Virus record (IMG/VR): IMGVR_UViG_2541047759_000001
From: a virus
Lineage: Duplodnaviria > Heunggongvirae > Uroviricota > Caudoviricetes
Strand: one strand, 5' to 3'
DNA length: 64,000 bases
Position 1 is the stretch's first letter. The number at the start of each line of letters is the position of its first letter. The notes beneath the pieces were generated by a model. That model was not told where the DNA came from. It saw only the letters and a list, made by a program, of their open reading frames with translations, and did no database searches. Both the position numbers and the translations under genes were made by a program. This document shows positions 1 through 64,000 of the stretch, one piece after another.

Positions 1-1119
1 TCAAATAACCAACTTAACCCATTCCTGACCTCGAGTATCGTTATAGCGATCGGTGGTTGCCTGGACTTTATGTCCTAGTAATGTTTTTGTATCGATACCC
101 TGTGCACGGTACAGCCGTTCTGATAGAGAGCGTTGTTCATGAAATGTTGGCGAAGTTTTTCCTGCTGGTGGAATTATCCCAGCCAGATCCCGTGCTTTGG
201 CAAAGTAGTCGCTCAGGTTGTCTTTACTCATCGGCTTCGGTTGTTTCTGGTGCCGACTATGGATTAGATATGGACTTAATATTCTGTCTCGGCACCCATC
301 AATAACTTCTTTTAACGTTATCCCAATGGCATCACAGCGTAGTGTAAGCGGTAACGCCAGACGCATTCCGGTTTTTCCCTGGGTGATATGCAAGTGTTCG
401 TTCCACACATCTGAAAAACGCATGTGGCAAATGTCATCACGGCGCTGACCAGTAACAATCGCAAGAAGCATTGCGTTACGGATAAAGTGTTTTTCAGGCG
501 TTGCATTGTAAATTTTTTGCCAGTCTTCCATGGTGAGCCTGGCTCTGGTTACTTTAGGGATCGGTTTACGGGTAGCCTCCGGAGGATTCCATCCAGGAGG
601 AACTTCCCCTGCATGCTGTGCTTCTTTATAAATATCAACCCATAATCCACGATTTACTCTCGCTGTGCTGACCATGTCTTTATCCAGCCACTCATCCAGT
701 ATTAATGCAAAGTCTCTTACTTCCAGTTCTTTCAATGGGTGGTTTCCCAGACGGGAAACCAGGTATGCAGCCATTCGAGTTTTTTCTTTGTGAGTTGTAG
801 CTGCAATATCTCCATTTTTCAGTCGCGTGTCCTGTATTTTCAGATATCGATCAACCCATGCCTTTAATCTGATACCCCGACGTTTTGTTGCTGACGGACT
901 TTCATCAATTTTGCGCATGAAATATTCAGCTTCTGCTGCAGCTATTCGCTGATTGGCTGTGGAAGCGATTTTTTCTGCCTTACCTTTGTCTGTTCCGAGT
1001 CCGTGAAATTTTCCAGTCACAGGATTTTTATACTGGTAGTAAACTCTGCCAGTTCTGCGATCAAACTTTTCGTAAAGACCGGCTACGTCAGTGCTGTTTT
1101 TTCGTGGCCTCGGTGACAT
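1..1119 (-). CDS. int: Tyrosine recombinase, phage integrase
   Basis: 372-aa ORF, stop at window bases 1-3; GGAG RBS 10 nt upstream of ATG at 1119; first gene at prophage edge. Confidence 0.88.
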   Translation of the reverse strand: MSPRPRKNSTDVAGLYEKFDRRTGRVYYQYKNPVTGKFHGLGTDKGKAEKIASTANQRIAAAEAEYFMRKIDESPSATKRRGIRLKAWVDRYLKIQDTRLKNGDIAATTHKEKTRMAAYLVSRLGNHPLKELEVRDFALILDEWLDKDMVSTARVNRGLWVDIYKEAQHAGEVPPGWNPPEATRKPIPKVTRARLTMEDWQKIYNATPEKHFIRNAMLLAIVTGQRRDDICHMRFSDVWNEHLHITQGKTGMRLALPLTLRCDAIGITLKEVIDGCRDRILSPYLIHSRHQKQPKPMSKDNLSDYFAKARDLAGIIPPAGKTSPTFHEQRSLSERLYRAQGIDTKTLLGHKVQATTDRYNDTRGQEWVKLVI

Positions 1120-1357
1120 GAGTTAAAATCTCCTTCAGTGCATCATCATCGCCAGTATGAATTTCCGGCGCAATTCCCGTTTCACCAGGCCCAACAAATA
1201 CTGCTCGGCGATCTATCAGCCAACGCCCACGAATTTTTTGTGGCCTTGGAACGATGTATCCTAGTTTTCCGTATTTCACCAGGGTAGTGTTTGTTATTGG
1301 GAGACTGAACCGTTTTGGTTTCCACTCGTCGAGCGTTATCAGGTACTGTTCGCTCAT
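1088..1357 (-). CDS. xis: Excisionase-like small DNA-binding protein
   Basis: Small ORF immediately upstream of and overlapping int; GGAG 8 nt before ATG at 1357; 'YLITLDEW' resembles the lambda Xis N-terminus. Confidence 0.65.
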   Translation of the reverse strand: MSEQYLITLDEWKPKRFSLPITNTTLVKYGKLGYIVPRPQKIRGRWLIDRRAVFVGPGETGIAPEIHTGDDDALKEILTHVTEATKKQH

Positions 1358-1418
1358 GGCTATCACTCCGGAACGCGCCAGTTGCAGAATATCAACGACA
1401 ACTGGCGACGGTTGAACA

Positions 1419-3860
1419 TTAAAAATCAGCCTGACTCGGGATCAGTTTTTGCCAGATAACTGAAACGTATTTTGCCTGGTAACGGGCGTCATCAAGTGCA
1501 TTATGGCGCTCACCTTCGAATGGAATAGCCGTTCTGGCATCGAAGTCTATGGCTTTCCCCAGCTCAACGATTGTGCGTACATCGCGATCGTTGTAGTAAC
1601 GCCACGGGCAGGGGATCCCCTGCCGTTCGTATGAACGGCGCAAAATCGTGTTGTCGAAGTTGGCTCCATTTCCCCAGACCTGAACAAAAAATTCACCGGA
1701 GTTTTCGTCGATAAATTCCCGCAATTGTAACAGTGCATCATCTAACGGGATTTCATCGGTCATAATGGCAGATTGCGCTTCGCGTGATTGCTTAAGCCAC
1801 CATTTAATGGTGTCCCGATCAATGACTCCGCCAGCAGTTTCCAGATCGATAGTCTTACTAAATTCCGGTCCCATATCTCCGGTTTGCGGATCGAAAAATA
1901 TTGCACCTATTGAGATGATCGGGGCATCAGGATTTTTTCCCATGGTTTCAAGGTCGATCATTAGATGGTCACACGTCCTGCTGGTGGATGTGATTTCTTG
2001 ATGACCGTTCACCTTAATTGAGTGATCTGCCGTCTCGCCAGTTTCATTATCGCTATCGTGATGCTGATTGCCGCCAGTGTTCTCCTTGTGTGGATGTTCA
2101 GCGCCTTCCATTTCCTCCGGATCATCTTCCTGAACTTCAACCTGATACTCTTCATCGAATGTTTCCTGGTATGTTGCGTCGCCCATCACCGCGCCACAAT
2201 CAGGGCAGTTGCCGCCGCCGGTCTGACCGCAGGCGGTGCAGACTTTTTCCACTTCCTGTTGCGCCACTGGTTCGGATTGTTTCGTTTCTGGCTCGTTTTG
2301 TAACGCATTTGGGCTGTTTTGTTCCGCTTTTTGGTCGTTCCGTTCCGATTCATGCTGGTTCTGGTTCACAGAATCGCGAGTCTGGATCCCTTTGACCCAT
2401 TTCGGATCATTAGGGTCGCTAATCCCCTCAACAAATTCACCACGCGATACAGCAAGTAACTTATCGGCGTCAGGCTGGCTGATATTGGCTGCCTGCATAA
2501 TTTTGTTTACTTCGTCAGCGGTGACTTTTACTTGGTTAGCGGAACTCACCTGCGACTGAGCATCCAGCGACTGCGCGTTCTGGCCATGTTCAGTTGTATC
2601 CGGTTCCATTGTTTCAGTTGTTGCCTGTTCACCTGCCATTGCGTCAGATGGTTGTGGTTTTTCTTCTTCTGTTTCACGCTCAGTAACCACCTCGCGGTTA
2701 ATTTCTTCCAGGATATCTTTTTCCGGCGTATGCCGGGCAGCTGTGAGAGTTTCCTTGCTGGGGTTCTCGTGATCAGTTTCCGTCAAATAGGCGTTGATAT
2801 ACCCCTGAAGGCGTCCCGGGTAGTGATAAAATTCAGGGTGTGCGCTTCGGATAAGTGCAAAAATAGCGGCGCGGGAATAGTCCAGAATACCCGGGGTTGC
2901 ACGAAGTGCTGCGGACCATTCTTTGAACGGACTTTCTTTGTTCAGGACTACTTCTTTTGCGCGACGATAAACGCTGCCCGGAATTTCATAAATATTAAAA
3001 TCCATCGGAAGTGTGGCTGCTGCAATCTCCACATCCAGTGTGTCGAGGGTGTGTACTAAATTCGGATTGCGATCGGTTTTGTTCCCACCGCCAGCATTAG
3101 CACCGGAAGCCGTGCGGGTGATGCGTGAAACACGATTTCCTTTCATCCACTCTTTTGTCAGCAAACCCCGATCAGTGTAGTCAGCGTCTAGGTATGCTTC
3201 GAAAAAAGCAGTTATTAGTCCCAGGTCTGAATTACCAGGATTAGGGAAAACTTTGTCAGTGTCACGAACCAGTTTGTGGAGGTCGCGAATCTCCAGCGAG
3301 TCGAGCAGACTGGTTTTATGCGAAATAGCCAGGGCAGTAACAGCCGGTAGTTCTTCAGCCCGTGCAATGTGTAATGCCTGGAGTTCGTCGCGTGAAACGT
3401 GCGTTACTGGTTTTTCGCTGCCGTGTTGAGCAAGCCAACGAATGGGCAGTTCCTGACCGGAGACAGGCAGAAGCATGCTCTCCTCAATCTCAGTCATGGC
3501 TTCGCCGTTGATGTTGGTATTGTCAGTGCTGGCTGGTTTGTCCTGAACAGAGGGGGAAGGGCCGATAAATGTCATTGTGATGCCATCTTTCCCGCCTTTT
3601 TCATAGCGATTGCAGAATTCAGTATCAAACACGCCTTCTGGCGGAAGGTCGTCAACAACGGGCAAATTGACGCGGACGGGTTTTTTAAAGTCGTCTTCAT
3701 CATAATCGTTGTCATCCATTGCGGTAATGCAGCGGGAGATTGCAACAGATAATTTTTTTGCTGTAGTCCAGTAAAAACCACCTTTAATTCCTAGGCGTTT
3801 TCTTACTTTGTCATTTTTTGCTTCGCAATATAGTGCAAATTCTTCTTTATCAGTGCTCAT
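1419..3860 (-). CDS. Large exonuclease with C-terminal DnaQ/DEDDh 3'-5' exonuclease domain
   Basis: 813-aa ORF; C-terminal motifs 'MIDLETMG', 'WGNGANFD', 'HNALDDA' fit DEDDh; acidic low-complexity N-terminal region. Confidence 0.8.
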
Positions 3861-3953
3861 TATTGGTAAACCTCATCACAGATTTAAGGGTGAACAAATC
3901 TCTGCCATTGCTGACATATAAGAATGAAACTGGATATTTATTACGGTGCTGTT

Positions 3954-4145
3954 TTAAAATCCTGCCGGGATTTCGTTATTATCCTGGTGAATAACTTTAT
4001 CGACCGGATAACAGTTGCCTGGAATTTTCTGTTCGGTTGCTGCTGCCATACATTCCTGCATTGTTCTGTGAACACTGACTGCAATATCAACTGACTCTCC
4101 GGAAACAAGAAAAACCGTCAGAATAAGTGCAAATACTGGATTCAT
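3954..4145 (-). CDS. Small hypothetical protein with hydrophobic N-terminus (possible signal peptide)
   Basis: ATG at 4145 overlaps upstream stop in an ATGA arrangement; 'MNPVFALILTVFLVSG' hydrophobic start; Cys residues. Confidence 0.45.
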   Translation of the reverse strand: MNPVFALILTVFLVSGESVDIAVSVHRTMQECMAAATEQKIPGNCYPVDKVIHQDNNEIPAGF

Positions 4146-4330
4146 TGTGCACATCCTTTTGGCATCAGACGTAAACGGGCCAGCATTGAAACAATGCATA
4201 CTTTATTTAATAACTCCCGTTCGTGTTTTCTTTTGTTAATGGCATCTTCAGTAAATACAGGATTACTGATAGTGACACCAATTTCAAAACAACCTTCAGA
4301 CGTATTAACGTTTGGTAATAACGTTTTCAT
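4142..4330 (-). CDS. Hypothetical small protein
   Basis: 62-aa ORF with GAGGG RBS upstream of ATG at 4330; translationally coupled to the downstream small gene. Confidence 0.35.
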   Translation of the reverse strand: MKTLLPNVNTSEGCFEIGVTISNPVFTEDAINKRKHERELLNKVCIVSMLARLRLMPKGCAQ

Positions 4331-4898
4331 TATCGCGCCCTCAACAATGAGTTTTGTGATGCGGTGCCTGGTGCCTCCAGGTGACGTTAACCAGTTAACA
4401 ATTAACGCCGGATACAGAGAATCCACCCATAACACTGTTTTTGGTTTTAACTGTTCCGCGTGCGCTTAGCCGCATTCACCGCATCACAAAATTCACTTTA
4501 AAAAGGGCGGCAGAGCAGTCACGGAGTAAAACTGATACCGCCAAACGTCACCAGAAAATTGATAACAGAGGGCGTTGCAGTGGGGTTGTCACTTAAGCGT
4601 ATGGTCAACCTGACAACCCGGTGTCCTCAACGGGGGAAGGAATAACCCCGCCATACTTACCGCCGCGCCATTTCGCGGATTGCCACAACCGGAAGCGCAC
4701 GGTCGACGAAAATTTAACGACAGGCTATCTATGAACCAGCTACCTCGCCGTGCGCTTTCGCGTTATGGTCTGACTTTTCAGGGAAATATCCTTTCAGTAA
4801 ACTGTCAGTGCCGGATGCTCACCCGTGTCCGGCGCACGCACTCCACCTCACCCGTGGAGAACTCCTTAATTACCAACCTTAGCTTCGTTGGTTATCTA

Positions 4899-5117
4899 TT
4901 AACGCGGGTATGTAATCATTCTGGCAATGCTTAATGCCGCTGCTTTTTCCAGCCTGGTGATATCCTGCTCCAGAGCGGACAGATTTTCAGCCTGCTTAGC
5001 TCTGGCTTCATTAGCCCATTTCAGATCCTGCGCTGCATTAATTTTCTGGCGCATCCACTCATAAAGTTCATCATCGGTATAGTCTGGCGCGATGATGACG
5101 GGTTCTCGTTTCTGCAT
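4899..5117 (-). CDS. Hypothetical early-leftward-operon protein
   Basis: 72-aa ORF in leftward operon downstream of the cI-side regulatory region. Confidence 0.5.
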   Translation of the reverse strand: MQKREPVIIAPDYTDDELYEWMRQKINAAQDLKWANEARAKQAENLSALEQDITRLEKAAALSIARMITYPR

Positions 5118-5146
5118 ACTGATTCCTCGCGGTGCTGTTTCGCTTA

Positions 5147-5275
5147 TCAGCCGTTAGATTTTGCCGAACTGGAAAGCGCCTGTTTAAATTCGTTGAAGCT
5201 GTGAGCTTCTTCGCCTTCGGCAAGGCCTTCGAAGTATTCTTCGTAAGCCTTTTCCATGATTGTGTCAAAATCCAT
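5147..5275 (-). CDS. Small acidic hypothetical protein (42 aa)
   Basis: AGGTGAG RBS 5 nt upstream of ATG at 5275, 1 nt after the upstream gene stop; below the 60-aa ORF-track cutoff. Confidence 0.45.
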   Translation of the reverse strand: MDFDTIMEKAYEEYFEGLAEGEEAHSFNEFKQALSSSAKSNG

Positions 5276-5276
5276 A

Positions 5277-5513
5277 TCACTCACCTGAGTTTCTTTCCAG
5301 CCAGCGACGGGCACCATTTTCGGTTTTAAACGTTTTGCTTTTTGTATACGTCATTGCGGTGAAGGTGCCGTCCTGGTTTGGAAACACGCCGTACACCAGA
5401 GATTCGTTGTTGCCAAGATCGATAGTATCCATGCTGACCTCATTTCCCCTTAACGCCGGGGTAGCGGAACAAAAACCTGCTGCATAGTTATTAAAGTTGA
5501 ACCCTGCCGTCAT
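5277..5513 (-). CDS. Hypothetical early-leftward-operon protein
   Basis: 78-aa ORF, first gene of the leftward operon. Confidence 0.5.
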   Translation of the reverse strand: MTAGFNFNNYAAGFCSATPALRGNEVSMDTIDLGNNESLVYGVFPNQDGTFTAMTYTKSKTFKTENGARRWLERNSGE

Positions 5514-5638
5514 GTTCTTACGCCTCGGGCTGGCTACTTAACCCCTGACCACTGCCTGGTAACTCGAAGTATTGCCCTGCATTCTGTAGGATGGGGTGAG
5601 GGAATGAATGAAGTTTAGAAAAACGAACTTTTCAGGTC

Positions 5639-5660
5639 AATGTTTTTTTATCAAAACATT
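5639..5660. promoter_or_regulatory. Putative left operator palindrome AATGTTTT-N6-AAAACATT
   Basis: Perfect 8-bp inverted repeat between the cI 3' end and the leftward operon; same half-site as the palindrome at 6362-6380. Confidence 0.45.
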
Positions 5661-5724
5661 TTAAGCAGGCAGCTGTTAAGCCATCACCACGATGGCATAC
5701 AGTTAATCAAATAGATGAGGTTGG

Positions 5725-6363
5725 TTAAATATCTTGTTGAATTTTAAAGCATACGCCCAATATGCAAGATAGATCATCCAGCATAATTGAAGGGTAGCGA
5801 GGATTCGTGGGGACTAAAAGAATATCCGGCCCTTCTATCTCCAGTTTACGAATGACAGGTGTTGTGGTCCCTTTGGGTAAGGCAAGGACAATATTTCCTG
5901 GTTGTACGGTTCGATCGGGATCAACAAAAACTGTTGAACCATTTGGGATGGAAACTCCCCCACCAGATGTTGACATACTGTCACTCTCTAGAACAACTGC
6001 AAAGGTATTGACCGGGATTTCTCCGACAAGCTGCACACAAGAGGTTATTGAGGAATTTTTCATATAATCACTCCAGCTTGCTGCCTGCTGAAGTGATAGT
6101 AGCGGAACCGTTTTTATCGGCGGTAAAGATAGATCAAGCGAATCACCTGTATTTAACTCTCCTCCATTAAGAAGCCAATTTTCGTTTACTTTCAATATTT
6201 TTGCCAGTGAACTTATGTAACGCGAGGACGGCGCTCCTCCACCGTTCATCCATTGACTTACGGAGCCTTTTGATGCGCCAGTGCCATTGACAAGGTCTTT
6301 GCCTTTCAGGTTTAGCGCATGCATACGTTGGGTTATGCGTTCAGATATAGTTTGCTTGCTCAT
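5725..6363 (-). CDS. cI: CI-like repressor, N-terminal HTH plus C-terminal S24 LexA-like peptidase domain
   Basis: 212 aa; HTH-like 'GASKGSVSQWMNG'; C-terminal region with Ser and Lys consistent with a self-cleaving S24 domain; divergent from cro. Confidence 0.8.
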   Translation of the reverse strand: MSKQTISERITQRMHALNLKGKDLVNGTGASKGSVSQWMNGGGAPSSRYISSLAKILKVNENWLLNGGELNTGDSLDLSLPPIKTVPLLSLQQAASWSDYMKNSSITSCVQLVGEIPVNTFAVVLESDSMSTSGGGVSIPNGSTVFVDPDRTVQPGNIVLALPKGTTTPVIRKLEIEGPDILLVPTNPRYPSIMLDDLSCILGVCFKIQQDI

Positions 6364-6380
6364 GTTTTGATTTTAAAACA
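6362..6380. promoter_or_regulatory. Putative right operator palindrome ATGTTTT-N5-AAAACA overlapping the cI start
   Basis: Inverted repeat sharing half-sites with the 5639-5660 palindrome; lies in the cI-cro divergent intergenic region. Confidence 0.45.
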
Positions 6381-6396
6381 CAGATGGTTTTGTTTC

Positions 6397-6424
6397 TTGA
6401 CTTTCTTTGGTTTTGATTATTAAA
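6397..6424 (+). promoter_or_regulatory. Candidate pR-like promoter for cro
   Basis: TTGACT at 6397-6402 and TATTAA at 6419-6424, 16-bp spacer, about 30 nt upstream of the cro ATG. Confidence 0.35.
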
Positions 6425-6454
6425 CTTTTGACGTTCAGTTTTATGGAGCGACTC

Positions 6455-6697
6455 ATGAAAAAATCAGAAGTATTAGGCTATTTTGGCGGAGTTGTTAAAA
6501 CAGCCGCAGCTCTAGGAACGTCAAAAACCACAGTCAGCATGTGGGGGGAAGAGGTTCCGTGGAAATGGGCGTTGCTAATTCAGGCAGTCACTGCCGGGGC
6601 GCTCAAATATGAGTTACACATACCGACGGTTGTCATTCCCGGTTCTGATCATAATCCGCCTTCTAACCAAGGGGGGATTCATGAAAATCAAGCATGA
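6455..6697 (+). CDS. cro: Cro-like HTH regulator
   Basis: GGAG 6 nt upstream of ATG at 6455; 'GYFGGVVKTAAALGTSKTTVSMW' HTH; divergent from cI. Confidence 0.7.
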   Translation: MKKSEVLGYFGGVVKTAAALGTSKTTVSMWGEEVPWKWALLIQAVTAGALKYELHIPTVVIPGSDHNPPSNQGGIHENQA

Positions 6698-7106
6698 ACA
6701 CATCCGCATGGCGATGAATGCCTGGGCGCATCCGGACGGCGAAAAAGTACCGGCTGCGAAAATTACCAAAGCGTATTTCGAGCTGGGAATGACGTTCCCG
6801 GAACTGTATGACGACAGCCATCCGGAAGCCCTGGCTCGCAATACCCAGAAAATTTTCCGCTGGGTAGAGAAAGACACCCCTGATGCAGTTGAAAAAATTC
6901 AGGCGTTGTTACCAGCGATCGAAAAGGCAATGCCACCTTTGCTGGTGGCCAGAATGCGCAGCCACAGTTCAGCTTATTTTCGGGAGCTGGTGGAGACGCG
7001 GGAGCGACTGGTGAGAGACGCTGATGATTTTGTCGCAGTGGCAATCGCCGGTTTCAATCAGATGAACCGTGGTGGCCCGGCAGGAAATGCTGTGGCAGTA
7101 CATTGA
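6681..7106 (+). CDS. Early regulatory protein, YdaT/CII-position protein
   Basis: 141-aa ORF directly downstream of cro, overlapping its end; function assigned by position only. Confidence 0.5.
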   Translation: MKIKHEHIRMAMNAWAHPDGEKVPAAKITKAYFELGMTFPELYDDSHPEALARNTQKIFRWVEKDTPDAVEKIQALLPAIEKAMPPLLVARMRSHSSAYFRELVETRERLVRDADDFVAVAIAGFNQMNRGGPAGNAVAVH

Positions 7107-7177
7107 CTGACAATAGCCATATCGAATCGCTTCCGGCAACTCGTGAGTAAAAAGATTCGGTATCAGAAGAGGTGAGT

Positions 7178-8248
7178 ATGGCTAACGCCTGGCTCAGATT
7201 ATGGCATGACATGCCAAATGACCCTAAGTGGCGAACAATTGCCAGGGTGTCAGGGCAGCCAATTGCAACAGTGATGGCAGTGTATATCCACCTCCTGGTG
7301 AGCGCGTCACGAAATGTCACGCGAGGTCACATTGATGTCACGACAGAAGATTTGGCAAGTGCGCTCGACGTGACAGAAGAGGTAATTGATTCAATTTTGC
7401 AGACGATGCAGGGGCGGGTACTTGATGGTGATTTAATCACTGGATGGGAAAAACGCCAGGTGCTGAAAGAGGACAACGGCAATATTTCGCAAACCGCAAA
7501 ATCTCCGGCAGAGCGCAAGAGGGCGCAGCGAGAGAGGGAAAGAAAGCGGGAACAAAATGGCGATTGTCACGGCGAGTCACGAAATGTCACGCACATGTCA
7601 CGACGAGTCACGACAGATAAAGATACAGATAAAGATACAGATCAAGAAGATCAAAACACTATGGTCCATGGCGTAAAAAACGCCACGAACCAGGCAGGGG
7701 ATGTTCAGACCGTCACTCCTGGCCAGCCCGCAGGCACGACACCGGAAGCCGATTCAGCGTATGCGCTGAAAGCCGATTCGGGCGCTGTGCAGCAGGTGAT
7801 GACCGCAAGGCAGGAGCAATCACACCAACTTCAGCAGCCTGAAGCCGATTCCGCCATTCAGCGGGAAGCCGATCGGGTAGTCCCGGAAAACACCGGGCAG
7901 CCTGTGGGACGAGTGGATTATCCTGATGTGTTCGAACAGGTCTGGCGGGAATACCCGTTGCGTGCCGGGGCAAACCCGAAGAAATCCGCTTTCAGTGCCT
8001 GGAAAGCCAGATTACGCGAGGGGGTGCCACCAGAGGCCATGCTGGATGGCGTGAGGCGTTACGCAAGATACCTTGCGGCTACCGGGAAAACGGGAACGGA
8101 ATTTGTTCAGCGAGCGACGACGTTTTTTGGACCGGACCGGAATTTTGAAAACCCCTGGCTGCTCCCGGTAAGCGGCACGAACAACCAGCGTTGTGTGAAT
8201 CATATTTCTGAACCGGATAACGAAATTCCGCCGGGCTTCAGGGGGTAA
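7178..8248 (+). CDS. Replication initiator, replisome-organiser type, with internal iterons
   Basis: AGAGGTGAG RBS; N-terminal 'WLRLWHDMPNDPKW' domain; two clusters of GTCACG repeats inside the coding region, as in lambda O. Confidence 0.75.
   Translation: MANAWLRLWHDMPNDPKWRTIARVSGQPIATVMAVYIHLLVSASRNVTRGHIDVTTEDLASALDVTEEVIDSILQTMQGRVLDGDLITGWEKRQVLKEDNGNISQTAKSPAERKRAQRERERKREQNGDCHGESRNVTHMSRRVTTDKDTDKDTDQEDQNTMVHGVKNATNQAGDVQTVTPGQPAGTTPEADSAYALKADSGAVQQVMTARQEQSHQLQQPEADSAIQREADRVVPENTGQPVGRVDYPDVFEQVWREYPLRAGANPKKSAFSAWKARLREGVPPEAMLDGVRRYARYLAATGKTGTEFVQRATTFFGPDRNFENPWLLPVSGTNNQRCVNHISEPDNEIPPGFRG
7306..7650. repeat. Origin-like iteron clusters (GTCACG at about 10-bp spacing) followed by AT-rich GATAAAGATACAG repeats
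   Basis: Cluster 1 at 7306-7345 (4 copies), cluster 2 at 7566-7615 (5 copies), AT-rich repeat at 7616-7650. Confidence 0.65.
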
Positions 8249-8288
8249 GTGTTAATTTCTGGTCATGAGGTAATTTTCAGGAGGGCTT

Positions 8289-8711
8289 GTGGCAAAAGTT
8301 TTTACACAAGAAGAGCGGGAAAAAATTAAAGGACAGGTTCTTGAACTCGTACGCCAGAGTGGGCGCGAGACGTTACGACAACTGGAAGCTAAAACTGGGG
8401 CAACAAGATATCTGATGAGCGTTCTGGCCAGAGAGCTGGTTGCCAGTGGCGATGTATACAATTCTGGCTACGGGTTATTCCCGTCTGAACAGGCTCGTAA
8501 AGACTGGCAAAATGCCCGCAAAAAATTATCGAGGGCAAAGCTGAAGAAACCGGTTGTGGTTGATCCGGACCTTATCTGGTCGTTACCTGACGGAGAAATA
8601 CGTCGCTACGACAGTCGCCTAAACATAATCTGTCGCGAGTGCCGGAAGAGTGAAGCTATGCAGCGTGTACTGGCTTTCTATCAGGGTAATTTTCAGGAGG
8701 CGGTACTGTGA
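8289..8711 (+). CDS. Hypothetical phage protein
   Basis: 140-aa ORF with AGGAGG RBS before a GTG start. Confidence 0.55.
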   Translation: MAKVFTQEEREKIKGQVLELVRQSGRETLRQLEAKTGATRYLMSVLARELVASGDVYNSGYGLFPSEQARKDWQNARKKLSRAKLKKPVVVDPDLIWSLPDGEIRRYDSRLNIICRECRKSEAMQRVLAFYQGNFQEAVL

Positions 8712-8768
8712 GTGAAATTAGCTATCAGGCTTCAATTACCGCTGGCATTCGCATCAAAGGAGAGGAGC

Positions 8769-9125
8769 ATGGAAATAAAACCAGAGGATGAGTTAAGCAA
8801 TATCGTTTTATTTCCGGTAAAAGAGGATGACCCTCGTAATCAGGTTAATTTTCTTTATGAGCCATCGGAAAGACCATATTGTCATCACGCCTCTGTCCGG
8901 GTTGACGAAAAAGAGCGTCAGGTCCGCTGTAAAATCTGCGGTGCAGTTGTGGAGCCATTTGACTGGATGCTCTCTGTGGCGAAAAGAGAAAGCAGACTGG
9001 CAGATGATGTAAGGCTCTTGCGTCAGGAGGAGCGGGAAAGGCGAAAAAATATAGAAAAGCTAATTCAGATTGAGCGTAACGCGAAAGCGCGGATACGCAG
9101 GGCGACAAAATCCAGAACTGAATAA
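8769..9125 (+). CDS. Hypothetical zinc-ribbon protein
   Basis: AGGAGAGGAG RBS before ATG; 'CHH...CKICG' Cys/His cluster. Confidence 0.55.
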   Translation: MEIKPEDELSNIVLFPVKEDDPRNQVNFLYEPSERPYCHHASVRVDEKERQVRCKICGAVVEPFDWMLSVAKRESRLADDVRLLRQEERERRKNIEKLIQIERNAKARIRRATKSRTE

Positions 9126-9218
9126 TTAAATTTAGCTCTGTTAAAAATTTAATCCTTAACCGGAGGGATTTCTGCACCCTCAGAACATCAGGAGGCCGCC
9201 CGAAAGGGCGGTAGTTAA

Positions 9219-9401
9219 ATGCGAAAGTTTAAAATAATTATTGAAACGGGAATAGCCGGTGGAGATTTCGAGGATGAATTCGAAGTGGATGATGATGCGA
9301 CGCCTGATGAAATACATGACGAAGCAAAAGATATTTTCTTTAACTACTGCAATTACTCATATCACGAAATAAAAGACAAAGAGGAAGAACAAAATGGCTG
9401 A
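9219..9401 (+). CDS. Small acidic hypothetical protein
   Basis: 60-aa ORF, strongly acidic. Confidence 0.4.
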   Translation: MRKFKIIIETGIAGGDFEDEFEVDDDATPDEIHDEAKDIFFNYCNYSYHEIKDKEEEQNG

Positions 9402-9570
9402 TTTTGGTTCAACTAAATACAACGTCAGTTTTGAAGAATGGCATGAACTGTTAATGGACTATGCAGAGTTACGTGGTGGCAGTGCTGCTGATGCTGAAGC
9501 ATGGCGTGATGATTATGAAGCAGGAAAAACTCCGGTCGAAGCATATTGTGATGAGTGGGGCGATGAATGA
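9394..9570 (+). CDS. Small acidic hypothetical protein (58 aa)
   Basis: ATG at 9394 overlaps the upstream stop; ORF read directly from sequence, below the track cutoff. Confidence 0.4.
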   Translation: MADFGSTKYNVSFEEWHELLMDYAELRGGSAADAEAWRDDYEAGKTPVEAYCDEWGDE

Positions 9571-10053
9571 GCGAGGTTAATTATCAGGAAGGGCATGAAA
9601 CGGCGGGGCAAGCAAAAACAGTGGCATGGCGATATCGCTACGTGAAAAAAAAGGCGTTACGGACTTTCAGGGGAAGTAGTGGTCTGGTGACTGGAAATAT
9701 GTACCGAAAAAAGAGGATTGTAACGACAGGCCGAACTATGAAATTCAGGCCTTATTCACTGCCTCGCCAGTCCCGGTTACATCAGAAGAACTGGTTAAAG
9801 CTGTGCACTTTTATGAACAACTAAAACGCGAAAATCCACCAGCATCCGGAAACCTGATTACAGATTCCCAGATAAGGCAATGAGCTACCTGGCGCAGAAC
9901 GGGCTGATAAGTATGGGGAATGTTTTACGATGAATATTTAGACTAAAGAGTTTGTAACGCTATGTAAGTGATTTTTTCTGGTTTAGATATTTATATGTCC
10001 GGCCAAACTGAGGTGTGTTTAAATGTAATTGCACATTGATTGTAGGAGGAATA

Positions 10054-10233
10054 ATGAAAAACGCATTGCAGTTTTTGTTTGTTGCGTTCTGGTTGTTCGT
10101 ATCATGTATGCCCATCATCTTCACAGCAAGGTATATGGAAAAAGTTGATGTTTTGATATTAATATTTGGATATATAAATGCCCTTTTTTTAGGGGTGTTC
10201 ATGGCGGTCATGTGCATTGAATACTGGCGGTAA
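10054..10233 (+). CDS. Small hydrophobic membrane protein in AT-rich segment
   Basis: AGGAGG RBS 5 nt upstream of ATG at 10054; two predicted hydrophobic helices; low-GC surroundings. Confidence 0.5.
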   Translation: MKNALQFLFVAFWLFVSCMPIIFTARYMEKVDVLILIFGYINALFLGVFMAVMCIEYWR

Positions 10234-10491
10234 ATACAGCGAACGCCATTGGTTTAGTTGGATATTTACTGTGCCGGACAAAAACGGTTTGCGGGGAAAT
10301 CTTAGTTAAGTAGAATGACTGCGGGTGCTTGAGGCTATCTGTCTCAGGCATGAACACCAAAAGGCAGATAGAGAAAAGCCCCAGTTAACATTACGCGTCC
10401 TGCAAGACGCTTAACATTAATCTGAGGCCATATCTATGCGACACATAGAGATTAGCCTCTTACGGACCGAAAGGTCAAGGAGAAGCAGGCT

Positions 10492-10647
10492 ATGAAGCAG
10501 CAAAAGGCGATGTTAATCGCCCTGATCGTCATCTGTTTAACCGTCATAGTGACGGCACTGGTAACGAGGAAAGACCTCTGCGAGGTACGAATCCGAACCG
10601 GCCAGACGGAGGTCGCTGTCTTCACAGCTTACGAACCTGAGGAGTAA
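10492..10647 (+). CDS. hok: Hok/Gef family type I toxin
   Basis: 51-aa translation MKQQKAMLIALIVICLTVIVTALVTRKDLCEVRIRTGQTEVAVFTAYEPEE matches the Hok/Gef family; structured leader upstream and terminator downstream. Confidence 0.85.
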   Translation: MKQQKAMLIALIVICLTVIVTALVTRKDLCEVRIRTGQTEVAVFTAYEPEE

Positions 10648-10717
10648 GAGACCTGGCGGGGGAGAAATCCCTCGCCACCTCTGATGTGTCAGGCATCCTC
10701 AACGCACCCGCACTTAA

Positions 10718-10742
10718 CCCGCTTCGGCGGGTTTTGTTTTTT
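10718..10742 (+). terminator. Intrinsic terminator after hok
   Basis: CCCGCTTCGGCGGG hairpin followed by TTTTGTTTTTT. Confidence 0.7.
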
Positions 10743-10814
10743 CCTGGCATTCTGGTTTACAATTCGCACGTCAGCCTGAACACCTGACACCTGCTGCGCC
10801 AGCAGAGAAAACAG

Positions 10815-11087
10815 ATGGCGCACAAAACCAAATTTCACAATTCTGATACCGACCTTGCCATCCGGCATGAGCGGCGTTCACACGCATTTAAAACCGACTG
10901 GTACCAACACCCACCATGTACTGAAGAACAGGCCGAATGGCTGATTCATTCTTACCGCAGGCGCGGGTTCGAGGTTAAGAAAGCTCTCAGTCTCGACTAT
11001 CGGCACTGGATAATCTCTGTCAGGCTGCCTTATTCCGAACGCCCACCACGTCCGTCCCGCACTTTCCAGCAACGGATCTGGAGGTAA
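10815..11087 (+). CDS. Hypothetical phage protein
   Basis: 90-aa ORF directly upstream of the DUF968 gene. Confidence 0.55.
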   Translation: MAHKTKFHNSDTDLAIRHERRSHAFKTDWYQHPPCTEEQAEWLIHSYRRRGFEVKKALSLDYRHWIISVRLPYSERPPRPSRTFQQRIWR

Positions 11088-11088
11088 C

Positions 11089-12147
11089 GTGCGGGTATTA
11101 CTTAGACCTGTTCTGGTGCCTGAGCTTGGGCTGGTGGTCCTTAAGCCGGGCCGTGAATCCATACAGATATTTCATAATCCTCGAGTGCTGGTGGAGCCGG
11201 AACCGAAAAGCATGTGCGGCCTGCCATCCGGAGTCGTCCCTGCCGTTCGCCAGCCGCTGGCGGAGGATAAATCATTACTGCCATTTTTCAGCAATGAGCG
11301 TGTGATTCGTGCTGCTGGCGGCGCTGGTGCACTGTCTGACTGGCTGTTGCGCCATATTAAATCCTGCCAGTGGCCACACGGTGATTATCACCACAGTGAA
11401 ACCGTCATTCACCGTTATGGTACCGGCGCAATGGTGTTGTGCTGGCACTGCGACAACCAGTTGTGTGACCAGACCTCAGAATCACTTGAGCAACTTGCTC
11501 ACCAAAACTTGTCAGCATGGATGATTGACGTCATCCGTCACGCAATCAGCGGTACGCAGGAGAGGGAGTTATCGCTGGCCGAATTATCCTGGTGGGCGGT
11601 CTGCAATCAGGTGGCTGATGCGCTTCCGGAGTCTGTATTGTGTCGTTCACTGGGATTACCGGTGGAAAAAATCCGCTCCGTATACCGTGAGAGTGACATC
11701 GTACCGGGAGAACAGACTGCCACCAGCATACTGAAGCAGCGCACAAAAAATATTGCGCTGCCACTTCACGTCCACCAGCAACAGCCCCCACTCCAGGAAA
11801 AGACGTTAGTAAGCATCGCCGTTGATCCGGAGTCTCCGGCTCAGTATCTCCAGCGCCAGAAACCACAACGGGAAGAGATGCCTGTATACACGCGCTGGGT
11901 AAAAACGCAGAAATGCATGACGTGCGGTAATCAGGCAGATGATCCGCATCACATCATTGATCATGGCCTGGGAGGTATGGGAACAAAGGCTGATGATTTG
12001 TTTGTTATTCCGCTGTGCCGTAAATGTCATAACGAACTGCACGCCGGGGTAAAAGATTTTGAAGAAAAACACGGCAGCCAGCTGTTGTTGCTGATTCGTT
12101 TTTTAATGCACGCGAGAAATTCGGGTGTCCTGAAGTGGAAAGCATGA
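11089..12147 (+). CDS. DUF968-type phage protein with C-terminal Cys/His cluster
   Basis: 352 aa; C-terminal 'CMTCGN...HHIIDHG...CRKCHNELH' zinc-binding or HNH-like motif; GGAGG RBS with GTG start. Confidence 0.7.
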   Translation: MRVLLRPVLVPELGLVVLKPGRESIQIFHNPRVLVEPEPKSMCGLPSGVVPAVRQPLAEDKSLLPFFSNERVIRAAGGAGALSDWLLRHIKSCQWPHGDYHHSETVIHRYGTGAMVLCWHCDNQLCDQTSESLEQLAHQNLSAWMIDVIRHAISGTQERELSLAELSWWAVCNQVADALPESVLCRSLGLPVEKIRSVYRESDIVPGEQTATSILKQRTKNIALPLHVHQQQPPLQEKTLVSIAVDPESPAQYLQRQKPQREEMPVYTRWVKTQKCMTCGNQADDPHHIIDHGLGGMGTKADDLFVIPLCRKCHNELHAGVKDFEEKHGSQLLLLIRFLMHARNSGVLKWKA

Positions 12148-12510
12148 ATGACTGAACGCATAGAATTTGTTTTGCCTTACCCGCCGACGGTGAATACCTA
12201 CTGGCGACGTCATGGCAATACGTATTTCATCTCGGAGGCCGGAAAGCGTTATCGCCGTGATGTGGCGCTAATTGTTCGCCAGCAGCGGCTGAAATTAAAC
12301 CTGTCCGGAAGGCTGGCGATAAAGGTGATTGCAGAGCCACCGGATAAGCGTCGTCGCGACCTGGACAATATCCTGAAAGCACCGCTGGATGCGCTGACGC
12401 ATGCGGGAGTGTTAATGGACGATGAGCAGTTTGATGAAATCAATATCGTTCGTGGTCAGCCAGTATCTGGTGGACGTCTGGGGGTGAAGATTTACCCCAT
12501 AATGCATTAA
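12148..12510 (+). CDS. rusA: Holliday junction resolvase RusA
   Basis: 120 aa; 'FVLPYPPTVNTYWR' and 'RRDLDN' motifs characteristic of RusA. Confidence 0.85.
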   Translation: MTERIEFVLPYPPTVNTYWRRHGNTYFISEAGKRYRRDVALIVRQQRLKLNLSGRLAIKVIAEPPDKRRRDLDNILKAPLDALTHAGVLMDDEQFDEINIVRGQPVSGGRLGVKIYPIMH

Positions 12511-12524
12511 GAGCAGGTCAAAAA

Positions 12525-13346
12525 ATGAAACTGGAAGATTTACCGAAATACTACTCCCCAAAATCCCCTGGCCTGACCGATGCATCGGCCTCAACGTCAA
12601 AAGATGCGCTGAGTATCACTGATGTGATGGCCGCGCAGGGCATGACACAGAATCGGGCTGAGATGGGTTTTTCTGCGTTCCTGGGGAAAATGGGCATCAG
12701 TATGAATGACAGGGCGCGGGCAACAGAATTACTGGCAGATTATGCACTCAGTCGGTGCGATCGTGTGGCGGCGTTGAGAAAACTTCCGGCAGAAATAAAA
12801 CCGGTAGTGATGCGCATTATGGCTTCGTACGCTTTTGAGGATTATGCCCGCAGCGCAGCGAGTAAAAAGCAGTGCCCTTGTTGCTATGGGGAAAAATTTA
12901 TTGAAAGCGTAGTTTTTACAAACAAGGTCCAGTATCCGGATGGTAAGCCGCCGGTATGGGCAAAGTGTACGAAAGGTGTGTATTCGTCTTACTGGGAAGA
13001 ATGGAAAAAAGTCAGGGAGGTGGTAAAAGTTGCCTGTCCGGAGTGTGGCGGAAAGGGTGAGGTTTCCACCGCCTGTAAGGATTGCCGTGGGCGTGGTGTC
13101 GCCATTCATCGTGAAGAGTCGGTAAAACGTGGTATGCCTGTTATCAGAGACTGCCAGCGTTGTGGTGGTCGTGGCTATGAAAGACTACCATCAACGGAGG
13201 CATTTAATGCTATATGCGAGGTGACAAACCAGATAACACGCGCGTCATGGGAAAAAACAGTTAAGAAATTCTATGATGCGCTGGTGACCCGGTTTGATAT
13301 TGAAGAAGCATGGGCTGAGCGGCAGTTAAAAAAGGTAACTAGGTAA
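12525..13346 (+). CDS. Late gene antiterminator Q-like protein
   Basis: 273 aa with several CxxC zinc-finger pairs; sits immediately upstream of the pR'/tR' unit and tRNAs. Confidence 0.75.
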   Translation: MKLEDLPKYYSPKSPGLTDASASTSKDALSITDVMAAQGMTQNRAEMGFSAFLGKMGISMNDRARATELLADYALSRCDRVAALRKLPAEIKPVVMRIMASYAFEDYARSAASKKQCPCCYGEKFIESVVFTNKVQYPDGKPPVWAKCTKGVYSSYWEEWKKVREVVKVACPECGGKGEVSTACKDCRGRGVAIHREESVKRGMPVIRDCQRCGGRGYERLPSTEAFNAICEVTNQITRASWEKTVKKFYDALVTRFDIEEAWAERQLKKVTR

Positions 13347-13351
13347 CAAGG

Positions 13352-13379
13352 TTGATTTTTCCGGAATCTGTGGTAAATT
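13352..13379 (+). promoter_or_regulatory. Candidate late promoter pR'
   Basis: TTGATT and TAAATT with 16-bp spacer directly after Q; short transcript to the tR' hairpin. Confidence 0.5.
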
Positions 13380-13427
13380 CGTCATAACAATGGGCTTTTT
13401 ATGCCTGACGTTAGAAGAGTTTCTACA

Positions 13428-13455
13428 ACCCGCCGCCGAGCGGGTTTTTTATTGC
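13428..13455 (+). terminator. tR'-like intrinsic terminator
   Basis: ACCCGCCGCCGAGCGGGT hairpin followed by TTTTTTATT. Confidence 0.7.
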
Positions 13456-13489
13456 GGAATTAATTACGGACCGTTATTATTCTGCTCCC

Positions 13490-13565
13490 GGCCCTTTAGC
13501 TCAGTGGTGAGAGCGAGCGACTCATAATCGCCAGGTCGCTGGTTCAAATCCAGCAAGGGCCACCA
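13490..13565 (+). tRNA. ileZ: tRNA with CAU anticodon, tRNA-Ile2 (lysidine) type
   Basis: 76-nt cloverleaf with GGCCCTT/AAGGGCC acceptor stem, CTCATAA anticodon loop, GGTTCAAATCC T-loop, encoded CCA. Confidence 0.85.
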
Positions 13566-13665
13566 TCACAAACCGCCATTAGCTTATCAGGAAGAGCAGA
13601 CGACACGATAACAGGGTTGTTGGTGCGGGGGCGGGTCCCCGATGGCGGTCCATTATCGGTATTCA

Positions 13666-13739
13666 GCGTTGTTAGCTCAGCCGGACAGAGCAATTGCCTT
13701 CTAAGCAATCGGTCACTGGTTCGAATCCAGTACAGCGCG
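13666..13739 (+). tRNA. tRNA-Arg (UCU anticodon), phage-type
   Basis: Acceptor stem with one G-U pair, CTTCTAA anticodon loop, GGTTCGAATCC T-loop; no encoded CCA. Confidence 0.7.
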
Positions 13740-13852
13740 CTATATTCATTCTTCCAGATTCCTTCCGGCAGAGCCTTATACTGAAATATACCTGGCTCAG
13801 GATATTGTTGAAAATATTTTATGTTTGTCAAAAATAAAAGTTCTGTTAAGTA

Positions 13853-14206
13853 TTGATTGAGTGTTTGTTATACGGTCTAATGGTTTTTTCAGCATTAAAT
13901 ATTTATCATTCATATGGTGTGGGTAGAGTGAATATTGATGAGGCGTCGGGGTGTTTCATCCTTAGGCAGCGTATTGATATAGTCAATGCAGGACGAGCAA
14001 AGGCCTTCAGCCGTTTGACAGTTTTGTTCTGTACTCCTGATCGTCTTTCGGGAAGAGACGTTATTATTCTGAATAGTGATGCTATACAGAGGGTTTGCGA
14101 TGAGTTCATGGTTGCTAATTCAGAATTATTTGCTCTTGTTCAGGAGTACAACAGAATAGCCAGTACCTGTGGTATGGATGAACTTCGGATTACTCATCTG
14201 GGGTAG
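13853..14206 (+). CDS. Hypothetical protein in low-GC cargo region (start uncertain, possibly 13880)
   Basis: 117-aa ORF in AT-rich DNA between the tRNAs and the esterase gene. Confidence 0.35.
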   Translation: MIECLLYGLMVFSALNIYHSYGVGRVNIDEASGCFILRQRIDIVNAGRAKAFSRLTVLFCTPDRLSGRDVIILNSDAIQRVCDEFMVANSELFALVQEYNRIASTCGMDELRITHLG

Positions 14207-14653
14207 ATACATATCTGGATTATCACTTGTTACGGTAAAAAGTGATTGCTTACTGTTTTTGTGAGTGGCATTGCAGCAGCCGGATAATGTCAGTGCTGGC
14301 TGACGGTGTGCTGGTGGCGGGTGTGGTGGTTGTTGCTTTCCCGTTGCTGAAAAAGAAAACGCCAGACTGTTAGCCGGGTATCAGTTAGCGGGAGAAATTT
14401 TTAAATACTTCACAATTCAGGCGGTTGACTGTTGTCTGGTTTGCGGGGAGTTTGTTAAAAGAAACTGGCATGGTGAATCCCCCTGTGCGGAGGGGCAATC
14501 AGCGAGTAGGTATATGGGATAATCGCGGATTCAGGTGCTGGTACTGAATTCACCGGGAGGCACCCGGCACCATGCAATGGCACATAGCGCCACTCTCCAG
14601 CCCCTCTCCGGAGGGGCTGTTTATATTGATTTTGTCAGATGTGAGTAAACTCC

Positions 14654-14989
14654 TTATGGACTTTGTTGTTTTAGTCCATAAGGACATATTTGCAGAGTGC
14701 AACGGTTATTAAAGCATTCATTCAATACGTTATCTGTATTTGTAGGACATTCCTGGCTGTTTTTGATTAAATTCCAGAATGTTTTATTGAATGGTGCTAC
14801 GTTGTAAATGGTTACAGGTAGCACTTTGTTATTGAGCATGATACCTGTGTGAGTCAGTGTAAATATACTTTCAGGAGGTAAGAAAGCATCCGATTGATAC
14901 CAGATTATTAATTTTATTTTACTCCATATGACTGAAAAAGATATTCCGCATGATGGCTGGATAACTGTATCAATCACAATCCACTTCAT
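14654..14989 (-). CDS. Hypothetical protein in low-GC cargo region
   Basis: 111-aa ORF; 3' end runs through a 10-bp inverted repeat at 14652-14683, so gene reality is uncertain. Confidence 0.3.
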
Positions 14990-15249
14990 TTAGTTTCCTT
15001 GTTTATGTCTTGCTGGTGATGTTCTGAAAAGTATAAATGATATTTTTGAATGTAAACCATAGAGCAGAATTATTTTTCTGATGTTGTTTATTGTTTATTT
15101 AAATGCAGGGTGGTTTATATCTCGTCTTGTAGTTTATCCATGCATATCTGCTTGATGATGAGGTTTTTATTTAAGGTATGGTTTTGTGTTTTTTCTGTAT
15201 TACATGTCAGGTATTTTAAAGAATTATTTTTCAGATGGTGGAAAGAACC

Positions 15250-17211
15250 ATGGCATTTAAACACTATGATGTTGTCAGGGCGGCATCGCCGTCAGACCTT
15301 GCGAAACGACTGACACAAAAACTGAAGGAGGGGTGGCAGCCATTTGGCAGTCCGGTGGCCATCACGCCTTATACCCTGATGCAGGCCATTGCGGCGGAAG
15401 GTGATGTCACCACACCTGTGGTGGTGAAGCCGTCGGATGGAGAAGGCGCAGTTATCAGCACCACCAGCAACCCGGAGTATTACTTTGTTGTTGCCCTGGC
15501 CGGGCAGTCAAACGGTATGGCGTATGGTGAAGGGCTTCCGCTGCCGGAGACATATGACCGTCCGGACCCGCGTATTAAACAGCTGGCGCGTCGCAGCACT
15601 GTCACGCCGGGTGGTGCGTTCTGTAACTACAATGACATTATTCCTGCGGACCACTGCCTGCATGATGTTCAGGATTTGAGTAAGTTTTCACACCCGAAAG
15701 CCAGTGCAGCTCAGTATGGATGCGTGGGGCAGGGATTACATATCGCGAAGAAATTGTTGCCGTTTATTCCGGCGAATGCCGGTATTCTTCTGGTTCCGTG
15801 CTGCCGTGGTGGTTCTGCATTTTTGGCGGGCGATGAAGGTACCTTCAGCGAATCCACCGGCGCAAGCGAGACCTCGGCACGCTGGGGTGTAGATAAGCCA
15901 CTGTACAAGGACCTGCTTACCCGTACTCAGGCCGCACTGAAGGCCAACCCTAAAAATATTCTGCTTGCAGTGGTCTGGATGCAGGGCGAGTTTGATTTGA
16001 AACAGGGTGCATACGCCACCCAGCCGGGGCTGTTTGATTCCATGGTGGAAAAATATCGTTCTGACCTGTCGGAATTCGGAGGTCAGTGTCTCGGGGGCTC
16101 TCCGTCATCGGTTCCCTGGATTTGTGGCGACACGACCTACTACTGGAAGCAGACTTATTCTTCGCAATACGATGCGGTGTATGGTGCATACAAGACGAAA
16201 TCCGCAAAAAAAATCTTCTTTGTGCCGTTTATGACGGATGAAAACGGGCGAAATGTGGGTACCAACGAGCCGTCAGAAGATCCGGATGTTGCGGATATTG
16301 GGTATTACGGAGCCGGTGGTCGAACGGACGCCAAAACCTGGACGACGGCTGACCGTAAAACGCATTTTGGATCATGGGCACGTCGTGGGATTATTTCCGA
16401 CCGTCTGGCAACGGCGATTCTTGTGCATGCCGGGAGAAACGCTGAATTCATTACCGGAAAACAGCCTGATACGGTGAAGCCCACCGGACCTTCCGGTGAA
16501 GGTACGGAGAGAGAGCCGGAAGCCCCGGTCAGTAACCGAACCCTGATGAGTCTGCTGGCGTCCGGCGAAGACCTGGCATCACAGGGCTGGCGCTATTATC
16601 ACAAACCGGCGAGCGGAGACAATGTTAACAAAAACATTGCTGAAGCGGTGGTCAGTGATGCGGGGGCTACGGGAGGTAAGGCCCTGCAACTGAATAAACC
16701 GGAAAACCACATCTGGTTTCTGGAGCATGATGCAGCCGGACAGGGAGTGGAGTTACTGAAGAAGGGGGGACGTGTGAGCGTACGGTTTAAGTTGCCGGGT
16801 TCACTGGTGCCGAATCAGTTTGCCCTGGGCATTTACTGGCAGTTGTCGTCCCTGCCGGAGGGAGTGACGCTGGCAGAGGAAGGCAACGACATGCTGATGT
16901 CCTTCTTTCTGCAGACGGATGCGACGAACCTGAACGCGATGCACCACAAGAAGCCGAATGCGAAGCTGGAAACGTTCGGGGTCTTTGATAACGGATGGCA
17001 CACACTGGCTTTTGAGTTTGCCGGAAACAACAGCATTCAGGTGACGCCGGTACTGGATGAGAAACGGGGGACGCCGTTCACACTGGTGAAATCTCCGGCA
17101 TCAGGGGCGGCGGACAAACTGCAACTGACAGGCATATCAAAGGCGGCGACATATACGCTGCTGATTGACAGTGTGAAGGTGGAAGTGAACAACGCGGACA
17201 TCGCGGCATGA
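15250..17211 (+). CDS. Phage NanS-p-like protein: N-terminal DUF1737 plus SGNH-type esterase domain
   Basis: 654 aa; N-terminus 'MAFKHYDVVRAASPSDLAKRL...EGWQPFGSP' as in Stx-phage NanS-p esterases. Confidence 0.75.
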   Translation: MAFKHYDVVRAASPSDLAKRLTQKLKEGWQPFGSPVAITPYTLMQAIAAEGDVTTPVVVKPSDGEGAVISTTSNPEYYFVVALAGQSNGMAYGEGLPLPETYDRPDPRIKQLARRSTVTPGGAFCNYNDIIPADHCLHDVQDLSKFSHPKASAAQYGCVGQGLHIAKKLLPFIPANAGILLVPCCRGGSAFLAGDEGTFSESTGASETSARWGVDKPLYKDLLTRTQAALKANPKNILLAVVWMQGEFDLKQGAYATQPGLFDSMVEKYRSDLSEFGGQCLGGSPSSVPWICGDTTYYWKQTYSSQYDAVYGAYKTKSAKKIFFVPFMTDENGRNVGTNEPSEDPDVADIGYYGAGGRTDAKTWTTADRKTHFGSWARRGIISDRLATAILVHAGRNAEFITGKQPDTVKPTGPSGEGTEREPEAPVSNRTLMSLLASGEDLASQGWRYYHKPASGDNVNKNIAEAVVSDAGATGGKALQLNKPENHIWFLEHDAAGQGVELLKKGGRVSVRFKLPGSLVPNQFALGIYWQLSSLPEGVTLAEEGNDMLMSFFLQTDATNLNAMHHKKPNAKLETFGVFDNGWHTLAFEFAGNNSIQVTPVLDEKRGTPFTLVKSPASGAADKLQLTGISKAATYTLLIDSVKVEVNNADIAA

Positions 17212-17567
17212 TAAAAAAAGCCGCCAGCGGCAGGAATGGAAGCTGGCGGAGGTAATCCCAATGGAGAATGTAAAGAAAAGATGCTTTCGACATCAATCAT
17301 TTCTAAATGAAAACAGTTCTCATTGTCAACCATAACGGTAAGAAATTATGACATTTATTCATCAGGTAATGCTGTACTTCTGTATGGCAGTCTGTGTTAT
17401 GTATCTTCTTTCGGGTGGGTACAGGGCAGTGCGCGATTTCTGGCGCAGGCAGATTGATAAAAGGGCCGCTGAGAGAATCAGCGCCAGTCAGTCAGCCGGA
17501 AGCAAACCCGAAGATCCGCTCATTCCGTAGTCACTTTCTTGACAACACCTTTCAACGAGAAAATCCC

Positions 17568-17813
17568 ATGTCAGAAATCACATCCCTGGTCACTGCTGAG
17601 GCAGTGAAGGAAGTCCTGCGCTCTGAAGAAGTCCTGAGCGCACTGAAACAGAAACTCCGCCAGAACCTTGAGTCGCGTCTTGATGCAGAAGTGGATGCCA
17701 TTCTGGATGAGCTGCTGGGCGTACCAGCGGTTCCGGAGCCGGAAGGTATCGCGGGTGACGGGAGTGCTTCAGATGGCGGTGAACCCACACCTGACAGCGA
17801 CATGATGATGTAA
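17568..17813 (+). CDS. Small acidic hypothetical protein
   Basis: 81-aa ORF between the esterase and holin genes; weak RBS. Confidence 0.4.
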
Positions 17814-17889
17814 GCCTGCGCAAGGGACCATCGGTGTGTGCCGGTGGTCTTTATATTGTTGTGAGCTTCCGGATAACGGGAGACGGGGT

Positions 17890-18105
17890 ATGTACCAGAT
17901 GGAAAAAATCACAACAGGTGTGTCATACACCACGTCAGCGGTGGGAACGGGCTACTGGTTCCTGCAGTTGCTGGACAGGGTTTCCCCGTCTCAGTGGGCG
18001 GCAATAGGCGTGCTGGGGAGTCTGCTGTTTGGGCTGCTGACGTACCTGACTAACCTGTATTTCAAAATCAAAGAGGACCGGCGTAAGGCGGCGCGGGGAG
18101 AGTAA
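17890..18105 (+). CDS. S: Class II holin, S21-type pinholin with dual start
   Basis: Two close Met starts (MYQMEKI); '[51 protein letters not shown]' matches the S21 family. Confidence 0.75.
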
Positions 18106-18109
18106 AGTG

Positions 18110-19000
18110 ATGAATAAAAAATATGAACTGGTTGTTAAGGGGATAAATAATTACGGGGATAAGGTTACTGTTACTGTGAAGTCGGAAGGTGACGGGCAAG
18201 CGTCGCTGTTGTTGCCAGATGTGGCGATTAGTCTTGACCGTACTGAAGGTGCCACGCTGGAGTTTTACGAAGCTGAGGCGAAAAAGCAGGCGAAGCAGTT
18301 TTTCATGGATGTTGCTGCCGGGTTATGTGAATGGAACGAACCGTTGCCGGAAAAGCGCCCCGTAATTTTAGAGGCGCAGGATGTGTTGATAACCTACAAA
18401 GGAAAGCTACCGGGAAGAATTACTTGTTCTCTGAAGATGCCGCCGTCAACACTGCGGTCAGAAAAAGATGATGTTGAATCACGTATTGAAAAACTGGAGA
18501 GCTACGTCGTTGAGCTGAATAAGAAATGGTCGATATTGGTGCCTTCTGGCGATGAAAAGCAGTTTGCTGCGTTTGACGATTATTGTCGGAAAGTGATGAG
18601 CAGAAATCTCGCAGAGTGTTTCAGTATTCATAATGATAATTTCAGTGACCCGGAATGGGAGTGTAACCGGCCATCCTTTGTTGTATCCGGTGATGCTGGG
18701 AAAATAACCATCTCAGAAAATGGGAAAGTAACACCTCCATCGCACCAGCACAGTGAGGAGCTCATTGAATTTGCCATTGATTACCTGAAGAACAATAAAA
18801 AGCAGGGGCTGATGAAGCGCGTTGGCCGTTGCATGGGATATCTTCAGGTAGCCGCTGAGATTGAAGCGCTGGCCAGTGGTGCTGATAAGGATGCAATTGT
18901 GCGGGAGGCTCTTCTTCGTGATTTTAATACTCCACCCTTTAAAAAAGTGCCGGCTTACTGGCTTCATCCGGGGCTGACTTATCTTAAAGTGCGTATTTAG
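18110..19000 (+). CDS. Unrecognised 296-aa soluble protein inserted between holin and endolysin
   Basis: GGGGAGAG RBS, ATG 5 nt after the holin stop; no TM segment or signal peptide; no family recognised. Confidence 0.7.
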   Translation: MNKKYELVVKGINNYGDKVTVTVKSEGDGQASLLLPDVAISLDRTEGATLEFYEAEAKKQAKQFFMDVAAGLCEWNEPLPEKRPVILEAQDVLITYKGKLPGRITCSLKMPPSTLRSEKDDVESRIEKLESYVVELNKKWSILVPSGDEKQFAAFDDYCRKVMSRNLAECFSIHNDNFSDPEWECNRPSFVVSGDAGKITISENGKVTPPSHQHSEELIEFAIDYLKNNKKQGLMKRVGRCMGYLQVAAEIEALASGADKDAIVREALLRDFNTPPFKKVPAYWLHPGLTYLKVRI

Positions 19001-19036
19001 TGGGCCAGGGACAGCGGCTGAATATTTAATATATCC

Positions 19037-19570
19037 ATGAACACCAAAATCAAATACGGCCTGTCGGCTGCCGTTCTGGCGCTGATTGCCGCTGGTGCGC
19101 CTGCGCCTGACATTCTCGACCAGTTTCTGGATGAAAAGGAAGGCAACCACACCACGGCATACCGTGATGGTGCAGGTATCTGGACCATCTGCCGTGGTGC
19201 CATCATGGTGGATGGCAAACCTGTCGTTCCGGGCATGAAGTTGTCGAAGGAAAAATGCGACCAGGTTAACGCCATTGAGCGTGATAAAGCGCTGGCGTGG
19301 GTGGAGAAAAACATCAGAGTGCCGCTGACCGAACCCCAGAAAGCGGGGATCGCGTCATTCTGTCCGTACAACATTGGTCCCGGTAAGTGTTTCCCGTCGA
19401 CGTTTTACAGACGAATTAATGCTGGTGATCGAAAAGGTGCCTGCGAAGCGATTCGCTGGTGGATTAAGGACGGTGGCAGAGACTGCCGTATTCGTTCAAA
19501 CAACTGTTACGGTCAGGTATCCCGTCGTGACCAGGAGAGCGCGCTGGCGTGCTGGGGTATCGACAGATAA
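19037..19570 (+). CDS. R: SAR endolysin (phage lysozyme with N-terminal signal-anchor-release domain)
   Basis: 'GLSAAVLALIAAGAPA' SAR segment then 'DEKEGNHTTAYRDGAGIWTICRG' lysozyme catalytic region. Confidence 0.85.
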   Translation: MNTKIKYGLSAAVLALIAAGAPAPDILDQFLDEKEGNHTTAYRDGAGIWTICRGAIMVDGKPVVPGMKLSKEKCDQVNAIERDKALAWVEKNIRVPLTEPQKAGIASFCPYNIGPGKCFPSTFYRRINAGDRKGACEAIRWWIKDGGRDCRIRSNNCYGQVSRRDQESALACWGIDR

Positions 19571-19726
19571 GCAGAATATTTTGCTGAAAAATGAGGAATG
19601 GCCACGCGGGCGGATAACACGAAATCCTGCGAACTGGCGAAACGTAAGTGAATAAAAGTAAAAACCCCGTTTGTTGGCACCAAGCGAGGTTTTGTGTTTC
19701 TGACCTTGAGTAAGGCAAGGGAGAAC

Positions 19727-19909
19727 ATGGCGAAGTGTAAACGAATTCTGTTGAGGTTGACTATGAAAAATGGCCTTGAACTGAAAGCGCCTGTAACTGA
19801 TGACATCAGCAGAGCACTGGCTTTTGCCATTAAGTGGGTGGCGGTCGGTGTTGCTGTGTCCCCGATGCTGTATGGGCTGGCAAAACTGGTCATTGCGTTG
19901 AAATCGTGA
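19727..19909 (+). CDS. Small protein with C-terminal hydrophobic segment, between endolysin and Rz
   Basis: AAGGGAG RBS before ATG at 19727; C-terminal '[22 protein letters not shown]' hydrophobic stretch. Confidence 0.5.
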
Positions 19910-19923
19910 AGGGAGGATTAAGC

Positions 19924-20055
19924 ATGTCAGACAAACTCATAACGCTGGCGAAGATCCTCTGTGTAATTGTCGGCATTTCATTTTCACTAATGCTGGTTGC
20001 TCTTTTTCTTTCCATGGCCTGGATGATGTTGTCTTCGTCGGGGTTGCTGGGGTGA
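19924..20055 (+). CDS. Small membrane peptide (43 aa), between endolysin and Rz
   Basis: GGGAGG RBS before ATG at 19924; single TM '[26 protein letters not shown]'. Confidence 0.5.
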
Positions 20056-20525
20056 ACATAAACCGAATGCTTTCCGCGTTTATCGTTATTCTGCTGGTGG
20101 CCTGTGGTGCGCTGTGGATGGCAACAGACCATTACCGTGATAACGCGATTACCTACAAAGCGCAGCGCGATAACAAAGCCAGTGAACTGAAGCTGGCGAA
20201 CGCAACCATTACTGATATGCAGGTGCGCCAGCGCGATGTTGCTGCGCTCGATGCAAAATACTCGAGGGAATTAGCCGATGCGAGAGCTGAAAATGAAACT
20301 CTTCGCGCTGACGTTGCCGCTGGTCGTAAGCGCCTGCGGATCAACGCCACCTGTCCAGGCTCCGTGCGTGAAGCCCCCACCACCTCCGGCGTGGATAATG
20401 CAACCGGCCCCCAACTGGCAGACACCGTTACACGGGATTATTTCACCCTCAGAGAGCGGCTGATGACGATGCACAAGCAACTGGAAGGGGCACAGGACTA
20501 TATCCGCACTCAGTGCCTGAAATAA
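20052..20525 (+). CDS. Rz: Rz i-spanin (start may be the ATG at 20067)
   Basis: N-terminal TM then '[14 protein letters not shown]...[25 protein letters not shown]' matching lambda Rz. Confidence 0.85.
20278..20463 (+). CDS. Rz1: Rz1 o-spanin lipoprotein, embedded in Rz in the +1 frame
   Basis: Lipobox 'LVVSAC', proline-rich '[22 protein letters not shown]' as in lambda Rz1. Confidence 0.8.
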
Positions 20526-20835
20526 GTTTTGTTGATGCGCCGTATCGTCGCTATATTCCCTCATTAACAGAGACCGCAGCCCGACAGGGAGACTCCTCTG
20601 CGCGAGTGTGCGGGGATAATTAAAAACGATGCACACCGGGTTTTTACCGCGTTAATGATTCGCGGGTTTATCCCGGTGCGATGGTGGAAGAAACAGGAAG
20701 CTGTATTACAGAAAGTGCTACTACTGTATCCCGATGCGATGTATGTAATGTGAGTCAGATAATGGCACAGGATGTGGTGATGTGGCAGTCTGGAACACAG
20801 GATATATTGTCAGAATAAGACCCGTAGGAATAAAA

Positions 20836-21162
20836 ATGAAAAGACGCCTTTTACTACTTTTTCTGTTATCTGTCCTGGCAGTGGGATGCTCGCAGCAAAA
20901 AGCTGATGAGCCCCGGCAATTAGTGACGGTGTATCCACGATATCCGGAATATGCTGCAGCAAATTATATCAAGGGGCTGGTTGAGGTTAAGTTCGATATT
21001 GGTGCTGATGGGACTGTGACACGGATCGTTTTTCTCCGCTCAGAGCCTCATAATTTGTTTCGTGATGAAGTGGTGAAGGCCATGGCGAAATGGCGATTTG
21101 AAAAGAATCGCCCCTGTCAGGGAGTGAAGAGACAATTTATCTTTACGCCGTCACGTCCTTGA
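20836..21162 (+). CDS. Lipoprotein moron downstream of the lysis cassette
   Basis: Signal peptide with lipobox 'LAVGCSQ'; 108 aa. Confidence 0.6.
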   Translation: MKRRLLLLFLLSVLAVGCSQQKADEPRQLVTVYPRYPEYAAANYIKGLVEVKFDIGADGTVTRIVFLRSEPHNLFRDEVVKAMAKWRFEKNRPCQGVKRQFIFTPSRP

Positions 21163-21284
21163 TGCTTCCAGGTAGAGAGGGGCTGGACGCAGGAGAAAAA
21201 TGAAAGAGCCAGCGGTTATATTTTTGTCATGGCTGACGAGGAATGATGGAAGAAGGCGTTGTATGCCACACAACGCCTCACTGT

Positions 21285-21464
21285 TCATTTCTTCTTTTTC
21301 TCTGGTGGAACCCGATGAATAAGAGTTGCACTGGTTTCCGATGAGATGGCGATATACTCGGGCAAAGTATGCTGGCAGTTTTCCAACTGGTCAAAAATAC
21401 CTGCTCTCGTCTGTTGCAATGCCTGCAGCATGCGGCGGCAATGCGCCTTGCTTTTACTAACCAT
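21285..21464 (-). CDS. Small hypothetical protein
   Basis: GAGGAAGGA RBS directly upstream of ATG at 21464; 59 aa. Confidence 0.4.
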   Translation of the reverse strand: MVSKSKAHCRRMLQALQQTRAGIFDQLENCQHTLPEYIAISSETSATLIHRVPPEKKKK

Positions 21465-21525
21465 CTTTCCTTCCTCTATCAGTCGCTGCGTGAACTCATC
21501 ATGTAATACCAGGTAAATGCGGATG

Positions 21526-21780
21526 TTATCGGTTTTGGCTACGCAGCATAGTACAAAACGGACAGGTGCATCCCGGGACGGGGGAGGCGTCACATGTCCC
21601 TGTGATGGTTGTTCCGGGTAATGCACTGTGTGGGGCATAAAAATGTCCGATAATTTTACTTTCTACCGCAGTTAGTTGATTCGTTGGTCCTGGTAGCACA
21701 TTGGGCGAGGATTTAAATGCCAGGCAACTGAAGGATGATGTTGCAAGGGAGATAGCGAGAATATTTCTGATTTTCATTTG
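21526..21780 (-). CDS. Small secreted hypothetical protein
   Basis: N-terminal signal peptide 'MKIRNILAISLATSSFSCLA'; Cys-rich C-terminus. Confidence 0.4.
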   Translation of the reverse strand, partial: QMKIRNILAISLATSSFSCLAFKSSPNVLPGPTNQLTAVESKIIGHFYAPHSALPGTTITGTCDASPVPGCTCPFCTMLRSQNR

Positions 21781-21925
21781 ATGATGCCTCTGTGTGAAAT
21801 GACGGTAAACGACGCACTTGTGCCGGCACATAATAGCAAGCACCATAATAGATCAGATTCGATTCTTGCTGTAAGTGATAATTATTCTCGTTTTCGGGTC
21901 CTTTCCGTCGATCCAACAGGTTACG

Positions 21926-21937
21926 GGGCGGCGACCT
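21926..21937 (+). other. Lambda-type cosN (GGGCGGCGACCT) with flanking cosQ-like and cosB-like sequence
   Basis: Sequence 'CAGGTTACGGGGCGGCGACCTCGCGGGTTTTCGCTATTTATGAAAATTTTCCGG' matches the lambda cohesive-end region as I recall it; lies upstream of nu1. Confidence 0.85.
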
Positions 21938-22120
21938 CGCGGGTTTTCGCTATTTATGAAAATTTTCCGGGAACCATGTCCGGTTTCTCTTCAAGTTAAC
22001 TATATGAAAAATAAAAAAAGAGGTCTTCTGTGAACCGGGCATGCACAAAAAATAGACATGTAAGCCGGACATGACCGGTTTTGTTGTGATTGTGAAGTGA
22101 GAGTTTTTGCGAGGTGAGGA

Positions 22121-22630
22121 GTGGCTACGCAGACTGAAGTTGCCAGGCATTTAAGTCTGACCGATCGCCAGCTTCGCAGATTGCAGAAATTGCCGGGTGC
22201 CCCGATATCGAATAAGCGAGGGCAACTGGATCTGGATGCCTGGCGCGATTTTTACATATCGTATCTGAGAAGAAGTAAAAACGATGTGCCTGATGGCGAT
22301 AGCGAAGACGACTATGAGGAGAAATTGCTTATTGCCAGATGGGAACTGACAGCAGAACAGGCTGTTACACAGCAGTTAAAAAATGAGGTGTCAAAAGGAA
22401 AACTTATTGATACCGGGTTCTGTATTTTTGCTCTCAGCAAGCTGGCAATGGCGTTATCCAGTACGCTTGATTCCATCCCTTTATCCATGCAGCGACAGTT
22501 TCCTGATTTAACACCGCGCCATCTTGACCATCTGAAAACCCTTATTGCGAAGGGGGCAAATCAGTGTGCGCGGGCGGGGGATAAATTACCGGATTTACTC
22601 GATGAATATATCAGAGCAACAACTGAATAA
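22121..22630 (+). CDS. nu1: Terminase small subunit, Nu1-like
   Basis: N-terminal HTH and 'FCIFALSKLAMALSSTLDSIPLSMQRQFPDL' resemble lambda Nu1; GTG start with GAGGTGAGGA RBS. Confidence 0.8.
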   Translation: MATQTEVARHLSLTDRQLRRLQKLPGAPISNKRGQLDLDAWRDFYISYLRRSKNDVPDGDSEDDYEEKLLIARWELTAEQAVTQQLKNEVSKGKLIDTGFCIFALSKLAMALSSTLDSIPLSMQRQFPDLTPRHLDHLKTLIAKGANQCARAGDKLPDLLDEYIRATTE

Positions 22631-24530
22631 TATGATGAGTGCTGTCACAACAGCATTACAGCCCCTGATAAGGGCATTGCCGGTGACGCCAGTTGAATGG
22701 GCTGATCAAAATTATTATCTGCCTAAAGAATCTTCATATGGTGAGGGAGAATGGAAAACGCTGCCGTTCCAGATCGCCATCATGAACAGCATGGGGAATG
22801 ATCAGATCCGGACTGTTAATCTGATTAAATCTGCCCGTGTTGGCTATACAAAGATGTTGCTGGGGGTGGTCGGGTATTTTATTGAGCATAAATCCCGAAA
22901 CAGTCTGCTTTTTCAGCCCACGGATTCTGCCGCTGAAGATTTTATGAAGTCTCACGTGGAGGCGACGATTCGGGATGTTCCCTGCCTGAAAAAACTTTCT
23001 CCATGGCTGGGGCGTAAACATCGTGACAATACTCTCACGCTGAAACGCTTTTCATCGGGTGTGGGCTTCTGGTGCCTGGGCGGCGCTGCCGCCAAAAACT
23101 ACCGTGAAAAATCCGTGGACGTGGTCTGCTATGACGAACTTTCCTCGTTCGAACCGGATGTCGAAAAAGAGGGTTCGCCAACCCTGCTTGGGGATAAACG
23201 TATTGAGGGCTCTGTATGGCCCAAATCCATTCGCGGCTCGACGCCTAAAATCAAAGGCACCTGCCAGATCGAAAAAGCGGCCAACGAGTCGGCGCATTTC
23301 ATGCGTTTTTATGTGCCCTGCCCACACTGTGGGGAGGAGCAGTATCTGAAATTTGGCGATGAATCCACGCCTTTTGGCCTTAAATGGGAGAAGGACAGCC
23401 CCGAAAGCGTTTTCTACCTCTGTGAACATCATGGCTGCGTGATCCATCAGTCTGAGCTTGACCAGAGCAACGGGCGGTGGATCTGTGAAAACACGGGGAT
23501 GTGGACCCGTGACGGTCTGACGTTTTTCAGCGCCGCGGATAATGAAATTCCGCCGCCGCGCTCCATCACGTTCCATATCTGGACAGCGTACAGTCCATTC
23601 ACCACCTGGGTACAGATAGTCTATGACTGGCTGGATGCACTGAAAGATCCCAACGGCCTGAAAACCTTTGTGAACACCACGCTGGGCGAGACCTGGGAAG
23701 AGGCCGTGGGCGAAAAACTCGATCACCAGGTACTGATGGATAAGGTCGTGCATTACACGGCGGCGGTGCCTGCCCGGGTGGTTTATCTGACGGCGGGCAT
23801 TGACTCGCAGCGAAACCGTTTTGAGATGTATGTCTGGGGATGGGCACCGGGAGAGGAAGCTTTTCTGGTGGATAAAATCATCATTATGGGGCGTCCTGAT
23901 GAGGAAGAGACGCTGTTACGTGTGGATGCGGCGATCAACAAAAAATACCGCCATGCGGATGGCACCGAAATGACCATTTCCCGTGTCTGCTGGGACACCG
24001 GGGGGATCGATGGTGAAATCGTCTACCAGAGGTCAAAAAAACACGGTGTTTTCCGTGTGCTGCCGGTAAAAGGCGCGTCTGTCTATGGCAAGCCGGTGAT
24101 CACCATGCCGAAAACCCGCAATCAGCGGGGCGTTTATCTGTGTGAAGTGGGGACGGACACCGCAAAAGAAATTCTCTATGCCCGTATGAAAGCCGAGCCC
24201 ACGCCTGCGGATGAAGCCACGTCGTATGCCATCCGTTTTCCTGATGATCCGGAGATTTTTTCGCAGACAGAGGCGCAGCAACTGGTCGCGGAAGAGCTTG
24301 TGGAGAAGTGGGAAAAAGGAAAGATGCGTCTGCTGTGGGATAACAAAAAGCGGCGTAACGAAGCGCTGGACTGCCTGGTGTATGCCTACGCGGCATTACG
24401 TGTGTCCGTGCAACGCTGGCAGCTTGATCTGGCTGTACTGGCAAAATCCCGGGAAGAAGAGACGACCCGGCCAACCCTTAAAGAACTGGCAGCGAAGCTG
24501 TCCGGAGGAGTGAATGGTTACAGTCGCTGA
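22602..24530 (+). CDS. A: Terminase large subunit, lambda A-like
   Basis: Extensive similarity to lambda gpA, e.g. 'WADQNYYLPKESSYGEGEWKTLPFQ', 'FMRFYVPCPHCGEEQYLKFGDE'. Confidence 0.9.
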   Translation: MNISEQQLNNMMSAVTTALQPLIRALPVTPVEWADQNYYLPKESSYGEGEWKTLPFQIAIMNSMGNDQIRTVNLIKSARVGYTKMLLGVVGYFIEHKSRNSLLFQPTDSAAEDFMKSHVEATIRDVPCLKKLSPWLGRKHRDNTLTLKRFSSGVGFWCLGGAAAKNYREKSVDVVCYDELSSFEPDVEKEGSPTLLGDKRIEGSVWPKSIRGSTPKIKGTCQIEKAANESAHFMRFYVPCPHCGEEQYLKFGDESTPFGLKWEKDSPESVFYLCEHHGCVIHQSELDQSNGRWICENTGMWTRDGLTFFSAADNEIPPPRSITFHIWTAYSPFTTWVQIVYDWLDALKDPNGLKTFVNTTLGETWEEAVGEKLDHQVLMDKVVHYTAAVPARVVYLTAGIDSQRNRFEMYVWGWAPGEEAFLVDKIIIMGRPDEEETLLRVDAAINKKYRHADGTEMTISRVCWDTGGIDGEIVYQRSKKHGVFRVLPVKGASVYGKPVITMPKTRNQRGVYLCEVGTDTAKEILYARMKAEPTPADEATSYAIRFPDDPEIFSQTEAQQLVAEELVEKWEKGKMRLLWDNKKRRNEALDCLVYAYAALRVSVQRWQLDLAVLAKSREEETTRPTLKELAAKLSGGVNGYSR

Positions 24531-24720
24531 ACTGCAGGCGCTGCGTCAGGCGCGCCTTGATTTATTAACCGGTAAACGGGTGGTGTCTGTCCAGAAAGAT
24601 GGACGAAGAATTGAATATACGGCGGCCTCTCTGGATGAGCTTAACCGGGCGATCAATGATGCGGAGTTGGTACTGGGGACAACCCGCCGTCGCCGTCGTC
24701 CGCTGGGAGTGAGGTTATGA
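24514..24720 (+). CDS. W: Head-tail joining protein W
   Basis: 68 aa; 'LTGKRVVSVQKDGRRIEYTAASL' matches lambda gpW. Confidence 0.8.
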   Translation: MVTVAELQALRQARLDLLTGKRVVSVQKDGRRIEYTAASLDELNRAINDAELVLGTTRRRRRPLGVRL

Positions 24721-26309
24721 AACGAACGCCTGTCCTGATTGATGTGAACGGCGTTCCGCTTCGTGAGAGTCTCAGCTACAACGGGGGCGGCGCAGGATTT
24801 GGCGGGCAAATGGCGGAGTGGTTGCCACCGGCGCAGAGTGCCGATGCAGCCCTGCTGCCTGCGTTGCGTCTGGGGAATGCCCGGGCAGATGATCTGGTGC
24901 GCAATAACGGGATAGCGGCTAATGCGGTGGCCCTGCATAAGGATCATATTGTCGGGCATATGTTTCTGATCAGCTACCGTCCGAACTGGCGCTGGCTGGG
25001 GATGCGGGAGACTGCGGCAAAAAGTTTTGTCGATGAGGTGGAGGCGGCCTGGTCGGAATACGCCGAAGGGATGTTTGGCGAGATCGACGTGGAAGGGAAA
25101 CGCACGTTTACGGAATTTATCCGTGAAGGTGTGGGCGTTCATGCGTTTAACGGCGAAATCTTTGTGCAGCCGGTCTGGGATACGGAAACCACGCAGTTAT
25201 TCCGTACGCGTTTTAAAGCCGTGAGTCCGAAACGGGTGGACACGCCAGGACACGGTATGGGGAACCGTTTTCTGCGGGCCGGTGTGGAGGTCGATCGATA
25301 TGGTCGTGCCGTTGCGTACCATATCTGTGAGGATGATTTTCCGTTCTCTGGTAGTGGACGATGGGAACGGATCCCGCGTGAACTTCCCACCGGGCGTCCG
25401 GCCATGCTGCATATTTTCGAGCCGGTGGAGGACGGGCAGACCCGTGGGGCTAATCAGTTTTACAGCGTCATGGAACGGCTGAAGATGCTCGATTCCCTGC
25501 AGGCAACACAGCTTCAGTCGGCCATAGTGAAGGCGATGTATGCAGCGACGATTGAAAGTGAACTTGATACCGAAAAGGCCTTTGAATATATCGCCGGCGC
25601 GCCACAGGAGCAGAAGGATAATCCGCTTATTAATATTCTGGAGAAGTTCTCCAGCTGGTATGACACGAATAACGTGACACTGGGCGGTGTCAAAATTCCG
25701 CACCTTTTCCCTGGTGATGATCTGAAACTACAGACAGCGCAGGATTCAGACAATGGATTTTCTGCGCTTGAACAGGCGCTGCTGCGGTATATCGCCGCCG
25801 GTCTTGGCGTTTCCTACGAACAGTTGTCCCGTGATTACTCGAAGGTCAGTTACTCAAGTGCCCGCGCCTCCGCCAATGAGTCGTGGCGCTATTTTATGGG
25901 GCGGCGAAAATTTATTGCGTCCCGGCTGGCCACGCAGATGTTTTCCTGCTGGCTGGAAGAGGCACTTCTTCGGGGGATTATTCGTCCGCCACGGGCACGT
26001 TTTGATTTTTATCAGGCGCGATCAGCCTGGTCACGGGCTGAGTGGATTGGAGCCGGAAGAATGGCCATTGACGGGCTCAAGGAGGTTCAGGAATCAGTGA
26101 TGCGCATTGAGGCCGGACTGAGCACGTATGAGAAAGAGCTGGCGCTGATGGGCGAGGATTATCAGGACATTTTCCGCCAGCAGGTCAGGGAATCTGCAGA
26201 GCGGGAAAAAGCCGGACTCTCACGTCCGGTGTGGATAGCGCAGGCGTATCAGCAGCAGATAGCGGAGAGTCGCAGGCCGGAAGAGGAGACAACACCACGT
26301 GAGACGTAA
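24717..26309 (+). CDS. B: Portal protein, lambda B-like
   Basis: 530-aa ORF in the lambda B position between W and C. Confidence 0.85.
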   Translation: MKRTPVLIDVNGVPLRESLSYNGGGAGFGGQMAEWLPPAQSADAALLPALRLGNARADDLVRNNGIAANAVALHKDHIVGHMFLISYRPNWRWLGMRETAAKSFVDEVEAAWSEYAEGMFGEIDVEGKRTFTEFIREGVGVHAFNGEIFVQPVWDTETTQLFRTRFKAVSPKRVDTPGHGMGNRFLRAGVEVDRYGRAVAYHICEDDFPFSGSGRWERIPRELPTGRPAMLHIFEPVEDGQTRGANQFYSVMERLKMLDSLQATQLQSAIVKAMYAATIESELDTEKAFEYIAGAPQEQKDNPLINILEKFSSWYDTNNVTLGGVKIPHLFPGDDLKLQTAQDSDNGFSALEQALLRYIAAGLGVSYEQLSRDYSKVSYSSARASANESWRYFMGRRKFIASRLATQMFSCWLEEALLRGIIRPPRARFDFYQARSAWSRAEWIGAGRMAIDGLKEVQESVMRIEAGLSTYEKELALMGEDYQDIFRQQVRESAEREKAGLSRPVWIAQAYQQQIAESRRPEEETTPRET

Positions 26310-27804
26310 TCTTTCACACATTATTGCAGCAGCATTCAATGAACCGCTGCTTCTGGAGCCCGCCTATGCGCGGGTTTTCTTTTGCGCGCTCGGGCGCGAG
26401 ATGGGGGCAGCAAGTCTTTCGGTACCACAACAGCAGGTACAGCTTGATGCACCCGGAATGCTGGCTGAAACGGACGAGTACATGGCCGGAGGTAAACGAC
26501 CGGCCCGTGTTTACCGGGTGGTGAACGGTATTGCGGTACTGCCGGTGACCGGCACGCTGGTGCACCGGCTGGGGGGGATGCGGCCATTTTCCGGAATGAC
26601 TGGCTATGACGGCATTGTCGCCTGTCTTCAGCAGGCAATGGCAGATAGCCAGGTGCGGGGCATACTGCTGGACATTGACAGTCCGGGCGGGCAGGCCGCC
26701 GGCGCGTTTGACTGCGCTGACATGATTTACCGCCTCCGGCAGCAGAAGCCGGTCTGGGCACTGTGTAATGACACGGCCTGTTCTGCAGCCATGCTGCTGG
26801 CGTCGGCCTGCTCCCGACGGCTGGTTACCCAGACATCCCGTATCGGCTCCATTGGCGTGATGATGAGCCATGTCAGCTATGCCGGTCATCTGGCGCAGGC
26901 CGGTGTGGATATCACGCTGATTTATGCCGGGGCGCACAAGGTGGATGGCAATCAGTTTGAAGCGTTGCCGGCAGAGGTTCGCCAGGACATGCAGCAGCGG
27001 ATTGATGCGGCGCGCCGGATGTTTGCCGAAAAAGTGGCGATGTATACCGGTCTGTCTGTTGATGCCGTCACGGGAACAGAGGCTGCCGTTTTTGAAGGTC
27101 AGTCCGGCATTGAGGCCGGGCTGGCGGATGAATTAATCAATGCGTCGGATGCCATCAGTGTGATGGCCACGGCGCTGAACAGTAATGTCAGAGGAGGCAC
27201 TATGCCGCAATTAACTGCAACGGAAGCCGCCGTGCAGGAGAACCAGCGAGTGATGGGGATCCTGACATGCCAGGAAGCGAAAGGACGTGAACAGCTTGCC
27301 ACGATGCTGGCAGGGCAACAGGGCATGAGCGTTGAACAGGCCCGGGCGATTCTGGCCGCGGCGGCACCGCAGCAGCCGGTGGCATCCGCACAGAGTGAAG
27401 CCGATCGCATTATGGCGTGTGAAGAAGCGAACGGTCGTGAACAACTGGCAGCAACGCTGGCGGCGATGCCGGAGATGACGGTGGAAAAAGCCCGCCCGAT
27501 CCTGGCTGCTTCACCGCAGGCGAATGCCGGGCCCTCACTTCGTGATCAGATCATGGCACTGGATGAGGCAAAAGGGGCTGAGGCGCAGGCTGAACAGCTG
27601 GCTGCCTGCCCGGGAATGACTGTGGAGAGCGCCCGGGCTGTGCTGGCTGCGGGATCAGGTAAGGCAGAACCGGTCTCTGCATCCACAACCGCCCTGTTTG
27701 AACATTTCATGGCGAACCATTCACCGGCTGCGGTCCAGGGGGGCGTGTCACAGGCGTCAGAAGACGGTGATGCGGACGTGAAAATGCTCATGGCCATGCC
27801 ATGA
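26299..27804 (+). CDS. C: Head maturation protease/scaffold, lambda C-like, with three tandem repeats in the C-terminal domain
   Basis: S49-type protease core 'VLPVTGTLVHRLGG...DSPGG'; three roughly 40-aa repeats of 'IMAxxEAKGxEQLAxxLAxxxGMxVEQARAILAA'. Confidence 0.8.
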   Translation: MRRNLSHIIAAAFNEPLLLEPAYARVFFCALGREMGAASLSVPQQQVQLDAPGMLAETDEYMAGGKRPARVYRVVNGIAVLPVTGTLVHRLGGMRPFSGMTGYDGIVACLQQAMADSQVRGILLDIDSPGGQAAGAFDCADMIYRLRQQKPVWALCNDTACSAAMLLASACSRRLVTQTSRIGSIGVMMSHVSYAGHLAQAGVDITLIYAGAHKVDGNQFEALPAEVRQDMQQRIDAARRMFAEKVAMYTGLSVDAVTGTEAAVFEGQSGIEAGLADELINASDAISVMATALNSNVRGGTMPQLTATEAAVQENQRVMGILTCQEAKGREQLATMLAGQQGMSVEQARAILAAAAPQQPVASAQSEADRIMACEEANGREQLAATLAAMPEMTVEKARPILAASPQANAGPSLRDQIMALDEAKGAEAQAEQLAACPGMTVESARAVLAAGSGKAEPVSASTTALFEHFMANHSPAAVQGGVSQASEDGDADVKMLMAMP

Positions 27805-27840
27805 AGTCAGTGCTGAACATCAATACGAGGTTTTAACAAT

Positions 27841-28188
27841 ATGGTGACGAAAACCATCACTGAACAGCGTGCGGAAGTACGTATTTTTGCCGGTAATGAT
27901 CCGGCTCACACCGCCACAGGCAGCAGCGGGATTTCCTCGGCAACACCGGCACTGACACCCCTGATGCTGGATGGGGCCACCGGGAAACTGGTGGTCTGGG
28001 ACGGACAGAAAGCCGGTAGTGCGGTTGGCATACTGGTACTGCCGCTTGAAGGCACAGAGGCGGTGCTGACGTATTACAAGTCGGGGACCTTTGCGACGGA
28101 GGCAATCCGCTGGCCTGAAAGTGTGGATGAACACAAAAAGGCCAACGCCTTTACCGGCAGTGCCCTGAGTCACGCGGCGCTGCCGTAA
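27841..28188 (+). CDS. D: Head decoration protein, lambda D-like
   Basis: 'GNDPAHTATGSSGISSATPALTPLMLD...KLVVWDG' matches lambda gpD. Confidence 0.85.
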   Translation: MVTKTITEQRAEVRIFAGNDPAHTATGSSGISSATPALTPLMLDGATGKLVVWDGQKAGSAVGILVLPLEGTEAVLTYYKSGTFATEAIRWPESVDEHKKANAFTGSALSHAALP

Positions 28189-28245
28189 CACGTTATCAGG
28201 CCACCGCGTTGGCCTGACTGATTTCTTAATGAAAGGAACTGATTT

Positions 28246-29274
28246 ATGGGATTGTTTACGACCCGCCAGTTACTCGGTTATACCGAACAAAAAGTTAAAT
28301 TCCGTGCGCTGTTTCTGGAGCTGTTTTTCCGCCGCACGGTGAATTTCCACACCGAAGAGGTGATGCTGGACAAAATTACCGGAAAAACGCCGGTGGCGGC
28401 CTATGTCTCCCCGATCGTTGAAGGAAAAGTGCTTCGCCATCGCGGTGGTGAAACCCGCGTGTTACGTCCGGGCTACGTCAAGCCCAAACACGAATTTAAT
28501 TACCAGCAGGCGGTTGAGCTCCTTCCTGGTGAAGATCCGGCTCAGCTGAACGACCCGGCCTACCGTCGTCTGCGTATCATTACCGATAACCTCAAACAGG
28601 AAGAGCACGCCATTGTCCAGGTGGAAGAAATGCAGGCGGTGAATGCCGTGCTGTATGGCAAATACACCATGGAAGGGGATCAGTTTGATACTGTCGAGGT
28701 GGATTTCGGGCGCTCTGAAGGAAATAACATTGAGCAGGCTGACGGTAAAAAATGGTCTGAGCAGGACCGTGATACGTTTGATCCGACGCATGATATTGAC
28801 CTCTACTGCGATCAGGCCAGCGGCCTTGTGAATATCGCCATTATGGACGGTACGGTCTGGCGTCTGCTGAATGGCTTTAAGCTGTTCCGCGAAAAACTGG
28901 ATACCCGTCGCGGCTCAAATTCACAACTCGAAACGGCAGTGAAAGACCTGGGGGCGGTGGTGTCCTTCAAGGGGTATTACGGCGATCTGGCCATTGTGGT
29001 GGCGAAAACGTCTTATGTGGCAGAGGACGGTACCGAAAAACGTTATCTGCCGGAGGGCACACTGGTCCTGGGGAATACGGCAGCAGAGGGCATTCGTTGC
29101 TATGGTGCCATTCAGGATGCGCAGGCGTTGTCCGAAGGTGTGGTGGCCTCTTCCCGTTATCCGAAACACTGGCTGACTGTGGGCGATCCGGCCCGTGAAT
29201 TCACCATGACGCAGTCCGCACCGCTGATGGTGCTGCCGGATCCGGATGAGTTTGTGGTGGTACAGGTGAAATAA
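28246..29274 (+). CDS. E: Major capsid protein, lambda E-like
   Basis: Strong similarity to lambda gpE across the length, e.g. 'YVSPIVEGKVLRHRGGETRVLRPGYVKPKHE', 'DPAREFTMTQSAPLMVLPDPDEFV'. Confidence 0.9.
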   Translation: MGLFTTRQLLGYTEQKVKFRALFLELFFRRTVNFHTEEVMLDKITGKTPVAAYVSPIVEGKVLRHRGGETRVLRPGYVKPKHEFNYQQAVELLPGEDPAQLNDPAYRRLRIITDNLKQEEHAIVQVEEMQAVNAVLYGKYTMEGDQFDTVEVDFGRSEGNNIEQADGKKWSEQDRDTFDPTHDIDLYCDQASGLVNIAIMDGTVWRLLNGFKLFREKLDTRRGSNSQLETAVKDLGAVVSFKGYYGDLAIVVAKTSYVAEDGTEKRYLPEGTLVLGNTAAEGIRCYGAIQDAQALSEGVVASSRYPKHWLTVGDPAREFTMTQSAPLMVLPDPDEFVVVQVK

Positions 29275-29325
29275 TCCGTGAGCGGGGGCGAAATGCCCCC
29301 GTGTCTTTTTTCACAGGAGGCTGAG

Positions 29326-29709
29326 ATGGCAACAAAAGAAGAAAATCTGAATCGTCTTCGTCAACTGGCTGGCCTGCTGGGGCGCGAGGCGGATATGTCG
29401 GGGAGTGCTGCGGATATTGCTCAACGTGTGTCTGAGTGGGAAGAGGAGCTTGCTGTTTCCCCGGAGGGCATTATGCACTCTGATGAGAGCGGGGCTGATC
29501 AAAATCACACAGACGATGGTGAGCAGTTGAACAACACGGATGCTCCGGATGATGTTAAAGCCGTCCGGGGACGGAAGTGCCTGCAAGTAATGGGGTATTG
29601 CCCGGAGACAGGTCGTCCCGTTGAGCTGGCGTTACGGGGTATGCGTGTTCTGGTGCCATCATCACTGGCAACGGCCATGATACAGCACGGAACGGCTGAA
29701 TATGCGTGA
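29326..29709 (+). CDS. FI: DNA packaging protein FI-like
   Basis: AGGAGG RBS; position between E and FII; acidic middle region. Confidence 0.65.
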   Translation: MATKEENLNRLRQLAGLLGREADMSGSAADIAQRVSEWEEELAVSPEGIMHSDESGADQNHTDDGEQLNNTDAPDDVKAVRGRKCLQVMGYCPETGRPVELALRGMRVLVPSSLATAMIQHGTAEYA

Positions 29710-30055
29710 TTTTCAGAATGCCTTTGATGCTGCCCTCGCCGGGGTGGACAGTACGATCGTTGAAGTGATGGGGCTCTGTGCGCAGTTCACCTCCGGAGCA
29801 CAACGTGGCGGCGAAGTTCAGGGGGTTTTTGACGATCCGGAGTCGCTGGGTTTTGCCGGTGGCGGGGTCCGTATTGAAGGAAGCAGCCCGTCATTATTTG
29901 TGCGGACGGATACGGTGCGTGCCGTGCGGCGTGGTGACACGCTGACCATTAACGGCGAGATGTTCTGGGTGGATCGTGTTTCTCCGGATGACGGGGGCAG
30001 CTGTTATCTCTGGCTCAACCGTGGTCAACCACCCGCAGTTAACCGGCGACGATAA
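29702..30055 (+). CDS. FII: Head-tail joining protein FII
   Basis: 'GVRIEGSSPSLFVRTD...RRGDTLTI...FWVDRVSPDDGGSCYLWL...PPAVNRRR' matches lambda FII. Confidence 0.85.
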   Translation: MRDFQNAFDAALAGVDSTIVEVMGLCAQFTSGAQRGGEVQGVFDDPESLGFAGGGVRIEGSSPSLFVRTDTVRAVRRGDTLTINGEMFWVDRVSPDDGGSCYLWLNRGQPPAVNRRR

Positions 30056-30070
30056 ACGCAGGGTGAAATT

Positions 30071-30604
30071 ATGGCGATAAAAGGGCTTGATCAGGCGATT
30101 GACAATCTGAGCCGGGTTCGTAAAAACGCCATTCCGGCGGCTTCAGCAATGACGATTAACCGCGTGGCCACAACGGCGATTAATCAGTCTTCATCACAGG
30201 TTGCCCGGGAGACAAAGGTACGCCGGAAACTGGTTAAGGAACGGTCCAGACTGAAACTGGCCACGGTCAGAAATCCGAATGCCAGAATTATCGTTAACCG
30301 CGGTGATCTCCCTGTGATTAAGCTGGGGATCAGGATGCTGGGGCGTCGCCCGAACAGCATACTTAAAGCCGGTCAGCATCGGTATCAGCGGGCATTTATT
30401 CAGCGATTAAAAAATGGTCGCTGGCATGTCATGCAGCGTGTGGCCGGGAAAAACCGTTACCCCATTGATGTGGTGAAAATCCCGATGGCGGCCCCACTGA
30501 AACAGGCATTTGATGAGAATGTTGACCGTATCCGGCGTGAACGCCTGCCTAAAGAACTGGCATCCGCGCTGAAACAACAACTGAGGATTGCAATAAAACG
30601 ATGA
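30071..30604 (+). CDS. Z: Minor tail protein Z
   Basis: 'MAIKGLDQAIDNLSR...QVARETKVRRKLVKER' matches lambda Z. Confidence 0.85.
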   Translation: MAIKGLDQAIDNLSRVRKNAIPAASAMTINRVATTAINQSSSQVARETKVRRKLVKERSRLKLATVRNPNARIIVNRGDLPVIKLGIRMLGRRPNSILKAGQHRYQRAFIQRLKNGRWHVMQRVAGKNRYPIDVVKIPMAAPLKQAFDENVDRIRRERLPKELASALKQQLRIAIKR

Positions 30605-30996
30605 AACACACTGACATTCGTGCCGCAGTGCTGGATGCACTCGAGCAGCATGAACACGGGGCGACGCTGTTTGATGGTCGCCCCGTTGTTTTTGACGAAG
30701 AGGATTTTCCTGCGATCGCGGTTTATCTGACGGATGCAGAGTATACCGGTGAAGAGCTGGATGCAGATACCTGGCGGGCCACGCTGCATATTGAGGTGTT
30801 TTTACCGGCACAGGTACCGGATTCAGAGCTTGATCAGTGGATGGAAAGCCGGATTTACCCGGCGATGACCGCGATCCCGGCACTGGCAGGACTGATTACC
30901 ACGATGGTTACGCAGGGCTATGAGTATCGTCGTGATGACGATATGGCGTTATGGAGTTCTGCAGATCTGACTTATTCCATTACATACGAGATGTGA
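30601..30996 (+). CDS. U: Tail terminator protein U
   Basis: 131-aa ORF in the lambda U position. Confidence 0.8.
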
Positions 30997-31003
30997 GGAC
31001 GAT

Positions 31004-31756
31004 ATGGCAACACCAAATCCCCTTGAGCCGGTAAAAGGTGCCGGTACCACTCTGTGGGTTTACAACGGCAAGGGTGATGCTTATGCAAACCCGTTGTCAG
31101 ACGATGACTGGCAGCGACTGGCTAAGGTGAAGGATCTGACGCCGGGCGAGATGACGGCAGAATCCTACGATGATAACTACCTGGATGATGAAGACGCGGA
31201 CTGGACCGCGACCGGGCAGGGACAGAAATCTGCAGGTGATACCAGTTTTACGCTGGCCTGGAAACCGGGAGAGGAAGGCCAGAAAGGGCTTATAGGCTGG
31301 TTTGAAAGCGGCGATGTCCGGGCCTATAAAATCCGTTTTCCGAATGGCACGGTGGATGTGTTTCGTGGCTGGGTCAGCAGTATCGGTAAGGCCGTGACGG
31401 CGAAAGAAGTGATCACCCGCACGGTGAAAGTCACTAACGTGGGTAAACCTTCTGTAGCGGAAGAACGCAGCAAAATTACGCCGGTCAGTGCGATTAAGGT
31501 GACGCCGACATCCGGTACGGTGGCAAAAGGGAAAACAACCACCCTGACGGTTTCTTTTGAGCCGGAAAGTGCAACCGACAAGACGTTCAGAGCGGTTTCC
31601 GCCGATCCGTCGAAAGCCACCATTAGTGTGAAAGATATGACAATTACGGTAAACGGCGTGGCGACAGGTAAGGTGCAGATCCCTGTGGTGAGCGGAAATG
31701 GTCAGTTCGCCGCAGTGGCTGAAGTCACCGTTACTGAAGCGGGCGCTGCAGGGTAA
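31004..31756 (+). CDS. V: Major tail protein V with C-terminal Ig-like domain
   Basis: 250-aa ORF in the lambda V position; C-terminal '[22 protein letters not shown]' Ig-like repeat. Confidence 0.85.
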
Positions 31757-31769
31757 ACGGAGGTAATAC

Positions 31770-32201
31770 ATGTTTCTGAAAACAGAACAATTTGAATATA
31801 ACGGTGTGTCTGTCACGCTTTCCGAATTGTCTGCGCTGCAGCGTATCGAGCATCTTGCCCTCCTGAAACGGCGTGCAGAACAGGCAGAATCCAGCGGCAA
31901 CCTGCAGGTAAGTGTGGAAGATCTCGTCAGAACCGGCGCGTTTCTGGTGGCGATGTCCCTGTGGCATAACCATCCACAGAAAACGCAGTCACCGTCAATG
32001 AATGAGGCCGTGATGAAGATAGAGCAGGAAGTGCTCACTACCTGGCCTGCCGATGCCATTGCCCGGGCGGAAGACGTGGTGTTGTGCCTGTCCGGGATGA
32101 TCGAAGCTGTTCGTCCGGATACTGATATTACTGAAGTGGCGAAAAATAACACGCTGACTGATGATGATTTTTCTGCGGGAAAGTCTTCGACGGCGAGCTG
32201 A
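31770..32201 (+). CDS. G: Tail assembly chaperone G
   Basis: 143-aa ORF in the lambda G position; ends just after the GGGAAAG slippery site. Confidence 0.8.
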   Translation: MFLKTEQFEYNGVSVTLSELSALQRIEHLALLKRRAEQAESSGNLQVSVEDLVRTGAFLVAMSLWHNHPQKTQSPSMNEAVMKIEQEVLTTWPADAIARAEDVVLCLSGMIEAVRPDTDITEVAKNNTLTDDDFSAGKSSTAS

Positions 32202-32641
32202 ACTTTGCCCTCAGACTGGCGCGTGAGATGGGGAGACCCGACTGGCGCGCCATGCTTGCCGGGATGACATCCACCGAATATGCCGACTGGCACCGTTTTT
32301 ACCGCACGCATTATTTTCAGGATACCCAGCTGGATATGCATTTTTCCGGGCTGACGTACGCTGTACTCAGCCTGTTTTTTTGCGATCCGGATATGCATCC
32401 CTCTGATTTCAGTCTGCTTGTCCCCCGGCATGAGGAAGAGCAGGTGGAGAGGCCGGATGAGGACAAAATGCTGATGCAGAAAGCGGCAGGACTTGCCGGA
32501 GGCGTCCGGTTCGGTGGGGACGGAGGGCGCGATATTTTATCGTCTGCGGATGTGGCGGATGTCATGGTGGATGATGCCGCATTAATGATGGCTTCAGCGG
32601 GGATTCCGGGAGGTGTGAGATATGTCCCAGCCGGTTGGTGA
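31770..32641 (+). CDS. G-T fusion produced by programmed -1 ribosomal frameshift
   Basis: GGGAAAG heptamer near 32175; the -1 frame continues open to 32641 and overlaps the H start. Confidence 0.7.
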
Positions 32642-35201
32642 TCTTGTTATTGACCTTAGTCTGGATGCTGTCCGTTTCGATGAGCAGATGAGCCGGGTAA
32701 GGCGTCATTTTTCAGGTCTGGATACCGACGCCAGAAAAACCGCCAGTGCTGTTGAACAGGGCCTGAGCCGCCAGGCGCTGGCTGCACAAAAAGCCGGGAT
32801 TTCCGTCGGGCAGTATAAAGCGGCCATGCGAACCCTGCCCGCACAGTTTACGGATATCGCCACGCAGCTTGCCGGTGGTCAGAATCCCTGGCTGATCCTG
32901 CTGCAACAGGGCGGTCAGGTGAAGGACTCCTTCGGCGGGATGATCCCCATGTTCAGGGGGCTTGCCGGTGCGATCACCCTGCCGATGGTCGGGGTCACCT
33001 CGCTGGCGGTGGCGACAGGTGCGCTGGTGTACGCCTGGTACCAGGGAGATTCCACGCTTTCAGCGTTTAATAAAACCCTGGTTCTTTCCGGTAATCAGTC
33101 CGGACTGACTGCCGATCGTATGCTGACTCTCTCAAGAGCCGGGCAGGCAGCAGGGCTGACGTTTAACCAGGCGAGAGAGTCACTGGCAGCCCTGGTGAAT
33201 GCCGGTGTGCGTGGTGGTGAACAGTTTGATGCCATCAACCAGAGTGTCGCGCGTTTTGCGTCTGCATCCGGTGTGGAGGTGGATAAAGTCGCTGAAGCCT
33301 TCGGGAAGCTGACCACTGACCCGACGTCGGGACTGATGGCGATGGCGCGCCAGTTTCGTAACGTGACGGCAGAGCAGATTGCGTATGTTGCACAACTGCA
33401 GCGTTCCGGAGACGAGGCCGGAGCCTTACAGGCGGCGAACGATATCGCCACGAAAGGCTTTGATGAGCAGACCCGTCGCCTGAAAGAAAACATGGGAACA
33501 CTGGAGACCTGGGCGGATAAAACAGGGAAGGCATTCAAATCGATGTGGGATGCCATTCTGGATATCGGTCGTCCGGAATCCTCAGCGGATATGCTCGCCA
33601 GTGCGCAGAAGGCATTTGATGAGGCGGATAAAAAATGGCAGTGGTACCAGAGCCGGAGCCAGCGCCGGGGAAAGACCTCCTCTTTTCGTGCGAACCTTCA
33701 GGGGGCATGGGATGACCGGGAAAATGCCCGTCTGGGTCTGGCAGCGGCCACGCTGCAGTCGGATATGGAAAAAGCCGGTGAACTGGCGGCAAGGGACCGG
33801 GCTGAGCGTGAGGCGTCACAGCTGAAGTATACCGGAGAGGCGCAGAAGGCGTATGAGCGTCTGCTGACGCCACTGGAGAAATATACTGACCGGCAGGAAG
33901 AGCTGAATAAGGCCCTGAAAGACGGGAAAATCCTGCAGGCGGATTACAACACGCTGATGGCGGCGGCGAAAAAGGACTATGAAGCGACGCTGAAAAAGCC
34001 GAAACAGTCCGGCGTGAAGGTGTCTGCGGGCGATCGTCAGGAAGACAGTGCTCATGCTGCCCTGCTGACGCTTCAGGCTGAACTCCGGACGCTGGAGAAG
34101 CATGCCGGAGCAAATGAGAAAATCAGCCAGCAGCGCCGGGATTTGTGGAAGGCGGAGAGTCAGTTCGCGGTACTGGAGGAGGCGGCGCAACGTCGCCAGC
34201 TGTCTGCACAGGAGAAATCCCTGCTGGCGCATAAAGATGAGACGCTGGAGTACAAACGCCAGCTGGCTGCACTTGGCGACAAGGTTACGTATCAGGAGCG
34301 CCTGAACGCGCTGGCGCAGCAGGCGGATAAATTCGCACAGCAGCAACGGGCAAAACGGGCCGCCATTGATGCGAAAAGCCGGGGGCTGACTGACCGGCAG
34401 GCAGAACGGGAAGCCACAGAACAGCGCCTGAAGGAACAGTATGGCGATAATCCTCTGGCGCTGAATAACGTCATGTCAGAGCAGAAAAAGACCTGGGCGG
34501 CTGAAGACCTGCTTCGCGGGAACTGGATGGCAGGCCTCAGGTCCGGCTGGAGCGAGTGGAAAGAGAGTGCCACGGACAGTATGTCGCAGGTTAAAAGTGC
34601 TGCCACGCAGACCTTTGATGGTATTGCGCAGAATATGGCGGCGATGCTGACCGGCAGTGAGCAGAACTGGCGCAGCTTCACCCGCTCCGTGCTGTCCATG
34701 ATGACAGAAATTCTGCTTAAGCAGGCAATGGTGGGGATTGTCGGGAGTATCGGCAGCGCCATTGGCGGGGCTACCGGTGGCGGCGCATCAGCGTCAGGCG
34801 GTACAGCCATTCAGGCTGCGGCGGCGAACTTCCATTTCGCGACCGGGGGATTTACGGGAACCGGTGGCAAATATGAGCCAGCGGGGATTGTCCACCGCGG
34901 GGAGTTTGTCTTCACGAAGGAGGCAACCAGCCGGATTGGTGTCGGGAACCTGTACCGCCTGATGCGGGGCTATGCGGAAGGGGGGTATGTGGGTGCTGCC
35001 GGAAGTCCGGCGCAGATGCGGCGGGCCGAAGGCATTAATTTTAATCAGAACAATCACGTGGTGATTCAGAACGACGGTATCAACGGACAGGCGGGGTCGC
35101 AGCTGATGAAGGCGGTGTATGACATGGCCCGCAAGGGGGCACAGGATGAACTCCGGCTGCAGTTGCGTGATGGCGGTCTGTTATCAGGGAGCGGTCGATG
35201 A
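32622..35201 (+). CDS. H: Tail tape measure protein H
   Basis: 859-aa coiled-coil-rich ORF in the lambda H position. Confidence 0.85.
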   Translation: MSQPVGDLVIDLSLDAVRFDEQMSRVRRHFSGLDTDARKTASAVEQGLSRQALAAQKAGISVGQYKAAMRTLPAQFTDIATQLAGGQNPWLILLQQGGQVKDSFGGMIPMFRGLAGAITLPMVGVTSLAVATGALVYAWYQGDSTLSAFNKTLVLSGNQSGLTADRMLTLSRAGQAAGLTFNQARESLAALVNAGVRGGEQFDAINQSVARFASASGVEVDKVAEAFGKLTTDPTSGLMAMARQFRNVTAEQIAYVAQLQRSGDEAGALQAANDIATKGFDEQTRRLKENMGTLETWADKTGKAFKSMWDAILDIGRPESSADMLASAQKAFDEADKKWQWYQSRSQRRGKTSSFRANLQGAWDDRENARLGLAAATLQSDMEKAGELAARDRAEREASQLKYTGEAQKAYERLLTPLEKYTDRQEELNKALKDGKILQADYNTLMAAAKKDYEATLKKPKQSGVKVSAGDRQEDSAHAALLTLQAELRTLEKHAGANEKISQQRRDLWKAESQFAVLEEAAQRRQLSAQEKSLLAHKDETLEYKRQLAALGDKVTYQERLNALAQQADKFAQQQRAKRAAIDAKSRGLTDRQAEREATEQRLKEQYGDNPLALNNVMSEQKKTWAAEDLLRGNWMAGLRSGWSEWKESATDSMSQVKSAATQTFDGIAQNMAAMLTGSEQNWRSFTRSVLSMMTEILLKQAMVGIVGSIGSAIGGATGGGASASGGTAIQAAAANFHFATGGFTGTGGKYEPAGIVHRGEFVFTKEATSRIGVGNLYRLMRGYAEGGYVGAAGSPAQMRRAEGINFNQNNHVVIQNDGINGQAGSQLMKAVYDMARKGAQDELRLQLRDGGLLSGSGR

Positions 35202-35527
35202 AAACCTTTCGCTGGAAAGTGAAGCCGGATATGGAGGTGAACTCGCAGCCATCGGTGCGTGAAGTGCGTTTTGGTGACGGGTACTCACAGCGTATGGCGG
35301 CAGGGCTGAATGCTGACCTGAAAACATACAGGGTGACGCTTTCCGTGACCCGGGAGGAGGCCCGGCATCTGGAAGCGTTCCTGGCAGAGCACGGGGGCTG
35401 GAAGGCATTTTTGTGGAAGCCACCCTATGCATACCGGCAGATAAAGGTGACCTGTGCCGGGTGGTCTGCGCGGGTCGGGATGTTGCGCGTTGAGTTCAGC
35501 GCGGAGTTTAAGCAGGTGGTGAACTGA
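35198..35527 (+). CDS. M: Minor tail protein M
   Basis: 109-aa ORF in the lambda M position. Confidence 0.8.
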   Translation: MKTFRWKVKPDMEVNSQPSVREVRFGDGYSQRMAAGLNADLKTYRVTLSVTREEARHLEAFLAEHGGWKAFLWKPPYAYRQIKVTCAGWSARVGMLRVEFSAEFKQVVN

Positions 35528-36225
35528 TGCAGGATATTCACGAAGAAAGTCTGAACGAGTCGGTTAAATCAGAGCAGTCACCGCGGGTGGTACTCTGGGA
35601 AATCGACCTGACGGTACAGGGCGGTGAGCGGTATTTTTTCTGTAATGAGCTGAATGAAAAAGGGGAGCCGGTCACCTGGCAGGGGCGTAAGTATGAGGCA
35701 TACCCGATTGACGGCAGCGGCTTTGAGATGAACGGCCGGGGCAGCAGTGCCCGCCCGTCGCTGACGGTGTCCAATCTGTTTGGCCTTGTCACCGGGGTGG
35801 CGGAGGACCTGCAGAGTCTGGTGGGGGCCACGGTGGTCCGCCGCCGGGTGTATGCCCGTTTTCTGGATGCGGTGAATTTCGTTGCGGGCAATCCGGCGGC
35901 GGACCCGGAGCAGGAGTTGAGTGACCGCTGGGTGGTGGAGCAGATGTCGCAGCTGACAGCCATGACGGCCTCGTTTGTGCTGGCCACACCGACCGAGACG
36001 GACGGGGCGCTGTTTCCCGGTCGTATCATGCTGGCGAACACCTGTATGTGGACCTACCGCTCTGATGAGTGTGGTTACACGGGCGAGGCTGTGGCGGATG
36101 AGTTCGATAAACCCACCACGGATATCCGTAAGGACAGATGCAGCAAGTGCATGCGCGGGTGTGAACTGCGCAGGAATGTCGGCAATTTTGGCGGTTTCCT
36201 TTCCATTAATAAACTTTCGCAGTAA
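35527..36225 (+). CDS. L: Minor tail protein L
   Basis: 232-aa ORF in the lambda L position; C-terminal Cys cluster. Confidence 0.8.
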   Translation: MQDIHEESLNESVKSEQSPRVVLWEIDLTVQGGERYFFCNELNEKGEPVTWQGRKYEAYPIDGSGFEMNGRGSSARPSLTVSNLFGLVTGVAEDLQSLVGATVVRRRVYARFLDAVNFVAGNPAADPEQELSDRWVVEQMSQLTAMTASFVLATPTETDGALFPGRIMLANTCMWTYRSDECGYTGEAVADEFDKPTTDIRKDRCSKCMRGCELRRNVGNFGGFLSINKLSQ

Positions 36226-36235
36226 ATCCCGGTTT

Positions 36236-36979
36236 ATGACACAGACTGAATCAGCGATTCTGGCGCATGCCCGGCGGTGTGCGCCTGCGGAGGCGTGCGG
36301 CTTCGTGATAAGCACGCCGGAGGGGGAGTGGTATATCCCTTGTGTGAATATTTCTGCAGAGCCGGAGGCGTATTTTCGTATCGCACCGGAAGACTGGCTG
36401 CGGGCAGAGATGCAGGGGGAGATTGTGGCGCTGGTCCACAGTCATCCCGGTGGTCTGCCCTGGCTGAGCGAGGCGGACCGGCGGCTGCAGATAAAGAGCG
36501 CACTGCCCTGGTGGCTGGTCTGCCGGGGGGCGATTCATAAGTTCCGCTGTGTGCCGCATCTCACCGGGCGGCGCTTTGAGCACGGGGTGACGGACTGTTA
36601 CACGCTGTTCCGGGACGCTTACCATCTGGCGGGGACTGAGATGCCGGACTTTCATCGTGAGGATGACTGGTGGCGTAACGGCCAGAATCTCTATCTTGAT
36701 AATCTGGAGGCCACAGGGCTGTATCAGGTGCCGTTGTCAGCGGCGCAGCCGGGCGATGTGCTGCTGTGCTGTTTTGGTTCATCGGTGCCGAACCATGCCG
36801 CCATTTACTGCGGCAACGGTGAGCTGCTTCACCATCTGCCTGAACAACTGAGTAAACGGGAGAGGTATTCCGAAAAATGGCAACGACGAACGCATTCTGT
36901 CTGGCGTCACCGCCACTGGCACGCATCTGCCTTCACGGGGATTTGCAACGATTTGGCCGCCGCCTCAGCCTGTATGTGA
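36236..36979 (+). CDS. K: Tail assembly protein K (JAB/MPN plus NlpC/P60 domains); 3' end overlaps I
   Basis: 'MTQTESAILAHARRCAPAE...HSHPGG' matches the lambda K N-terminus; ATG at 36236. Confidence 0.8.
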   Translation: MTQTESAILAHARRCAPAEACGFVISTPEGEWYIPCVNISAEPEAYFRIAPEDWLRAEMQGEIVALVHSHPGGLPWLSEADRRLQIKSALPWWLVCRGAIHKFRCVPHLTGRRFEHGVTDCYTLFRDAYHLAGTEMPDFHREDDWWRNGQNLYLDNLEATGLYQVPLSAAQPGDVLLCCFGSSVPNHAAIYCGNGELLHHLPEQLSKRERYSEKWQRRTHSVWRHRHWHASAFTGICNDLAAASACM

Positions 36980-37557
36980 ACACGGCAGCGGAAGCCATCC
37001 GTGCCCTGTCGTTACAGGTGCCGGGCTTTCGCCGTCAGATGAACGAAGGCTGGTACCAGATACGTATTGCCGGTGATGACACGGCACCGGAGGCGGTGTA
37101 CGCCCGTCTTCACGAACAGCTGGGTGAGGGAACGGTCATCCACATTGTGCCGCGACTGGCCGGAGCCGGAAAGGGCGGACTGCAGATTGTGCTGGGGGCG
37201 GCAGCCATCGTGGGCTCTTTCTTCACGGCCGGTGCCTCGATGGCGTTATGGGGTTCAGCCCTGGCAGCCGGTGGTTTTTCTGCCACCACGATGCTGTTTT
37301 CACTGGGGGCCAGCATGATACTGGGCGGTGTGGCACAGATGCTGGCCCCGAAGGCAAAAACACCGGATTACCGCGTAACGGATAACGGCAGACAGAACAC
37401 GTACTTTTCCTCGCTGGATAACATGATTGCCCAGGGGAACCCGATGCCGGTGCCTTACGGGGAAATGCTGGTTGGCTCCCGCCGTATATCCCAGGACATC
37501 AGCACCCGTGATGAAGGCGGGGGCGGAAAGGTCGTGGTTATCGGGCGGCAGGGGTAA
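36877..37557 (+). CDS. I: Tail assembly protein I
   Basis: 'ARICLHGDLQRFGRR...IRIAGDD...HIVPRLAGAG' matches lambda I. Confidence 0.85.
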   Translation: MATTNAFCLASPPLARICLHGDLQRFGRRLSLYVNTAAEAIRALSLQVPGFRRQMNEGWYQIRIAGDDTAPEAVYARLHEQLGEGTVIHIVPRLAGAGKGGLQIVLGAAAIVGSFFTAGASMALWGSALAAGGFSATTMLFSLGASMILGGVAQMLAPKAKTPDYRVTDNGRQNTYFSSLDNMIAQGNPMPVPYGEMLVGSRRISQDISTRDEGGGGKVVVIGRQG

Positions 37558-37560
37558 AAA

Positions 37561-37596
37561 GAATAAAAAAATCCCGCAGAGTTGCGGAGCTGCGGG
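37561..37596 (-). terminator. Minus-strand intrinsic terminator in the I-J gap
   Basis: CCCGCAG...CTGCGGG hairpin at 37573-37596 followed on the minus strand by TTTTTTATTC. Confidence 0.6.
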
Positions 37597-37656
37597 AGCG
37601 TTACGAAGATCAACTATAGATAATTATTCTTATGTCACGACAAAAAAAATTAACGC
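37562..37656 (-). ncRNA. Candidate small RNA of about 95 nt, defined by a promoter and terminator
   Basis: Minus-strand TTCACA (plus 37685-37690), 16-bp spacer, TATAAT (plus 37663-37668), then the intrinsic terminator; no start codon in the transcript. Confidence 0.4.
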
Positions 37657-37760
37657 AGAGAAATTATAAGTGCCACAGGGATTTTGTGAAAATGTGAAGA
37701 TATTCAGAATTTTTATGCCATTACCGGTTTTAACCAACAGGATTATCGGTGGGCATGAAA

Positions 37761-37798
37761 GAAAACCCCGGTATCTGCTGATACCGGGGTTTCTCTTT
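37761..37798. terminator. Bidirectional hairpin terminator
   Basis: CCCCGGTATC...GATACCGGGG stem flanked by T-rich runs on both strands. Confidence 0.55.
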
Positions 37799-37895
37799 AG
37801 CATGGCAGAAATGTGTTTCATGCTTTTCGGGCGAAGGATATCCGACTTCTGTACGGAATGGCAAGTGGCGGTTAATTTATTCAGGGGAAGGCTGT

Positions 37896-40800
37896 ATGGG
37901 AAAAGGTGGCGGTAAGGCACACACGCCTCGTGAGGCGAAGGATAATCTCAAATCCACGCAGATGATGAGTGTGATTGATGCGATTGGTGAGGGACCGATA
38001 GAAGGTCCGGTGAAGGGACTGCAGAGTATCCTGGTGAACAAAACCCCGCTGACGGACACGGACGGTAATCCCGTGATACACGGTGTGACCGCGGTCTGGC
38101 GTGCCGGGGAGCAGGAGCAGACACCACCGGAAGGCTTTGAGTCCTCCGGAGCTGAAACCGGACTGGGCGTGGAAGTGACGAAGGCAAAACCGGTGACGCG
38201 CACCATTACGTCCGCGAACATTGACCGCCTGCGGGTTACCTTCGGGGTGCAGTCACTGGTGCAGACCACGTCAAGGGGCGACCGTAATCCTTCCTCTGTC
38301 CGGATTCTGATTCAGTTACAGCGTAATGGCCGCTGGGTGACGGAAAAGGACGTCACCATTAACGGCAAGACCACCTCACAGTTCCTGGCCTCGGTGATTC
38401 TGGATAATCTGCCTCCCCGGCCCTTTAACATCCGGATGGTCAGGGAGACGGCGGACAGCACCACGGACCAGCTGCAGAATAAGACGCTGTGGTCGTCATA
38501 CACCGAAATCATCGATGTGAAACAGTGCTACCCGAACACGGCCATTGTGGGGCTGCAGGTGGATGCGGAGCAGTTCGGCGGCCAGCAGATGACGGTGAAC
38601 TACCATATCCGCGGTCGCATCATCCAGGTGCCGTCAAACTATGACCCGGAAAAACGCACGTACAGTGGTATCTGGGACGGCAGTCTGAAACCGGCATACA
38701 GCAACAACCCGGCCTGGTGCCTGTGGGACATGCTGACTCACCCGCGCTACGGCATGGGAAAACGTCTGGGGGCGGCGGATGTGGACAAGTGGGCGCTGTA
38801 TGCCATCGGGCAGTACTGCGACCAGACGGTCCCGGATGGTTTCGGGGGGACCGAGCCGCGGATGACCTTTAATGCGTACCTGGCACAACAGCGTAAGGCG
38901 TGGGACGTTCTCAGTGATTTCTGCTCTGCGATGCGCTGTATGCCGGTATGGAACGGTCAGACGCTGACGTTCGTTCAGGACCGCCCGTCGGATGTGGTGT
39001 GGCCGTACACCAACAGCGATGTGGTGGTGGATGATAACGGCGTGGGGTTCCGCTACAGCTTCAGTGCCCTGAAGGACCGGCACACGGCGGTGGAGGTGAA
39101 TTACACCGACCCGCAGAACGGCTGGCAGACCTCCACGGAACTGGTGGAAGACCCGGAAGCCATACTGCGCTACGGACGCAACCTGCTGAAGATGGACGCG
39201 TTCGGCTGTACCAGCCGCGGTCAGGCCCACCGTGCCGGGCTGTGGGTGATAAAGACCGAACTGCTGGAAACGCAGACGGTGGATTTCACGCTCGGGTCAC
39301 AGGGGCTGCGTCACACACCCGGTGACATCATTGAAATCTGTGATAACGACTATGCCGGAACCATGACCGGCGGACGTGTCCTGTCCATCGATGCCGCCAG
39401 CCGTACCCTGACGCTGGACCGGGAGGTGACACTGCCGGAGACCGGCACGGCCACTGTTAATCTGATTAACGGCAGCGGTAAGCCGGCGAGCGTGGCCATC
39501 ACCGCACACCCCGCGCCTGACCGGATACAGGTCAGCACCCTGCCGGATGGTGTGGAGACATACGGTGTGTGGGGACTCTCCCTGCCGTCACTGCGCCGTC
39601 GCCTGTTCCGCTGTGTCTCCATCCGGGAAAACACGGACGGCACCTTTGCCATCACGGCGGTGCAGCACGTACCGGAAAAAGAAGCCATCGTGGATAACGG
39701 TGCCCGCTTTGAGCCGCAGTCAGGCTCCCTGAACAGCGTCATCCCACCGGCAGTACAGCACCTGACGGTGGAGGTGAGCGCAGCTGACGGCCAGTATCTG
39801 GCGCAGGCTAAATGGGACACGCCGCGGGTGGTGAAGGGCGTGCGCTTCAGTCTGCGCCTGACCAGTGGTAAGGGAACGGATGCCAGACTGGTGACCACCG
39901 CCATCACCGCAGACACGGAGCACCGTTTCAGTGGCCTGCCACTGGGGGAATACACCCTGACGGTGCGGGCGATAAACAGTTATGGCCAGCAGGGTGAACC
40001 TGCCACCACCACCTTCCGGATTAACGCACCTGCAAAACCCGCCACCATTGAGCTGACGCCGGGGTATTTTCAGATAACGGCGGTCCCGCGTCTTGCGGTG
40101 TATGATCCGACGATACAGTTTGAATTCTGGTTCTCAGAAAAACGCATCACGAACACGGCACAGGTGGAAAAATCTGCCCGTTATCTGGGGTCCGGCAGTC
40201 AGTGGACTGTCCAGGGGAGCCGGATTAAGCCGGGGACGGATTTCTGGTTTTACGTGCGAAGCGTCAACCTGGTGGGAAAATCTGCTTTTGTGGAAGCCAG
40301 CGGGCAGCCCAGCAATGATGGTGAAGGGTATCTGGAAATTTTCCGGGGGCTGATAGATGAGACGCTTCTGGGTCAGGCACTGAAAGAGCGCATTGATGCT
40401 TCAGCGCTGCGTACGGAGGTCACGCAACTGGAAGAAGACATCCGTCAGCGGATGGACACGGATATCGCAGAAGTGACCCGGAAAATCGGGGAGGCGGAAA
40501 ACAGCCTCACGCAGCTGGTTGCGAAAAAGAATGAGGACCAGACACTGGCCATCGCGCAGATGAGCCAGAAAGTGGACCGGGTTAGCAGTGAAATCTCACA
40601 GACTGTCAGCCAGGGGCAGTCAGAAAACGCCCGACAGATAGCACAGGTCCGCCAGTACGTGGATAAAAAAGGGAGTGAAATTACCTCGACCACGGATAAA
40701 AAACTGGGTGACCAGGCCGTGACCATACAGCAAATCCAGCGGGTTCAGTCAGACACGCGCAATGAGCTGAATGCCATGTATATGCTGAAGGTGCAGAAAA

Positions 40801-41588
40801 CAAAAAACGGTATTCCCTATGTGGCCGGGATTGGCGTGGGGATTGAGGATGTTGATGGTCAGACCCTGAGTAACATTCTGCTGCAGGCTGACCGTATCGC
40901 GATGATTACCCCGGAGAATGGCAACACCACGCCGCTGTTTGTGGCGCAGGGGAATCAGCTGTTCATGAACGACGTGTTCCTGAAGCGACTGTTTGCGGTG
41001 AGCATCACGTCATCCGGCAATCCTCCGACGTTTTCCCTGACGCCGGATGGCAGGCTGACAGCCCGCAATGCGGATATCAGTGGAGCCATCACGGCGAATA
41101 CCGGCACGCTCAATAATGTCACCATTAACGAGAACTGTGTCATCAGAGGGAAACTGTCTGCAAACCAGATTGAAGGCGATCTCGTTAAAACAGTGGGTAA
41201 GGCTTTCCCCCGTGACTCCCGTGCACCGAAGCGTTGGCCATCAGGAACCATTACCGTCAGGGTTTATGACGATCAGCCGTTTAACCGGCAGATTGTTATT
41301 CCGGCGGTGGCTTTCAGCGGTGCCAGACATGAGCGGGAGAACAGCGATACTTATTCGTCATGCCGCCTGATAGTGAAGAAAAACGGTGCTGAAATTTATA
41401 ACCGTACCGCGATGGATAATACGCTGGTTTACAGTGGTGTTATTGATATGCCTGCTGGTCGCGGCCACATGACGCTGGAGTTTTCTGTATCAGCATGGTG
41501 GGTAAATGGCTGGTATCCCACAGCAAGTATCAGCGATTTGCTGGTTGTTGTGATGAAGAAAGCCACTGCAGGCATCACGATTAGCTGA
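37896..41588 (+). CDS. J: Central tail fiber / host specificity protein J
   Basis: 1230 aa; N-terminus '[39 protein letters not shown]' matches lambda J. Confidence 0.9.
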
Positions 41589-41655
41589 ATTTTATAACCC
41601 CAATACGGGCGCCAGAAATGGCGCCTTTTTTATTGCAGAAAAGCGAGAGGTAATT

Positions 41656-42255
41656 ATGCGTAAATTATGTGCTGTTATTCTGTCCGCAGTAGTCTGGCTG
41701 GTTGCCGCTGGTACGCCAGCGAGCGCAGCAGAGCATCAGTCCACACTAAGCGCCGGGTATCTTCAGACCCATACTGATATGCCTGGCAGCGATGATCTGA
41801 ACGGGATTAACGTGAAATACCGTTATGAGTTTACGGACACGCTGGGGCTGGTGACGTCATTCAGTTATGCCAATGCCAAAGATGAGCAAAAAACGCATTA
41901 CAGCGATACCCGCTGGCATGAAGATTCCGTGCGTAACCGCTGGTTCAGCGTAATGGCGGGGCCGTCTGTGCGCGTGAATGAATGGTTCAGTGCTTATGCG
42001 ATGGCAGGTGTGGCTTACAGCCGTGTGTCGACTTTCTCCGGGGATTATCTCCGCGTAACTGACAACAAGGGGAAAATGCACGACGTGCTGACCGGAAGTG
42101 ATGACGGTCGCCACAGCAATACCTCTCTGGCGTGGGGAGCTGGCGTGCAGTTTAACCCGACCGAATCCGTGGCCATTGATATTGCTTATGAAGGCTCCGG
42201 CAGTGGCGACTGGCGAACGGATGCATTTATTGTTGGTATCGGATACCGTTTCTGA
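41656..42255 (+). CDS. lom: Lom/Ail family outer membrane beta-barrel protein
   Basis: Signal peptide; alternating beta-strand pattern; C-terminal 'FIVGIGYRF'. Confidence 0.85.
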   Translation: MRKLCAVILSAVVWLVAAGTPASAAEHQSTLSAGYLQTHTDMPGSDDLNGINVKYRYEFTDTLGLVTSFSYANAKDEQKTHYSDTRWHEDSVRNRWFSVMAGPSVRVNEWFSAYAMAGVAYSRVSTFSGDYLRVTDNKGKMHDVLTGSDDGRHSNTSLAWGAGVQFNPTESVAIDIAYEGSGSGDWRTDAFIVGIGYRF

Positions 42256-42406
42256 CAACAGACGCCGATTTATCTTCTGTAAATATTGTTATGATACGCA
42301 GGTTCATCCGCCTTATGGGGTGAACTGCGTTTGAGGAAACGTAAAGTTACACTGTCCTGAAGCCCGTGGCGTCACTGCTGCGGGCTTTTTTTATTGGTGG
42401 AAAAGT

Positions 42407-44470
42407 ATGACAGTAAAAATTTCTGGCGTGCTTAAAGATGGCACAGGAAAACCAGTACAGAACTGCACCATTGTGCTGAAGGCCAGACGGACCAGCAGCA
42501 CGGTGGTGGTGAACACGGTGGCCTCTGAAAATCCGGATGAAGCCGGGCGTTACAGCATGGATGTTGAGTATGGCCAGTACAGCGTCACCCTGCTGGTTGA
42601 AGATTTTCCGCCTTCACATGCCGGGACCATTACCGTCTATGAAGGTTCCAGACCAGGTACGCTGAATGATTTTCTCGGCGCCATGACGGAAGATGATGTC
42701 ATGCCGGAGGCACTGCGCCGTTTTGAGCTGATGGTGAATGAAGTGGCACGTCATGCCGGAGCATCATCACAGAGCGCAGCGGCAGCAAAGAAATCCGAAA
42801 CGGCAGCGGCATCATCGAAGAACGCGGCGAAAACCTCAGAAACGAATGCAGCTAACAGCGCACAGGCGGCAGCGGCCTCGCAGACTGCATCGGCAAACTC
42901 CGCGACAGCAGCCAAAAAATCAGAAACCAGCGCGAAAAATAGCGAGACAGCCACAAAGGCCAGCGAAAAAAACGCAAAATCCAGCCAGACGGCAGCGAAA
43001 ACCAGTGAGACGAATGCCAAAGACAGTGAAGCCAACGCAAAGGTGAGCGAAACAGCGGCGGCGAACTCGGCGAAAGCATCGGCAGCAAGCCAGACGGCAG
43101 CAAAAGCAAGTGAAGATGCTGCCAGAGAATACGCAAACCAGACAGCAGAGCCGTACAGATATGTTTTACAGCCGCTGCCGGATGTGTGGATACCCTTTAA
43201 TGATTCGCTGGATATGATTACGGGCTATTCTCCGGGTTATAAAAAAGTGAAGATTGGTGATAATGTGGTTCAGGTTGCCAGTGATAAACAGGTTAATTTC
43301 AGTCGCGCATCAACGGCAACATATATCAACAAATCTGGCGAACTGAAAACGGCGGAAATTAATGAGCCACGATTTGAGTGTGATGGCCTGCTTATTGAGG
43401 GGCAAAGAACGAACTTCTTCCCGAACAGTACAGACCCTTCGAAGTGGAATAAGTCAACTTCACTGGACGTTACAGAAACAGGCACAGATAGTTTCGGGTT
43501 TAATTATGGCCGGTTTGTCGTACAGGATTCGATTGTTGGTACAAGTAAAGCGCATACCATTATCGGACTGTATTCGAGTACCGGAGGGGTTGATACTTCA
43601 GGGGACGAAAAGCATGTAACTATATCCTGTCGGGTAAAAAGTGAAGTTGATAATATCGCCGTTCGTATTTTATTTGAACATTATGATGGGGAGGTAAGGA
43701 CATCAATAGGAGCAGCAAACCTGAACCTTACCACCCGCATAATTAGCAAGACAGGTCAGACAAGCCGTGTTACAGCAAGGTCTGTTAAGGATGATGCAAC
43801 TGGCTGGATATTTTTTGAGGCTACATTAAAAGCAGATACAACAGAAAATACGGTTGGTGGTTTTGTCCAGTATTCTCCGGATACAGGGCAGATGGTTGCA
43901 TCAGGGGATTATCTCGATGTAACCACTCCACAGATTGAGGCTGGTACAGGCGCATCATCTTTTATTGTTACGGGGACGGCACCGGTAACGCGGGCAAGCG
44001 ATATGGTTACAGTTCCGATTAAGAATAATCTTTATAATCTTCCTTTTACGGTTCTTTGTGAGGTACATAAGAACTGGTATAAAACGCCAAATGCAGCACC
44101 GCGTGTTTTTGACACATACCGGCATCAGGCAGATGCGGGGATCGTAATGGGGTTTGGTTCATCAGGTGGGTACGACGGTTTTCCGTATTGTGATATAGGT
44201 GGTTCAGACCGACGAATAAATGAAAATGCCGGGCTGGAAAAAATGCTTATTGGTATGCGGGTAAAGTCCGAACGGTCCACATGTGTAGTCAGTAACGGTA
44301 AGTTAAGCAGCGAAACTAAAACCAAATGGGAATATATCCGGAGTACAGCAACCATTCGCATTGGTGGACAAACTACAGCAGGATTACGCCATTTATTTGG
44401 GCATGTGAGGAATTTTCGTCTCTGGCATAAAGAGCTAACAGATGCGCAGCTTGGGGAGGTTGTGGAGTGA
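42407..44470 (+). CDS. stf: Side tail fiber protein with Ala/Ser-rich repeat region
   Basis: N-terminus 'MTVKISGVLKDGTGKPVQNCTI' matches lambda Stf; 'AAKTSETNA' repeats at about 42760-43140. Confidence 0.85.
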   Translation: MTVKISGVLKDGTGKPVQNCTIVLKARRTSSTVVVNTVASENPDEAGRYSMDVEYGQYSVTLLVEDFPPSHAGTITVYEGSRPGTLNDFLGAMTEDDVMPEALRRFELMVNEVARHAGASSQSAAAAKKSETAAASSKNAAKTSETNAANSAQAAAASQTASANSATAAKKSETSAKNSETATKASEKNAKSSQTAAKTSETNAKDSEANAKVSETAAANSAKASAASQTAAKASEDAAREYANQTAEPYRYVLQPLPDVWIPFNDSLDMITGYSPGYKKVKIGDNVVQVASDKQVNFSRASTATYINKSGELKTAEINEPRFECDGLLIEGQRTNFFPNSTDPSKWNKSTSLDVTETGTDSFGFNYGRFVVQDSIVGTSKAHTIIGLYSSTGGVDTSGDEKHVTISCRVKSEVDNIAVRILFEHYDGEVRTSIGAANLNLTTRIISKTGQTSRVTARSVKDDATGWIFFEATLKADTTENTVGGFVQYSPDTGQMVASGDYLDVTTPQIEAGTGASSFIVTGTAPVTRASDMVTVPIKNNLYNLPFTVLCEVHKNWYKTPNAAPRVFDTYRHQADAGIVMGFGSSGGYDGFPYCDIGGSDRRINENAGLEKMLIGMRVKSERSTCVVSNGKLSSETKTKWEYIRSTATIRIGGQTTAGLRHLFGHVRNFRLWHKELTDAQLGEVVE

Positions 44471-44745
44471 GAGATTTCACGTTGCGTTTCAGTGATAAAG
44501 CAGATTTCAGGGCATTTCTCAGGAAACTTAACTGGGAAGAGGACGAAGAGCTGCAGAATGCCGTTCTGGTTGATGAGATTGGTTTTACGTTCAGTGAGTC
44601 AGGTGTTTCTGCTGACGGGGAGCCTGAATACACGCGAGACGAAGGGTACTTTGTTAATATTCGTCTTCTTGACGATGGCTTTGATGAATCCGTGTTCCGT
44701 GAGTGGGTGGTTACACCAGAGCGCCCGCTAAGGGAGTGGTTTTAA
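44467..44745 (+). CDS. Hypothetical protein downstream of the tail fiber
   Basis: GGGGAGG RBS, GTG start overlapping the stf stop; 92 aa, acidic. Confidence 0.5.
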   Translation: MRDFTLRFSDKADFRAFLRKLNWEEDEELQNAVLVDEIGFTFSESGVSADGEPEYTRDEGYFVNIRLLDDGFDESVFREWVVTPERPLREWF

Positions 44746-44754
44746 GGGGAGCAG

Positions 44755-45048
44755 ATGGATATCACGTCGATACTTCATGCGCTTTGTGCCGTGGCGGTGC
44801 AGGTACTGGCTGGTCTTTTTACCGGAAACTGGGCTTACGGGGCGATAGCCGGTTGTACGTTCTTCATTGCGCGTGAACACACCCAGGCAGAATATCGCTG
44901 GATTGAAATGTTCGGGCATGGCAAGCGGATTAACATGCCGTGGTGGGGCGGTTTTGATCCACGTGCATGGGATGTGGCAAGCCTGATGGATTTTGCTGTG
45001 CCGGTGGTGGCGTGTCTGCTGGTCTGGCTGTTGGTTAATCGTGGGTGA
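44755..45048 (+). CDS. Small membrane protein
   Basis: GGGGAG RBS; hydrophobic segments at both ends; 97 aa. Confidence 0.5.
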   Translation: MDITSILHALCAVAVQVLAGLFTGNWAYGAIAGCTFFIAREHTQAEYRWIEMFGHGKRINMPWWGGFDPRAWDVASLMDFAVPVVACLLVWLLVNRG

Positions 45049-45059
45049 AAAAGGTGAGC

Positions 45060-45190
45060 AGTATATGCAACGAAGGAGGAAACATCATTGCTGGCGGCAT
45101 GGAAGGCATGCAGGGTGTTGCTGAACCGTGTTGATACATCAACTGCACCTGATATTGAGTGGCCTACGAACCCTGTCAGGGAGTAATCAT
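45060..45190 (+). pseudogene. Remnant of a tail fiber assembly (tfa) gene 3' end
   Basis: Encodes '...[31 protein letters not shown]' with no start codon; near-duplicate of the 45966-46232 C-terminus. Confidence 0.5.
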
Positions 45191-45240
45191 TGGGATTATG
45201 CCGCAGCACGTCTTAAGCAAGAACGTGCTGCGGTTGGATG

Positions 45241-45909
45241 CTATTTTTTCCCTGAAGCGGAAAACATTACTACAGTACCTTGAACCTTGGTTTTAACATT
45301 CTCGAAATGCTCTGAGAGTATATGTGTTAAGCCTTCTTCGGAATCTTTTGTGTTTGAAAAGATGCCTTTCTGATTGTAAATGCGCATCAGTTTTTGACCG
45401 AAGCTATTGTGCACAACTCCATCGCCAAGAATTGTGGCTCCGTATAGAGTTCCATCGTCAGTTAAGGCCTGCGCCGCATTGCGTATTACACAGCTTTTTG
45501 TAGATATATTTCCAGGCAGGCAGTGAAGAAGGTAAAACATGGAAATGGAATCAAATTGACCATGTAACGCCGCGGGATAAGGTTCAAAAACATCATGGCT
45601 AATTTTATGTTTAATTTTTGATTCCCCTGCCCTTGTAGATGCCGCGTTCAGGCTAGCTTCGTTCAAATCCATTAAAGATATCAGACTACTCTCAGGTACG
45701 TGAGTAAGGTAAAACCCAGTTCCAACACCAATATCCAGATGGTTGTTACCTAAATGTTCCAGAAAGTGTGGAAGAAGGTGTTCCTTTGTAGGACATCCCC
45801 ATGCAAGCCGATTTGATACTCCCAAAACCCACCAGTCATAAAGCTTTAGGGTAAGTGGTGTGTAAATTTTAGCCCCATCATCTGTGTTTTTTTTCATTAA
45901 TTTCACCAT
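45241..45909 (-). CDS. Class I SAM-dependent methyltransferase, low-GC cargo
   Basis: 'LDIGVGTG' motif I; low-GC gene between duplicated tfa 3' ends; start may be the ATG at 45897. Confidence 0.7.
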   Translation of the reverse strand: MVKLMKKNTDDGAKIYTPLTLKLYDWWVLGVSNRLAWGCPTKEHLLPHFLEHLGNNHLDIGVGTGFYLTHVPESSLISLMDLNEASLNAASTRAGESKIKHKISHDVFEPYPAALHGQFDSISMFYLLHCLPGNISTKSCVIRNAAQALTDDGTLYGATILGDGVVHNSFGQKLMRIYNQKGIFSNTKDSEEGLTHILSEHFENVKTKVQGTVVMFSASGKK

Positions 45910-45965
45910 GTTATAGTTTTATTTATGAATTAAATCAATTATGGCGATGAATTACAAGGGGTTAA

Positions 45966-46232
45966 ATGCTGCCGCAGCATAGCGATATTGAAATAGCCTG
46001 GTATGCTTCGATACAGCAGGAGCCGAATGGCTGGAAGACCGTCACCACACAGTTCTACATCCAGGAATTCAGTGAGTATATTGCGCCACTGCAGGATGCT
46101 GTAGATCTGGAAATCGCAACGGAGGAAGAAAGATCGTTGCTGGAGGCATGGAATAAATATCGGGTATTGTTGAATCGTGTTGATACATCAACTGCACCTG
46201 ATATTGAGTGGCCGACTTCACCTGCAGAGTAA
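45966..46232 (+). CDS. Tail fiber assembly protein C-terminal fragment
   Basis: 88 aa ending '...[30 protein letters not shown]', a conserved Tfa C-terminal region; N-terminal half absent. Confidence 0.5.
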
Positions 46233-46463
46233 TCAACGGCGCAGGGATGATATTTTGTGCTTGAAGTGCCTCCCCGACCATTCAGATAGTCGGGGAGGGG
46301 TATTGGGATTATACGCAATCAGTTTTAGTTAAAGACCGAAGCTCTCGAAAAATCTTTCTCCAAAACCAGAATGGAATTGATTGATTTTGATAGGATCTAT
46401 AACGTCGTTACCTTAAACGGCAAAACCACTCAAAAACAAACTTAATGCATTGAATATAAAGGA

Positions 46464-47327
46464 TTAATCATCTAATTCGCTCACCTTCTTATTCAGCAGA
46501 CGAGAAGCGCGCCAGTAAACCAGCAACATCAGGCCCATTACGATAGTCAGCGTAATGCTGGTGGCTGCACCAAACGGCCAGTCACGAATATTGAGGAACT
46601 GTACCTTGATGACGTTACCGATCAGCAGGTTTTTCGCACCGCCCATCAGGTCGGACACATAGAACAGGCCCATCGCTGGCAGCATCACCAGCAGACATCC
46701 GGCAATAATTCCCGGCATCGTTAGTGGGATAATGATGCGGATAAAGGTCTGCAACTTGCTGGCACCGAGATCGCGCGCCGCCTCAAGCAACGGCTTATCC
46801 AGTTTTTCGATACTGGAGTACAGCGGCATCACCATAAACGGCAGCAGAATGTAAACCAGACCGATAATCACCGCACTAGGCGTGAACATGATGCGAATTG
46901 GTGTATCGATAACGCCCAGCCAGAGCAAAAACTCGTTGAGATAGCCTTTGGTGCTGAGGAAAATTTTCAGCCCGTAAATACGAATCAATGAGTTGGTCCA
47001 GAACGGAACAATCAGCAGAAACAGCAGCAGCGGACGCACCTTGTGTGGCAGCTTCGCCAGAAACCAGGCAAAAGGATAGCCCAGCACCAGGCTGGCGAGG
47101 GTGGCGATCAGCGCCATATTCAGCGAGTGCAATAGCACTTCAAAATAGAGCGGATCGAGCAGACGCGTGTAGTTATCCAGCGTAAAGACCATTTTGACGA
47201 AACTGGCGTCGTCGCGGGTCAAAAAGCTGGTGCCAATGATCATCAGGTTGGGCAGAAAGACAAACAACACAAGCCAACCGACAATAGTGACAATCACTAC
47301 ATTCTGGAACTTACTTGTGTTCTTCAT
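46464..47327 (-). CDS. potB: Spermidine/putrescine ABC transporter permease PotB
   Basis: Recognised E. coli PotB sequence; followed by potA in operon order. Confidence 0.9.
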
Positions 47328-48447
47328 CAGCCAGTACGACCTCCCAGCTTTCTACCCAATTAATGGCCATTTTTTGGTCGAGAGAGTGGTCAAAGTCAGG
47401 ATCGTCTTCATTGAAGAATTCGCTGACCATCACCATCTTGCCATTTTCCAGCTCAACAACCGACTCCAGCGTCATGCCTTTGTAGTTACGCTCGCGAACG
47501 TAACCAATCAGCCCTTCGGCGTGGTTGTCGTCGTTAATCTCTTCAACACGTAAGTCTTCCGGGCGCAGCAGAACATGCAGTTTTTGCCCCGGTTCAACGG
47601 CGAAGTTAACGTAGATATTACATTCGCGGCCTTCAACGTTGGCGCGTACGCGCTGCTCGTCGAGACGTTCGATGACAGTGGCGTTAAACATATTGATTTC
47701 GCCAATAAACCCGGCAACAAACAGGTTTTTCGGCTCTTCGTAGATTTCACGCGGCGTGCCGTCTTGCTCAATGCGACCATCGCGCATCACCACGATCCTG
47801 TCCGACATAGTAAGTGCTTCTTCCTGGTCGTGAGTTACGAACACGAATGTAATGCCAAGCTTACGCTGTAACGCTTTCAGCTCGTTCTGCATTTGCTTGC
47901 GCAGTTTGTAATCCAGCGCTGAGAGCGACTCATCCAGCAACAACAGACGAGGCTTGTTAACCACCGCGCGGGCAATGGCGACGCGTTGCTGTTGACCACC
48001 AGAGAGCTGATGCGGTTTGCGTTGAGCGAAGGTTTCCAGCTGCACCATCCGCAGGGCTTCCATCACGCGGGGCGTAATTTCAGCAGCGGGGGTTTTTTGC
48101 ATGCGCAACCCAAAGGCCACATTTTCGAACACGGTCATGTGGGGGAAAAGTGCGTAGCTTTGGAAAACAGTGTTCACGTAGCGGTTTTCCGCCGGAACGT
48201 GGGTGATGTCCTCGTTATCCAACATGATGCGTCCGGAATCAACAGTTTCCAGACCTGCAATCAGGCGAAGAACGGTTGTTTTACCGCAGCCAGAAGGGCC
48301 AAGCAGCGTGAGGAACTCGCCATTGTTGATAGTCAGATCCAGCTGGGGAATGACCTCTTTACCATCAAAGCATTTGCGAATTCCCGCCAATTGCACCAGC
48401 GGTGAAAGCGAACTCGGTTGTTTATTCAATTTTTTACTCTGTCCCAT
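47311..48447 (-). CDS. potA: Spermidine/putrescine ABC transporter ATPase PotA
   Basis: Walker A 'GPSGCGKTT', ABC signature 'LSGGQQQR'; recognised E. coli PotA. Confidence 0.92.
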
Positions 48448-48696
48448 GTAAACGCAACGGATGGCTTACCGATGCGGGGTTTGTGGTTAACCACCTTGGT
48501 GACTCTTAATGAGGGCGGTAATTCTACGGCAAACCGCTTGAATCGCCAATCTTTGTTGTGAATTACTGGCTTAGCTTTATATTCATTAAGGTAATGCTGA
48601 TAAATATTCCCGCTTGCAGGGGTAAAAGTGACCTGACGCAATATTTGTCTTTTGTTGCTTCTTAATAATGTTGTCACAAAAAGTGAGGGTGACTAC

Positions 48697-49923
48697 ATGG
48701 ATAAACTACTTGAGCGATTTTTGAACTACGTGTCTCTGGATACCCAATCAAAAGCAGGGGTGAGACAGGTTCCCAGCACGGAAGGCCAATGGAAGTTATT
48801 GCATCTGCTGAAAGAGCAGCTCGAAGAGATGGGGCTTATCAATGTGACCTTAAGTGAGAAGGGAACTTTGATGGCGACGTTACCGGCTAACGTCCCTGGC
48901 GATATCCCGGCGATTGGCTTTATTTCTCATGTGGATACCTCACCGGATTGCAGCGGCAAAAATGTGAATCCGCAAATTGTTGAAAACTATCGCGGTGGCG
49001 ATATTGCGCTGGGTATCGGCGATGAAGTTTTATCACCGGTTATGTTCCCGGTGCTGCATCAGCTACTGGGTCAGACGCTGATTACCACCGATGGTAAAAC
49101 CTTGTTAGGTGCCGATGACAAAGCAGGTATTGCAGAAATCATGACCGCGCTGGCGGTATTGCAACAAAAAAACATTCCGCATGGTGATATTCGCGTCGCC
49201 TTTACCCCGGATGAAGAAGTGGGCAAAGGGGCGAAGCATTTTGATGTTGACGCCTTCGATGCCCGCTGGGCTTACACCGTTGATGGTGGTGGCGTCGGCG
49301 AACTGGAGTTTGAAAACTTCAACGCCGCGTCGGTCAATATCAAAATTGTCGGTAACAATGTTCACCCGGGCACGGCGAAAGGAGTAATGGTAAATGCGCT
49401 GTCGCTGGCGGCACGTATTCATGCGGAAGTTCCGGCGGATGAAAGCCCGGAAATGACAGAAGGCTATGAAGGTTTCTATCACCTGGCGAGCATGAAAGGC
49501 ACTGTTGAACGGGCCGATATGCACTACATCATCCGTGATTTCGACCGTAAACAGTTTGAAGCGCGTAAACGTAAAATGATGGAGATCGCTAAAAAAGTGG
49601 GCAAAGGGTTACATCCTGATTGCTACATTGAACTGGTGATTGAAGACAGTTACTACAATATGCGCGAGAAAGTGGTTGAGCATCCGCATATTCTCGATAT
49701 CGCCCAGCAGGCGATGCGTGACTGCGATATTGAACCGGAACTGAAACCGATCCGCGGCGGTACCGACGGCGCGCAGTTGTCGTTTATGGGATTACCGTGC
49801 CCGAACCTGTTCACTGGCGGTTACAACTATCATGGTAAGCATGAGTTTGTGACTCTGGAAGGTATGGAAAAAGCGGTGCAGGTGATCGTCCGTATTGCCG
49901 AGTTGACGGCGCAACGGAAGTAA
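48697..49923 (+). CDS. pepT: Peptidase T (tripeptidase)
   Basis: '[21 protein letters not shown]' N-terminus; M20-family motifs; recognised E. coli PepT. Confidence 0.9.
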
Positions 49924-49971
49924 GCAAAAAGGGATGCGGCATGTGATGCCGCATCCGGCTTAAATCCAAAC

Positions 49972-51093
49972 TTACCCTTCGAAGAACCAGTATCCGCTAT
50001 TGACCAGCGCCGCGAGCATCGCGAGGAATGACGGATCTTCCAGCGCATCGCCAAAATTCTCCGCGGTCAGCGCAATGTTGCTGGCGAGTGCATCCAGTGC
50101 CGGACGGTGCGGGGAATCGATTTTCTCACCATTGGCATACACGTCGTCGCCAATGCGCAATACGCGCAGACCCCCCAGGCGCACCAGCACATCACCTTGT
50201 TTCAGCGCATCGTAGATTTCATCCGGCTGATAAGGCGGCTCTGGCGGCGCGATATCCAGTTCATGACGTGACTGGGATATAAACTCGCCAAACCATTGCT
50301 TAAAGTGTTCCGGCTGGTTGATCAATTCGAGCATCATCTCACGCAGTTTATCCATCTCTTGCGGCAGAACGTCCGCAGGATGAGCGCGAGGTGGAACATC
50401 AGGATCGCTGTAGTAGTTGCCGCCCAGTTCACGTTGCAGCACATAATCGGCAAATCCGCTAATCAGTTCCCGCGTATTCGGCGCGCGAAAACCCACGGAA
50501 TAGTTCATCGCATTTTCCAGCGCGTAGCCTTCATGCGGGAATCCTGGCGGAATATAAAGAATATCGCCAGGCTCCAGCTCTTCATCGATGATGGCTTCGA
50601 ACGGATCGACCTGTAACAGATCCGGGTGCGGGCAGTGCTGTTTCATTTGCAGCTTTTCACCCACTCGCCAGCGACGACGACCGGTACCCTGAATGATAAA
50701 CACGTCGTACTGATCGAGATGCGGGCCGACGCCGCCGCCCGGTACAGAAAAAGAGATCATCAGATCATCAATACGCCAGTCCGGTAGTTCACGGAACGGT
50801 CGCATTAGCGCAGCGGTCGGCTCATGCCAGTGGTTCACTGCTTGCACTAACAATGACCAGTTAGTTTCTCCGAGATGATCGTAGCTTTCGAATGGACCGT
50901 GGCTGACCTGCCATTTGCCATCCTGATGACTGACCAGTCGACTGTCGACTTCGCTTTCCATCGCCAGACCCGCCAACTCGTCTGGAGAGATTGGGTCAAT
51001 AAAATTATTAAAGCCGCGTTTTAACACCACCGGGCGTTTCTGCCAGTGACGTTCAAGAAAATCGGGCCAGTTAAGAGTGAGTTGGTATTCCAT
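49972..51093 (-). CDS. roxA: Ribosomal protein L16 arginine hydroxylase RoxA (YcfD), JmjC family
   Basis: 'MEYQLTLNWPDFLERHWQKRPVVLKRG' N-terminus; recognised E. coli YcfD. Confidence 0.9.
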   Translation of the reverse strand: MEYQLTLNWPDFLERHWQKRPVVLKRGFNNFIDPISPDELAGLAMESEVDSRLVSHQDGKWQVSHGPFESYDHLGETNWSLLVQAVNHWHEPTAALMRPFRELPDWRIDDLMISFSVPGGGVGPHLDQYDVFIIQGTGRRRWRVGEKLQMKQHCPHPDLLQVDPFEAIIDEELEPGDILYIPPGFPHEGYALENAMNYSVGFRAPNTRELISGFADYVLQRELGGNYYSDPDVPPRAHPADVLPQEMDKLREMMLELINQPEHFKQWFGEFISQSRHELDIAPPEPPYQPDEIYDALKQGDVLVRLGGLRVLRIGDDVYANGEKIDSPHRPALDALASNIALTAENFGDALEDPSFLAMLAALVNSGYWFFEG

Positions 51094-51284
51094 GTTAAGC
51101 ATCCACAGGCTGGTATCTGCAACCGATTATAACGGATGCTTAACGTAATGCGTGAAGTATGGACATATTTTATCAATTAGTGTTTTTTGCCGTTTCATAA
51201 TGTTTCAGGTTGTTCATTATGTTTTTGATTATAAACAGATTTGTGATTTTCCTTGTTCCAGCTTGTTTCACGTTGTAGCCCTTT

Positions 51285-51315
51285 GTGCAACGATCGGTGT
51301 AGTTAATGGTGTAGT
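51285..51315. repeat. attL direct repeat GTGCAACGATCGGTGTAGTTAATGGTGTAGT
   Basis: Identical 31-bp copy at 62437-62467; sits 26 bp upstream of the integrase gene. Confidence 0.8.
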
Positions 51316-51341
51316 TAATTGTGATGACCGGAATCAAAATT

Positions 51342-52571
51342 ATGAGCAGAGCACTTAACAAACTGAGCGATACACAGCTGAGGAAAATCAACGGCACACC
51401 CGCCCAAAAAACAGCCTTTCTTAATGACGGTGGAAACCTGAGCGTCAGGCATTCAACCAGTGGCCTTTTAACCTGGTATTTCACTTACAGGGCCGGAACG
51501 GGAAGGGGGGCACCACCGGAACGCATTAAGCTGGGAAATTATCCTGATCTGAGCCTGAAATCAGCCAGGGAAAAAGCCGCCCAGTGTCGCGCATGGCTGG
51601 CAGAGGGGAAAAATCCACGTCATGAAATGAATTACACCGTACAGGAAGCGTTAAAGCCGGTAACGGTTGGCGATGCGCTCACCTACTGGCTTGAGTCGTA
51701 CGCAAAGGAAAACCGCGTGGATTATGCCGCCCTGAAAAAGCGCCTTAATAATCACGTAATACAGCACATTGGTGCTATGCCGCTGGATAAATGCGAGCTA
51801 CGGCACTGGCTGGCCTGTTTTGACCAGGTGGCAAAGCGAACGCCTGTTACTGCCGGATTCTTGCTACAGACGTGCAAACAGGCGCTTAAGTTCTGCCGGA
51901 GGCGGCGCTATGCAATCAGCAACGTTCTTGATGATATGAGTGTGGCGGACGTTGGGAAAAAACCGGATATAAGCGAGCGCGTCTTAAGCACCAAAGAACT
52001 TGGCGAATTATTGCAGGCACTGGACAAAAAAATATTTTCCCCTTACTACGTCGCACTAATCCGCCTCCTGATTGTTTTCGGATGCCGGACGGTAGAACTG
52101 AGGTTATCGGAGATCAGCGAGTGGGATTTTACCGAAATGCTCTGGACCGTGCCGAAAGAACACAGCAAAACGAAGGTGGCAATATTCCGGCCCATACCGG
52201 AAGCAATACTGCCGTTCGTCACGCAGCTGGTGGAGCAGAACAGGCACACGGGCTTATTGCTGGGGGAAGTGAAACAGGAAACAAGCGTGTCGCAGTACGG
52301 CAGATTAGCGCACAGGAGGCTAAAACACCCTCACTGGTCACTGCATGACATCCGGCGCACCTTTACAACGATGCTGAACGATTTAGGCGTGGATCCTCAC
52401 GTCGTGGAGCAGCTTACAGGTCATCAGATGCCAGGGATGCAACGAGTCTATAACCATTCCCGTTATCTGGATGCGAAACGTGACGCGCTGGATATGTGGA
52501 CGGAGCGGTTAGGGATACTGGCGGGAACACATGAAAACGTAACCACATTGCCAATAGCCAGAGAAATATAA
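51342..52571 (+). CDS. int: Tyrosine integrase, P4-like family
   Basis: 409 aa; C-terminal 'HDIRRTF...GHQ...RVYNHSRY' catalytic region; adjacent to attL. Confidence 0.88.
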   Translation: MSRALNKLSDTQLRKINGTPAQKTAFLNDGGNLSVRHSTSGLLTWYFTYRAGTGRGAPPERIKLGNYPDLSLKSAREKAAQCRAWLAEGKNPRHEMNYTVQEALKPVTVGDALTYWLESYAKENRVDYAALKKRLNNHVIQHIGAMPLDKCELRHWLACFDQVAKRTPVTAGFLLQTCKQALKFCRRRRYAISNVLDDMSVADVGKKPDISERVLSTKELGELLQALDKKIFSPYYVALIRLLIVFGCRTVELRLSEISEWDFTEMLWTVPKEHSKTKVAIFRPIPEAILPFVTQLVEQNRHTGLLLGEVKQETSVSQYGRLAHRRLKHPHWSLHDIRRTFTTMLNDLGVDPHVVEQLTGHQMPGMQRVYNHSRYLDAKRDALDMWTERLGILAGTHENVTTLPIAREI

Positions 52572-52936
52572 TTTTTTTTGCGATTTTTCAGGATGCGGAC
52601 AACGTGAAACAACGAGACACAACGACGAACAACAAGGAACAAAATGGAACAACGGGTTAAAAATCAGCCATCGTAATAACCATTTGATTTTTATAGGTGT
52701 ACTGTTTTTTTATACACTGGCGAATCACTCTTAAAAATATGTAAAAAAGGCGTAAAAGTAAAATTTTATGCCTTTGCATCATAATGAATTAAAAGAGTTT
52801 TTATTCTCATTTCCCCTGCTTCTGTAAAACGACCGCCGCCAGTGTTTGCCATTCCACAAACACCCTGACACAATCCGACACAACCCAACCCAATAATCCA
52901 CCCAATGACTCTTTAAGAAACAACAAAGGGGGAATT

Positions 52937-53125
52937 GTGTTAAGCACAGATCGCTTTATACGTGAAAAAGAATGTCAGCAACTTACAGGCCTGAGCCGCT
53001 CATGTCGGTACCGCCTGGAAAAAGCCGGACAATTCCCATCACGGCGTAAGCTGGGCGGTCGTTTCGTTGGCTGGTCTTTATCCGAAGTTCTGGCATGGAA
53101 GGACAGCTGCGAGGCAGTTCACTAA
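52937..53125 (+). CDS. alpA: AlpA-family transcriptional regulator
   Basis: 62 aa; 'IREKECQQLTGLSRSCRYRLEKAGQFPSRRKLGGR...GWSLSEVLAW' typical of AlpA. Confidence 0.85.
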   Translation: MLSTDRFIREKECQQLTGLSRSCRYRLEKAGQFPSRRKLGGRFVGWSLSEVLAWKDSCEAVH

Positions 53126-53542
53126 TCAGGCTGGCGGCACACAGCCGCCACCCATCCACTAATACAGAGATCTAACCATGAATACTGGATATTCTCCCGA
53201 ACAAGGGCGGGGCTTCGTTCGTCCTGAAAAACAGAATCTGCAAAATTTTGCCGAAATTATTCCGGTTATTTCCGGCCTTACTGGCGGGAGTGAAACCAAT
53301 ATTGTTAACGCCAGAGCGTTGCAGATGTTTGATGATAAAAAGGGAGTAAATTTAACTTACACCCCTGACGGCAATCAGAATATGAGCATTATCTCTGAGT
53401 CAGGTTTCTACAAACTAATAAAAACAAAAAGCGCCCCGTTGCCGGAGCGCCTTTGTGAACAATTAACCTACTGCGCAAAAAATGAATCTGAGCAGTGGGA
53501 TTATATCAACCATGTGGAGAAGCGCCACAATTGCCGAATAAC

Positions 53543-53574
53543 GGGCAAAACAAAGGCCACCCGCTACGGTGGCC
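53543..53574 (-). terminator. Minus-strand intrinsic terminator ending the divergent regulator operon
   Basis: GGCCACC...GGTGGCC hairpin followed on the minus strand by TTTGTTTTGCCC. Confidence 0.6.
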
Positions 53575-53653
53575 CCTCGACACAAGCTACACGTTATCCC
53601 CAACGCATGAGCATTGCCAACAATGCCACATTTGCGGCTGGTGGGCAATGCAA

Positions 53654-53842
53654 TCAGTCAGGTTCAGTTCGTTGCCATACCTGCAATGAGCGCTTTTCCC
53701 TGTACTCTTTAAGGAATTGCTCAAGGGCAAAAGCACATGGCGCGAATCTTTCTGATTCATGCTCTATCTTTCTGCGCCGTCTTTTCCGTGCCGGTGATAA
53801 TGTTTTGGTCAATTCTTTATCGGTCATTGTGTTGTCCTGCAT
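53654..53842 (-). CDS. Small basic hypothetical protein
   Basis: 62-aa ORF downstream of the RHH gene on the minus strand; 'ARKRRRRK' basic patch. Confidence 0.4.
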   Translation of the reverse strand: MQDNTMTDKELTKTLSPARKRRRRKIEHESERFAPCAFALEQFLKEYREKRSLQVWQRTEPD

Positions 53843-53884
53843 AGCAATGCGCCGTAGTTACTCACACCACGGCGCTGGTGATGG

Positions 53885-54064
53885 TTACTCCTGCTCTTTG
53901 GCCTTGCGGCGCTGGCGGCGTTTGATCTCGCCTTGCATTGACGCAATGATGAATTGTGATGTGCTTTCGCCTGATTCTTTCACTGATTCCATGGCGTTTA
54001 CTATTTCGTGTGGTACACGAGCCTTTAGAGCTTGTGATTTTGCGTTTGTTGTACCCGTTGCCAT
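53885..54064 (-). CDS. Ribbon-helix-helix (Arc/CopG-like) DNA-binding protein
   Basis: 59 aa; 'LKARVPHEIVNAMESVKESGESTSQFIIASM' fits the RHH pattern; divergent from the rightward promoter. Confidence 0.6.
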   Translation of the reverse strand: MATGTTNAKSQALKARVPHEIVNAMESVKESGESTSQFIIASMQGEIKRRQRRKAKEQE

Positions 54065-54125
54065 TTCTATTCCTCTGTTGGATTGGTGGGGGACAGTATA
54101 CACAGAAAAAGCACAAATAAAACCC

Positions 54126-54166
54126 TTGACGTGGGCCACACCTAAAGCATATAGTGGGCCACACCT
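54126..54166 (+). promoter_or_regulatory. Rightward promoter with two GTGGGCCACACCT operator-like direct repeats
   Basis: TTGACG at 54126-54131, 18-bp spacer, TATAGT at 54150-54155; 13-bp repeats at 54131-54143 and 54154-54166. Confidence 0.55.
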
Positions 54167-54263
54167 TGAGATTATCAAGGTGCATAAATGCAAAGCCCCG
54201 CAAGTGTCGTTACCACTCGCAGGGCTTCTAACCACCAACGATAGCGAAAGTATCGAGGTAGCT

Positions 54264-54464
54264 ATGTTAAATCATACCACACACCCGCAAGGGCGGGACT
54301 CGCACAACCTGAATAAATACATCTGGCGTTTTATCGCCCTGAGCACGGCACAACCGCGCGTGATTACCATTGAGGCCACCAGCGAACAGGAAGCACGCCA
54401 GCAATCTCCGGCTGGCTGCGTGATGGTATTTGCTGCCCGTATTCGTCAGGGGGTAGGCTTATGA
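54264..54464 (+). CDS. Small hypothetical protein, first gene of the rightward satellite operon
   Basis: GAGGTAG RBS 5 nt upstream of ATG at 54264; 66 aa. Confidence 0.5.
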   Translation: MLNHTTHPQGRDSHNLNKYIWRFIALSTAQPRVITIEATSEQEARQQSPAGCVMVFAARIRQGVGL

Positions 54465-54691
54465 GCCAGGAAATCACACTACAACAGGCAGCAGAACGCG
54501 CCCACCAAATCGAAGTTATTTGCGCACTGGCAGAGGATTACCCTGGCATGATGACCGACAGCGAATCAGGGGCAATCATCGGCTTACTTAAACGCCTTAG
54601 CGGTGAGGTCTGCGTATTCCTGAGCGATGAACAGGAAAGAAGAACGCTTATTTCTAACGAAAAAAAATGCGGAGGGGTACATGTGCAATAA
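54461..54691 (+). CDS. Small hypothetical protein
   Basis: 76-aa ORF, start overlapping the upstream stop. Confidence 0.5.
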   Translation: MSQEITLQQAAERAHQIEVICALAEDYPGMMTDSESGAIIGLLKRLSGEVCVFLSDEQERRTLISNEKKCGGVHVQ

Positions 54692-55115
54692 AACCACACC
54701 GGACGCAGCCGCCGCCGCACTCACTACGCTGATGCACGCGCTTATTGATATTGAATGCACGGCAGAGCTTGCGCAGGGAGAAGAACAGAAAGACCGGACA
54801 CAGTTCGCCCTGGAATGTATCCGATACATCGCAACGCGGTCGCTGAATGACGCTAAAAATATTCTTGTTGCTGATTGTGAAAATGGGGGGGTTATGCGTG
54901 ATGATCGTTTTAATTCCCTGAAACAGGAATTTTCCGGCGTTCCTGATGATGCGGCTGATGCGCTTTCGTCAATGCCAGAGCTTATTAGAGCGGATTTTTT
55001 CTTACTTTCCACGAGAGAATATAAATCAACGGGGCTTGATGTACTGAATATCGCCGCCGATTATGCTGATTTCGTGACAGAGGTTATTTTAAGAAAAACG
55101 ACGGACGGGGATTAA
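54681..55115 (+). CDS. Hypothetical protein
   Basis: GGAGGGG RBS before ATG at 54681; 144 aa. Confidence 0.55.
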   Translation: MCNKTTPDAAAAALTTLMHALIDIECTAELAQGEEQKDRTQFALECIRYIATRSLNDAKNILVADCENGGVMRDDRFNSLKQEFSGVPDDAADALSSMPELIRADFFLLSTREYKSTGLDVLNIAADYADFVTEVILRKTTDGD

Positions 55116-55116
55116 T

Positions 55117-55350
55117 ATGCGTGATATTTACCACGAAACAATAGACCGCGCATTTCTTGCACTTTCTCACAGTGAAAATATGTTGGAAATATTGCGCATA
55201 TGTCTTGAAACGCTTGGAGATAATGAACGTGATAAACAGAAATCAAGGATTGTCACGGCATTAATAACGCTTCTTGAGCCTGTAATAAATGAGTTGCAGG
55301 AAATAGAGACATTACACGACCAGTATAAAGCGCCCCACACCGGAGAATAA
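55117..55350 (+). CDS. Small hypothetical protein
   Basis: 77-aa ORF starting 2 nt after the upstream stop. Confidence 0.5.
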   Translation: MRDIYHETIDRAFLALSHSENMLEILRICLETLGDNERDKQKSRIVTALITLLEPVINELQEIETLHDQYKAPHTGE

Positions 55351-55355
55351 AAATA

Positions 55356-55655
55356 ATGAAACTTAAATATTCTGGCTTAACTGCCAGTGGCAAAACTCGC
55401 ACTAAATTCATGCGCGGTGATATTTACCGCGATAAGTACGGCGGCACGGTAATGATTAAGGGCGTGGAGGAACGGCGCGTAACCTACCGTCGTGAAGGCT
55501 ACGAATATGATTGCGTGATGCCTGTTTATCAGTTCGACCGTGATTTTTCTCTTGTGCAGGCCGTACCGCGTAACGTGCCCACCAGCAGGGAGAAAGCACG
55601 CGCCAATATTCAGAAGATGAAAACCATGATTAAAGGATTCAGGGGTAAAAAATGA
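55356..55655 (+). CDS. Small basic hypothetical protein
   Basis: 99-aa ORF overlapping the primase start. Confidence 0.5.
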   Translation: MKLKYSGLTASGKTRTKFMRGDIYRDKYGGTVMIKGVEERRVTYRREGYEYDCVMPVYQFDRDFSLVQAVPRNVPTSREKARANIQKMKTMIKGFRGKK

Positions 55656-57406
55656 AACTGGCACCGAACGTAAAACAGCAGTCACGCGGCATAAAACACA
55701 AAGGAACAGAAGTCATTATTTTTGCGGGTAGTGATGCCTGGGCACACGCGAAACAATGGCAGGAACATGATGCGCGTATGGCCGGAGATAATGAGCCTCC
55801 TGTGTGGCTTGGGGAGCAGCAGTTATCAGAACTGGATAAGCTGCAAATTGTGCCGGAAGGCAGAAAATCCGTGCGCATATTCAGGGCCGGATATCTTGCG
55901 CCAGTAATGATAAAGGCGATTGGCCAGAAGCTGGCGGCGGCAGGCGTACAGGATGCAAATTTTTACCCTGATGGTATGCACGGTCAGAAGGTGGAGAACT
56001 GGCGCGAATATCTGGCCCGTGAGCGCCAGAATCTTTCTGATGGTCTGGTCATTGAGCTTCCGGTAAAGCAAAAGGCGCAACTTTCGCAGATGGCGGACAG
56101 TGAGCGCGCGCAGCTGCTTGCCGATCGCTTTGATGGCGTTTGCGTACATCCTGAAAGTGAAATCGTTCACGTATGGCGCGGCGGGGTATGGTGTCCGGTC
56201 AGCACAATGGAACTTAGCCGCGAAATGGTGGCGATCTATTCAGAGCACAGGGCCACTTTCAGCAAGCGCGTAATCAATAACGCCGTGGAAGCGTTAAAAG
56301 TTATTGCCGAACCAATGGGCGAGCCGTCCGGCGATTTGCTGCCGTTCGCCAATGGTGCGCTTGACCTGAAAACGGGGGGATTTTCCCCGCACACGCCGGA
56401 GAACTGGATCACCACGCACAACGGCATTGAGTACACGCCACCAGCACCAGGGGAGAACATCCGCGATAACGCGCCAAACTTTCATAAATGGCTTGAGCAC
56501 GCAGCCGGAAAAGACCCGCGCAAGATGATGCGTATATGTGCCGCGCTGTACATGATTATGGCGAACCGGTACGACTGGCAGATGTTTATTGAGGCCACCG
56601 GAGACGGCGGGAGCGGTAAAAGTACATTCACGCACATAGCCAGCCTTCTGGCAGGGAAACAGAACACGGTAAGCGCTGAAATGACATCGCTTGATGATGC
56701 TGGTGGACGTGCGCAGGTTGTCGGGAGTCGTCTTATCGTCCTGGCTGACCAGCCGAAATATACAGGCGAAGGAACGGGCATCAAGAAAATCACGGGCGGT
56801 GACCCCGTGGAAATTAACCCGAAATACGAAAAGCGTTTCACGGCTGTAATCAGGGCGGTGGTGCTGGCGACCAACAATAACCCGATGATATTCACCGAAC
56901 GGGCCGGAGGTGTGGCACGTCGTCGCGTGATTTTCCGTTTCGACAATATCGTCAGTGAGGCCGAAAAAGACAGGGAGCTACCGGAAAAGATCGCGGCTGA
57001 AATCCCTGTCATTATCCGCCGATTGCTGGCGAACTTTACCGACCCTGAGAAGGCACGGGCTTTACTACTGGAACAGCGTGACGGTGATGAAGCACTGGCA
57101 ATAAAGCAACAGACGGATCCGGTTATTGAGTTTTGCCAGTTCCTGAATTTTCTGGAGGAAGCGCGCGGCCTGATGATGGGGGGCGGTGGCGATTCAGTGA
57201 AGTACACGACCAGGAACAGCCTTTACCGCGTCTATCTGGCGTTTATGGCATACGCAGGCAGGAGCAAACCGCTAAACGTAAATGACTTTGGAAAGGCTAT
57301 GAAGCCTGCCGCAAAAGTTTACGGACATGAATATATTACGCGGAAAGTTAAGGGGGTAACGCAGACTAACGCAATAACAACAGACGAGTGCGACGCGTTT
57401 TTATAA
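55652..57406 (+). CDS. Primase-helicase (P4 alpha / D5-type, P-loop NTPase)
   Basis: 584 aa; Walker A 'GDGGSGKST'; N-terminal primase-like region; followed by the iteron origin. Confidence 0.85.
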   Translation: MKLAPNVKQQSRGIKHKGTEVIIFAGSDAWAHAKQWQEHDARMAGDNEPPVWLGEQQLSELDKLQIVPEGRKSVRIFRAGYLAPVMIKAIGQKLAAAGVQDANFYPDGMHGQKVENWREYLARERQNLSDGLVIELPVKQKAQLSQMADSERAQLLADRFDGVCVHPESEIVHVWRGGVWCPVSTMELSREMVAIYSEHRATFSKRVINNAVEALKVIAEPMGEPSGDLLPFANGALDLKTGGFSPHTPENWITTHNGIEYTPPAPGENIRDNAPNFHKWLEHAAGKDPRKMMRICAALYMIMANRYDWQMFIEATGDGGSGKSTFTHIASLLAGKQNTVSAEMTSLDDAGGRAQVVGSRLIVLADQPKYTGEGTGIKKITGGDPVEINPKYEKRFTAVIRAVVLATNNNPMIFTERAGGVARRRVIFRFDNIVSEAEKDRELPEKIAAEIPVIIRRLLANFTDPEKARALLLEQRDGDEALAIKQQTDPVIEFCQFLNFLEEARGLMMGGGGDSVKYTTRNSLYRVYLAFMAYAGRSKPLNVNDFGKAMKPAAKVYGHEYITRKVKGVTQTNAITTDECDAFL

Positions 57407-57419
57407 TTTTTTGTAATTG

Positions 57420-57650
57420 CTGTCTACCCTGTCTACCTGAGTAAAGAAAAATACATTTAATTCAGTGCATTAAGTTAGGTAGATAGCCTTTTTTTACTGT
57501 CTACCCACTATCTACCCTCTCTACCTGATTTTACCTGAATCAGACAGGGAGGTAGACACGGGGTAGATAGTGGATAAAAGCACTCTACCCCGCTGAAAGC
57601 CGCGCCATTACTGGCATGAGGGCCACTAAGGTAGATAAGGTAGACAAGGG
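57420..57650. repeat. Satellite origin of replication: about 11 copies of the GGTAGA(C/T) iteron in both orientations
   Basis: Copies of GTCTACC / GGTAGAC / GGTAGAT immediately downstream of the primase-helicase gene. Confidence 0.75.
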
Positions 57651-57694
57651 GAGGCACAACTCAAAACTTTTTAAACGAGGGGGTAAAAATAAAT

Positions 57695-57973
57695 ATGCAC
57701 ACTTCAGGGAAATTTAATAAATCACTCAAAAAACGCAGAGACAGAACAGAACCGAAATATCGCGCGTTAGACATGACAGAGCACGCTTTAAAGGTGGCAA
57801 TCAGAACGATAGACCGCCACGCGGGGGAAGGATACGCGAAAGCACATCCCGAACTGATAAGCGCATTCATGACCACGACGGCGGCAAATTTTGCCACGCT
57901 GACAGAGCGGGAGATTGCCGAAGCGGAACAGGTAACAACCATCAACGTTAAAACCGGAGAGGTGGAATCATGA
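57695..57973 (+). CDS. Hypothetical protein
   Basis: GAGGGGG RBS upstream; 92 aa. Confidence 0.45.
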   Translation: MHTSGKFNKSLKKRRDRTEPKYRALDMTEHALKVAIRTIDRHAGEGYAKAHPELISAFMTTTAANFATLTEREIAEAEQVTTINVKTGEVES

Positions 57974-58392
57974 CAGCACAGATAGCAGCTTACGGGCGGC
58001 TGGTGGACGACCCGCAGGTAAAACAGACCAGCAAGGGCACACCGATGACGCTGGCGCGTATGGCGGTCCCCCTTCCGTGCAGCCAGGCAGATGACGGAAC
58101 GGCGACGATGTGGTTATCCGTCCTGGCATTTGGCAGACAGGCCGAAGCACTGGAAAGGCACCGCAAGGGTGAACTCCTGAGCGTGGCGGGTAACATGCAG
58201 ATCAGCCAGTGGACTGGGCAGAACGGAGAAACGCGGCAGGGCTGGCAGGTTATCGCAGACAGTGTAATCAGTGCGCGAACGGCGCGACTGGGCGGCAAAA
58301 AAGGTCAACAGGGCCAGGCTACTGACGCGCTGAACAGGGCAAAACAACAGGCGGGGAATGATGATCCGTACGGGGATAACATACCGTTTTAA
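57970..58392 (+). CDS. ssb: Single-stranded DNA-binding protein
   Basis: OB-fold N-terminus, Gly/Gln-rich linker, acidic C-terminal tip 'DDPYGDNIPF'. Confidence 0.85.
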   Translation: MTAQIAAYGRLVDDPQVKQTSKGTPMTLARMAVPLPCSQADDGTATMWLSVLAFGRQAEALERHRKGELLSVAGNMQISQWTGQNGETRQGWQVIADSVISARTARLGGKKGQQGQATDALNRAKQQAGNDDPYGDNIPF

Positions 58393-58408
58393 GCGACGAG
58401 AGACAGAA

Positions 58409-58430
58409 GCCGGAGCAATCCGGCTTTTTT
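58409..58430 (+). terminator. Intrinsic terminator after ssb
   Basis: GCCGGAGCAATCCGGC hairpin followed by TTTTTT. Confidence 0.75.
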
Positions 58431-58807
58431 ACGGGGCCTCCTGGCGGGGTGGGCCTGAACACGGGGCGGGAAGCGCGGAAAAAAGCGCATTTTTGTGATT
58501 TTATCGTCATCATCATCATGAGCGTAATTTATTGTTTTTAATTGTTTTGATGCAAAAAAGATGATGGTTGTGGTTAATTTTTGTTCGACATCTTTGCAGG
58601 CAGATAAAAAAGCCCGATAAGGTCAGAGGTGGCTTATCGGGCTTTTGCATATGAGGCTTTTTGGTGCACTGACACACATGATCGGGATAATCATTTCATA
58701 ATTTGCAACACAACTCAATATCATTGCACAAAATGCAATCCTGATTATAATCAGAGCTGGATGAACATCCAGTTATGATTTTTTAAGTCAAAGAGGAATT
58801 TCTTACT

Positions 58808-59014
58808 ATGGCTGAAGAGAAAAAAGGCGGTATTTCGGTGTACATAAGCCCCGACATCGTGAAGGCGCTCAAGGAACGCCACCAGCAGAACGTAAAAGCA
58901 GGCATTGCGGCAGGACTTGATCCGCTGGCGATGGTTGAGCCGTCAACAGGCTGGCAGGTACGCGCCTATTTACGCGCGGCGCTGGGTATGAATCAGGTTC
59001 ACGGGGGTGAATAA
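58808..59014 (+). CDS. Small hypothetical protein preceding the satellite capsid gene
   Basis: AAGAGGAA RBS; 68 aa; stop overlaps the capsid gene start. Confidence 0.5.
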   Translation: MAEEKKGGISVYISPDIVKALKERHQQNVKAGIAAGLDPLAMVEPSTGWQVRAYLRAALGMNQVHGGE

Positions 59015-60069
59015 TGACAGTAAAAGCAATGGCACTTAACACTAACCAGCTTTTTGCGTACCTGAATCGCGGGGATATTGCGGAATTTAAATTCAGTCCG
59101 CTGTTTACCACGCTGTTTTTCCCGAACGTGGCGACATTCAGCACGCAAAACATCATGCTGGATACCCTGGACATTGAAGAAGTCACCATGTCGGCGTTTT
59201 GTTCGCCTATGGTGGGTAGCCAGGTTCAGCGCGATAAAGGGTACGAAACCAGCACGATTAAACCTGGCTACATGAAGCCAAAGCACGAAATCGATCCAAC
59301 GAAAACCATCATGCGCATGGCTGGAGAAGATCCGGCACAGCTTAACGACCCTACCTATCGCCGTATGCGCCTGATTACTGGCAATATGCGCCGCCAGATA
59401 AACGCCATAAAAGCGCGCGTGGAATGGCTGGCGGTAAATGCGGTAACGACCGGAAAAAACATCATTGAAGGCGAAGGCATAGAGCGCTATGAAATCGACT
59501 GGAAGATACCGGAAAAAAACATCATAGAGCAGGCCGACGGGAAAAAATGGTCAGAGCAGGACAAAGAAACCCACGATCCAATCTATGATATCGAACTATA
59601 CGCCGATCAGGCTGGTTGCCCCGCAAACGTCATGATTATGGGCGCTGAGGTATGGCGAACGTTACGCAGCTTTAAAAAATTCCGTGAGCTGTACGATCTT
59701 TCCCGTGGTTCAGAGTCCGCCGCAGAGCTGGCCTGTAAAAACCTGGGCGAAGTGGTGAGCTTTAAAGGCTATCTGGGCGATATTGCCCTTATCGTCTATT
59801 CCGGCAAATACACTGACAGCGACGGCACAGAAAAATATTTCCTTGAGCCTGATTTGCTTGTCCTGGGCAACACCAACAATAAAGGGCTGGTGGCCTATGG
59901 TGCGATTATGGATCAGGACGCAGTAAGAACGGGCGCAACGCAAAACATGTTTTACCCGAAAAACTGGATTGAGGACGGCGATCCGGCGATTGAGTACGTG
60001 CAGACGCACAGCGCACCGCAGCCGGTTCCGGCAGATATTCGCAAATTTGTTACCGTCAAAATTGGTTAA
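59014..60069 (+). CDS. Major capsid protein, divergent lambda E homologue
   Basis: Shared blocks with the prophage E: 'EDPAQLNDPxYRRxRxIT', 'NIIEQADGKKWSEQD', 'VVSFKGYxGDxAxxV', 'DGTEK...LVLGNT'. Confidence 0.85.
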   Translation: MTVKAMALNTNQLFAYLNRGDIAEFKFSPLFTTLFFPNVATFSTQNIMLDTLDIEEVTMSAFCSPMVGSQVQRDKGYETSTIKPGYMKPKHEIDPTKTIMRMAGEDPAQLNDPTYRRMRLITGNMRRQINAIKARVEWLAVNAVTTGKNIIEGEGIERYEIDWKIPEKNIIEQADGKKWSEQDKETHDPIYDIELYADQAGCPANVMIMGAEVWRTLRSFKKFRELYDLSRGSESAAELACKNLGEVVSFKGYLGDIALIVYSGKYTDSDGTEKYFLEPDLLVLGNTNNKGLVAYGAIMDQDAVRTGATQNMFYPKNWIEDGDPAIEYVQTHSAPQPVPADIRKFVTVKIG

Positions 60070-60080
60070 CGGGGGATTCT

Positions 60081-60416
60081 ATGGACACTCCATACATTGA
60101 GTTATTTGCAGGCAGTCAGCAGGTCGCCACGACGCTGGTACATTTTGCCGCTGATGCTGGCGTTATTCAGGAATTTACCCCGCTGATGCTGGCGGACAAT
60201 GGCGAGTTTAAGCCGTGGGATGGTAAGGAATCTGGCAAGGCTGTTTATCTGACCTCGTACCCTGTGGACACGTCAAAGCAGAAATCAGCACAGTGTTACA
60301 AGACGGGGATATTCAATATTGCCGCCGTTAACTGGCCTGAGAGCGTCGACACCGATGCGAAAAAATGCGCCGCCTTTGCGGGTTCCGGCGTATCCGTTCA
60401 GCCGCTGGCCCGATAA
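60081..60416 (+). CDS. Head decoration protein, divergent lambda D homologue
   Basis: 111 aa immediately after the E-like gene; 'VNWPESVDTDAKKCAAFAGS' resembles the D C-terminus. Confidence 0.7.
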   Translation: MDTPYIELFAGSQQVATTLVHFAADAGVIQEFTPLMLADNGEFKPWDGKESGKAVYLTSYPVDTSKQKSAQCYKTGIFNIAAVNWPESVDTDAKKCAAFAGSGVSVQPLAR

Positions 60417-60428
60417 GCAGGGGGAACG

Positions 60429-60842
60429 ATGGCAACGAATGAAAGCATCATGACGCTACCGCTGGCGAGTAAATTTAAAGCCGAAGCGCGGGCAATGGCT
60501 GACAGAGGTTTATCAACCTATGAGGCCGTATATCAACTAAACAAACTGGAAGAGCAGGACAAGCCGCGCGCTGATGCGATTATGGCGCTTCATGAGCATA
60601 AAGACTATCAGCCGCTGTTACGTGCAATGGCAAACGTGCCATGTATTAGCGTCGATAATGCTCGTGAAATCCTGAACATGACCATAGAGCAGGAGCGCCC
60701 AAAGGTTGCACCAGAGCTTACCGCAGCCTTTGAAAACTTTATGGACATGCACAGCCCGCAAGCCGTATCAGCTGGCATGGCATACGATGGCAGAAACCAG
60801 GGCGATGACGGCGACATCGATCGCATACTGAAAACCATCTGA
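60429..60842 (+). CDS. Scaffold-like protein related to the C-terminal (Nu3-like) domain of the prophage C gene
   Basis: 'ADAIMALHEHKDYQPLLRAMANVPCISVDNAREILNM' and 'FENFMDMHSPQAV' parallel the C-protein repeats and its C-terminus. Confidence 0.6.
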   Translation: MATNESIMTLPLASKFKAEARAMADRGLSTYEAVYQLNKLEEQDKPRADAIMALHEHKDYQPLLRAMANVPCISVDNAREILNMTIEQERPKVAPELTAAFENFMDMHSPQAVSAGMAYDGRNQGDDGDIDRILKTI

Positions 60843-60848
60843 GACAAG

Positions 60849-60870
60849 GCCGGAGAAATCCGGCTTTTTT
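60849..60870 (+). terminator. Intrinsic terminator after the scaffold-like gene
   Basis: GCCGGAGAAATCCGGC hairpin followed by TTTTTT. Confidence 0.75.
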
Positions 60871-60902
60871 ACGGGTCCTTCCTGGAATTATGGCCCGTTA
60901 CG

Positions 60903-60914
60903 GGGCGGCGACCT
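60903..60914 (+). other. Satellite cos copy 1: cosN GGGCGGCGACCT with cosQ-like upstream and partial cosB
   Basis: 'GGGTCCTTCCTGG...GTTACGGGGCGGCGACCTCGCGGGTTTTCGCTATTTATGA' is near-identical to the prophage cos at 21926; no ATGTCCGG repeats downstream. Confidence 0.8.
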
Positions 60915-61003
60915 CGCGGGTTTTCGCTATTTATGACGTTTTTCCGTGAAGGTGACACCACCACCACTTGATTAATATTTAACCATGCAGTTAAGGTAAC
61001 ATT

Positions 61004-61438
61004 ATGATTGATAAAGCTTGTTTTGTAAGTCAGCAGGAAATAGCTGAACATTTCAAGGTTAACAGAACCACTATTCGCGCATGGACCAAACAGGGGATGC
61101 CGTATCTTAATGCGGATCGCGGAAAGTCTGGCGGTTATCACATCGGGCATACATTGCTTTGGTCTTCAGGTAAAAGCCGTCTTGAGGCCATCAGATATCA
61201 CGTAGAAACCAGTGCGCTGGAAAAAATTATGTTTGCCAGGCTGCTTTCATCTGAGCGTGACGAGTACTCCAGTGAAGAAACAGAACATCGATTTGATGAA
61301 GGTTTGCAGATTTACGGCTATTCACCGGAAGATGTGAGCAAGGCACGAAATAAAATGGCTGGCTTTCTGGCTGGGTGGCGTCATGCCGTAAGCGTTCGCC
61401 GTGCCAGCATGGAGCAATCAGCCGATACAGAACAGTAA
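61004..61438 (+). CDS. Nu1-like small terminase or packaging-redirection protein with N-terminal HTH
   Basis: AAGG RBS; 'QQEIAEHFKVNRTTIRAWTKQGMPY' parallels the lambda Nu1 N-terminal HTH; lies between two inverted cos copies. Confidence 0.6.
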   Translation: MIDKACFVSQQEIAEHFKVNRTTIRAWTKQGMPYLNADRGKSGGYHIGHTLLWSSGKSRLEAIRYHVETSALEKIMFARLLSSERDEYSSEETEHRFDEGLQIYGYSPEDVSKARNKMAGFLAGWRHAVSVRRASMEQSADTEQ

Positions 61439-61641
61439 AGCCGATAACTTGTTAATCACTCGCAGCAATGCATGTGATTTGTGCACACTTTCGGTTAACT
61501 GGTTCGATGTCCGGTTTTAGTGTCTGTTTTTTGCGCATGTCCGGTTCATGGAAAGCATGTTTTTATATTTTTCATATGGTTAACTTGCAGAGAAACCGGA
61601 CATGGATCCCGAAAAATTTTCATAAATAGTGAAAACGCGCG

Positions 61642-61653
61642 AGGTCGCCGCCC
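61642..61653 (-). other. Satellite cos copy 2, inverted: cosN plus full cosB-like region with three ATGTCCGG repeats
   Basis: Reverse complement of 61530-61690 matches the prophage cos from cosQ through 'CATGTCCGGTTTCTCT' and beyond. Confidence 0.75.
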
Positions 61654-61717
61654 CGTAACGGGCCATAATTCCAGGAAGGACCCGACGACACCAGACTATC
61701 AGAACGATGGGGGCACA

Positions 61718-61999
61718 ATGACAGAAGCCGAAATACTGCGATTAATCCGCCGCGTTGCCGGAATCAGCCAGCAGGCCGACGAACAGACCACGCAGCCGGA
61801 CAGCGTGACCGCCGAAAATTATGTTCGTGTGGTTGCTGAGGTGATTCGCCGTAATGGTATCCAGCTTAATGATGTGGATATGCGCAACATACGGATCCGC
61901 GTTCTTGAAATGCTGGCCTACAATCGCCGCGTGGCACTGTATCGGGAAACGGAGAAAATTACGTACCACTGGAAGAAGCCGGAGCGGTTGCGGCGGTAA
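61718..61999 (+). CDS. Hypothetical protein
   Basis: 93-aa ORF starting at ATG 61718 just after cos copy 2. Confidence 0.45.
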   Translation: MTEAEILRLIRRVAGISQQADEQTTQPDSVTAENYVRVVAEVIRRNGIQLNDVDMRNIRIRVLEMLAYNRRVALYRETEKITYHWKKPERLRR

Positions 62000-62170
62000 C
62001 TGGTTGATATTTTCGAAATTCGCCAGCGGCGAACATCGGGGAAACCAGCCTAACCCGTTGATATTTTCGGGAACCTCAAATTGAAGAGGTCGGAAACATA
62101 ACCCGTCATATTCTGGATGCTGATAATTACCACGCAGCCCATTAAGGCCTAACCCGTTGATTCTTCCACA
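62000..62170. repeat. Four direct repeats of about 19 bp (TAACCCGTTGATATTTTCG-like) near attR
   Basis: Copies at about 62001, 62050, 62098 and 62149; followed by palindromes at 62174-62227. Confidence 0.6.
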
Positions 62171-62436
62171 ATCCCCCATTGGGGGAGGCTGGGCGGCCTG
62201 CTGTGGGCTTTTCCACCATTGGTGGAAAGGCGCACATCTGGATCATCATTACGGTGATCAAGGGTATGTAAAACCCACCAGCCTGATTGACATTTAACCG
62301 GAAAAAAGCCAGGTAGCCCCGTTATGGGGATCCCCATATCGACATTAACGCCCCTCATGAATTGGCGCGCTTCCCCCTGGAAAGATGACCCGCCTGTATA
62401 TTTCTTGTGTCTATTTGTTCCACGTTGTTTCATACA

Positions 62437-62467
62437 GTGCAACGATCGGTGTAGTTAATGGTGTAGT
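62437..62467. repeat. attR direct repeat GTGCAACGATCGGTGTAGTTAATGGTGTAGT
   Basis: Identical to 51285-51315; weaker similarity extends about 25 bp further upstream. Confidence 0.8.
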
Positions 62468-62553
62468 CAATTTGCGATTTTTAGCACTTTTTGCAGTGCA
62501 AATCATTTAATTAAATCAATGGCTTGCCTTGATGTAGTGATAAAAGGACATAT

Positions 62554-64000
62554 TTATTCATCTTTCGGTGCAGAATGCTGGCGACCAAAAATCACTTCCA
62601 TCCGCGCACCGCCCAGCATGCTCTCTCCGGCGACGATTTTACCCTCATATTGCTCGGTGATTTCGCGGGCTACCGCCAGCCCCACACCTTGCCCAGGGCG
62701 TAAAGTATCAACCCGTTGACCACGGTCGAAAATGACCTCTCGCTTGCTTAATGGAATACCGGGGCCATCATCCTCGACCACAATATAGAGATGCTCGTCG
62801 GTTTGCCTTGCAGAAATTTCGACAAATTCGAGGCAATATTTACAGGCATTATCCAGCACATTACCCATCACCTCGACAAAATCGTTCTGCTCACCAACAA
62901 AGCTGATCTCTGGCGAAATATCGAGAGAGATATTGACCCCTTTGCGTTGATACACTTTGTTCAGCGCCGAGGTGAGATTGTCCAACAGTGGGGCGACCGG
63001 ATGCAGCTCGCGGCTAAGCAATGTCCCGCCGCGCATACTGGCACGATGCAGGTAGTAGCCAATTTGCTGTGAAATGCGGCTGATTTGCTCCAGCATTACC
63101 GGCTCAGCATCACTGACGCTCATCTTCTCACTACGCAGAGAACGCAGCGTACTTTGCAGCACCGCCAGTGGCGTTTTCAGACTATGGGTCAGGTCGGTGA
63201 GCGTCGTACGATATTTGTCGTAACGTTCGCGTTCACTTTTTAACAGTCGGTTCAGGTTTCGTACCAGACTGGTCAGTTCTCGCGTTGTGGCTGGATTGAG
63301 CAATTCACGGTTATGTTCTTCCAGTTCGCGGACTTCTTTTGCCAGGGCTTCGATGGGGCGTAAACTCCACCAGGCGGCGACCCACAGCAGCGGGATCACT
63401 AACAGCAGATTGGCTGAGAGCACATAGATAAACCAGCTCCAGACCATATAGGAACTTTTTAGCTCCACCGGAATGGTATCCACCACCACAATGGTTAACT
63501 TTGGCATCCGCGATGTTGCCGGGTAGACGTTTACCGCCACCGAGTGGGTCATCTCCGCGTCGTCATCATCTTCCCGCACTTCCTGCAACTGTTGCTGTAT
63601 CGAATGATCTCCACTCAGCAAGAGGCTGGTATCGTTAACATCCGCTTCAATTTCATGAAAACCATTCGATTTCAGCCAGTCAGGCTGGATCATCTTCATC
63701 AGCCAGGGCACGTCACGTTGCGCCCATAAAAGCTGCCCGTTCTCATCATAAATTAGTGTCATCGTGGGGCTTTGCTTGTCGATATTTTCGGGTAACTCGA
63801 CATGCAACTTATTGTTTTCCCACTTCGCAAGGGTATAGAACAGATTGCTCTCGCCACGTAACAGCCGAAACGTGGTTTTATCGAAACTGACGCTATAACC
63901 GATCAGCGCAACCATTCCGTAGGCAAGCGAAAGCACCAATACTACTGCTGCCGTTGCTAACAGAAAACGTACCCGCAGCGAGAGCGGGAAAAAAAGATGC
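62554..64000 (-). CDS. phoQ: Sensor histidine kinase PhoQ, 5' end cut by the window edge
   Basis: Recognised E. coli PhoQ; ORF runs to the last base of the window with the start codon just outside. Confidence 0.9.

What the first reader, a model, noticed from the sequence alone, without database searches (positions are those of the whole stretch)
57420..57650. Satellite replication origin built from a 7-bp iteron
About eleven copies of GGTAGA(C/T) in both orientations lie directly downstream of the primase-helicase gene, which is the expected primase-origin layout for an autonomously replicating satellite.
Basis: seen in the sequence. Interest (0 to 1): 0.45.

Follow-up and report, generated by a model that had tools for sequence, protein, structure and literature searches.

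The report
Known satellite (PICI) replication origin
The repeat cluster is real and is the replication origin of an 11-kb phage-satellite island almost identical to EcCICFT073 of E. coli CFT073, whose origin was mapped and tested in 2018, so the finding is correct but already known.

Summary
Observation confirmed. Eleven GGTAGA cores lie at 57423-57644 and only ten in the other 63.8 kb (Poisson P about 3e-24). Nine carry C/T at position 7. Ten of them form five pairs mirrored exactly about 57533/57534.

Interpretation supported. The region is the intergenic space 3' of the initiator-helicase gene of an island bounded by 31-bp att repeats (51285-62467) between roxA and phoQ. It is 97% identical to the same space in EcCICFT073. 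Fillol-Salom et al. 2018 drew iterons flanking an AT-rich stretch there. They showed that a pri-ori clone needs both the gene and this region; their delta-ori primers remove the exact homologue of window 57411-57717.

Further support: the protein's residues 488-579 match the solved origin-binding domain of phage P4 alpha (1ka8). Across about 90 related loci the iteron sequence changes with that domain and not with the rest of the protein.

Caveats. The invariant unit is a 6-bp core with purine flanks, not a 7-mer. The protein lacks P4's primase domain, so "primase" is an annotation label and not a shown activity.

Small additions: a P4-ori-like half, two separable halves, and an unexplained conserved block in the GC-rich spacer.

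Novelty: already known. Interest is low.

The parts
51285..62467 (+). The whole island (EcCICFT073-like PICI) between roxA and phoQ. It is bounded by a 31-bp direct repeat, GTGCAACGATCGGTGTAGTTAATGGTGTAGT, at 51285-51315 and 62437-62467.
   Evidence: Repeat found. Gene content and flanks come from the annotation of the 100% identical HM670 locus and the 96% identical CFT073 locus.
55652..57406 (+). Gene for the 584-aa Pri-Rep initiator-helicase. It has D5_N, an SF3 ATPase (DUF5906) and a C-terminal origin-binding domain.
   Evidence: Pfam hits. 40% identity to P4 alpha residues 324-762, E 7e-113. Residues 194-432 match SaPI5 PriRep5 (7ola), E 1e-14.
57113..57388 (+). Codons 488-579: winged-helix origin-binding domain, the inferred reader of the iterons.
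   Evidence: phmmer hit to PDB 1ka8, the P4 alpha origin-binding domain, E 7e-7. This domain co-varies with the iteron type across loci.
57407..57694 (.). Intergenic region that forms the origin. The published EcCICFT073 delta-ori deletion removes the homologue of 57411-57717.
57423..57437 (-). Outer left iteron pair (cores 57423-57428 and 57432-57437, 9 bp apart).
   Evidence: Near-invariant in 45 aligned origins (>=90% majority in every core column).
57438..57477 (.). 40-bp AT-rich spacer (9 G/C of 40 by direct count): the presumed DNA-unwinding element.
   Evidence: GC 0.25-0.30. AT-richness is kept while the sequence diverges in relatives and in P4 ori.
57478..57483 (+). Single inverted iteron on the inner side of the AT-rich spacer.
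57500..57525 (-). Three iterons at 11- and 9-bp spacing (cores 57500-57505, 57511-57516 and 57520-57525).
57533..57534 (.). Dyad centre of the origin. Five iteron pairs are mirrored exactly about it. The sixth partner (about 57542-57548, AGACAGG) is degenerate.
   Evidence: (I1, I2, I8).
57551..57567 (+). Two iterons (cores 57551-57556 and 57562-57567) that mirror 57511 and 57500.
57584..57589 (-). Single inverted iteron that mirrors 57478.
57590..57629 (.). 40-bp GC-rich spacer (24 G/C of 40), the mirror partner of the AT-rich spacer.
   Evidence: GC 0.60.
57593..57614 (+). Conserved non-iteron block CTGAAAGCCGCGCCATTACTGG. Its function is unknown.
   Evidence: Invariant or near-invariant in 45 distinct origins. 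Recognisable as GCTGCGTCATTACTGG in L083, which has a different iteron.
57630..57644 (+). Outer right iteron pair (cores 57630-57635 and 57639-57644).
57663..57676 (+). Conserved A-tract/T-tract AAAACTTTTTAAAC, just before the ribosome-binding site of the next gene (ATG at 57695).
   Evidence: Invariant in the E. coli set. AAAACTTTT also follows the last iteron pair in Serratia, Morganella, L073 and L083 and in each P4 crr unit.

Best explanation
This is the replication origin of an EcCICFT073-type phage-inducible chromosomal island. When a helper phage induces the island, the island makes its 584-aa Pri-Rep protein. The protein's C-terminal winged-helix domain (residues about 488-579) binds the RGGTAGANRR iterons. 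The iterons lie as two mirror-image arrays, spaced mostly one helical turn apart. Protomers that accumulate on the arrays assemble SF3 helicase rings and open the 40-bp AT-rich spacer (57438-57477). The helicase loads itself without a loader, probably as two rings facing opposite ways, and replication of the excised circle follows.

Shown: the repeat anatomy, its conservation, the homology of the protein domains, and the co-variation of iteron with binding domain. By publication, and on the 97% identical CFT073 sequence, the region and the gene are both needed for plasmid maintenance, and pri is needed for island replication.

Inferred: which domain contacts which bases, where melting starts, the double-ring loading, and who makes the primers.
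For: (1) Clustering and dyad symmetry are far beyond chance.

(2) The region is 97% identical to the EcCICFT073 intergenic region, with every core kept. PMC6092414 Fig. 2a/2b and its text identify that region as ori and show that both rep and ori are required. Primer mapping shows the delta-ori deletion equals window 57411-57717.

(3) In 45 aligned distinct origins, 38 of 66 core columns are invariant against 28 of 170 non-core columns. The mean majority fraction is 0.92 against 0.71.

(4) Residues 488-579 match the solved P4 alpha origin-binding domain, 1ka8, E 7e-7. Residues 194-432 match SaPI5 PriRep5, 7ola. PMC9371898 states that SaPI Reps read penta- or hexanucleotide iterons with a C-terminal winged helix, that 6-12 iterons lie just 3' of rep around an AT-rich centre, and that the helicases load themselves.

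(5) Co-variation across loci:
- L085 and L086 proteins are 99% identical except in this domain (90%), and their iterons differ (GTGTTCAT versus GTATACAT).
- L079 shares the window's N-terminal domain at 95% but has a 33% identical binding domain and P4-type CTGTTCACC iterons.
- L073 has an unrelated N-terminal domain, a 58% identical binding domain, and GGTAGA iterons.
- Domains of TGTTCA-type loci are 44-52% identical to P4's, against about 32% for GGTAGA-type loci.

(6) The same layout (two iterons, AT-rich spacer, one inverted iteron, three iterons) is annotated as the origin in phage P4.
Against: No experiment was done on this exact sequence. In the published assay, deleting ori 'significantly reduced' colony numbers rather than abolishing them. 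That assay removes the whole 300-bp region and does not test the iterons themselves. Binding of Pri-Rep to GGTAGA has not been shown, to my knowledge or in the papers searched. The binding domain and ori are physically adjacent, so part of their association could reflect linkage and not recognition. The L085/L086 pair and the P4-type correspondence argue against linkage alone.
Confidence: 0.93

Rival explanations
1. Only the left half (57421-57525, with the AT-rich spacer) is the true origin. The right half (57551-57676, with the GC-rich spacer, the conserved block and the A/T tract) is a separate cis-acting enhancer comparable to P4 crr, which happens to sit next to it here. This refines the main explanation and does not replace it.
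For: The left half has the same layout as the annotated P4 ori, and it aligns with it better than shuffles do (z 4.9). P4 crr lies directly 3' of the alpha gene and ends in an A/T tract, like the right half. In L073-L076 and L083/L084 the two halves occur in the opposite order and about 60-70 bp apart, so they behave as separable modules. The right spacer carries a conserved block that the left one lacks.
Against: Alignment of the right half with the crr units is not significant (z 1.8 and -0.2). The right half is an exact positional mirror of the left, as expected for a single bidirectional origin that loads two helicase rings. SaPI origins are described as one unit with iterons on both sides.
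Confidence: 0.25
2. The repeats are mainly operator sites through which a regulator, possibly Pri-Rep itself, controls transcription of the downstream genes (57695 onwards: 92-aa ORF, ssb, capsid-like genes). They would not be an origin.
For: The cluster sits directly upstream of the next gene. Iteron-binding initiators of plasmids often autoregulate (general knowledge). The conserved AAAACTTTTTAAAC and ribosome-binding site lie at its right edge.
Against: No plus-strand sigma-70-like promoter and no terminator were found at 57300-57800, so read-through from the upstream operon is likely. The paper describes unidirectional transcription activated by AlpA acting at the alpA promoter. The published delta-ori phenotype is a replication or maintenance defect with rep expressed from an arabinose promoter. 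No GGTAGA cluster occurs near other promoters of the island.
Confidence: 0.04
3. The repeats are a packaging (cos or pac) recognition site or a partition site of the satellite.
For: Repeated protein-binding sites are typical of cosB and pac sites and of centromere-like sites (general knowledge).
Against: The exact lambda-type cosN sequence GGGCGGCGACCT lies elsewhere in the island, at 60903 and 61642. This matches the two functional cos sites reported for EcCICFT073. No partition genes are annotated in the island.
Confidence: 0.01

Closest known systems
Replication origin of EcCICFT073 and other Gram-negative PICIs (Fillol-Salom et al. 2018, PMC6092414)
   Same: Same chromosomal site (roxA-phoQ). 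Same gene order. The 6-kb core is 96% identical and the ori region 97% identical, with all 11 cores kept. It lies immediately 3' of pri-rep with iterons around an AT-rich stretch, and function was tested by deleting exactly this region.
   Different: There are a few substitutions in spacers and at degenerate iteron positions. The window's element lacks the PerC-family gene of CFT073 and has a fused 144-aa ORF where CFT073 has two. Nothing differs in kind.
SaPI origins and Rep/PriRep self-loading helicases (PMC9371898 and the work it cites)
   Same: The layout matches: 6-12 short iterons directly 3' of rep, an AT-rich centre, and opposed orientations on the two sides. A C-terminal winged helix reads the iterons and the helicase loads itself. 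The helicase core shows sequence similarity to PriRep5, 7ola, E 1e-14.
   Different: Iteron sequence, host and helper differ. Similarity is limited to the ATPase region. Binding and melting have been shown in vitro for SaPI Reps, not for this protein.
Phage P4 alpha protein with its ori and crr
   Same: Window residues 141-579 are 40% identical to alpha 324-762 and include the solved origin-binding domain 1ka8. The left half of the window's origin has the same layout as the annotated P4 ori. The 9-mer CTGTCTACC differs from P4's CTGTTCACC at two bases. Relatives of the window's protein use P4-type TGTTCAC iterons.
   Different: P4 splits its sites into ori and crr about 4.7 kb apart, whereas here they are contiguous and palindromic. 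The iteron core differs. P4 alpha's N-terminal 323 residues, which carry its primase, are absent and replaced by an unrelated 140-aa domain.
Core origins of SV40 and papillomaviruses (my own knowledge, not tested here)
   Same: An SF3 helicase-initiator with its own origin-binding domain recognises inverted arrays of a 5-6-bp motif beside an AT-rich element. It assembles as two rings.
   Different: This is an analogy of mechanism only. No sequence relationship of the origins was examined, and the binding-domain folds differ.

Membership tests
Gram-negative PICI origin (EcCICFT073 type) | Lies immediately 3' of the replication initiator gene (pri-rep) | tested here: met
   The first core lies 17 bp after the stop codon at 57404-57406.
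Gram-negative PICI origin (EcCICFT073 type) | Two sets of iterons flank an AT-rich region | tested here: met
   Two cores lie to the left and nine to the right of the 40-bp spacer at 57438-57477, which has GC of about 0.23-0.30.
Gram-negative PICI origin (EcCICFT073 type) | Sits in an island with int, alpA, unidirectional genes and its own att site, and lacks genes for a complete virion of its own | tested here: met
   int is at 51321-52571. The AlpA-like excisionase/regulator is at 52937-53125 (phrog_2790). The att repeats are at 51285 and 62437. The major genes from int to the capsid-like genes run on the plus strand, with two small minus-strand ORFs between alpA and the Icd-like gene; no terminase, portal or tail genes are annotated.
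Gram-negative PICI origin (EcCICFT073 type) | Supports replication that depends on the cognate Pri-Rep | not testable with these tools
   Published for the 97% identical CFT073 region (PMC6092414 Fig. 2b). Not tested on this allele.
SaPI-type Rep/ori system | The initiator is a helicase with a C-terminal winged-helix domain that reads the iterons | tested here: inconclusive
   The domain is homologous to 1ka8, and it co-varies with the iterons. Direct binding has not been shown.
P4 ori/crr replicon | Alpha-type helicase plus origin-binding domain | tested here: met
   40% identity over 440 residues, E 7e-113. 1ka8 hit with E 7e-7.
P4 ori/crr replicon | Type-1 iteron TGTTCACC | tested here: not met
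   The core here is GGTAGA, giving the 9-mer CTGTCTACC.
P4 ori/crr replicon | Bipartite cis elements: ori, plus a distant crr made of two 120-bp direct repeats | tested here: not met
   Here there is a single contiguous palindromic cluster and no 120-bp direct repeat.
P4 ori/crr replicon | N-terminal primase domain of alpha | tested here: not met
   The alignment starts at alpha residue 324. Window residues 1-140 have no Pfam hit. TIGR01613 scores 106.5, below its cut-off of 108.7.

The most novel reading that the evidence does not exclude
The origin may be a composite of two separable modules. One is a P4-ori-like melting module (two iterons, AT spacer, one plus three iterons). The other is a second module carrying a strongly conserved non-iteron block (CTGAAAGCCGCGCCATTACTGG) and an A/T tract. 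That second module would be the site of a distinct step, for example primer synthesis or recruitment of a host factor. Its role may be tied to the fact that this Pri-Rep lacks a recognisable primase domain and may rely on host DnaG. [quoted passage not shown]
Probability: 0.3. Interest if true: 0.35.

Novelty: already known. Interest (0 to 1): 0.14.

Why it matters
The finding adds little as a discovery. The origin of this island family was described and functionally tested in 2018, and this window carries a near-identical copy that is also present in hundreds of sequenced E. coli genomes.

Its use is as a clean annotation. It marks the cis-acting site needed to build PICI-based delivery vectors and to predict which islands can cross-replicate.

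The side results give cheap, testable handles on how these self-loading helicases choose their origins:
- the iteron type tracks the C-terminal binding domain;
- the L085/L086 pair localises a specificity switch to about ten residues;
- the two halves can be rearranged;
- a conserved block in the origin has no assigned role;
- it is doubtful that the 'primase' is a primase.

Tried and rejected
- **Whole-window motif counts.** They are not significant on their own. Only the clustering is.
- **Promoter and terminator scan of 57300-57800.** It gave one weak minus-strand promoter-like hit and no terminator, so there is no support for a promoter or operator reading.
- **Rfam at a permissive threshold.** It returned only sub-threshold eukaryotic miRNA hairpin models, which reflect the palindrome. 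Rejected.
- **The ssDNA fold.** It is more stable than shuffles (z -4.95), but this follows from the mirrored iterons and is not evidence for a hairpin origin.
- **Published reverse primer rep-2c.** It gave no hit at up to 3 mismatches, because the stored text lacks one G. Its position was taken from the alignment instead.
- **First protein search.** It returned only sequences at least 99% identical to the query and was useless for diversity.
- **The genome-contig scan.** It gave only 3 loci. Diversity came from E. coli genomes and IMG/VR.
- **Literature search for TGTTCACC.** It found only unrelated primers. The P4 record's own annotation was used instead.
- **Alignment of the right half with P4 crr.** Not significant, so homology of the right half to crr is not claimed.
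- **DnaA-box-like TTATCCACT at 57568-57576.** It is not conserved in relatives. Rejected as functional.
- **Single-sequence AlphaFold model of residues 1-150.** It had pLDDT 60.6. Foldseek against the PDB gave nothing with E below 0.01 and TM of 0.37 or less. The N-terminal domain therefore stays unassigned.
- **My initial recollection that EcCICFT073 is a capsid-forming PICI.** It was wrong. The cf-PICI preprint calls it a classical PICI and names EcCIEDL933 as the prototype.

Full report
**1. What is in the sequence**

Positions 57407-57694 are the intergenic space between a 584-aa gene (55652-57406, plus strand) and a 92-aa ORF that starts at 57695 and is followed by ssb. GGTAGA occurs 21 times in the 64-kb window counting both strands, and 11 of those lie between 57423 and 57644.

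The stricter GGTAGAY matches 9 of the 11; the other two carry G at position 7. From the rate elsewhere in the window, 0.036 copies are expected in 231 bp, so Poisson P is about 3e-24. No other hexamer clusters more than six times anywhere in the window.

Six copies are on the minus strand (57423, 57432, 57500, 57511, 57520, 57584) and five on the plus strand (57478, 57551, 57562, 57630, 57639). Neighbours within a group are 9-11 bp apart.

**2. Finer anatomy**

- Ten of the eleven copies form five opposite-strand pairs mirrored exactly about 57533/57534. The eleventh (57520) faces a degenerate copy near 57542-57548. In 200,000 random placements of 11 sites, none gave five mirrored pairs.
- The two 40-bp spacers that mirror each other differ sharply. 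Positions 57438-57477 are AT-rich (9 G/C of 40) and 57590-57629 are GC-rich (24 of 40).
- Across 49 distinct related origins (512 sites), the six core bases never vary. Position 7 is C, G or T in about equal parts. Positions -1, +8 and +9 are purines. The unit is therefore about RGGTAGANRR.

**3. What element this is**

The 6 kb around the finding is 100% identical to a chromosomal locus of E. coli HM670 and 96% identical to one of E. coli CFT073. In both strains it lies between roxA and phoQ.

The gene order in the annotation is:
- integrase;
- a small helix-turn-helix regulator (phrog_2790, 'excisionase and transcriptional regulator');
- an Icd-like gene, small ORFs and a DUF4222 gene;
- the 'DNA primase family protein';
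- ssb;
- a major-capsid-E-like gene and a decoration-like gene.

A 31-bp direct repeat at 51285 and 62437 bounds the island, which is 11.2 kb long. This is the element called EcCICFT073, the prototype phage-inducible chromosomal island of Gram-negative bacteria (PMC6092414). The later cf-PICI preprint treats it as a 'classical' PICI.

**4. What is already published**

PMC6092414 states that the region immediately 3' of the replication initiator gene is the origin. [quoted passage not shown] 2a).

The authors cloned the EcCICFT073 rep gene plus the putative ori into a temperature-sensitive vector. The clone gave colonies at 44 °C, the rep mutant did not, and deleting ori 'significantly reduced' colony numbers (Fig. 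2b). The paper also reports that a pri-rep deletion cuts island transfer from about 1e5 to about 50, and that AlpA-driven uncontrolled replication needs pri.

I took the primers from the supplement and placed them on CFT073:
- the forward primer maps to L002 11610-11630;
- the delta-ori reverse primer maps to 13392-13412, which equals window 57390-57410;
- the ori reverse primer maps to the start of the next ORF, about window 57697-57717 (alignment; the stored primer text lacks one G, so one search found nothing).

The published delta-ori therefore removes the homologue of window 57411-57717. The window and CFT073 are 97% identical there, and all eleven cores are unchanged.

**5. Independent support from comparison**

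The 288-bp region is found in 564 of 5426 complete E. coli genomes, always on the chromosome, at identities down to about 73%.

In an alignment of 45 distinct versions, 38 of 66 core columns are invariant against 28 of 170 other columns (examples). The cores are islands of conservation in diverging spacers.

More distant relatives keep the layout but change the repeat:
- CTGTTCACC in L079-L082;
- TGTTCAC or TGTTCAT in Serratia (L004), Morganella (L005) and L083/L084;
- GTGTTCAT in L085 and four others;
- GTATACAT in L086 and three others.

**6. Who reads the repeats**

Residues 488-579 of the protein match PDB 1ka8, the origin-binding domain of phage P4 alpha (E 7e-7). Residues 194-432 match 7ola (E 1e-14), which is PriRep5 of SaPI5. 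The whole of residues 141-579 is 40% identical to P4 alpha 324-762 (E 7e-113).

The iteron type follows this C-terminal domain and not the rest of the protein:

| Comparison | Rest of protein | Binding domain | Iterons |
|---|---|---|---|
| GGTAGA-type E. coli proteins vs window | N-terminal 150 aa 46-99% identical | 82-100% identical | same (GGTAGA) |
| L079 vs window | N-terminal domain 95% identical | 33% identical | P4-type CTGTTCACC |
| L073 vs window | N-terminal domain unrelated | 58% identical | same (GGTAGA) |
| L085 vs L086 | 99% identical | 90% identical | differ at two bases |

The binding domains of TGTTCA-type loci are 44-52% identical to P4's, whose annotated type-1 repeat is TGTTCACC. 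GGTAGA-type domains are about 32% identical to P4's.

This is co-variation, not proof of contact. The domain and the origin are also neighbours on the DNA, so linkage contributes to their association.

**7. Most likely mechanism**

The evidence comes from the anatomy, the homologies and what is published for SaPI Reps. PMC9371898 reports ATP-independent iteron binding through the C-terminal winged helix, melting at the AT-rich centre, no loader, and probably two hexamers.

From these I infer three steps. Pri-Rep protomers bind the mirrored arrays. They open the AT-rich spacer. Two SF3 rings then self-assemble and move apart.

No plus-strand promoter and no terminator were found in the region. 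Transcription from the upstream operon probably runs through the origin.

**8.

'7-bp iteron' is too narrow on one side and too strict on the other, as section 2 shows.

'Primase-helicase' is an annotation label. The homology to P4 alpha begins after alpha's primase part. The window's own 140-aa N-terminal domain has no Pfam hit even at E 10. It falls in a PHROG of unknown function. A low-confidence model of it (pLDDT 60.6) found no structural neighbour. TIGR01613 scores just below its cut-off. Whether this protein primes is open.

**9. Comparison with P4**

Read in the direction of the alpha gene, the annotated P4 ori is two iterons, a 35-bp AT-rich spacer, one inverted iteron and three iterons. 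This is the same layout as window 57421-57525. The two align better than shuffles do (z 4.9), and the 9-mers differ at two bases.

P4 crr sits directly 3' of alpha and ends in an A/T tract like the window's right half, but its alignment with the right half is not significant. In L073-L076 and L083/L084 the two halves occur in the reverse order, 60-70 bp apart, so they behave as modules.

I found no paper in the searchable library that notes this. Only PMC6092414 discusses PICI iterons in E. coli. [quoted passage not shown]

**10. Unexplained**

CTGAAAGCCGCGCCATTACTGG (57593-57614) in the GC-rich spacer is as conserved as the iterons. It survives in L083, where the iteron differs.

AAAACTTTTTAAAC (57663-57676) is invariant in the E. 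coli set. Its AAAACTTTT part recurs after the last iteron pair in distant relatives and in P4 crr. Neither block has a known role.

**11. Rivals**

- A packaging site is excluded. The exact cosN lies at 60903 and 61642, matching the two functional cos sites reported for EcCICFT073.
- A purely regulatory operator array has no promoter to act on. It also conflicts with the published replication phenotype, which was obtained with rep under an arabinose promoter.
- Known RNA families are absent.

**12. Verdict**

The feature is already known: it is a near-identical copy of a published, tested origin. Interest is low. The residual value lies in the binding-domain/iteron co-variation, the modular halves, the conserved block and the doubtful primase label.

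Noticed in passing
window 57593-57614: The block CTGAAAGCCGCGCCATTACTGG in the GC-rich spacer of the origin is conserved as strongly as the iterons in 45 distinct origins. It is still recognisable in L083, whose iteron is different. No function is known for it.
   Followed up: partly
window 57663-57676; also L004 about 4985-5000, L005 about 4600-4615, L013 (P4) crr units: An A-tract/T-tract (AAAACTTTTT) follows the last iteron pair in this origin, in distant relatives and in each P4 crr unit.
   Followed up: partly
window 55652-56071 (residues 1-140 of the 'primase'): The N-terminal domain has no recognisable primase signature and replaces the primase part of P4 alpha. It behaves as a swappable module: 95% identical in L079, which has a very different helicase and binding domain, and unrelated in L073. 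Whether the protein is a primase is doubtful.
   Followed up: partly
L085 vs L086 (IMG/VR contigs), about 330 bp downstream of the initiator gene: These two proteins are 99% identical except in the C-terminal binding domain (90%), and they sit next to origins with different iterons (GTGTTCAT versus GTATACAT). This is a natural specificity switch confined to about ten residues.
   Followed up: partly
L073-L076, L083, L084: The two halves of the origin occur in the reverse order: the half with the GC spacer comes first, then a 60-70-bp gap, then the half with the AT spacer. The halves are therefore separable modules.
   Followed up: partly
window 60903-60914 (+), 61642-61653 (-) and 21926-21937 (+): Exact lambda-type cosN GGGCGGCGACCT occurs twice near the right end of the island. 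It occurs once in a lambda-like prophage (Nu1/A terminase, portal) further upstream in the same window. That prophage is a likely resident helper.
   Followed up: partly
window 51285-51315 and 62437-62467: A 31-bp direct repeat, GTGCAACGATCGGTGTAGTTAATGGTGTAGT, bounds the island. These are the att sites.
   Followed up: yes
window 57568-57576 (minus strand): There is a DnaA-box-like TTATCCACT next to an iteron. It is not conserved in related origins, so it is probably fortuitous.
   Followed up: yes
window 54682-55116 vs L002 10682-11117: The window has one 144-aa annotated ORF where CFT073 has two ORFs of about 73 aa each. CFT073 also carries a PerC-family regulator gene after ssb, which this island lacks.
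   Followed up: no

What the first reader, a model, noticed from the sequence alone, without database searches (positions are those of the whole stretch)
60871..61700. Two inverted cos copies flank the Nu1-like gene; only the inverted copy has the full cosB repeat set
Copy 1 (cosN at 60903-60914, forward) has cosQ-like and cosN sequence but lacks the ATGTCCGG repeats. Copy 2 (cosN at 61642-61653, reverse) reproduces the prophage cos from cosQ through a cosB-like region with one forward and two inverted ATGTCCGG motifs, the same arrangement as at prophage 21970-22080. An inverted cos pair about 740 bp apart could act as a decoy, separate initiation and termination sites, or an invertible packaging-orientation switch.
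Basis: seen in the sequence. Interest (0 to 1): 0.7.

Follow-up and report, generated by a model that had tools for sequence, protein, structure and literature searches.

The report
Known satellite's two inverted packaging sites
This is the already-published packaging module (cos1, rppA, cos2) of an E. coli phage satellite almost identical to EcCICFT073; what seems unreported is that cos2 copies the packaging site of a neighbouring prophage family, and that the segment between the two sites lies flipped in one E. coli clone.

Summary
A 78-nt inverted repeat, 91% matched (60872-60949 / 61607-61684), carries two exact lambda-type cosN sites that flank a 144-aa gene.

It is also already known. 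The island (about 51.3-62.5 kb) is a 97.6% relative of the PICI EcCICFT073. The gene is RppA (c1503), and the two copies are the published cos1 and cos2 (Fillol-Salom 2018, 2019). Those papers already deleted each cos and measured transfer. cos1 is the site read by the RppA-TerS complex, and its CACCACCACCAC box is the "R3-PICI" of Murialdo & Feiss 2022.

I did not find the following points in the held literature:
- cos2 is a full phage-type cos. It is 93% identical, from cosQ to the last R repeat, to functional phages PhiR12_1-5, and has the same repeat spacing as the window's prophage. CFT073 carries the same prophage 5 kb from its island.
- Every sampled E. coli island of this family has two convergent cos sites with different cosB types. 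Relatives in other genera have one.
- In 15 complete genomes from one clone the segment is precisely inverted and otherwise 100% identical.

Best reading: two alternative packaging-initiation sites with different TerS specificities. It is not a decoy, not a split start/stop pair, and not a fast switch.

The parts
60843..60868 (+). Hairpin plus T-run (GGCCGGAGAAATCCGGC-TTTTTT) after the c1502 homologue. It looks like a terminator and lies just outside the left cos.
   Evidence: Read directly from the sequence. The consensus scan did not list it.
60872..60949 (+). cos1, the left arm of the inverted repeat: cosQ 60872-60880, cosN 60903-60914, I2 60928-60936.
   Evidence: Matches the published EcCICFT073 cos1 sequence apart from the cosQ-cosN spacer (Fig S1A of PMC6739421).
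60950..60967 (+). Rpp-type cosB: AGGTGACACCACCACCAC, which is bp 48-65 counted from cosN. The CACCACCACCAC core lies at 60956-60967.
   Evidence: The core is invariant, 83-84 nt from cosQ, in 10 rpp loci from E. coli, Klebsiella, Phytobacter, Salmonella and one unnamed sequencing-run assembly, although cosN varies. Already proposed as 'R3-PICI' by Murialdo & Feiss 2022 (PMC9026076). The cos1 cosB is required for RppA-dependent transfer (PMC6739421).
61004..61438 (+). rppA (c1503), 144 aa, the redirecting-phage-packaging protein.
   Evidence: The RefSeq protein WP_000565609.1 is the same in CFT073 and in strains 100% identical to the window here. RppC structure 6hlk matches at E 5e-31, with weak hits to the lambda TerS DNA-binding domain. 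Pfam gives only sub-threshold HTH hits.
61506..61606 (-). cos2 cosB of phage type: R3 61596-61604, an A/T-rich spacer, R2 61536-61544 (inverted), and a last repeat 61506-61514 (inverted, one mismatch).
   Evidence: R elements vary in 1 of 26 columns against 19 of 72 in the spacers, across two phages and five island lineages.
61607..61684 (-). cos2, the right arm of the inverted repeat: cosQ 61676-61684, cosN 61642-61653, I2 61620-61628.
   Evidence: Matches the published EcCICFT073 cos2.
61718..61999 (+). c1504 homologue (93 aa, no Pfam family). It starts 34 nt outside cos2.
21895..22078 (+). cos of the resident lambdoid prophage: cosQ 21895, cosN 21926-21937, R3 21975, R2 22035, R1 22065-22078. 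This is the model for cos2.
22121..22630 (+). Prophage TerS, 169 aa. The C-terminal part belongs to the Nu1 family. The N-terminal DNA-binding domain is unrelated in sequence to lambda Nu1.
   Evidence: Pfam Phage_Nu1 covers residues 49-150 only. 46% identity to lambda Nu1 over the C-terminal 92 aa only. 100% identical to PhiR12_1 TerS. No PDB relative for the N-terminus.
51342..62050 (+). The EcCICFT073-type PICI as a whole, from the integrase (51342-52571) to c1504, lying between roxA and phoQ.

Best explanation
The region is the packaging module of an EcCICFT073-type phage-inducible chromosomal island (PICI). It consists of cos1, rppA and cos2.

Shown by others: RppA binds the small terminase (TerS) of lambda/phi80/21-type helper phages. 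The complex recognises the cosB next to cos1 and no longer recognises the phage's own cosB. The island is therefore packaged from cos1 while the helper is blocked.

Shown here by sequence: cos2 is a complete cos (cosQ-cosN-I2-R repeats) from a different lambdoid packaging group. That group includes phages PhiR12_1-5 and the potC/potB prophage present in this window and in CFT073. Its TerS has an unrelated N-terminal DNA-binding domain.

Inferred: cos2 is a second packaging-initiation site that does not need Rpp and is read directly by that TerS. The island would then carry two cosB specificities and could ride two kinds of helper. Because the two sites converge, both cosB elements and rppA sit in one cassette bounded by identical cosQ-cosN sequence. 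That layout lets the cassette be exchanged or inverted by exchange within the cosN-containing identity. The mechanism could be homologous or Red recombination. In principle it could also be terminase cutting at both cosN sites, since the inner fragment would then have two identical cohesive ends and could religate either way. The inversion is a rare, stably inherited by-product of this layout, not a switch.
For: Identity with the published element:
- 97.6% identity to CFT073 across the 1.6 kb, same gene order and same roxA/phoQ site.
- RppA protein identical.
- cos1 and cos2 sequences match the published ones.
- Published genetics for cos1, RppA and cos2.

cos2 is a phage cos:
- 93% identity to PhiR12_1 over cosQ-cosN-cosB.
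- Identical repeat spacing to the window prophage.
- R elements conserved against their spacers, 1/26 versus 19/72 variable columns, p = 0.02.
- The window prophage TerS is 100% identical to PhiR12_1 TerS. PhiR12 records name K-12 or E. coli C as host, so they are presumably plaque-forming phages.
- The TerS DNA-binding domain is unrelated to that of lambda.
- One island (L031) even keeps the first 9 codons of that terS next to the cos.

Co-residence:
- CFT073 has the same prophage 5 kb from the island.
- 41 of 97 rppA genomes carry this TerS type, against 1124 of 5329 others. Odds ratio 2.7, p = 4e-6, not corrected for phylogeny.

The design is conserved:
- All 13 sampled E. coli islands have two convergent cos sites with two different cosB types, in six cassette arrangements.
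- Rpp islands from other genera have one cos.

Exchange at cosN:
- A precise inversion in 15 genomes that becomes 100.000% identical over 1701 nt once re-inverted from cosN to cosN.
- All four combinations of spacer type (A/B) and post-cosN side (1/2) exist.
Against: - No experiment links cos2 to a PhiR12-type helper.
- In CFT073, deleting prophage #4 (21-type TerS) abolished island induction and transfer, and deleting any other prophage had no effect (PMC6092414). The potC/potB prophage is therefore not a sufficient helper there. It may fail to induce the island or may not be inducible.
- With lambda or phi80 helpers, cos2 is dispensable and slightly harmful.
- The co-occurrence is confounded by clonal structure.
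- The cos2-like site of RppB-type islands could not be traced to any phage.
- That RppA does not bind PhiR12-type TerS is inferred only from lack of sequence similarity.
Confidence: 0.6

Rival explanations
1. cos2 is a functionless relic. It was left by recombination between the island and a PhiR12-type phage, or by the origin of the module, and persists only because it does little harm.
For: - Deleting cos2 does not reduce transfer by lambda or phi80, and even raises it.
- The potB prophage is not needed for transfer in CFT073.
- Rpp islands in other genera manage with one cos.
- L031 and L027 show messy recombination scars in this region.
Against: - A second convergent cos with intact cosQ, cosN, I2 and a distinct cosB is kept in all 13 sampled E. 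coli islands, across six cassette types and at least five integration sites.
- R repeats are conserved relative to their spacers.
- Cloned cos2 is packageable.
- cos2 lies inside the natural variation of the phage cos family.
Confidence: 0.22
2. The inverted cos pair is a programmed invertible switch. It would set packaging direction or turn rppA on and off by flipping the cassette relative to outside transcription.
For: - Both orientations exist in nature with otherwise identical sequence.
- A terminator-like hairpin sits just outside the left arm, so expression could depend on orientation.
- There is further evidence of arm exchange.
Against: - All five sampled inverted genomes are 100% identical over 19 kb, so they represent one clone and one event.
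- Orientation is uniform within clones. The inverted arrangement was found only in that clone's island haplotype, all four CFT073 assemblies are forward, and all 16 IMG/VR contigs are forward.
- There is no recombinase gene in or beside the cassette.
- After the flip both cos units are unchanged, so the packaged content of a circular or concatemeric island does not change.
- Candidate promoters inside the cassette are no better than chance.
Confidence: 0.08
3. cos2 is an interference device. As a cognate site on a replicating island, it would draw PhiR12-type terminase away from the phage genome, or cause unproductive cutting, and so protect the host or island without serving island transfer.
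For: - PICIs commonly interfere with helper packaging.
- cos2 is a complete cognate site, and the matching prophage is often co-resident.
Against: - No data support it.
- A complete cos that terminase cuts would also be packaged, so this is hard to separate from the main explanation.
- The island already has a dedicated interference protein, RppA.
Confidence: 0.07
4. The two copies divide the work: one cos starts packaging and the other ends it.
For: Only the anatomy. Copy 1 lacks phage R repeats and copy 2 has them.
Against: - Either cos alone supports transfer, and only the double deletion abolishes it.
- Both have cosQ, cosN, I2 and a cosB.
- Termination at a lambda-type cos needs cosQ upstream in the direction of travel (established knowledge). 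The copies are inverted and only 740 bp apart.
Confidence: 0.02

Closest known systems
EcCICFT073 cos1-rppA-cos2 packaging module (Fillol-Salom et al., ISME J 2018, PMC6092414; Mol Cell 2019, PMC6739421)
   Same: It is the same element family at the same chromosomal site. RppA protein and cos2 sequence are identical, and cos1 is identical from cosN onwards, including the cosB used in the published chimeras.
   Different: The window's cos1 carries the cos2-type cosQ-cosN spacer. This lengthens the perfect identity between the arms from 25 to 47 nt. The left half of the island is a different mosaic. The papers compared the island cosB only with lambda, phi80 and CFT073 phage 4 and called both 'completely divergent'. 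They did not note the match of cos2 to the potC/potB prophage.
R3-PICI proposal (Murialdo & Feiss, Viruses 2022, PMC9026076)
   Same: Their Rpp-binding site at bp 48-65 from cosN, with bp 55-63 invariant, is the CACCACCACCAC box at 60956-60967.
   Different: They treat a single PICI cos and do not mention cos2, a second cos or an inversion. Here the box is extended to 10 loci with five or more different cosN sequences.
Lambda-like phage cos (cosQ-cosN-I2-R3-I1-R2-R1) with phage-specific cosB/TerS pairs (lambda, 21, N15)
   Same: cos2 and the prophage cos have the same order and spacing of cosQ, cosN and I2, and three R-type repeats with an A/T-rich spacer after R3.
   Different: The repeat sequence (CATGTCCGGTT) differs from the lambda R sequence. 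It resembles the 21-type CATGTCGG by one inserted base (compare the phi4 sequence). The TerS DNA-binding domain is unrelated in sequence to lambda Nu1. The island copy lacks the forward R1.
Helper-embedded PICI 11capE, which shares a 258-bp cos region at 90% identity with its helper prophage (PMC10111431)
   Same: A Gram-negative PICI carrying a long, near-identical copy of a resident prophage's cos.
   Different: That island has one such site and sits inside its helper. Here the phage-type cos is the second of two and is paired with an Rpp-type cos.
SaPIbov4/SaPIbov5 (staphylococcal cos islands)
   Same: These are islands packaged through a copied helper cos site. The 2018 paper notes that SaPIbov4 also has two putative cos sites.
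   Different: The sequences and host phylum are unrelated, and there is no Rpp. I did not examine their cos orientation.

Membership tests
EcCICFT073-type Gram-negative cos PICI | Island of about 11 kb with the order int, alpA-type regulator, primase/replication module, then packaging module, at a dedicated att site | tested here: met
   Gene order, protein accessions and the roxA/phoQ site match CFT073. 97.6% DNA identity over the packaging module.
EcCICFT073-type Gram-negative cos PICI | Encodes Rpp and no terminase of its own | tested here: met
   RppA is identical to c1503. No TerS or TerL is annotated in the island.
EcCICFT073-type Gram-negative cos PICI | Helper-dependent induction, packaging and transfer, with interference against the helper | not testable with these tools
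   Published for EcCICFT073 itself. Inferred for this near-identical island.
Lambda-type cos site (applied to cos2) | cosQ, a 12-nt cosN and I2 at lambda spacing | tested here: met
   cosQ to cosN is 31 nt, cosN is exact, and TATTTATGA follows it.
Lambda-type cos site (applied to cos2) | cosB with repeated TerS-binding R elements that match a phage encoding the cognate TerS | tested here: met
   Three repeats with the same spacing as the window prophage. 93% identity to PhiR12_1, whose TerS gene follows its cos. Binding itself was not tested.
Lambda-type cos site (applied to cos2) | Cleaved and packaged by terminase | not testable with these tools
   Published: cloned cos2 allows plasmid transfer by lambda and phi80 at a reduced level. 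The cognate PhiR12-type helper has never been tested.
Rpp-dependent cos (applied to cos1) | Conserved R3-PICI box at bp 48-65 from cosN, directly upstream of rpp | tested here: met
   The box lies at 60950-60967 and is invariant in 10 loci.
Programmed DNA-inversion switch (Hin/Gin/Cin or Fim type) | A dedicated recombinase encoded in or next to the invertible segment | tested here: not met
   Only rppA lies inside the segment. The neighbours are c1502 and c1504, and the island integrase is 9 kb away.
Programmed DNA-inversion switch (Hin/Gin/Cin or Fim type) | Both orientations present within one lineage or population | tested here: not met
   All sampled inverted genomes are one clone. All four CFT073 assemblies are forward, and so are all 16 IMG/VR contigs. 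Heterogeneity within a culture could not be examined without reads.

The most novel reading that the evidence does not exclude
In E. coli PICIs of this family the packaging module would be a swappable, invertible cassette bounded by two convergent cos sites. It would give each island two different helper specificities: here, Rpp-mediated piracy of lambda/80/21-type TerS at cos1, and direct mimicry of PhiR12/potB-type phages at cos2. Cassettes would be shuffled or flipped by exchange exactly at cosN. One possible route is terminase cutting both sites and the ends religating, which would be a recombination mechanism not described for cos sites.
Probability: 0.3. Interest if true: 0.65.

Novelty: already known. 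Interest (0 to 1): 0.35.

Why it matters
The two cos sites, RppA and their roles with lambda and phi80 were published in 2018-2019, so the finding as stated is a rediscovery.

Its value lies in a question those papers left open: why the island keeps a second cos that is dispensable, and even slightly harmful, with the helpers tested. The sequence evidence gives a concrete and cheap hypothesis. cos2 belongs to another phage packaging group that is present in 21% of complete E. coli genomes and sits next to the island in CFT073 itself.

If that is right, the helper range of these virulence-associated satellites, and of the PICI-based delivery tools built from EcCICFT073, is wider than assumed and can be tuned by swapping cassettes.

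The natural inversion also offers a handle on whether cos sites can act as recombination sites.

Tried and rejected
- Two scans of species-representative genomes for rpp relatives found nothing. I used exact-protein look-ups instead.
- I looked for the phage source of the second cos of RppB-type islands. The phage collection gave one weak hit. In E. coli genomes the matches I inspected were other islands, not prophages.
- I hoped IMG/VR contigs would end at a cosN and show which cos is cut. All 16 contigs are forward-oriented island fragments, most taken from isolate genomes, and none ends at cos.
- No paper on the PhiR12 phages is in the held library. No paper there mentions inversion of a PICI cos region, or cos2 outside the two Penades papers.
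- The consensus promoter scan gave nothing above chance inside the cassette. I therefore could not decide whether rppA has its own promoter.
- I rejected the idea that the inverted state is an assembly artefact. It appears in 15 independent complete assemblies from several countries, and the repeat (47 nt perfect, 78 nt in all) is shorter than a sequencing read.
- I rejected recurrent flipping, because the inverted genomes are one clone.
Full report
**1. The observation**

The region holds a 78-nt inverted repeat. Its arms lie at 60872-60949 and 61607-61684, are 91% complementary, and are 657 nt apart. Each arm contains cosQ (CGGGTCCTT), an exact lambda cosN (GGGCGGCGACCT, at 60903-60914 on + and 61642-61653 on -), and the I2-like TATTTATGA. 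The spacing is the same as in the cos of the prophage elsewhere in the window, whose cosN is at 21926-21937.

The nonamer CATGTCCGG occurs exactly four times in the 64 kb. Two copies are in the prophage cosB (21975+, 22065-) and two lie beside the inverted island copy (61596-, 61536+). A one-mismatch copy sits at the corresponding third position in each (22035-, 61506+). The spacings are identical in both sites: 49, 60 and 30 nt. The forward island copy has none of these repeats.

One nuance is that the phage sites also carry a forward near-copy overlapping the last repeat (22070-22078). The island lacks it, because homology to the phage stops inside that palindrome.

**2. What the element is**

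The 1.6 kb around the finding is 100% identical to nine complete E. coli genomes and 97.6% identical to CFT073 at 1387154-1388755. Annotation of CFT073, and of a strain identical to the window here, shows the same island between roxA and phoQ. The gene order is integrase, small regulator, primase, SSB, a lambda gpE-like capsid gene, a gpD-like decoration gene, c1502, the 144-aa gene, and c1504. This is EcCICFT073, the model Gram-negative phage-inducible chromosomal island (PICI).

The 144-aa protein has the same RefSeq accession in both strains. It matches the crystal structure of RppC at E 5e-31 and gives weak hits to the lambda TerS DNA-binding domain. It is RppA, encoded by c1503.

The supplementary figures of Fillol-Salom et al. 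print the sequences they call cos1 and cos2. cos1 is the forward copy running into rppA, and cos2 is the reverse complement of the second copy.

**3. What is already published**

The key published results are:
- EcCICFT073 has two cos sites.
- Each, when cloned, makes a plasmid transferable by lambda and phi80.
- Deleting cos1 strongly reduces island transfer.
- Deleting cos2 slightly (phi80) or significantly (lambda) raises it.
- Deleting both abolishes it.
- RppA binds phage TerS, blocks phage packaging, and is needed for island packaging.
- Only the cosB next to cos1 confers RppA-dependent transfer, including when it is swapped into cos2 or into phage 80.

Murialdo & Feiss (2022) proposed the Rpp-binding site at bp 48-65 from cosN. 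In the window that is AGGTGACACCACCACCAC at 60950-60967.

My comparison of rpp loci extends their proposal. The CACCACCACCAC core sits 83-84 nt from cosQ in 10 loci from E. coli, Klebsiella, Phytobacter, Salmonella and one unnamed sequencing-run assembly, even though cosN itself differs among them.

**4. What cos2 is**

Both papers state that the island cosB sequences are "completely divergent" from the phages they compared: lambda, phi80 and CFT073 phage 4, which is 21-type. That holds for cos1 but not for cos2.

- From cosQ to the last repeat, cos2 is 93.3% identical to the cos of phages PhiR12_1 to PhiR12_5 and 82% identical to the window prophage. Those two phage sites are 86.5% identical to each other, so cos2 lies inside the variation of this phage cos family.
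- In PhiR12_1 the cos is followed by a Nu1-family TerS gene. The window prophage TerS (22121-22630) is 100% identical to it.
- This TerS shares the C-terminal two-thirds with lambda Nu1 (46% identity). Its first 70 or so residues, the DNA-binding domain, have no detectable similarity to lambda Nu1 or to any solved structure.
- Across two phages and five island lineages, the R elements vary in 1 of 26 columns and the spacers in 19 of 72 (p = 0.02).
- CFT073 itself carries the same prophage, with identical TerS and TerL accessions, between potC and potB. That is 5 kb from EcCICFT073, and it has the same cos.
- In the complete-genome collection, 97 genomes have rppA and 1165 have this TerS type. 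The union is 1221, so 41 have both. That is 42% of rppA genomes against 21% of the rest (odds ratio 2.7, p = 4e-6), not corrected for phylogeny.

**5. Is the pair conserved?**

In every E. coli island of this family that I sampled there are two convergent cos sites between the c1502 and c1504 homologues. Each has its own cosB facing inwards, and the two cosB types always differ. The sample was 13 loci, with six cassette arrangements and integration sites at phoQ, clpS, thiM, yejO and hpt.

The combinations seen were:
- Rpp box with rppA, plus R repeats (the window and CFT073).
- R repeats plus a GGGGGTGGTTGTTGTT box, with no rpp.
- Rpp box with rpp, plus a GGTTGTTGTT-type box.
- A GGTGGTGGTGG box with a full-length Nu1-family TerS gene, plus another repeat type.
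- In RppB-type islands, a different cosN, with an Rpp box on one side and TTTCCGG repeats on the other.

Rpp islands from Klebsiella, Phytobacter and Salmonella have only the single Rpp-type cos within 4 kb. The second cos is therefore not an assembly artefact and is not confined to one strain. It is a lineage-wide design in E. coli.

**6. The inversion**

I built a query joining the left flank and cos to the reverse complement of the far end of the segment. It matched 20 complete genomes end to end in one piece.

In 15 of these the whole cos1-rppA-cos2 segment is inverted between unchanged flanks. In NZ_AP022049, for example, rppA is on the opposite strand to c1502 and c1504. Re-inverting that locus from cosN to cosN gives 100.000% identity to the window over 1701 nt. 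The exchange point therefore lies inside the 47-nt stretch (cosQ to just past cosN) that is identical in both arms.

Five sampled inverted genomes are 100% identical over 19 kb of island and chromosome, so they are one clone and one event. Their island's left half and chromosomal flank differ from the window's by 6-8% and 1.7% respectively. The identical packaging module has therefore also moved between islands.

The other five matches are islands of the no-rpp type. They have the R-repeat cosB on the left and a scar containing rppA 3' ends in both orientations.

All four combinations occur: A1 and B2 in CFT073, B1 in the window, and A2 in the no-rpp islands. This requires at least one further exchange within the 25 nt around cosN that A and B arms share.

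All 16 IMG/VR contigs carrying the module, and all four CFT073 assemblies, are forward.

**7. How it most likely works**

Shown by others: cos1 plus RppA redirects lambda/80/21-type terminase to the island.

Shown here by sequence: cos2 is a complete cos of a different, common lambdoid packaging group whose TerS has an unrelated DNA-binding domain.

Inferred: RppA, which mimics the lambda-type domain, probably cannot pair with that TerS. cos2 would then give the island an Rpp-independent way to be packaged by such phages. On this reading the island carries two alternative initiation sites with different specificities.

Packaging from cos1 runs rightwards through rppA, and packaging from cos2 runs leftwards. 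On a circular or concatemeric island both give the same content. This is also why inverting the cassette changes nothing essential.

The convergent layout places both cosB elements and rppA in one unit bounded by near-identical cosQ-cosN sequence. That favours exchange and inversion there. The mechanism could be RecA or Red recombination on 25-47 nt of identity. It could also be terminase cutting both cosN sites. In that case the inner fragment would carry the same 5'-GGGCGGCGACCT overhang at both ends and could religate either way. This last step follows from lambda end structure and is untested.

**8. Evidence against, and rival explanations**

The main weakness is experimental. In CFT073, deleting prophage #4 abolished island induction and transfer, and deleting the other prophages had no effect. 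The neighbouring potC/potB prophage is therefore not a sufficient helper under mitomycin C. It may not activate the island's alpA, or may not be inducible, but the result lowers confidence.

The rivals, in order of weight:
- cos2 could be a tolerated relic of recombination with such a phage. Its conservation across cassette types, and of the R repeats, argues against this.
- A programmed switch is unlikely. There is no invertase, orientation is uniform within clones, and there is no functional difference between the states.
- A decoy role has no positive evidence.
- A split initiation/termination role is contradicted by the published single deletions and by the orientation dependence of cosQ.

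**9. Verdict**

This is a correct reading of a known element, so I rate its novelty as "already known". Three details were not found in the held literature, and they turn the unexplained second cos into a testable question:
- the phage identity of cos2,
- the family-wide pairing of two different cosB types,
- a natural precise inversion and arm exchange at cosN.

Confidence that this is the EcCICFT073 cos1-rppA-cos2 module is about 0.97. Confidence in the proposed role of cos2 is about 0.5.

Noticed in passing
window 59014-60069 and 60081-60416: The island encodes a lambda gpE-like major capsid protein (Pfam Phage_cap_E, E 2e-52) and a gpD-like decoration protein (HDPD, E 2.5e-17). The same pair precedes rpp in nearly all related islands that extend far enough upstream, from E. 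coli, Klebsiella, Phytobacter and Salmonella. The 2018 paper says EcCICFT073 lacks capsid morphogenesis genes.
   Followed up: partly
window 60881-60902 versus L001 (CFT073) 10383-10404: The window's cos1 carries the cos2-type cosQ-cosN spacer (TCCTGGAATTATGGCC), whereas CFT073 cos1 has TTCCGGCATATGGAC. This looks like gene conversion between the inverted arms. It lengthens their perfect identity from 25 to 47 nt.
   Followed up: yes
L012:3576-4004; also L011, L015, with a truncated copy in L014: Salmonella islands carry a second gene of about 142 aa between the Rpp-type cos and rpp. Its N-terminus is Nu1-like (Pfam Phage_Nu1 positions 3-49, E 4e-4), so there may be two tandem Rpp-like proteins.
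   Followed up: partly
L035:2025-2963 (E. coli Z1323HEC0423, phoQ site): This island of the same family carries a full-length Nu1-family TerS (180 aa, Pfam E 2e-23) in place of rpp. It is preceded by a GGGGGGTGGTGGTGG box, which is the Rpp box on the opposite strand, and is paired with yet another cosB repeat type.
   Followed up: partly
L027-L031 (islands at clpS, thiM, yejO and phoQ sites): These islands have no rpp at all. They have the R-repeat phage-type cos on the left and a cos with a GGGGGTGGTTGTTGTT box on the right. L027 keeps rppA 3' ends in both orientations. L031 has a 69-aa chimeric ORF that joins the first 9 codons of the phage terS to RppA C-terminal sequence.
   Followed up: partly
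L005/L006 3870-4654 (RppB-type islands): The two convergent cos copies have a non-lambda cosN, and the two copies differ from each other in the cohesive-end core (GGGTACGTGTAC versus GGGTAGCCATAC). No phage source was found.
   Followed up: partly
L008, L009, L012, L015: Several Klebsiella and Salmonella rpp islands are followed directly by phage FI, head-tail and tail genes. L008 and L009 also have a truncated capsid-E gene there. These islands therefore sit inside a prophage late operon, as in the published helper-embedded PICIs.
   Followed up: no
window 1-46000: The lambdoid prophage next to potB has intact tape-measure (32622-35201) and J (37896-41588) genes in the window. The otherwise near-identical strain HM670 is annotated with frameshifts there and is offset by 19 nt at terS. 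The window therefore comes from a different strain or assembly. CFT073 has the same prophage at the same site.
   Followed up: partly
window 61997-62015 and 62051-62069: There is a 19-nt direct repeat (TAAC..GTTGATATTTTCG, 89% identical) just after c1504, near the expected right end of the island. It may be related to the att site.
   Followed up: no

What the first reader, a model, noticed from the sequence alone, without database searches (positions are those of the whole stretch)
62000..62340. Ordered direct repeats and palindromes in the satellite arm next to attR
Four copies of a roughly 19-bp repeat at about 50-bp spacing are followed by palindromes (CCCCCATTGGGGG; TTCCACCATTGGTGGAA). 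They could be integrase arm-type sites, terminase-binding sites or a structured RNA.
Basis: seen in the sequence. Interest (0 to 1): 0.4.

Follow-up and report, generated by a model that had tools for sequence, protein, structure and literature searches.

The report
IHF-box plus palindrome repeats in EcCICFT073
The repeats are real and belong to an apparently undescribed family of small modules (a box matching the binding motif of the host DNA-bending protein IHF, plus a short palindrome) that sits after the last gene of E. coli phage satellites, and they are probably not integrase or terminase sites.

Summary
Observation confirmed and extended. The window's satellite is an 11.4-kb island; the 571 bases compared at its right end, which span the finding, are identical to the model island EcCICFT073. 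The four repeats start at 61997, 62051, 62099 (degenerate) and 62150. Each is a module: a 19-nt box TAAC-N4-TGAT(A/T)TT..CG, then a sequence-variable palindrome centred about 30 nt from the box start.

Related islands carry 0 to at least 7 such modules directly after the same last gene. The conserved box positions match the IHF consensus: 79 hits in one orientation against 1 in the other in 23 kb of arms, where shuffles give about 1.

The integrase arm-site reading is not supported. The crossover is GGACATATTT at 62546-62555, 380-550 bp away. A 12-bp doubled motif flanks it, as published for related islands. Boxes occur with three different doubled motifs and are missing from arms that keep the same one. 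The terminase reading is not supported either: cosB lies elsewhere, and islands with their own terminase also have the boxes.

Best reading (0.42): an accessory array of IHF-binding boxes and palindromes, resembling chromosomal BIME-1/RIP elements in layout. A structured 3'UTR RNA stays open. Binding and function are untested.

The parts
61718..61999 (+). Last gene of the island (93 aa, phrog_1561, function unknown). Its TAA stop is the first three bases of box 1.
   Evidence: It is the last gene in both Rpp-type and cf-type PICIs. The C-terminus WK(K/T)PERLRR is almost invariant down to 42% identity. The AF2 model is low confidence (pLDDT 65, three helices).
61997..62033 (+). Unit 1: box TAACTGGTTGATATTTTCG (61997-62015) plus palindrome TTCGCCAGCGGCGAA (62019-62033).
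   Evidence: The reverse complement TATCAACCAGTTA is an exact match to WATCAANNNNTTR.
62051..62089 (+). Unit 2: box TAACCCGTTGATATTTTCG (62051-62069) plus imperfect palindrome CCTCAAATTGAAGAGG (62074-62089). It reads CCTCAAATTGAGG in L002/L009.
62099..62131 (+). Unit 3: degenerate box TAACCCGTCATATTCTGG (62099-62116) plus GCTGATAATTACC (62119-62131), a decayed copy of the GGTCATAATGACC palindrome seen in other arms.
   Evidence: It does not match the IHF consensus.
62150..62186 (+). Unit 4: box TAACCCGTTGATTCTTCCA (62150-62168) plus palindrome TCCCCCATTGGGGGA (62172-62186).
62197..62241 (.). Fifth palindrome module. The perfect core is TTTCCACCATTGGTGGAAA (62210-62228), inside a 45-nt imperfect inverted repeat. 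It has no box.
   Evidence: (I2, D4). A variant of the same module is present in L014.
62275..62282 (-). Chi octamer (CCACCAGC on the + strand). It marks the start of the constant part of the arm.
   Evidence: It is present at the equivalent position in most related arms.
62405..62471 (+). P-arm recombination module: three phased TTGTKYC repeats (62405-62431), GTGCAACGATC, and the doubled motif GGTGTAGTTAAT GGTGTAGTCAAT (62448-62471). These are the likely real integrase and directionality-factor sites.
   Evidence: (D7). The layout matches the doubled motif of HE-PICIs (PMC10111431).
62514..62526 (+). Single IHF-consensus site AATCAATGGCTTG between the doubled motif and the crossover. It is the likely intasome IHF site.
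   Evidence: Conserved in L003, L004 and L005.
62546..62555 (.). attR crossover block GGACATATTT, overlapping the phoQ stop codon (62554-62556 on the - strand).
   Evidence: (alignment with the empty K-12 roxA-phoQ site)
51161..51170 (.). attL crossover block GGACATATTT.
51253..51319 (+). P'-arm copy of the recombination module: TTGT repeats, GTGCAACGATC and the doubled motif GGTGTAGTTAAT x2 (51296-51319), ending just before int (51321-52571).

Best explanation
The finding is a four-unit array, one unit decayed, of a small module found in enterobacterial phage-inducible chromosomal islands. Each module is a 19-nt box whose conserved positions match the IHF recognition sequence (WATCAR-N4-TTR read on the - strand). 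It is followed at a fixed distance by a short palindrome whose sequence varies from unit to unit. The array fills the non-coding gap between the stop codon of the last late-operon gene and the attP recombination module. Proposed mechanism (inferred, not shown): IHF binds each box and bends the DNA sharply, so the array forms a compact nucleoprotein structure at the 3' end of the operon. The palindromes may act as hairpins in read-through transcripts or as flexible DNA between the bends. Together they would act as an accessory boundary element between the strongly transcribed operon and attP/int, much as chromosomal BIME-1/RIP elements (palindromic units flanking an IHF-binding linker) sit at operon 3' ends. 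The array is dispensable for the core integrase reaction. Units are gained and lost, presumably by unequal recombination. Shown: the anatomy, conservation pattern, distribution and copy-number variation, and the dissociation from integrase-type motifs and from packaging type. Inferred: IHF binding, and any role as an insulator or architectural element.
For: (1) Three of the four window boxes are exact WATCAANNNNTTR matches. They are 3 of only 7 exact matches in 64 kb. (2) In 42 distinct related right arms (23.2 kb) the relaxed consensus occurs 79 times in the box orientation and once in the other. Shuffles give about 1 per strand. In 173 kb of sequence upstream of the arrays in the same loci there are only 3 and 12 hits. 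(3) The box logo over 73 distinct units is high at T1 A2 A3, T9 G10 A11 and T15, and low at positions 5-8, which largely correspond to the N4 of the consensus. (4) In locus L087, whose last-gene protein is only 42% identical, five units keep YAA-N4-TTGATW and the adjacent palindrome. They lose C4 and the 3' part of the box. (5) The palindrome centre lies 29.5-30.5 nt from the box start in 64 of 76 distinct units. Stem sequences differ between units (CCTCAA, GCGCAA, TTCGCC, TCCCCCA and others) while staying complementary. (6) The first box always overlaps the stop codon of the last gene, in both Rpp-type and cf-type islands and at the phoQ, clpS and tqsA sites. (7) BIME-1 has REPs flanking an IHF-binding linker. 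BIMEs vary in copy number between loci and sit at operon 3' ends (PMC3333891).
Against: IHF binding was not tested, and no ChIP data for a strain carrying this island were found. Only 20 of 40 distinct boxes fit the relaxed consensus. The class II boxes (TGAACTTAAAG and TGAGATTAAAG) do not. C4 and G19 are conserved but the IHF motif does not explain them. G19 pairs with position 41 as part of an outer helix. Box spacing (43-55 bp) shows no clear helical phasing. The units in the counts are homologous, so the counts are not independent events. Some islands lack the array altogether, so any function is accessory. The proposed insulator role rests on analogy only.
Confidence: 0.42

Rival explanations
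1. Structured RNA. The array is the 3'UTR of the late operon, read on the + strand. Each unit is an AU-rich single-stranded box followed by an extended hairpin (outer helix, internal loop, inner helix). The hairpins would stabilise the mRNA against 3' exonucleases, stop or process read-through before attP/int, or yield small RNAs.
For: The array begins at the stop codon of a + strand gene, and all units are co-oriented with it. Complementarity extends beyond the core palindrome: 38% Watson-Crick at distances 7-16 from the centre against 17-29% in shifted registers. In register, G-T pairs outnumber A-C pairs 108 to 38, which favours the + strand. Unit folds are slightly more stable on the + strand (45 against 29 units, Wilcoxon p=0.027). 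The 451-nt arm folds with z=-2.4 on + and -1.5 on -.
Against: No Rfam family matched at E<=1. No U-tract follows the hairpins on either strand, so they are not intrinsic terminators. The predicted minimum-energy fold of the commonest 48-nt unit replaces the conserved palindrome with another pairing. Several palindromes are perfect right through the centre (TGCAAATTTGCA, TGGGGATCCCCA, CCTCAAtTTGAGG), which a hairpin loop does not require. The G-T excess is partly a composition effect, because shifted registers show it too. The outer helix is not kept in the distant locus L087. An RNA role does not explain why the conserved box positions are those of the IHF motif.
Confidence: 0.25
2. Inert duplication debris or stuffer. 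Units arose by repeated duplication of the gene's 3' end plus a downstream hairpin during recombination between islands. They persist as filler, possibly adjusting genome length for cos packaging.
For: The 14 nt ending in each internal TAAC (GTCGGCGCGGTAAC) resemble the end of the last gene (GTTGCGGCGGTAAC), 11 of 14 identical. Copy number runs from 0 to at least 7 among close relatives. Unit 3 in the window is decayed. Arms are mosaics of shuffled short modules.
Against: Divergence among units is strongly non-uniform, from 1.7-1.9 bits at TAAC, TGA and T15 down to 0.2-0.7 bits at positions 5-8 and 16-17. Palindromy is kept despite complete turnover of the stem sequence. The motif and the geometry persist in a lineage whose neighbouring protein is 42% identical.
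Confidence: 0.12
3. Binding sites for an island-encoded protein: integrase arm domain, AlpA (excisionase/activator) or the 93-aa last-gene product. The array would be part of the excision/integration complex or a regulatory operator.
For: The integrase has an Arm-DNA-bind_3 domain. The array lies in the P arm in the broad sense. The first box abuts the 93-aa gene, whose C-terminus is basic and invariant.
Against: The array is 380-550 bp from the crossover and on one arm only. The same boxes occur with three different doubled arm motifs. They are absent from arms that keep the GGTGTAGT motif and the 93-aa gene (L015, L026, L031, L034, L063, L064). The phased TTGT repeats and doubled motifs already supply a plausible set of Int and directionality-factor sites on both arms.
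Confidence: 0.08
4. Packaging signal: extra binding sites for the Rpp-TerS complex or helper terminase.
For: The array lies within 1.1-1.3 kb of cos1 and 350-530 bp from cos2.
Against: Published work places the determinant of Rpp-TerS specificity in cosB of cos1, between cosN and rpp, with a proposed R3 at about bp 48-65 of the left end (PMC6739421; PMC9026076). The array is on the cosQ side of the inverted cos2. cf-PICIs with an unrelated P27-type TerS, TerL and HNH have the same array. No box-like sequence occurs near either cosN.
Confidence: 0.03

Closest known systems
BIME-1 / RIP (RIB) elements of the E. coli chromosome: REP palindromic units flanking an L linker that carries an IHF site
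   Same: A mosaic of short palindromes alternating with a conserved IHF-consensus segment. Extragenic, at the 3' end of a transcription unit. BIME copy number differs between loci and strains. A clear single function is lacking (PMC3333891).
   Different: No sequence similarity was seen to REP y, z1 or z2 as recalled from memory. The palindromes are shorter (9-23 nt against 20-40 nt) and differ in sequence from unit to unit. In the typical E. coli units no GTAG tetranucleotide sits at the hairpin foot (a GTAG does follow some hairpins in L087 and L011). All units are co-oriented rather than alternating. The family is confined to PICI right arms, with 1-7 places per genome in about 19% of E. 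coli genomes, not hundreds of copies genome-wide.
IHF sites of lambda-type attP arms (H1, H2, H') and of lambda cosB (I1)
   Same: The same consensus. Location in a mobile element between the late genes and attP. IHF is an established cofactor for both reactions (PMC9026076; established knowledge for attP).
   Different: Those sites are single, fixed in number and position, and lie within about 150 bp of the core or cosN. Here there are 0 to at least 7 tandem copies 380 bp or more from the crossover. A separate single site at 62514-62526 already occupies the expected intasome position.
Doubled arm motif of HE-PICIs (tgTGTATTGCa x2, 81 bp upstream and 132 bp downstream of the attP centre)
   Same: The window has an analogous 12-bp tandem motif, GGTGTAGTYAAT x2, about 90 bp upstream and about 141 bp downstream of its crossover.
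   Different: This is a different feature from the finding.
Tandem-repeat RNA arrays (type III antitoxins such as ToxI, multi-hairpin sponge RNAs such as CsrB)
   Same: Tandem units of about 36-50 nt, each with a hairpin.
   Different: Unit length is not constant (43-55 nt). There is no downstream toxin gene. No GGA loop motif is present. There was no Rfam hit. This comparison rests on my recollection of those systems.

Membership tests
Integrase arm-type sites (heterobivalent tyrosine recombinases) | Fixed number and position relative to the crossover, usually on both arms and within about 150-250 bp | tested here: not met
   The array is 380-550 bp from the crossover at 62546-62555 and on one arm only. 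There are 0 to at least 7 copies among arms sharing the same att-proximal module.
Integrase arm-type sites (heterobivalent tyrosine recombinases) | Sequence co-varies with integrase specificity | tested here: not met
   The same boxes occur with the GGTGTAGTYAAT, TTTRGTTATACG and AAATGTGTATAG doubled motifs. L002 and L025 share four boxes but have different motifs. L015 and L064 have the GGTGTAGT motif but no boxes.
Integrase arm-type sites (heterobivalent tyrosine recombinases) | Bound by the N-terminal arm-binding domain of Int | not testable with these tools
   Needs footprinting or EMSA.
cosB / terminase small-subunit R sites | Immediately adjacent to cosN on the side from which packaging starts, at critical spacing | tested here: not met
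   cos1 cosN is at 60903-60914 and rpp starts at bp 102 (61004). cos2 is inverted at 61642-61653. The array is more than 1 kb from cos1 and on the cosQ side of cos2.
cosB / terminase small-subunit R sites | Specific to one terminase or Rpp type | tested here: not met
   Present both in Rpp-type islands and in cf-PICIs with P27-family TerS, TerL and HNH.
IHF binding site | Match to WATCAANNNNTTR (relaxed form WATCARNNNNTTR) | tested here: met
   Three of four window boxes match exactly. There are 79 relaxed hits in one orientation against 1 in the other in 42 arms. Twenty of 40 distinct boxes fit; class II boxes do not.
IHF binding site | Specific binding and bending by IHF | not testable with these tools
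   No ChIP data for CFT073-type strains were found.
REP / BIME elements | Imperfect palindromes of 20-40 nt of type y, z1 or z2 with a conserved GTAG at the foot, in alternating orientation | tested here: not met
   The palindromes are 9-23 nt, heterogeneous and all co-oriented with their boxes. The typical E. coli units lack a GTAG at the foot, although a GTAG follows some hairpins in L087 and L011. Definition taken from PMC3333891. No direct sequence comparison with REP consensus sequences was run.
REP / BIME elements | High copy number dispersed through the chromosome | tested here: not met
   1-7 places per genome in 1042 of 5426 E. coli genomes, intergenic in every listed row but one. Every locus inspected lies in a PICI right arm.
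PICI replication origin (two iteron sets flanking an AT-rich region 3' of pri-rep) | Located immediately 3' of the initiator gene | tested here: not met
   pri is at 55652-57406 and the array is 4.6 kb away. The ori position and its function in EcCICFT073 come from PMC6092414.
Known RNA families / intrinsic terminators | Rfam covariance-model hit, or a GC-rich hairpin followed by a U-tract | tested here: not met
   No Rfam hit at E<=1 in 50500-64000 apart from a chance miRNA match elsewhere. The only terminator-like site near the array is a weak one at 61985-62002.

The most novel reading that the evidence does not exclude
The modules act as RNA. The late-operon transcript would carry a tandem array of AU-rich box plus extended hairpin units. 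These would be processed into a family of satellite-encoded small RNAs or protein decoys, for example titrating a helper-phage or host RNA-binding factor. The different hairpins in one array would give breadth against different helpers. That would be a new, RNA-based layer of satellite-helper interaction in the model island EcCICFT073.
Probability: 0.08. Interest if true: 0.75.

Novelty: new variant of a known kind. Interest (0 to 1): 0.42.

Why it matters
The compared right arm of the island in the window, which includes the array, is base-for-base the same as in EcCICFT073, the experimental model for Gram-negative phage satellites. Every prediction here can therefore be tested with existing strains. 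If IHF binds the array, it adds a host-factor-dependent architectural element to the satellite life cycle, lying between the late operon and attP/int. It would also be a compact, naturally variable system (0 to at least 7 units) for asking what IHF-site/palindrome mosaics such as BIME-1/RIP do, which remains unresolved for the chromosome. The work also corrects the map of the island: the true crossover at the phoQ stop codon, and the doubled motifs as the likely integrase arm sites.

Tried and rejected
- **Coding on the - strand:** rejected. The 97-aa ORF at 62149-62442 is not conserved in frame across 40 arms.
- **Replication origin:** rejected from the published ori position 3' of pri.
- **CRISPR-like array or type III antitoxin array:** rejected. 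Unit length is not constant, no partner gene is present and Rfam gave nothing.
- **Intrinsic terminators on either strand:** rejected, because no U-tracts follow the hairpins.
- **In-frame stop codons:** the window spacings of 54, 48 and 51 nt are all multiples of 3. Other loci have spacings of 43-55 that are not, so this was dropped.
- **Covariation between box positions 5-8 and the unit tail:** only two variants support it (CTGG/CCAG and CCG/CGG), so it is not convincing.
- **lambda nut-like boxA/boxB, Fis, CRP, PhoP, DnaA, hix and operator decoys:** compared from memory only. None fits.
- **P2 cox-box:** class II boxes contain TTAAAGCAA, close to the cox-box TTAAAGNCA as I recall it. The window has no class II unit. 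This is left as a lead.
- **Structure of the 93-aa protein:** pLDDT 65, three helices. This is too poor for a fold search, so none was run.
- **Homologues of the 93-aa gene in phage genomes:** none.
- **The array in phages and plasmids:** the phage search gave only short weak matches (36 nt, E=3e-3) and the plasmid search found the array in four E. coli records.
- **Full-text search for four diagnostic sequence strings:** no paper.
- **PICI papers read:** none mentions these repeats, IHF sites or hairpins in this region.

Full report
**What is at the coordinates**

It also contains both palindromes: TCCCCCATTGGGGGA at 62172-62186 and TTTCCACCATTGGTGGAAA at 62210-62228.
- The 19-mer with up to three mismatches occurs only here in the 64-kb window, twice, against 0.01 expected. 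The third copy is degenerate and has an indel.
The real repeat unit is therefore a box plus a palindrome.
- The first box overlaps the TAA stop of a 93-aa gene (61718-61999).

**Context**

- The surroundings are an 11.4-kb phage-inducible chromosomal island. In order it carries:
  - int (51321-52571)
  - alpA (52937-53125)
  - a D5-type primase (55652-57406)
  - ssb
  - lambda gpE-like and gpD-like head genes
  - an Rpp/TerS-like gene (61004-61438)
  - the 93-aa gene
- Two lambda-type cosN copies flank rpp in inverted orientation, at 60903-60914 and 61642-61653.
- The 571 bases compared across the right arm (61990-62560) are identical to EcCICFT073 in strain CFT073, and the neighbouring proteins carry the same accessions. 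This is the prototype Gram-negative PICI.
- Published work on that island places the origin 3' of pri (PMC6092414). It places the functional cos1 upstream of rpp, with the rpp start at about bp 102 (PMC9026076). The window matches that spacing exactly.

**Where attR really is**

- Alignment with the empty roxA-phoQ site of K-12 shows the crossover block is GG(A/G)CATATTT. It lies at 51161-51170 and at 62546-62555, the latter overlapping the phoQ stop codon.
- The 31-bp identity I first took for the core (GTGCAACGATCGGTGTAGTTAATGGTGTAGT) lies inside the island on both sides.
- It contains a 12-bp tandem doubled motif, GGTGTAGTYAAT x2. One copy is about 90 bp upstream of the crossover (62448-62471) and one about 141 bp downstream (51296-51319).
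- Each copy is preceded by three phased TTGT-type repeats.
- A doubled motif with nearly the same geometry (81 and 132 bp) was reported for helper-embedded PICIs and proposed as the integrase arm site (PMC10111431).
- A single IHF-consensus site at 62514-62526 lies between the motif and the crossover and is conserved in relatives.
- The recombination machinery is thus accounted for within about 150 bp of the crossover. The finding lies 380-550 bp away.

**Comparative anatomy**

- The 93-aa gene is the last gene of both Rpp-type islands and capsid-forming PICIs that encode their own TerS, TerL and HNH. This holds at the phoQ, clpS and tqsA sites.
- From 80 IMG/VR loci plus E. coli genomes I obtained 42 distinct downstream arms.
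- Most begin at the stop codon with the same module: TAAC-N4-TGA(T)(A)TT-NN-CG, then 2-4 nt, then a palindrome of 4-10 bp arms.
- Typical unit lengths are 48 or 54 nt, and arms carry from 1 to at least 7 units.
- At the same phoQ site the window has 4 units, a cf-PICI has 7 and an O157:H7 island has 2-3.
- Six arms (L015, L026, L031, L032, L034, L063) have no units yet keep the same constant arm, Chi site and doubled motif.
- The family occurs in 1042 of 5426 complete E. coli genomes, at 1-7 places each. It is intergenic in every listed row but one, and there is essentially no match in phages.

**What is conserved**

- Over 73 distinct units the box logo is high at T1 A2 A3 C4, T9 G10 A11, T15 and G19. 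It is low at positions 5-8 and 16-17.
- Read on the other strand, the conserved part is WATCAR-N4-TTR, the IHF recognition consensus. That consensus is established knowledge (Craig and Nash; Friedman).
- Three of the four window boxes match the strict form, out of only seven strict matches in the window.
- In the 42 arms (23.2 kb) the relaxed form occurs 79 times in the box orientation and once in the other. Shuffles give about one.
- In 173 kb of sequence upstream of the arrays in the same loci there are 3 and 12 hits.
- In locus L087, whose 93-aa homologue is only 42% identical, five units keep YAA-N4-TTGATW and the neighbouring palindrome. They lose C4 and the box's 3' half.
- Caveats:
  - The units are homologous, so the counts are not independent events.
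  - Only 20 of 40 distinct boxes fit the consensus. A second class (TGAACTTAAAG or TGAGATTAAAG) does not.

**The palindromes**

- The palindrome centre lies 29.5-30.5 nt from the box start in 64 of 76 distinct units.
- Positions 3-6 from the centre are 93-100% complementary, with three or four pair types at each position.
- Stem sequences are unrelated between units (CCTCAA, GCGCAA, TTCGCC, TCCCCCA, TTCCACAG and others).
- Many share a CA-(A/T)n-TG centre.
- Several are perfect through the centre, which suits double-stranded symmetry better than a hairpin loop.
- Against that, complementarity continues weakly to distances 7-16 (38% against 17-29% in shifted registers). In register, G-T pairs exceed A-C pairs 108 to 38.
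- Unit folds are slightly more stable on the + strand. This is what a + strand RNA or single-stranded DNA hairpin would show.
- The asymmetry is partly compositional, and it is not seen in L087.
- No Rfam family matches, no U-tracts follow the hairpins, and no - strand ORF is conserved.

- Integrase arm sites are not supported. The reasons are position, one-arm location, variable number, and a double dissociation.
  - The same boxes occur with three different doubled motifs. L002 and L025 share four boxes but differ in motif.
  - The GGTGTAGT motif occurs without boxes.
- Terminase sites are not supported. The array is on the wrong side of cos2, more than 1 kb from cos1, and present in islands that use an unrelated terminase.
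- Structured RNA is not excluded.

**Best explanation and its limits**

I read the array as an accessory mosaic of IHF-binding boxes and palindromes at the 3' end of the late operon. Its closest known analogue in architecture is BIME-1/RIP, where REP palindromes flank an IHF-binding linker at operon 3' ends and copy number varies (PMC3333891). It is not a member of that family. The palindromes are shorter, heterogeneous and co-oriented, the typical units lack GTAG at the hairpin foot, and the family is confined to PICI arms.

IHF binding, bending and any insulating or architectural role are inferences. The class II boxes, the conserved C4 and G19, and the outer helix are not explained by IHF alone. 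A dual DNA and RNA role, as proposed for REPs, is plausible.

**Literature**

Six PICI papers and a full-text search for four diagnostic sequence strings gave no description of these repeats. Within the searchable library the module appears undescribed.

**Verdict**

This is a real, non-random feature that recurs widely among related islands. The most likely identity is an IHF-box/palindrome array, a new variant of a known kind of element. It is of moderate interest because it sits in the model satellite and can be tested directly.

Noticed in passing
window 51161-51170 and 62546-62555: The true attL/attR crossover block is GGACATATTT, at the phoQ stop codon. The island spans about 51161-62555, and the compared right-arm segment (61990-62560) is identical to EcCICFT073 of strain CFT073.
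   Followed up: yes
window 51296-51319 and 62448-62471: A 12-bp tandem doubled motif, GGTGTAGTYAAT x2, lies on both sides of attP, about 141 bp downstream and about 90 bp upstream of the crossover. Each copy is preceded by three phased TTGT-type repeats and GTGCAACGATC. This mirrors the doubled motif reported for HE-PICIs and is the likely integrase arm site. Other islands use TTTRGTTATACG, AAATGTGTATAG or GGTATCCTAKA instead.
   Followed up: partly
window 52596-52656: Six copies of (A/G)ACAA(C/A) at 10-11-bp phase lie between int and alpA, with an IHF-consensus match at 52677-52689 (- strand). This may be a regulatory or protein-binding array. ACACAA-rich repeats also lie upstream of alpA at 52860-52900.
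   Followed up: no
window 60903-60914 and 61642-61653: Two lambda-type cosN sequences in inverted orientation flank rpp, corresponding to cos1 and cos2 of EcCICFT073. The rpp start is bp 102 from the cos1 left end. The cos2 side has three copies of ATGTCCGGTT (61507, 61537, and an inverted copy at 61594-61604).
   Followed up: partly
window 62275-62282: A Chi octamer on the - strand marks the start of the constant arm and is conserved in most related arms. It is oriented to be recognised by RecBCD travelling rightward from the cos1 left end, before it reaches attP and int. Other arms (L002, L052, L053, L083, L087) have + strand Chi just after a palindrome. The island has 10 Chi sites in 11.4 kb.
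   Followed up: partly
window 21926-26309: The lambda cohesive-end sequence GGGCGGCGACCT occurs again at 21926. It is followed by ORFs of 169, 661 and 530 aa, sizes that fit Nu1, A and portal (domains not checked). A lambdoid prophage, a possible helper, seems to lie about 29 kb from the satellite in the same window.
   Followed up: no
window 61718-61999; loci L002-L005, L087, L091: The 93-aa last gene (phrog_1561) is shared by Rpp-type and capsid-forming PICIs. Its C-terminus WK(K/T)PERLRR is almost invariant down to 42% identity. The last 30 nt differ by only 1-2 synonymous changes in L087 and L091. The 14 nt ending in each internal TAAC resemble the gene's 3' end.
   Followed up: partly
L015, L026, L031, L034, L064, L014 (first 70-110 nt after the stop codon): There is an alternative module in place of, or after, the box units: four or five GTGAC repeats at 10-11-bp phase. 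In L015 and L014 these are followed by a hairpin with a T-run (GACGTG(A/G)CCAACGTCATTTTTT) that looks like a true terminator.
   Followed up: no
L033 positions about 154-180 after the stop codon: One IMG/VR locus joins box 4 directly to the phoQ 3' end (…TTCTTTCG|GACATATTTATTCATC), deleting the whole constant arm and attR. This is a decayed, immobilised island.
   Followed up: no
class II units, e.g. L003 145-196 and L004 (237-288 nt after the stop codon): Boxes of the form TGA(A/G)(C/A)TTAAAGCAA do not fit the IHF consensus. They contain TTAAAGCAA, one mismatch from the P2 Cox-box TTAAAGNCA as I recall it. The window has no such unit.
   Followed up: no
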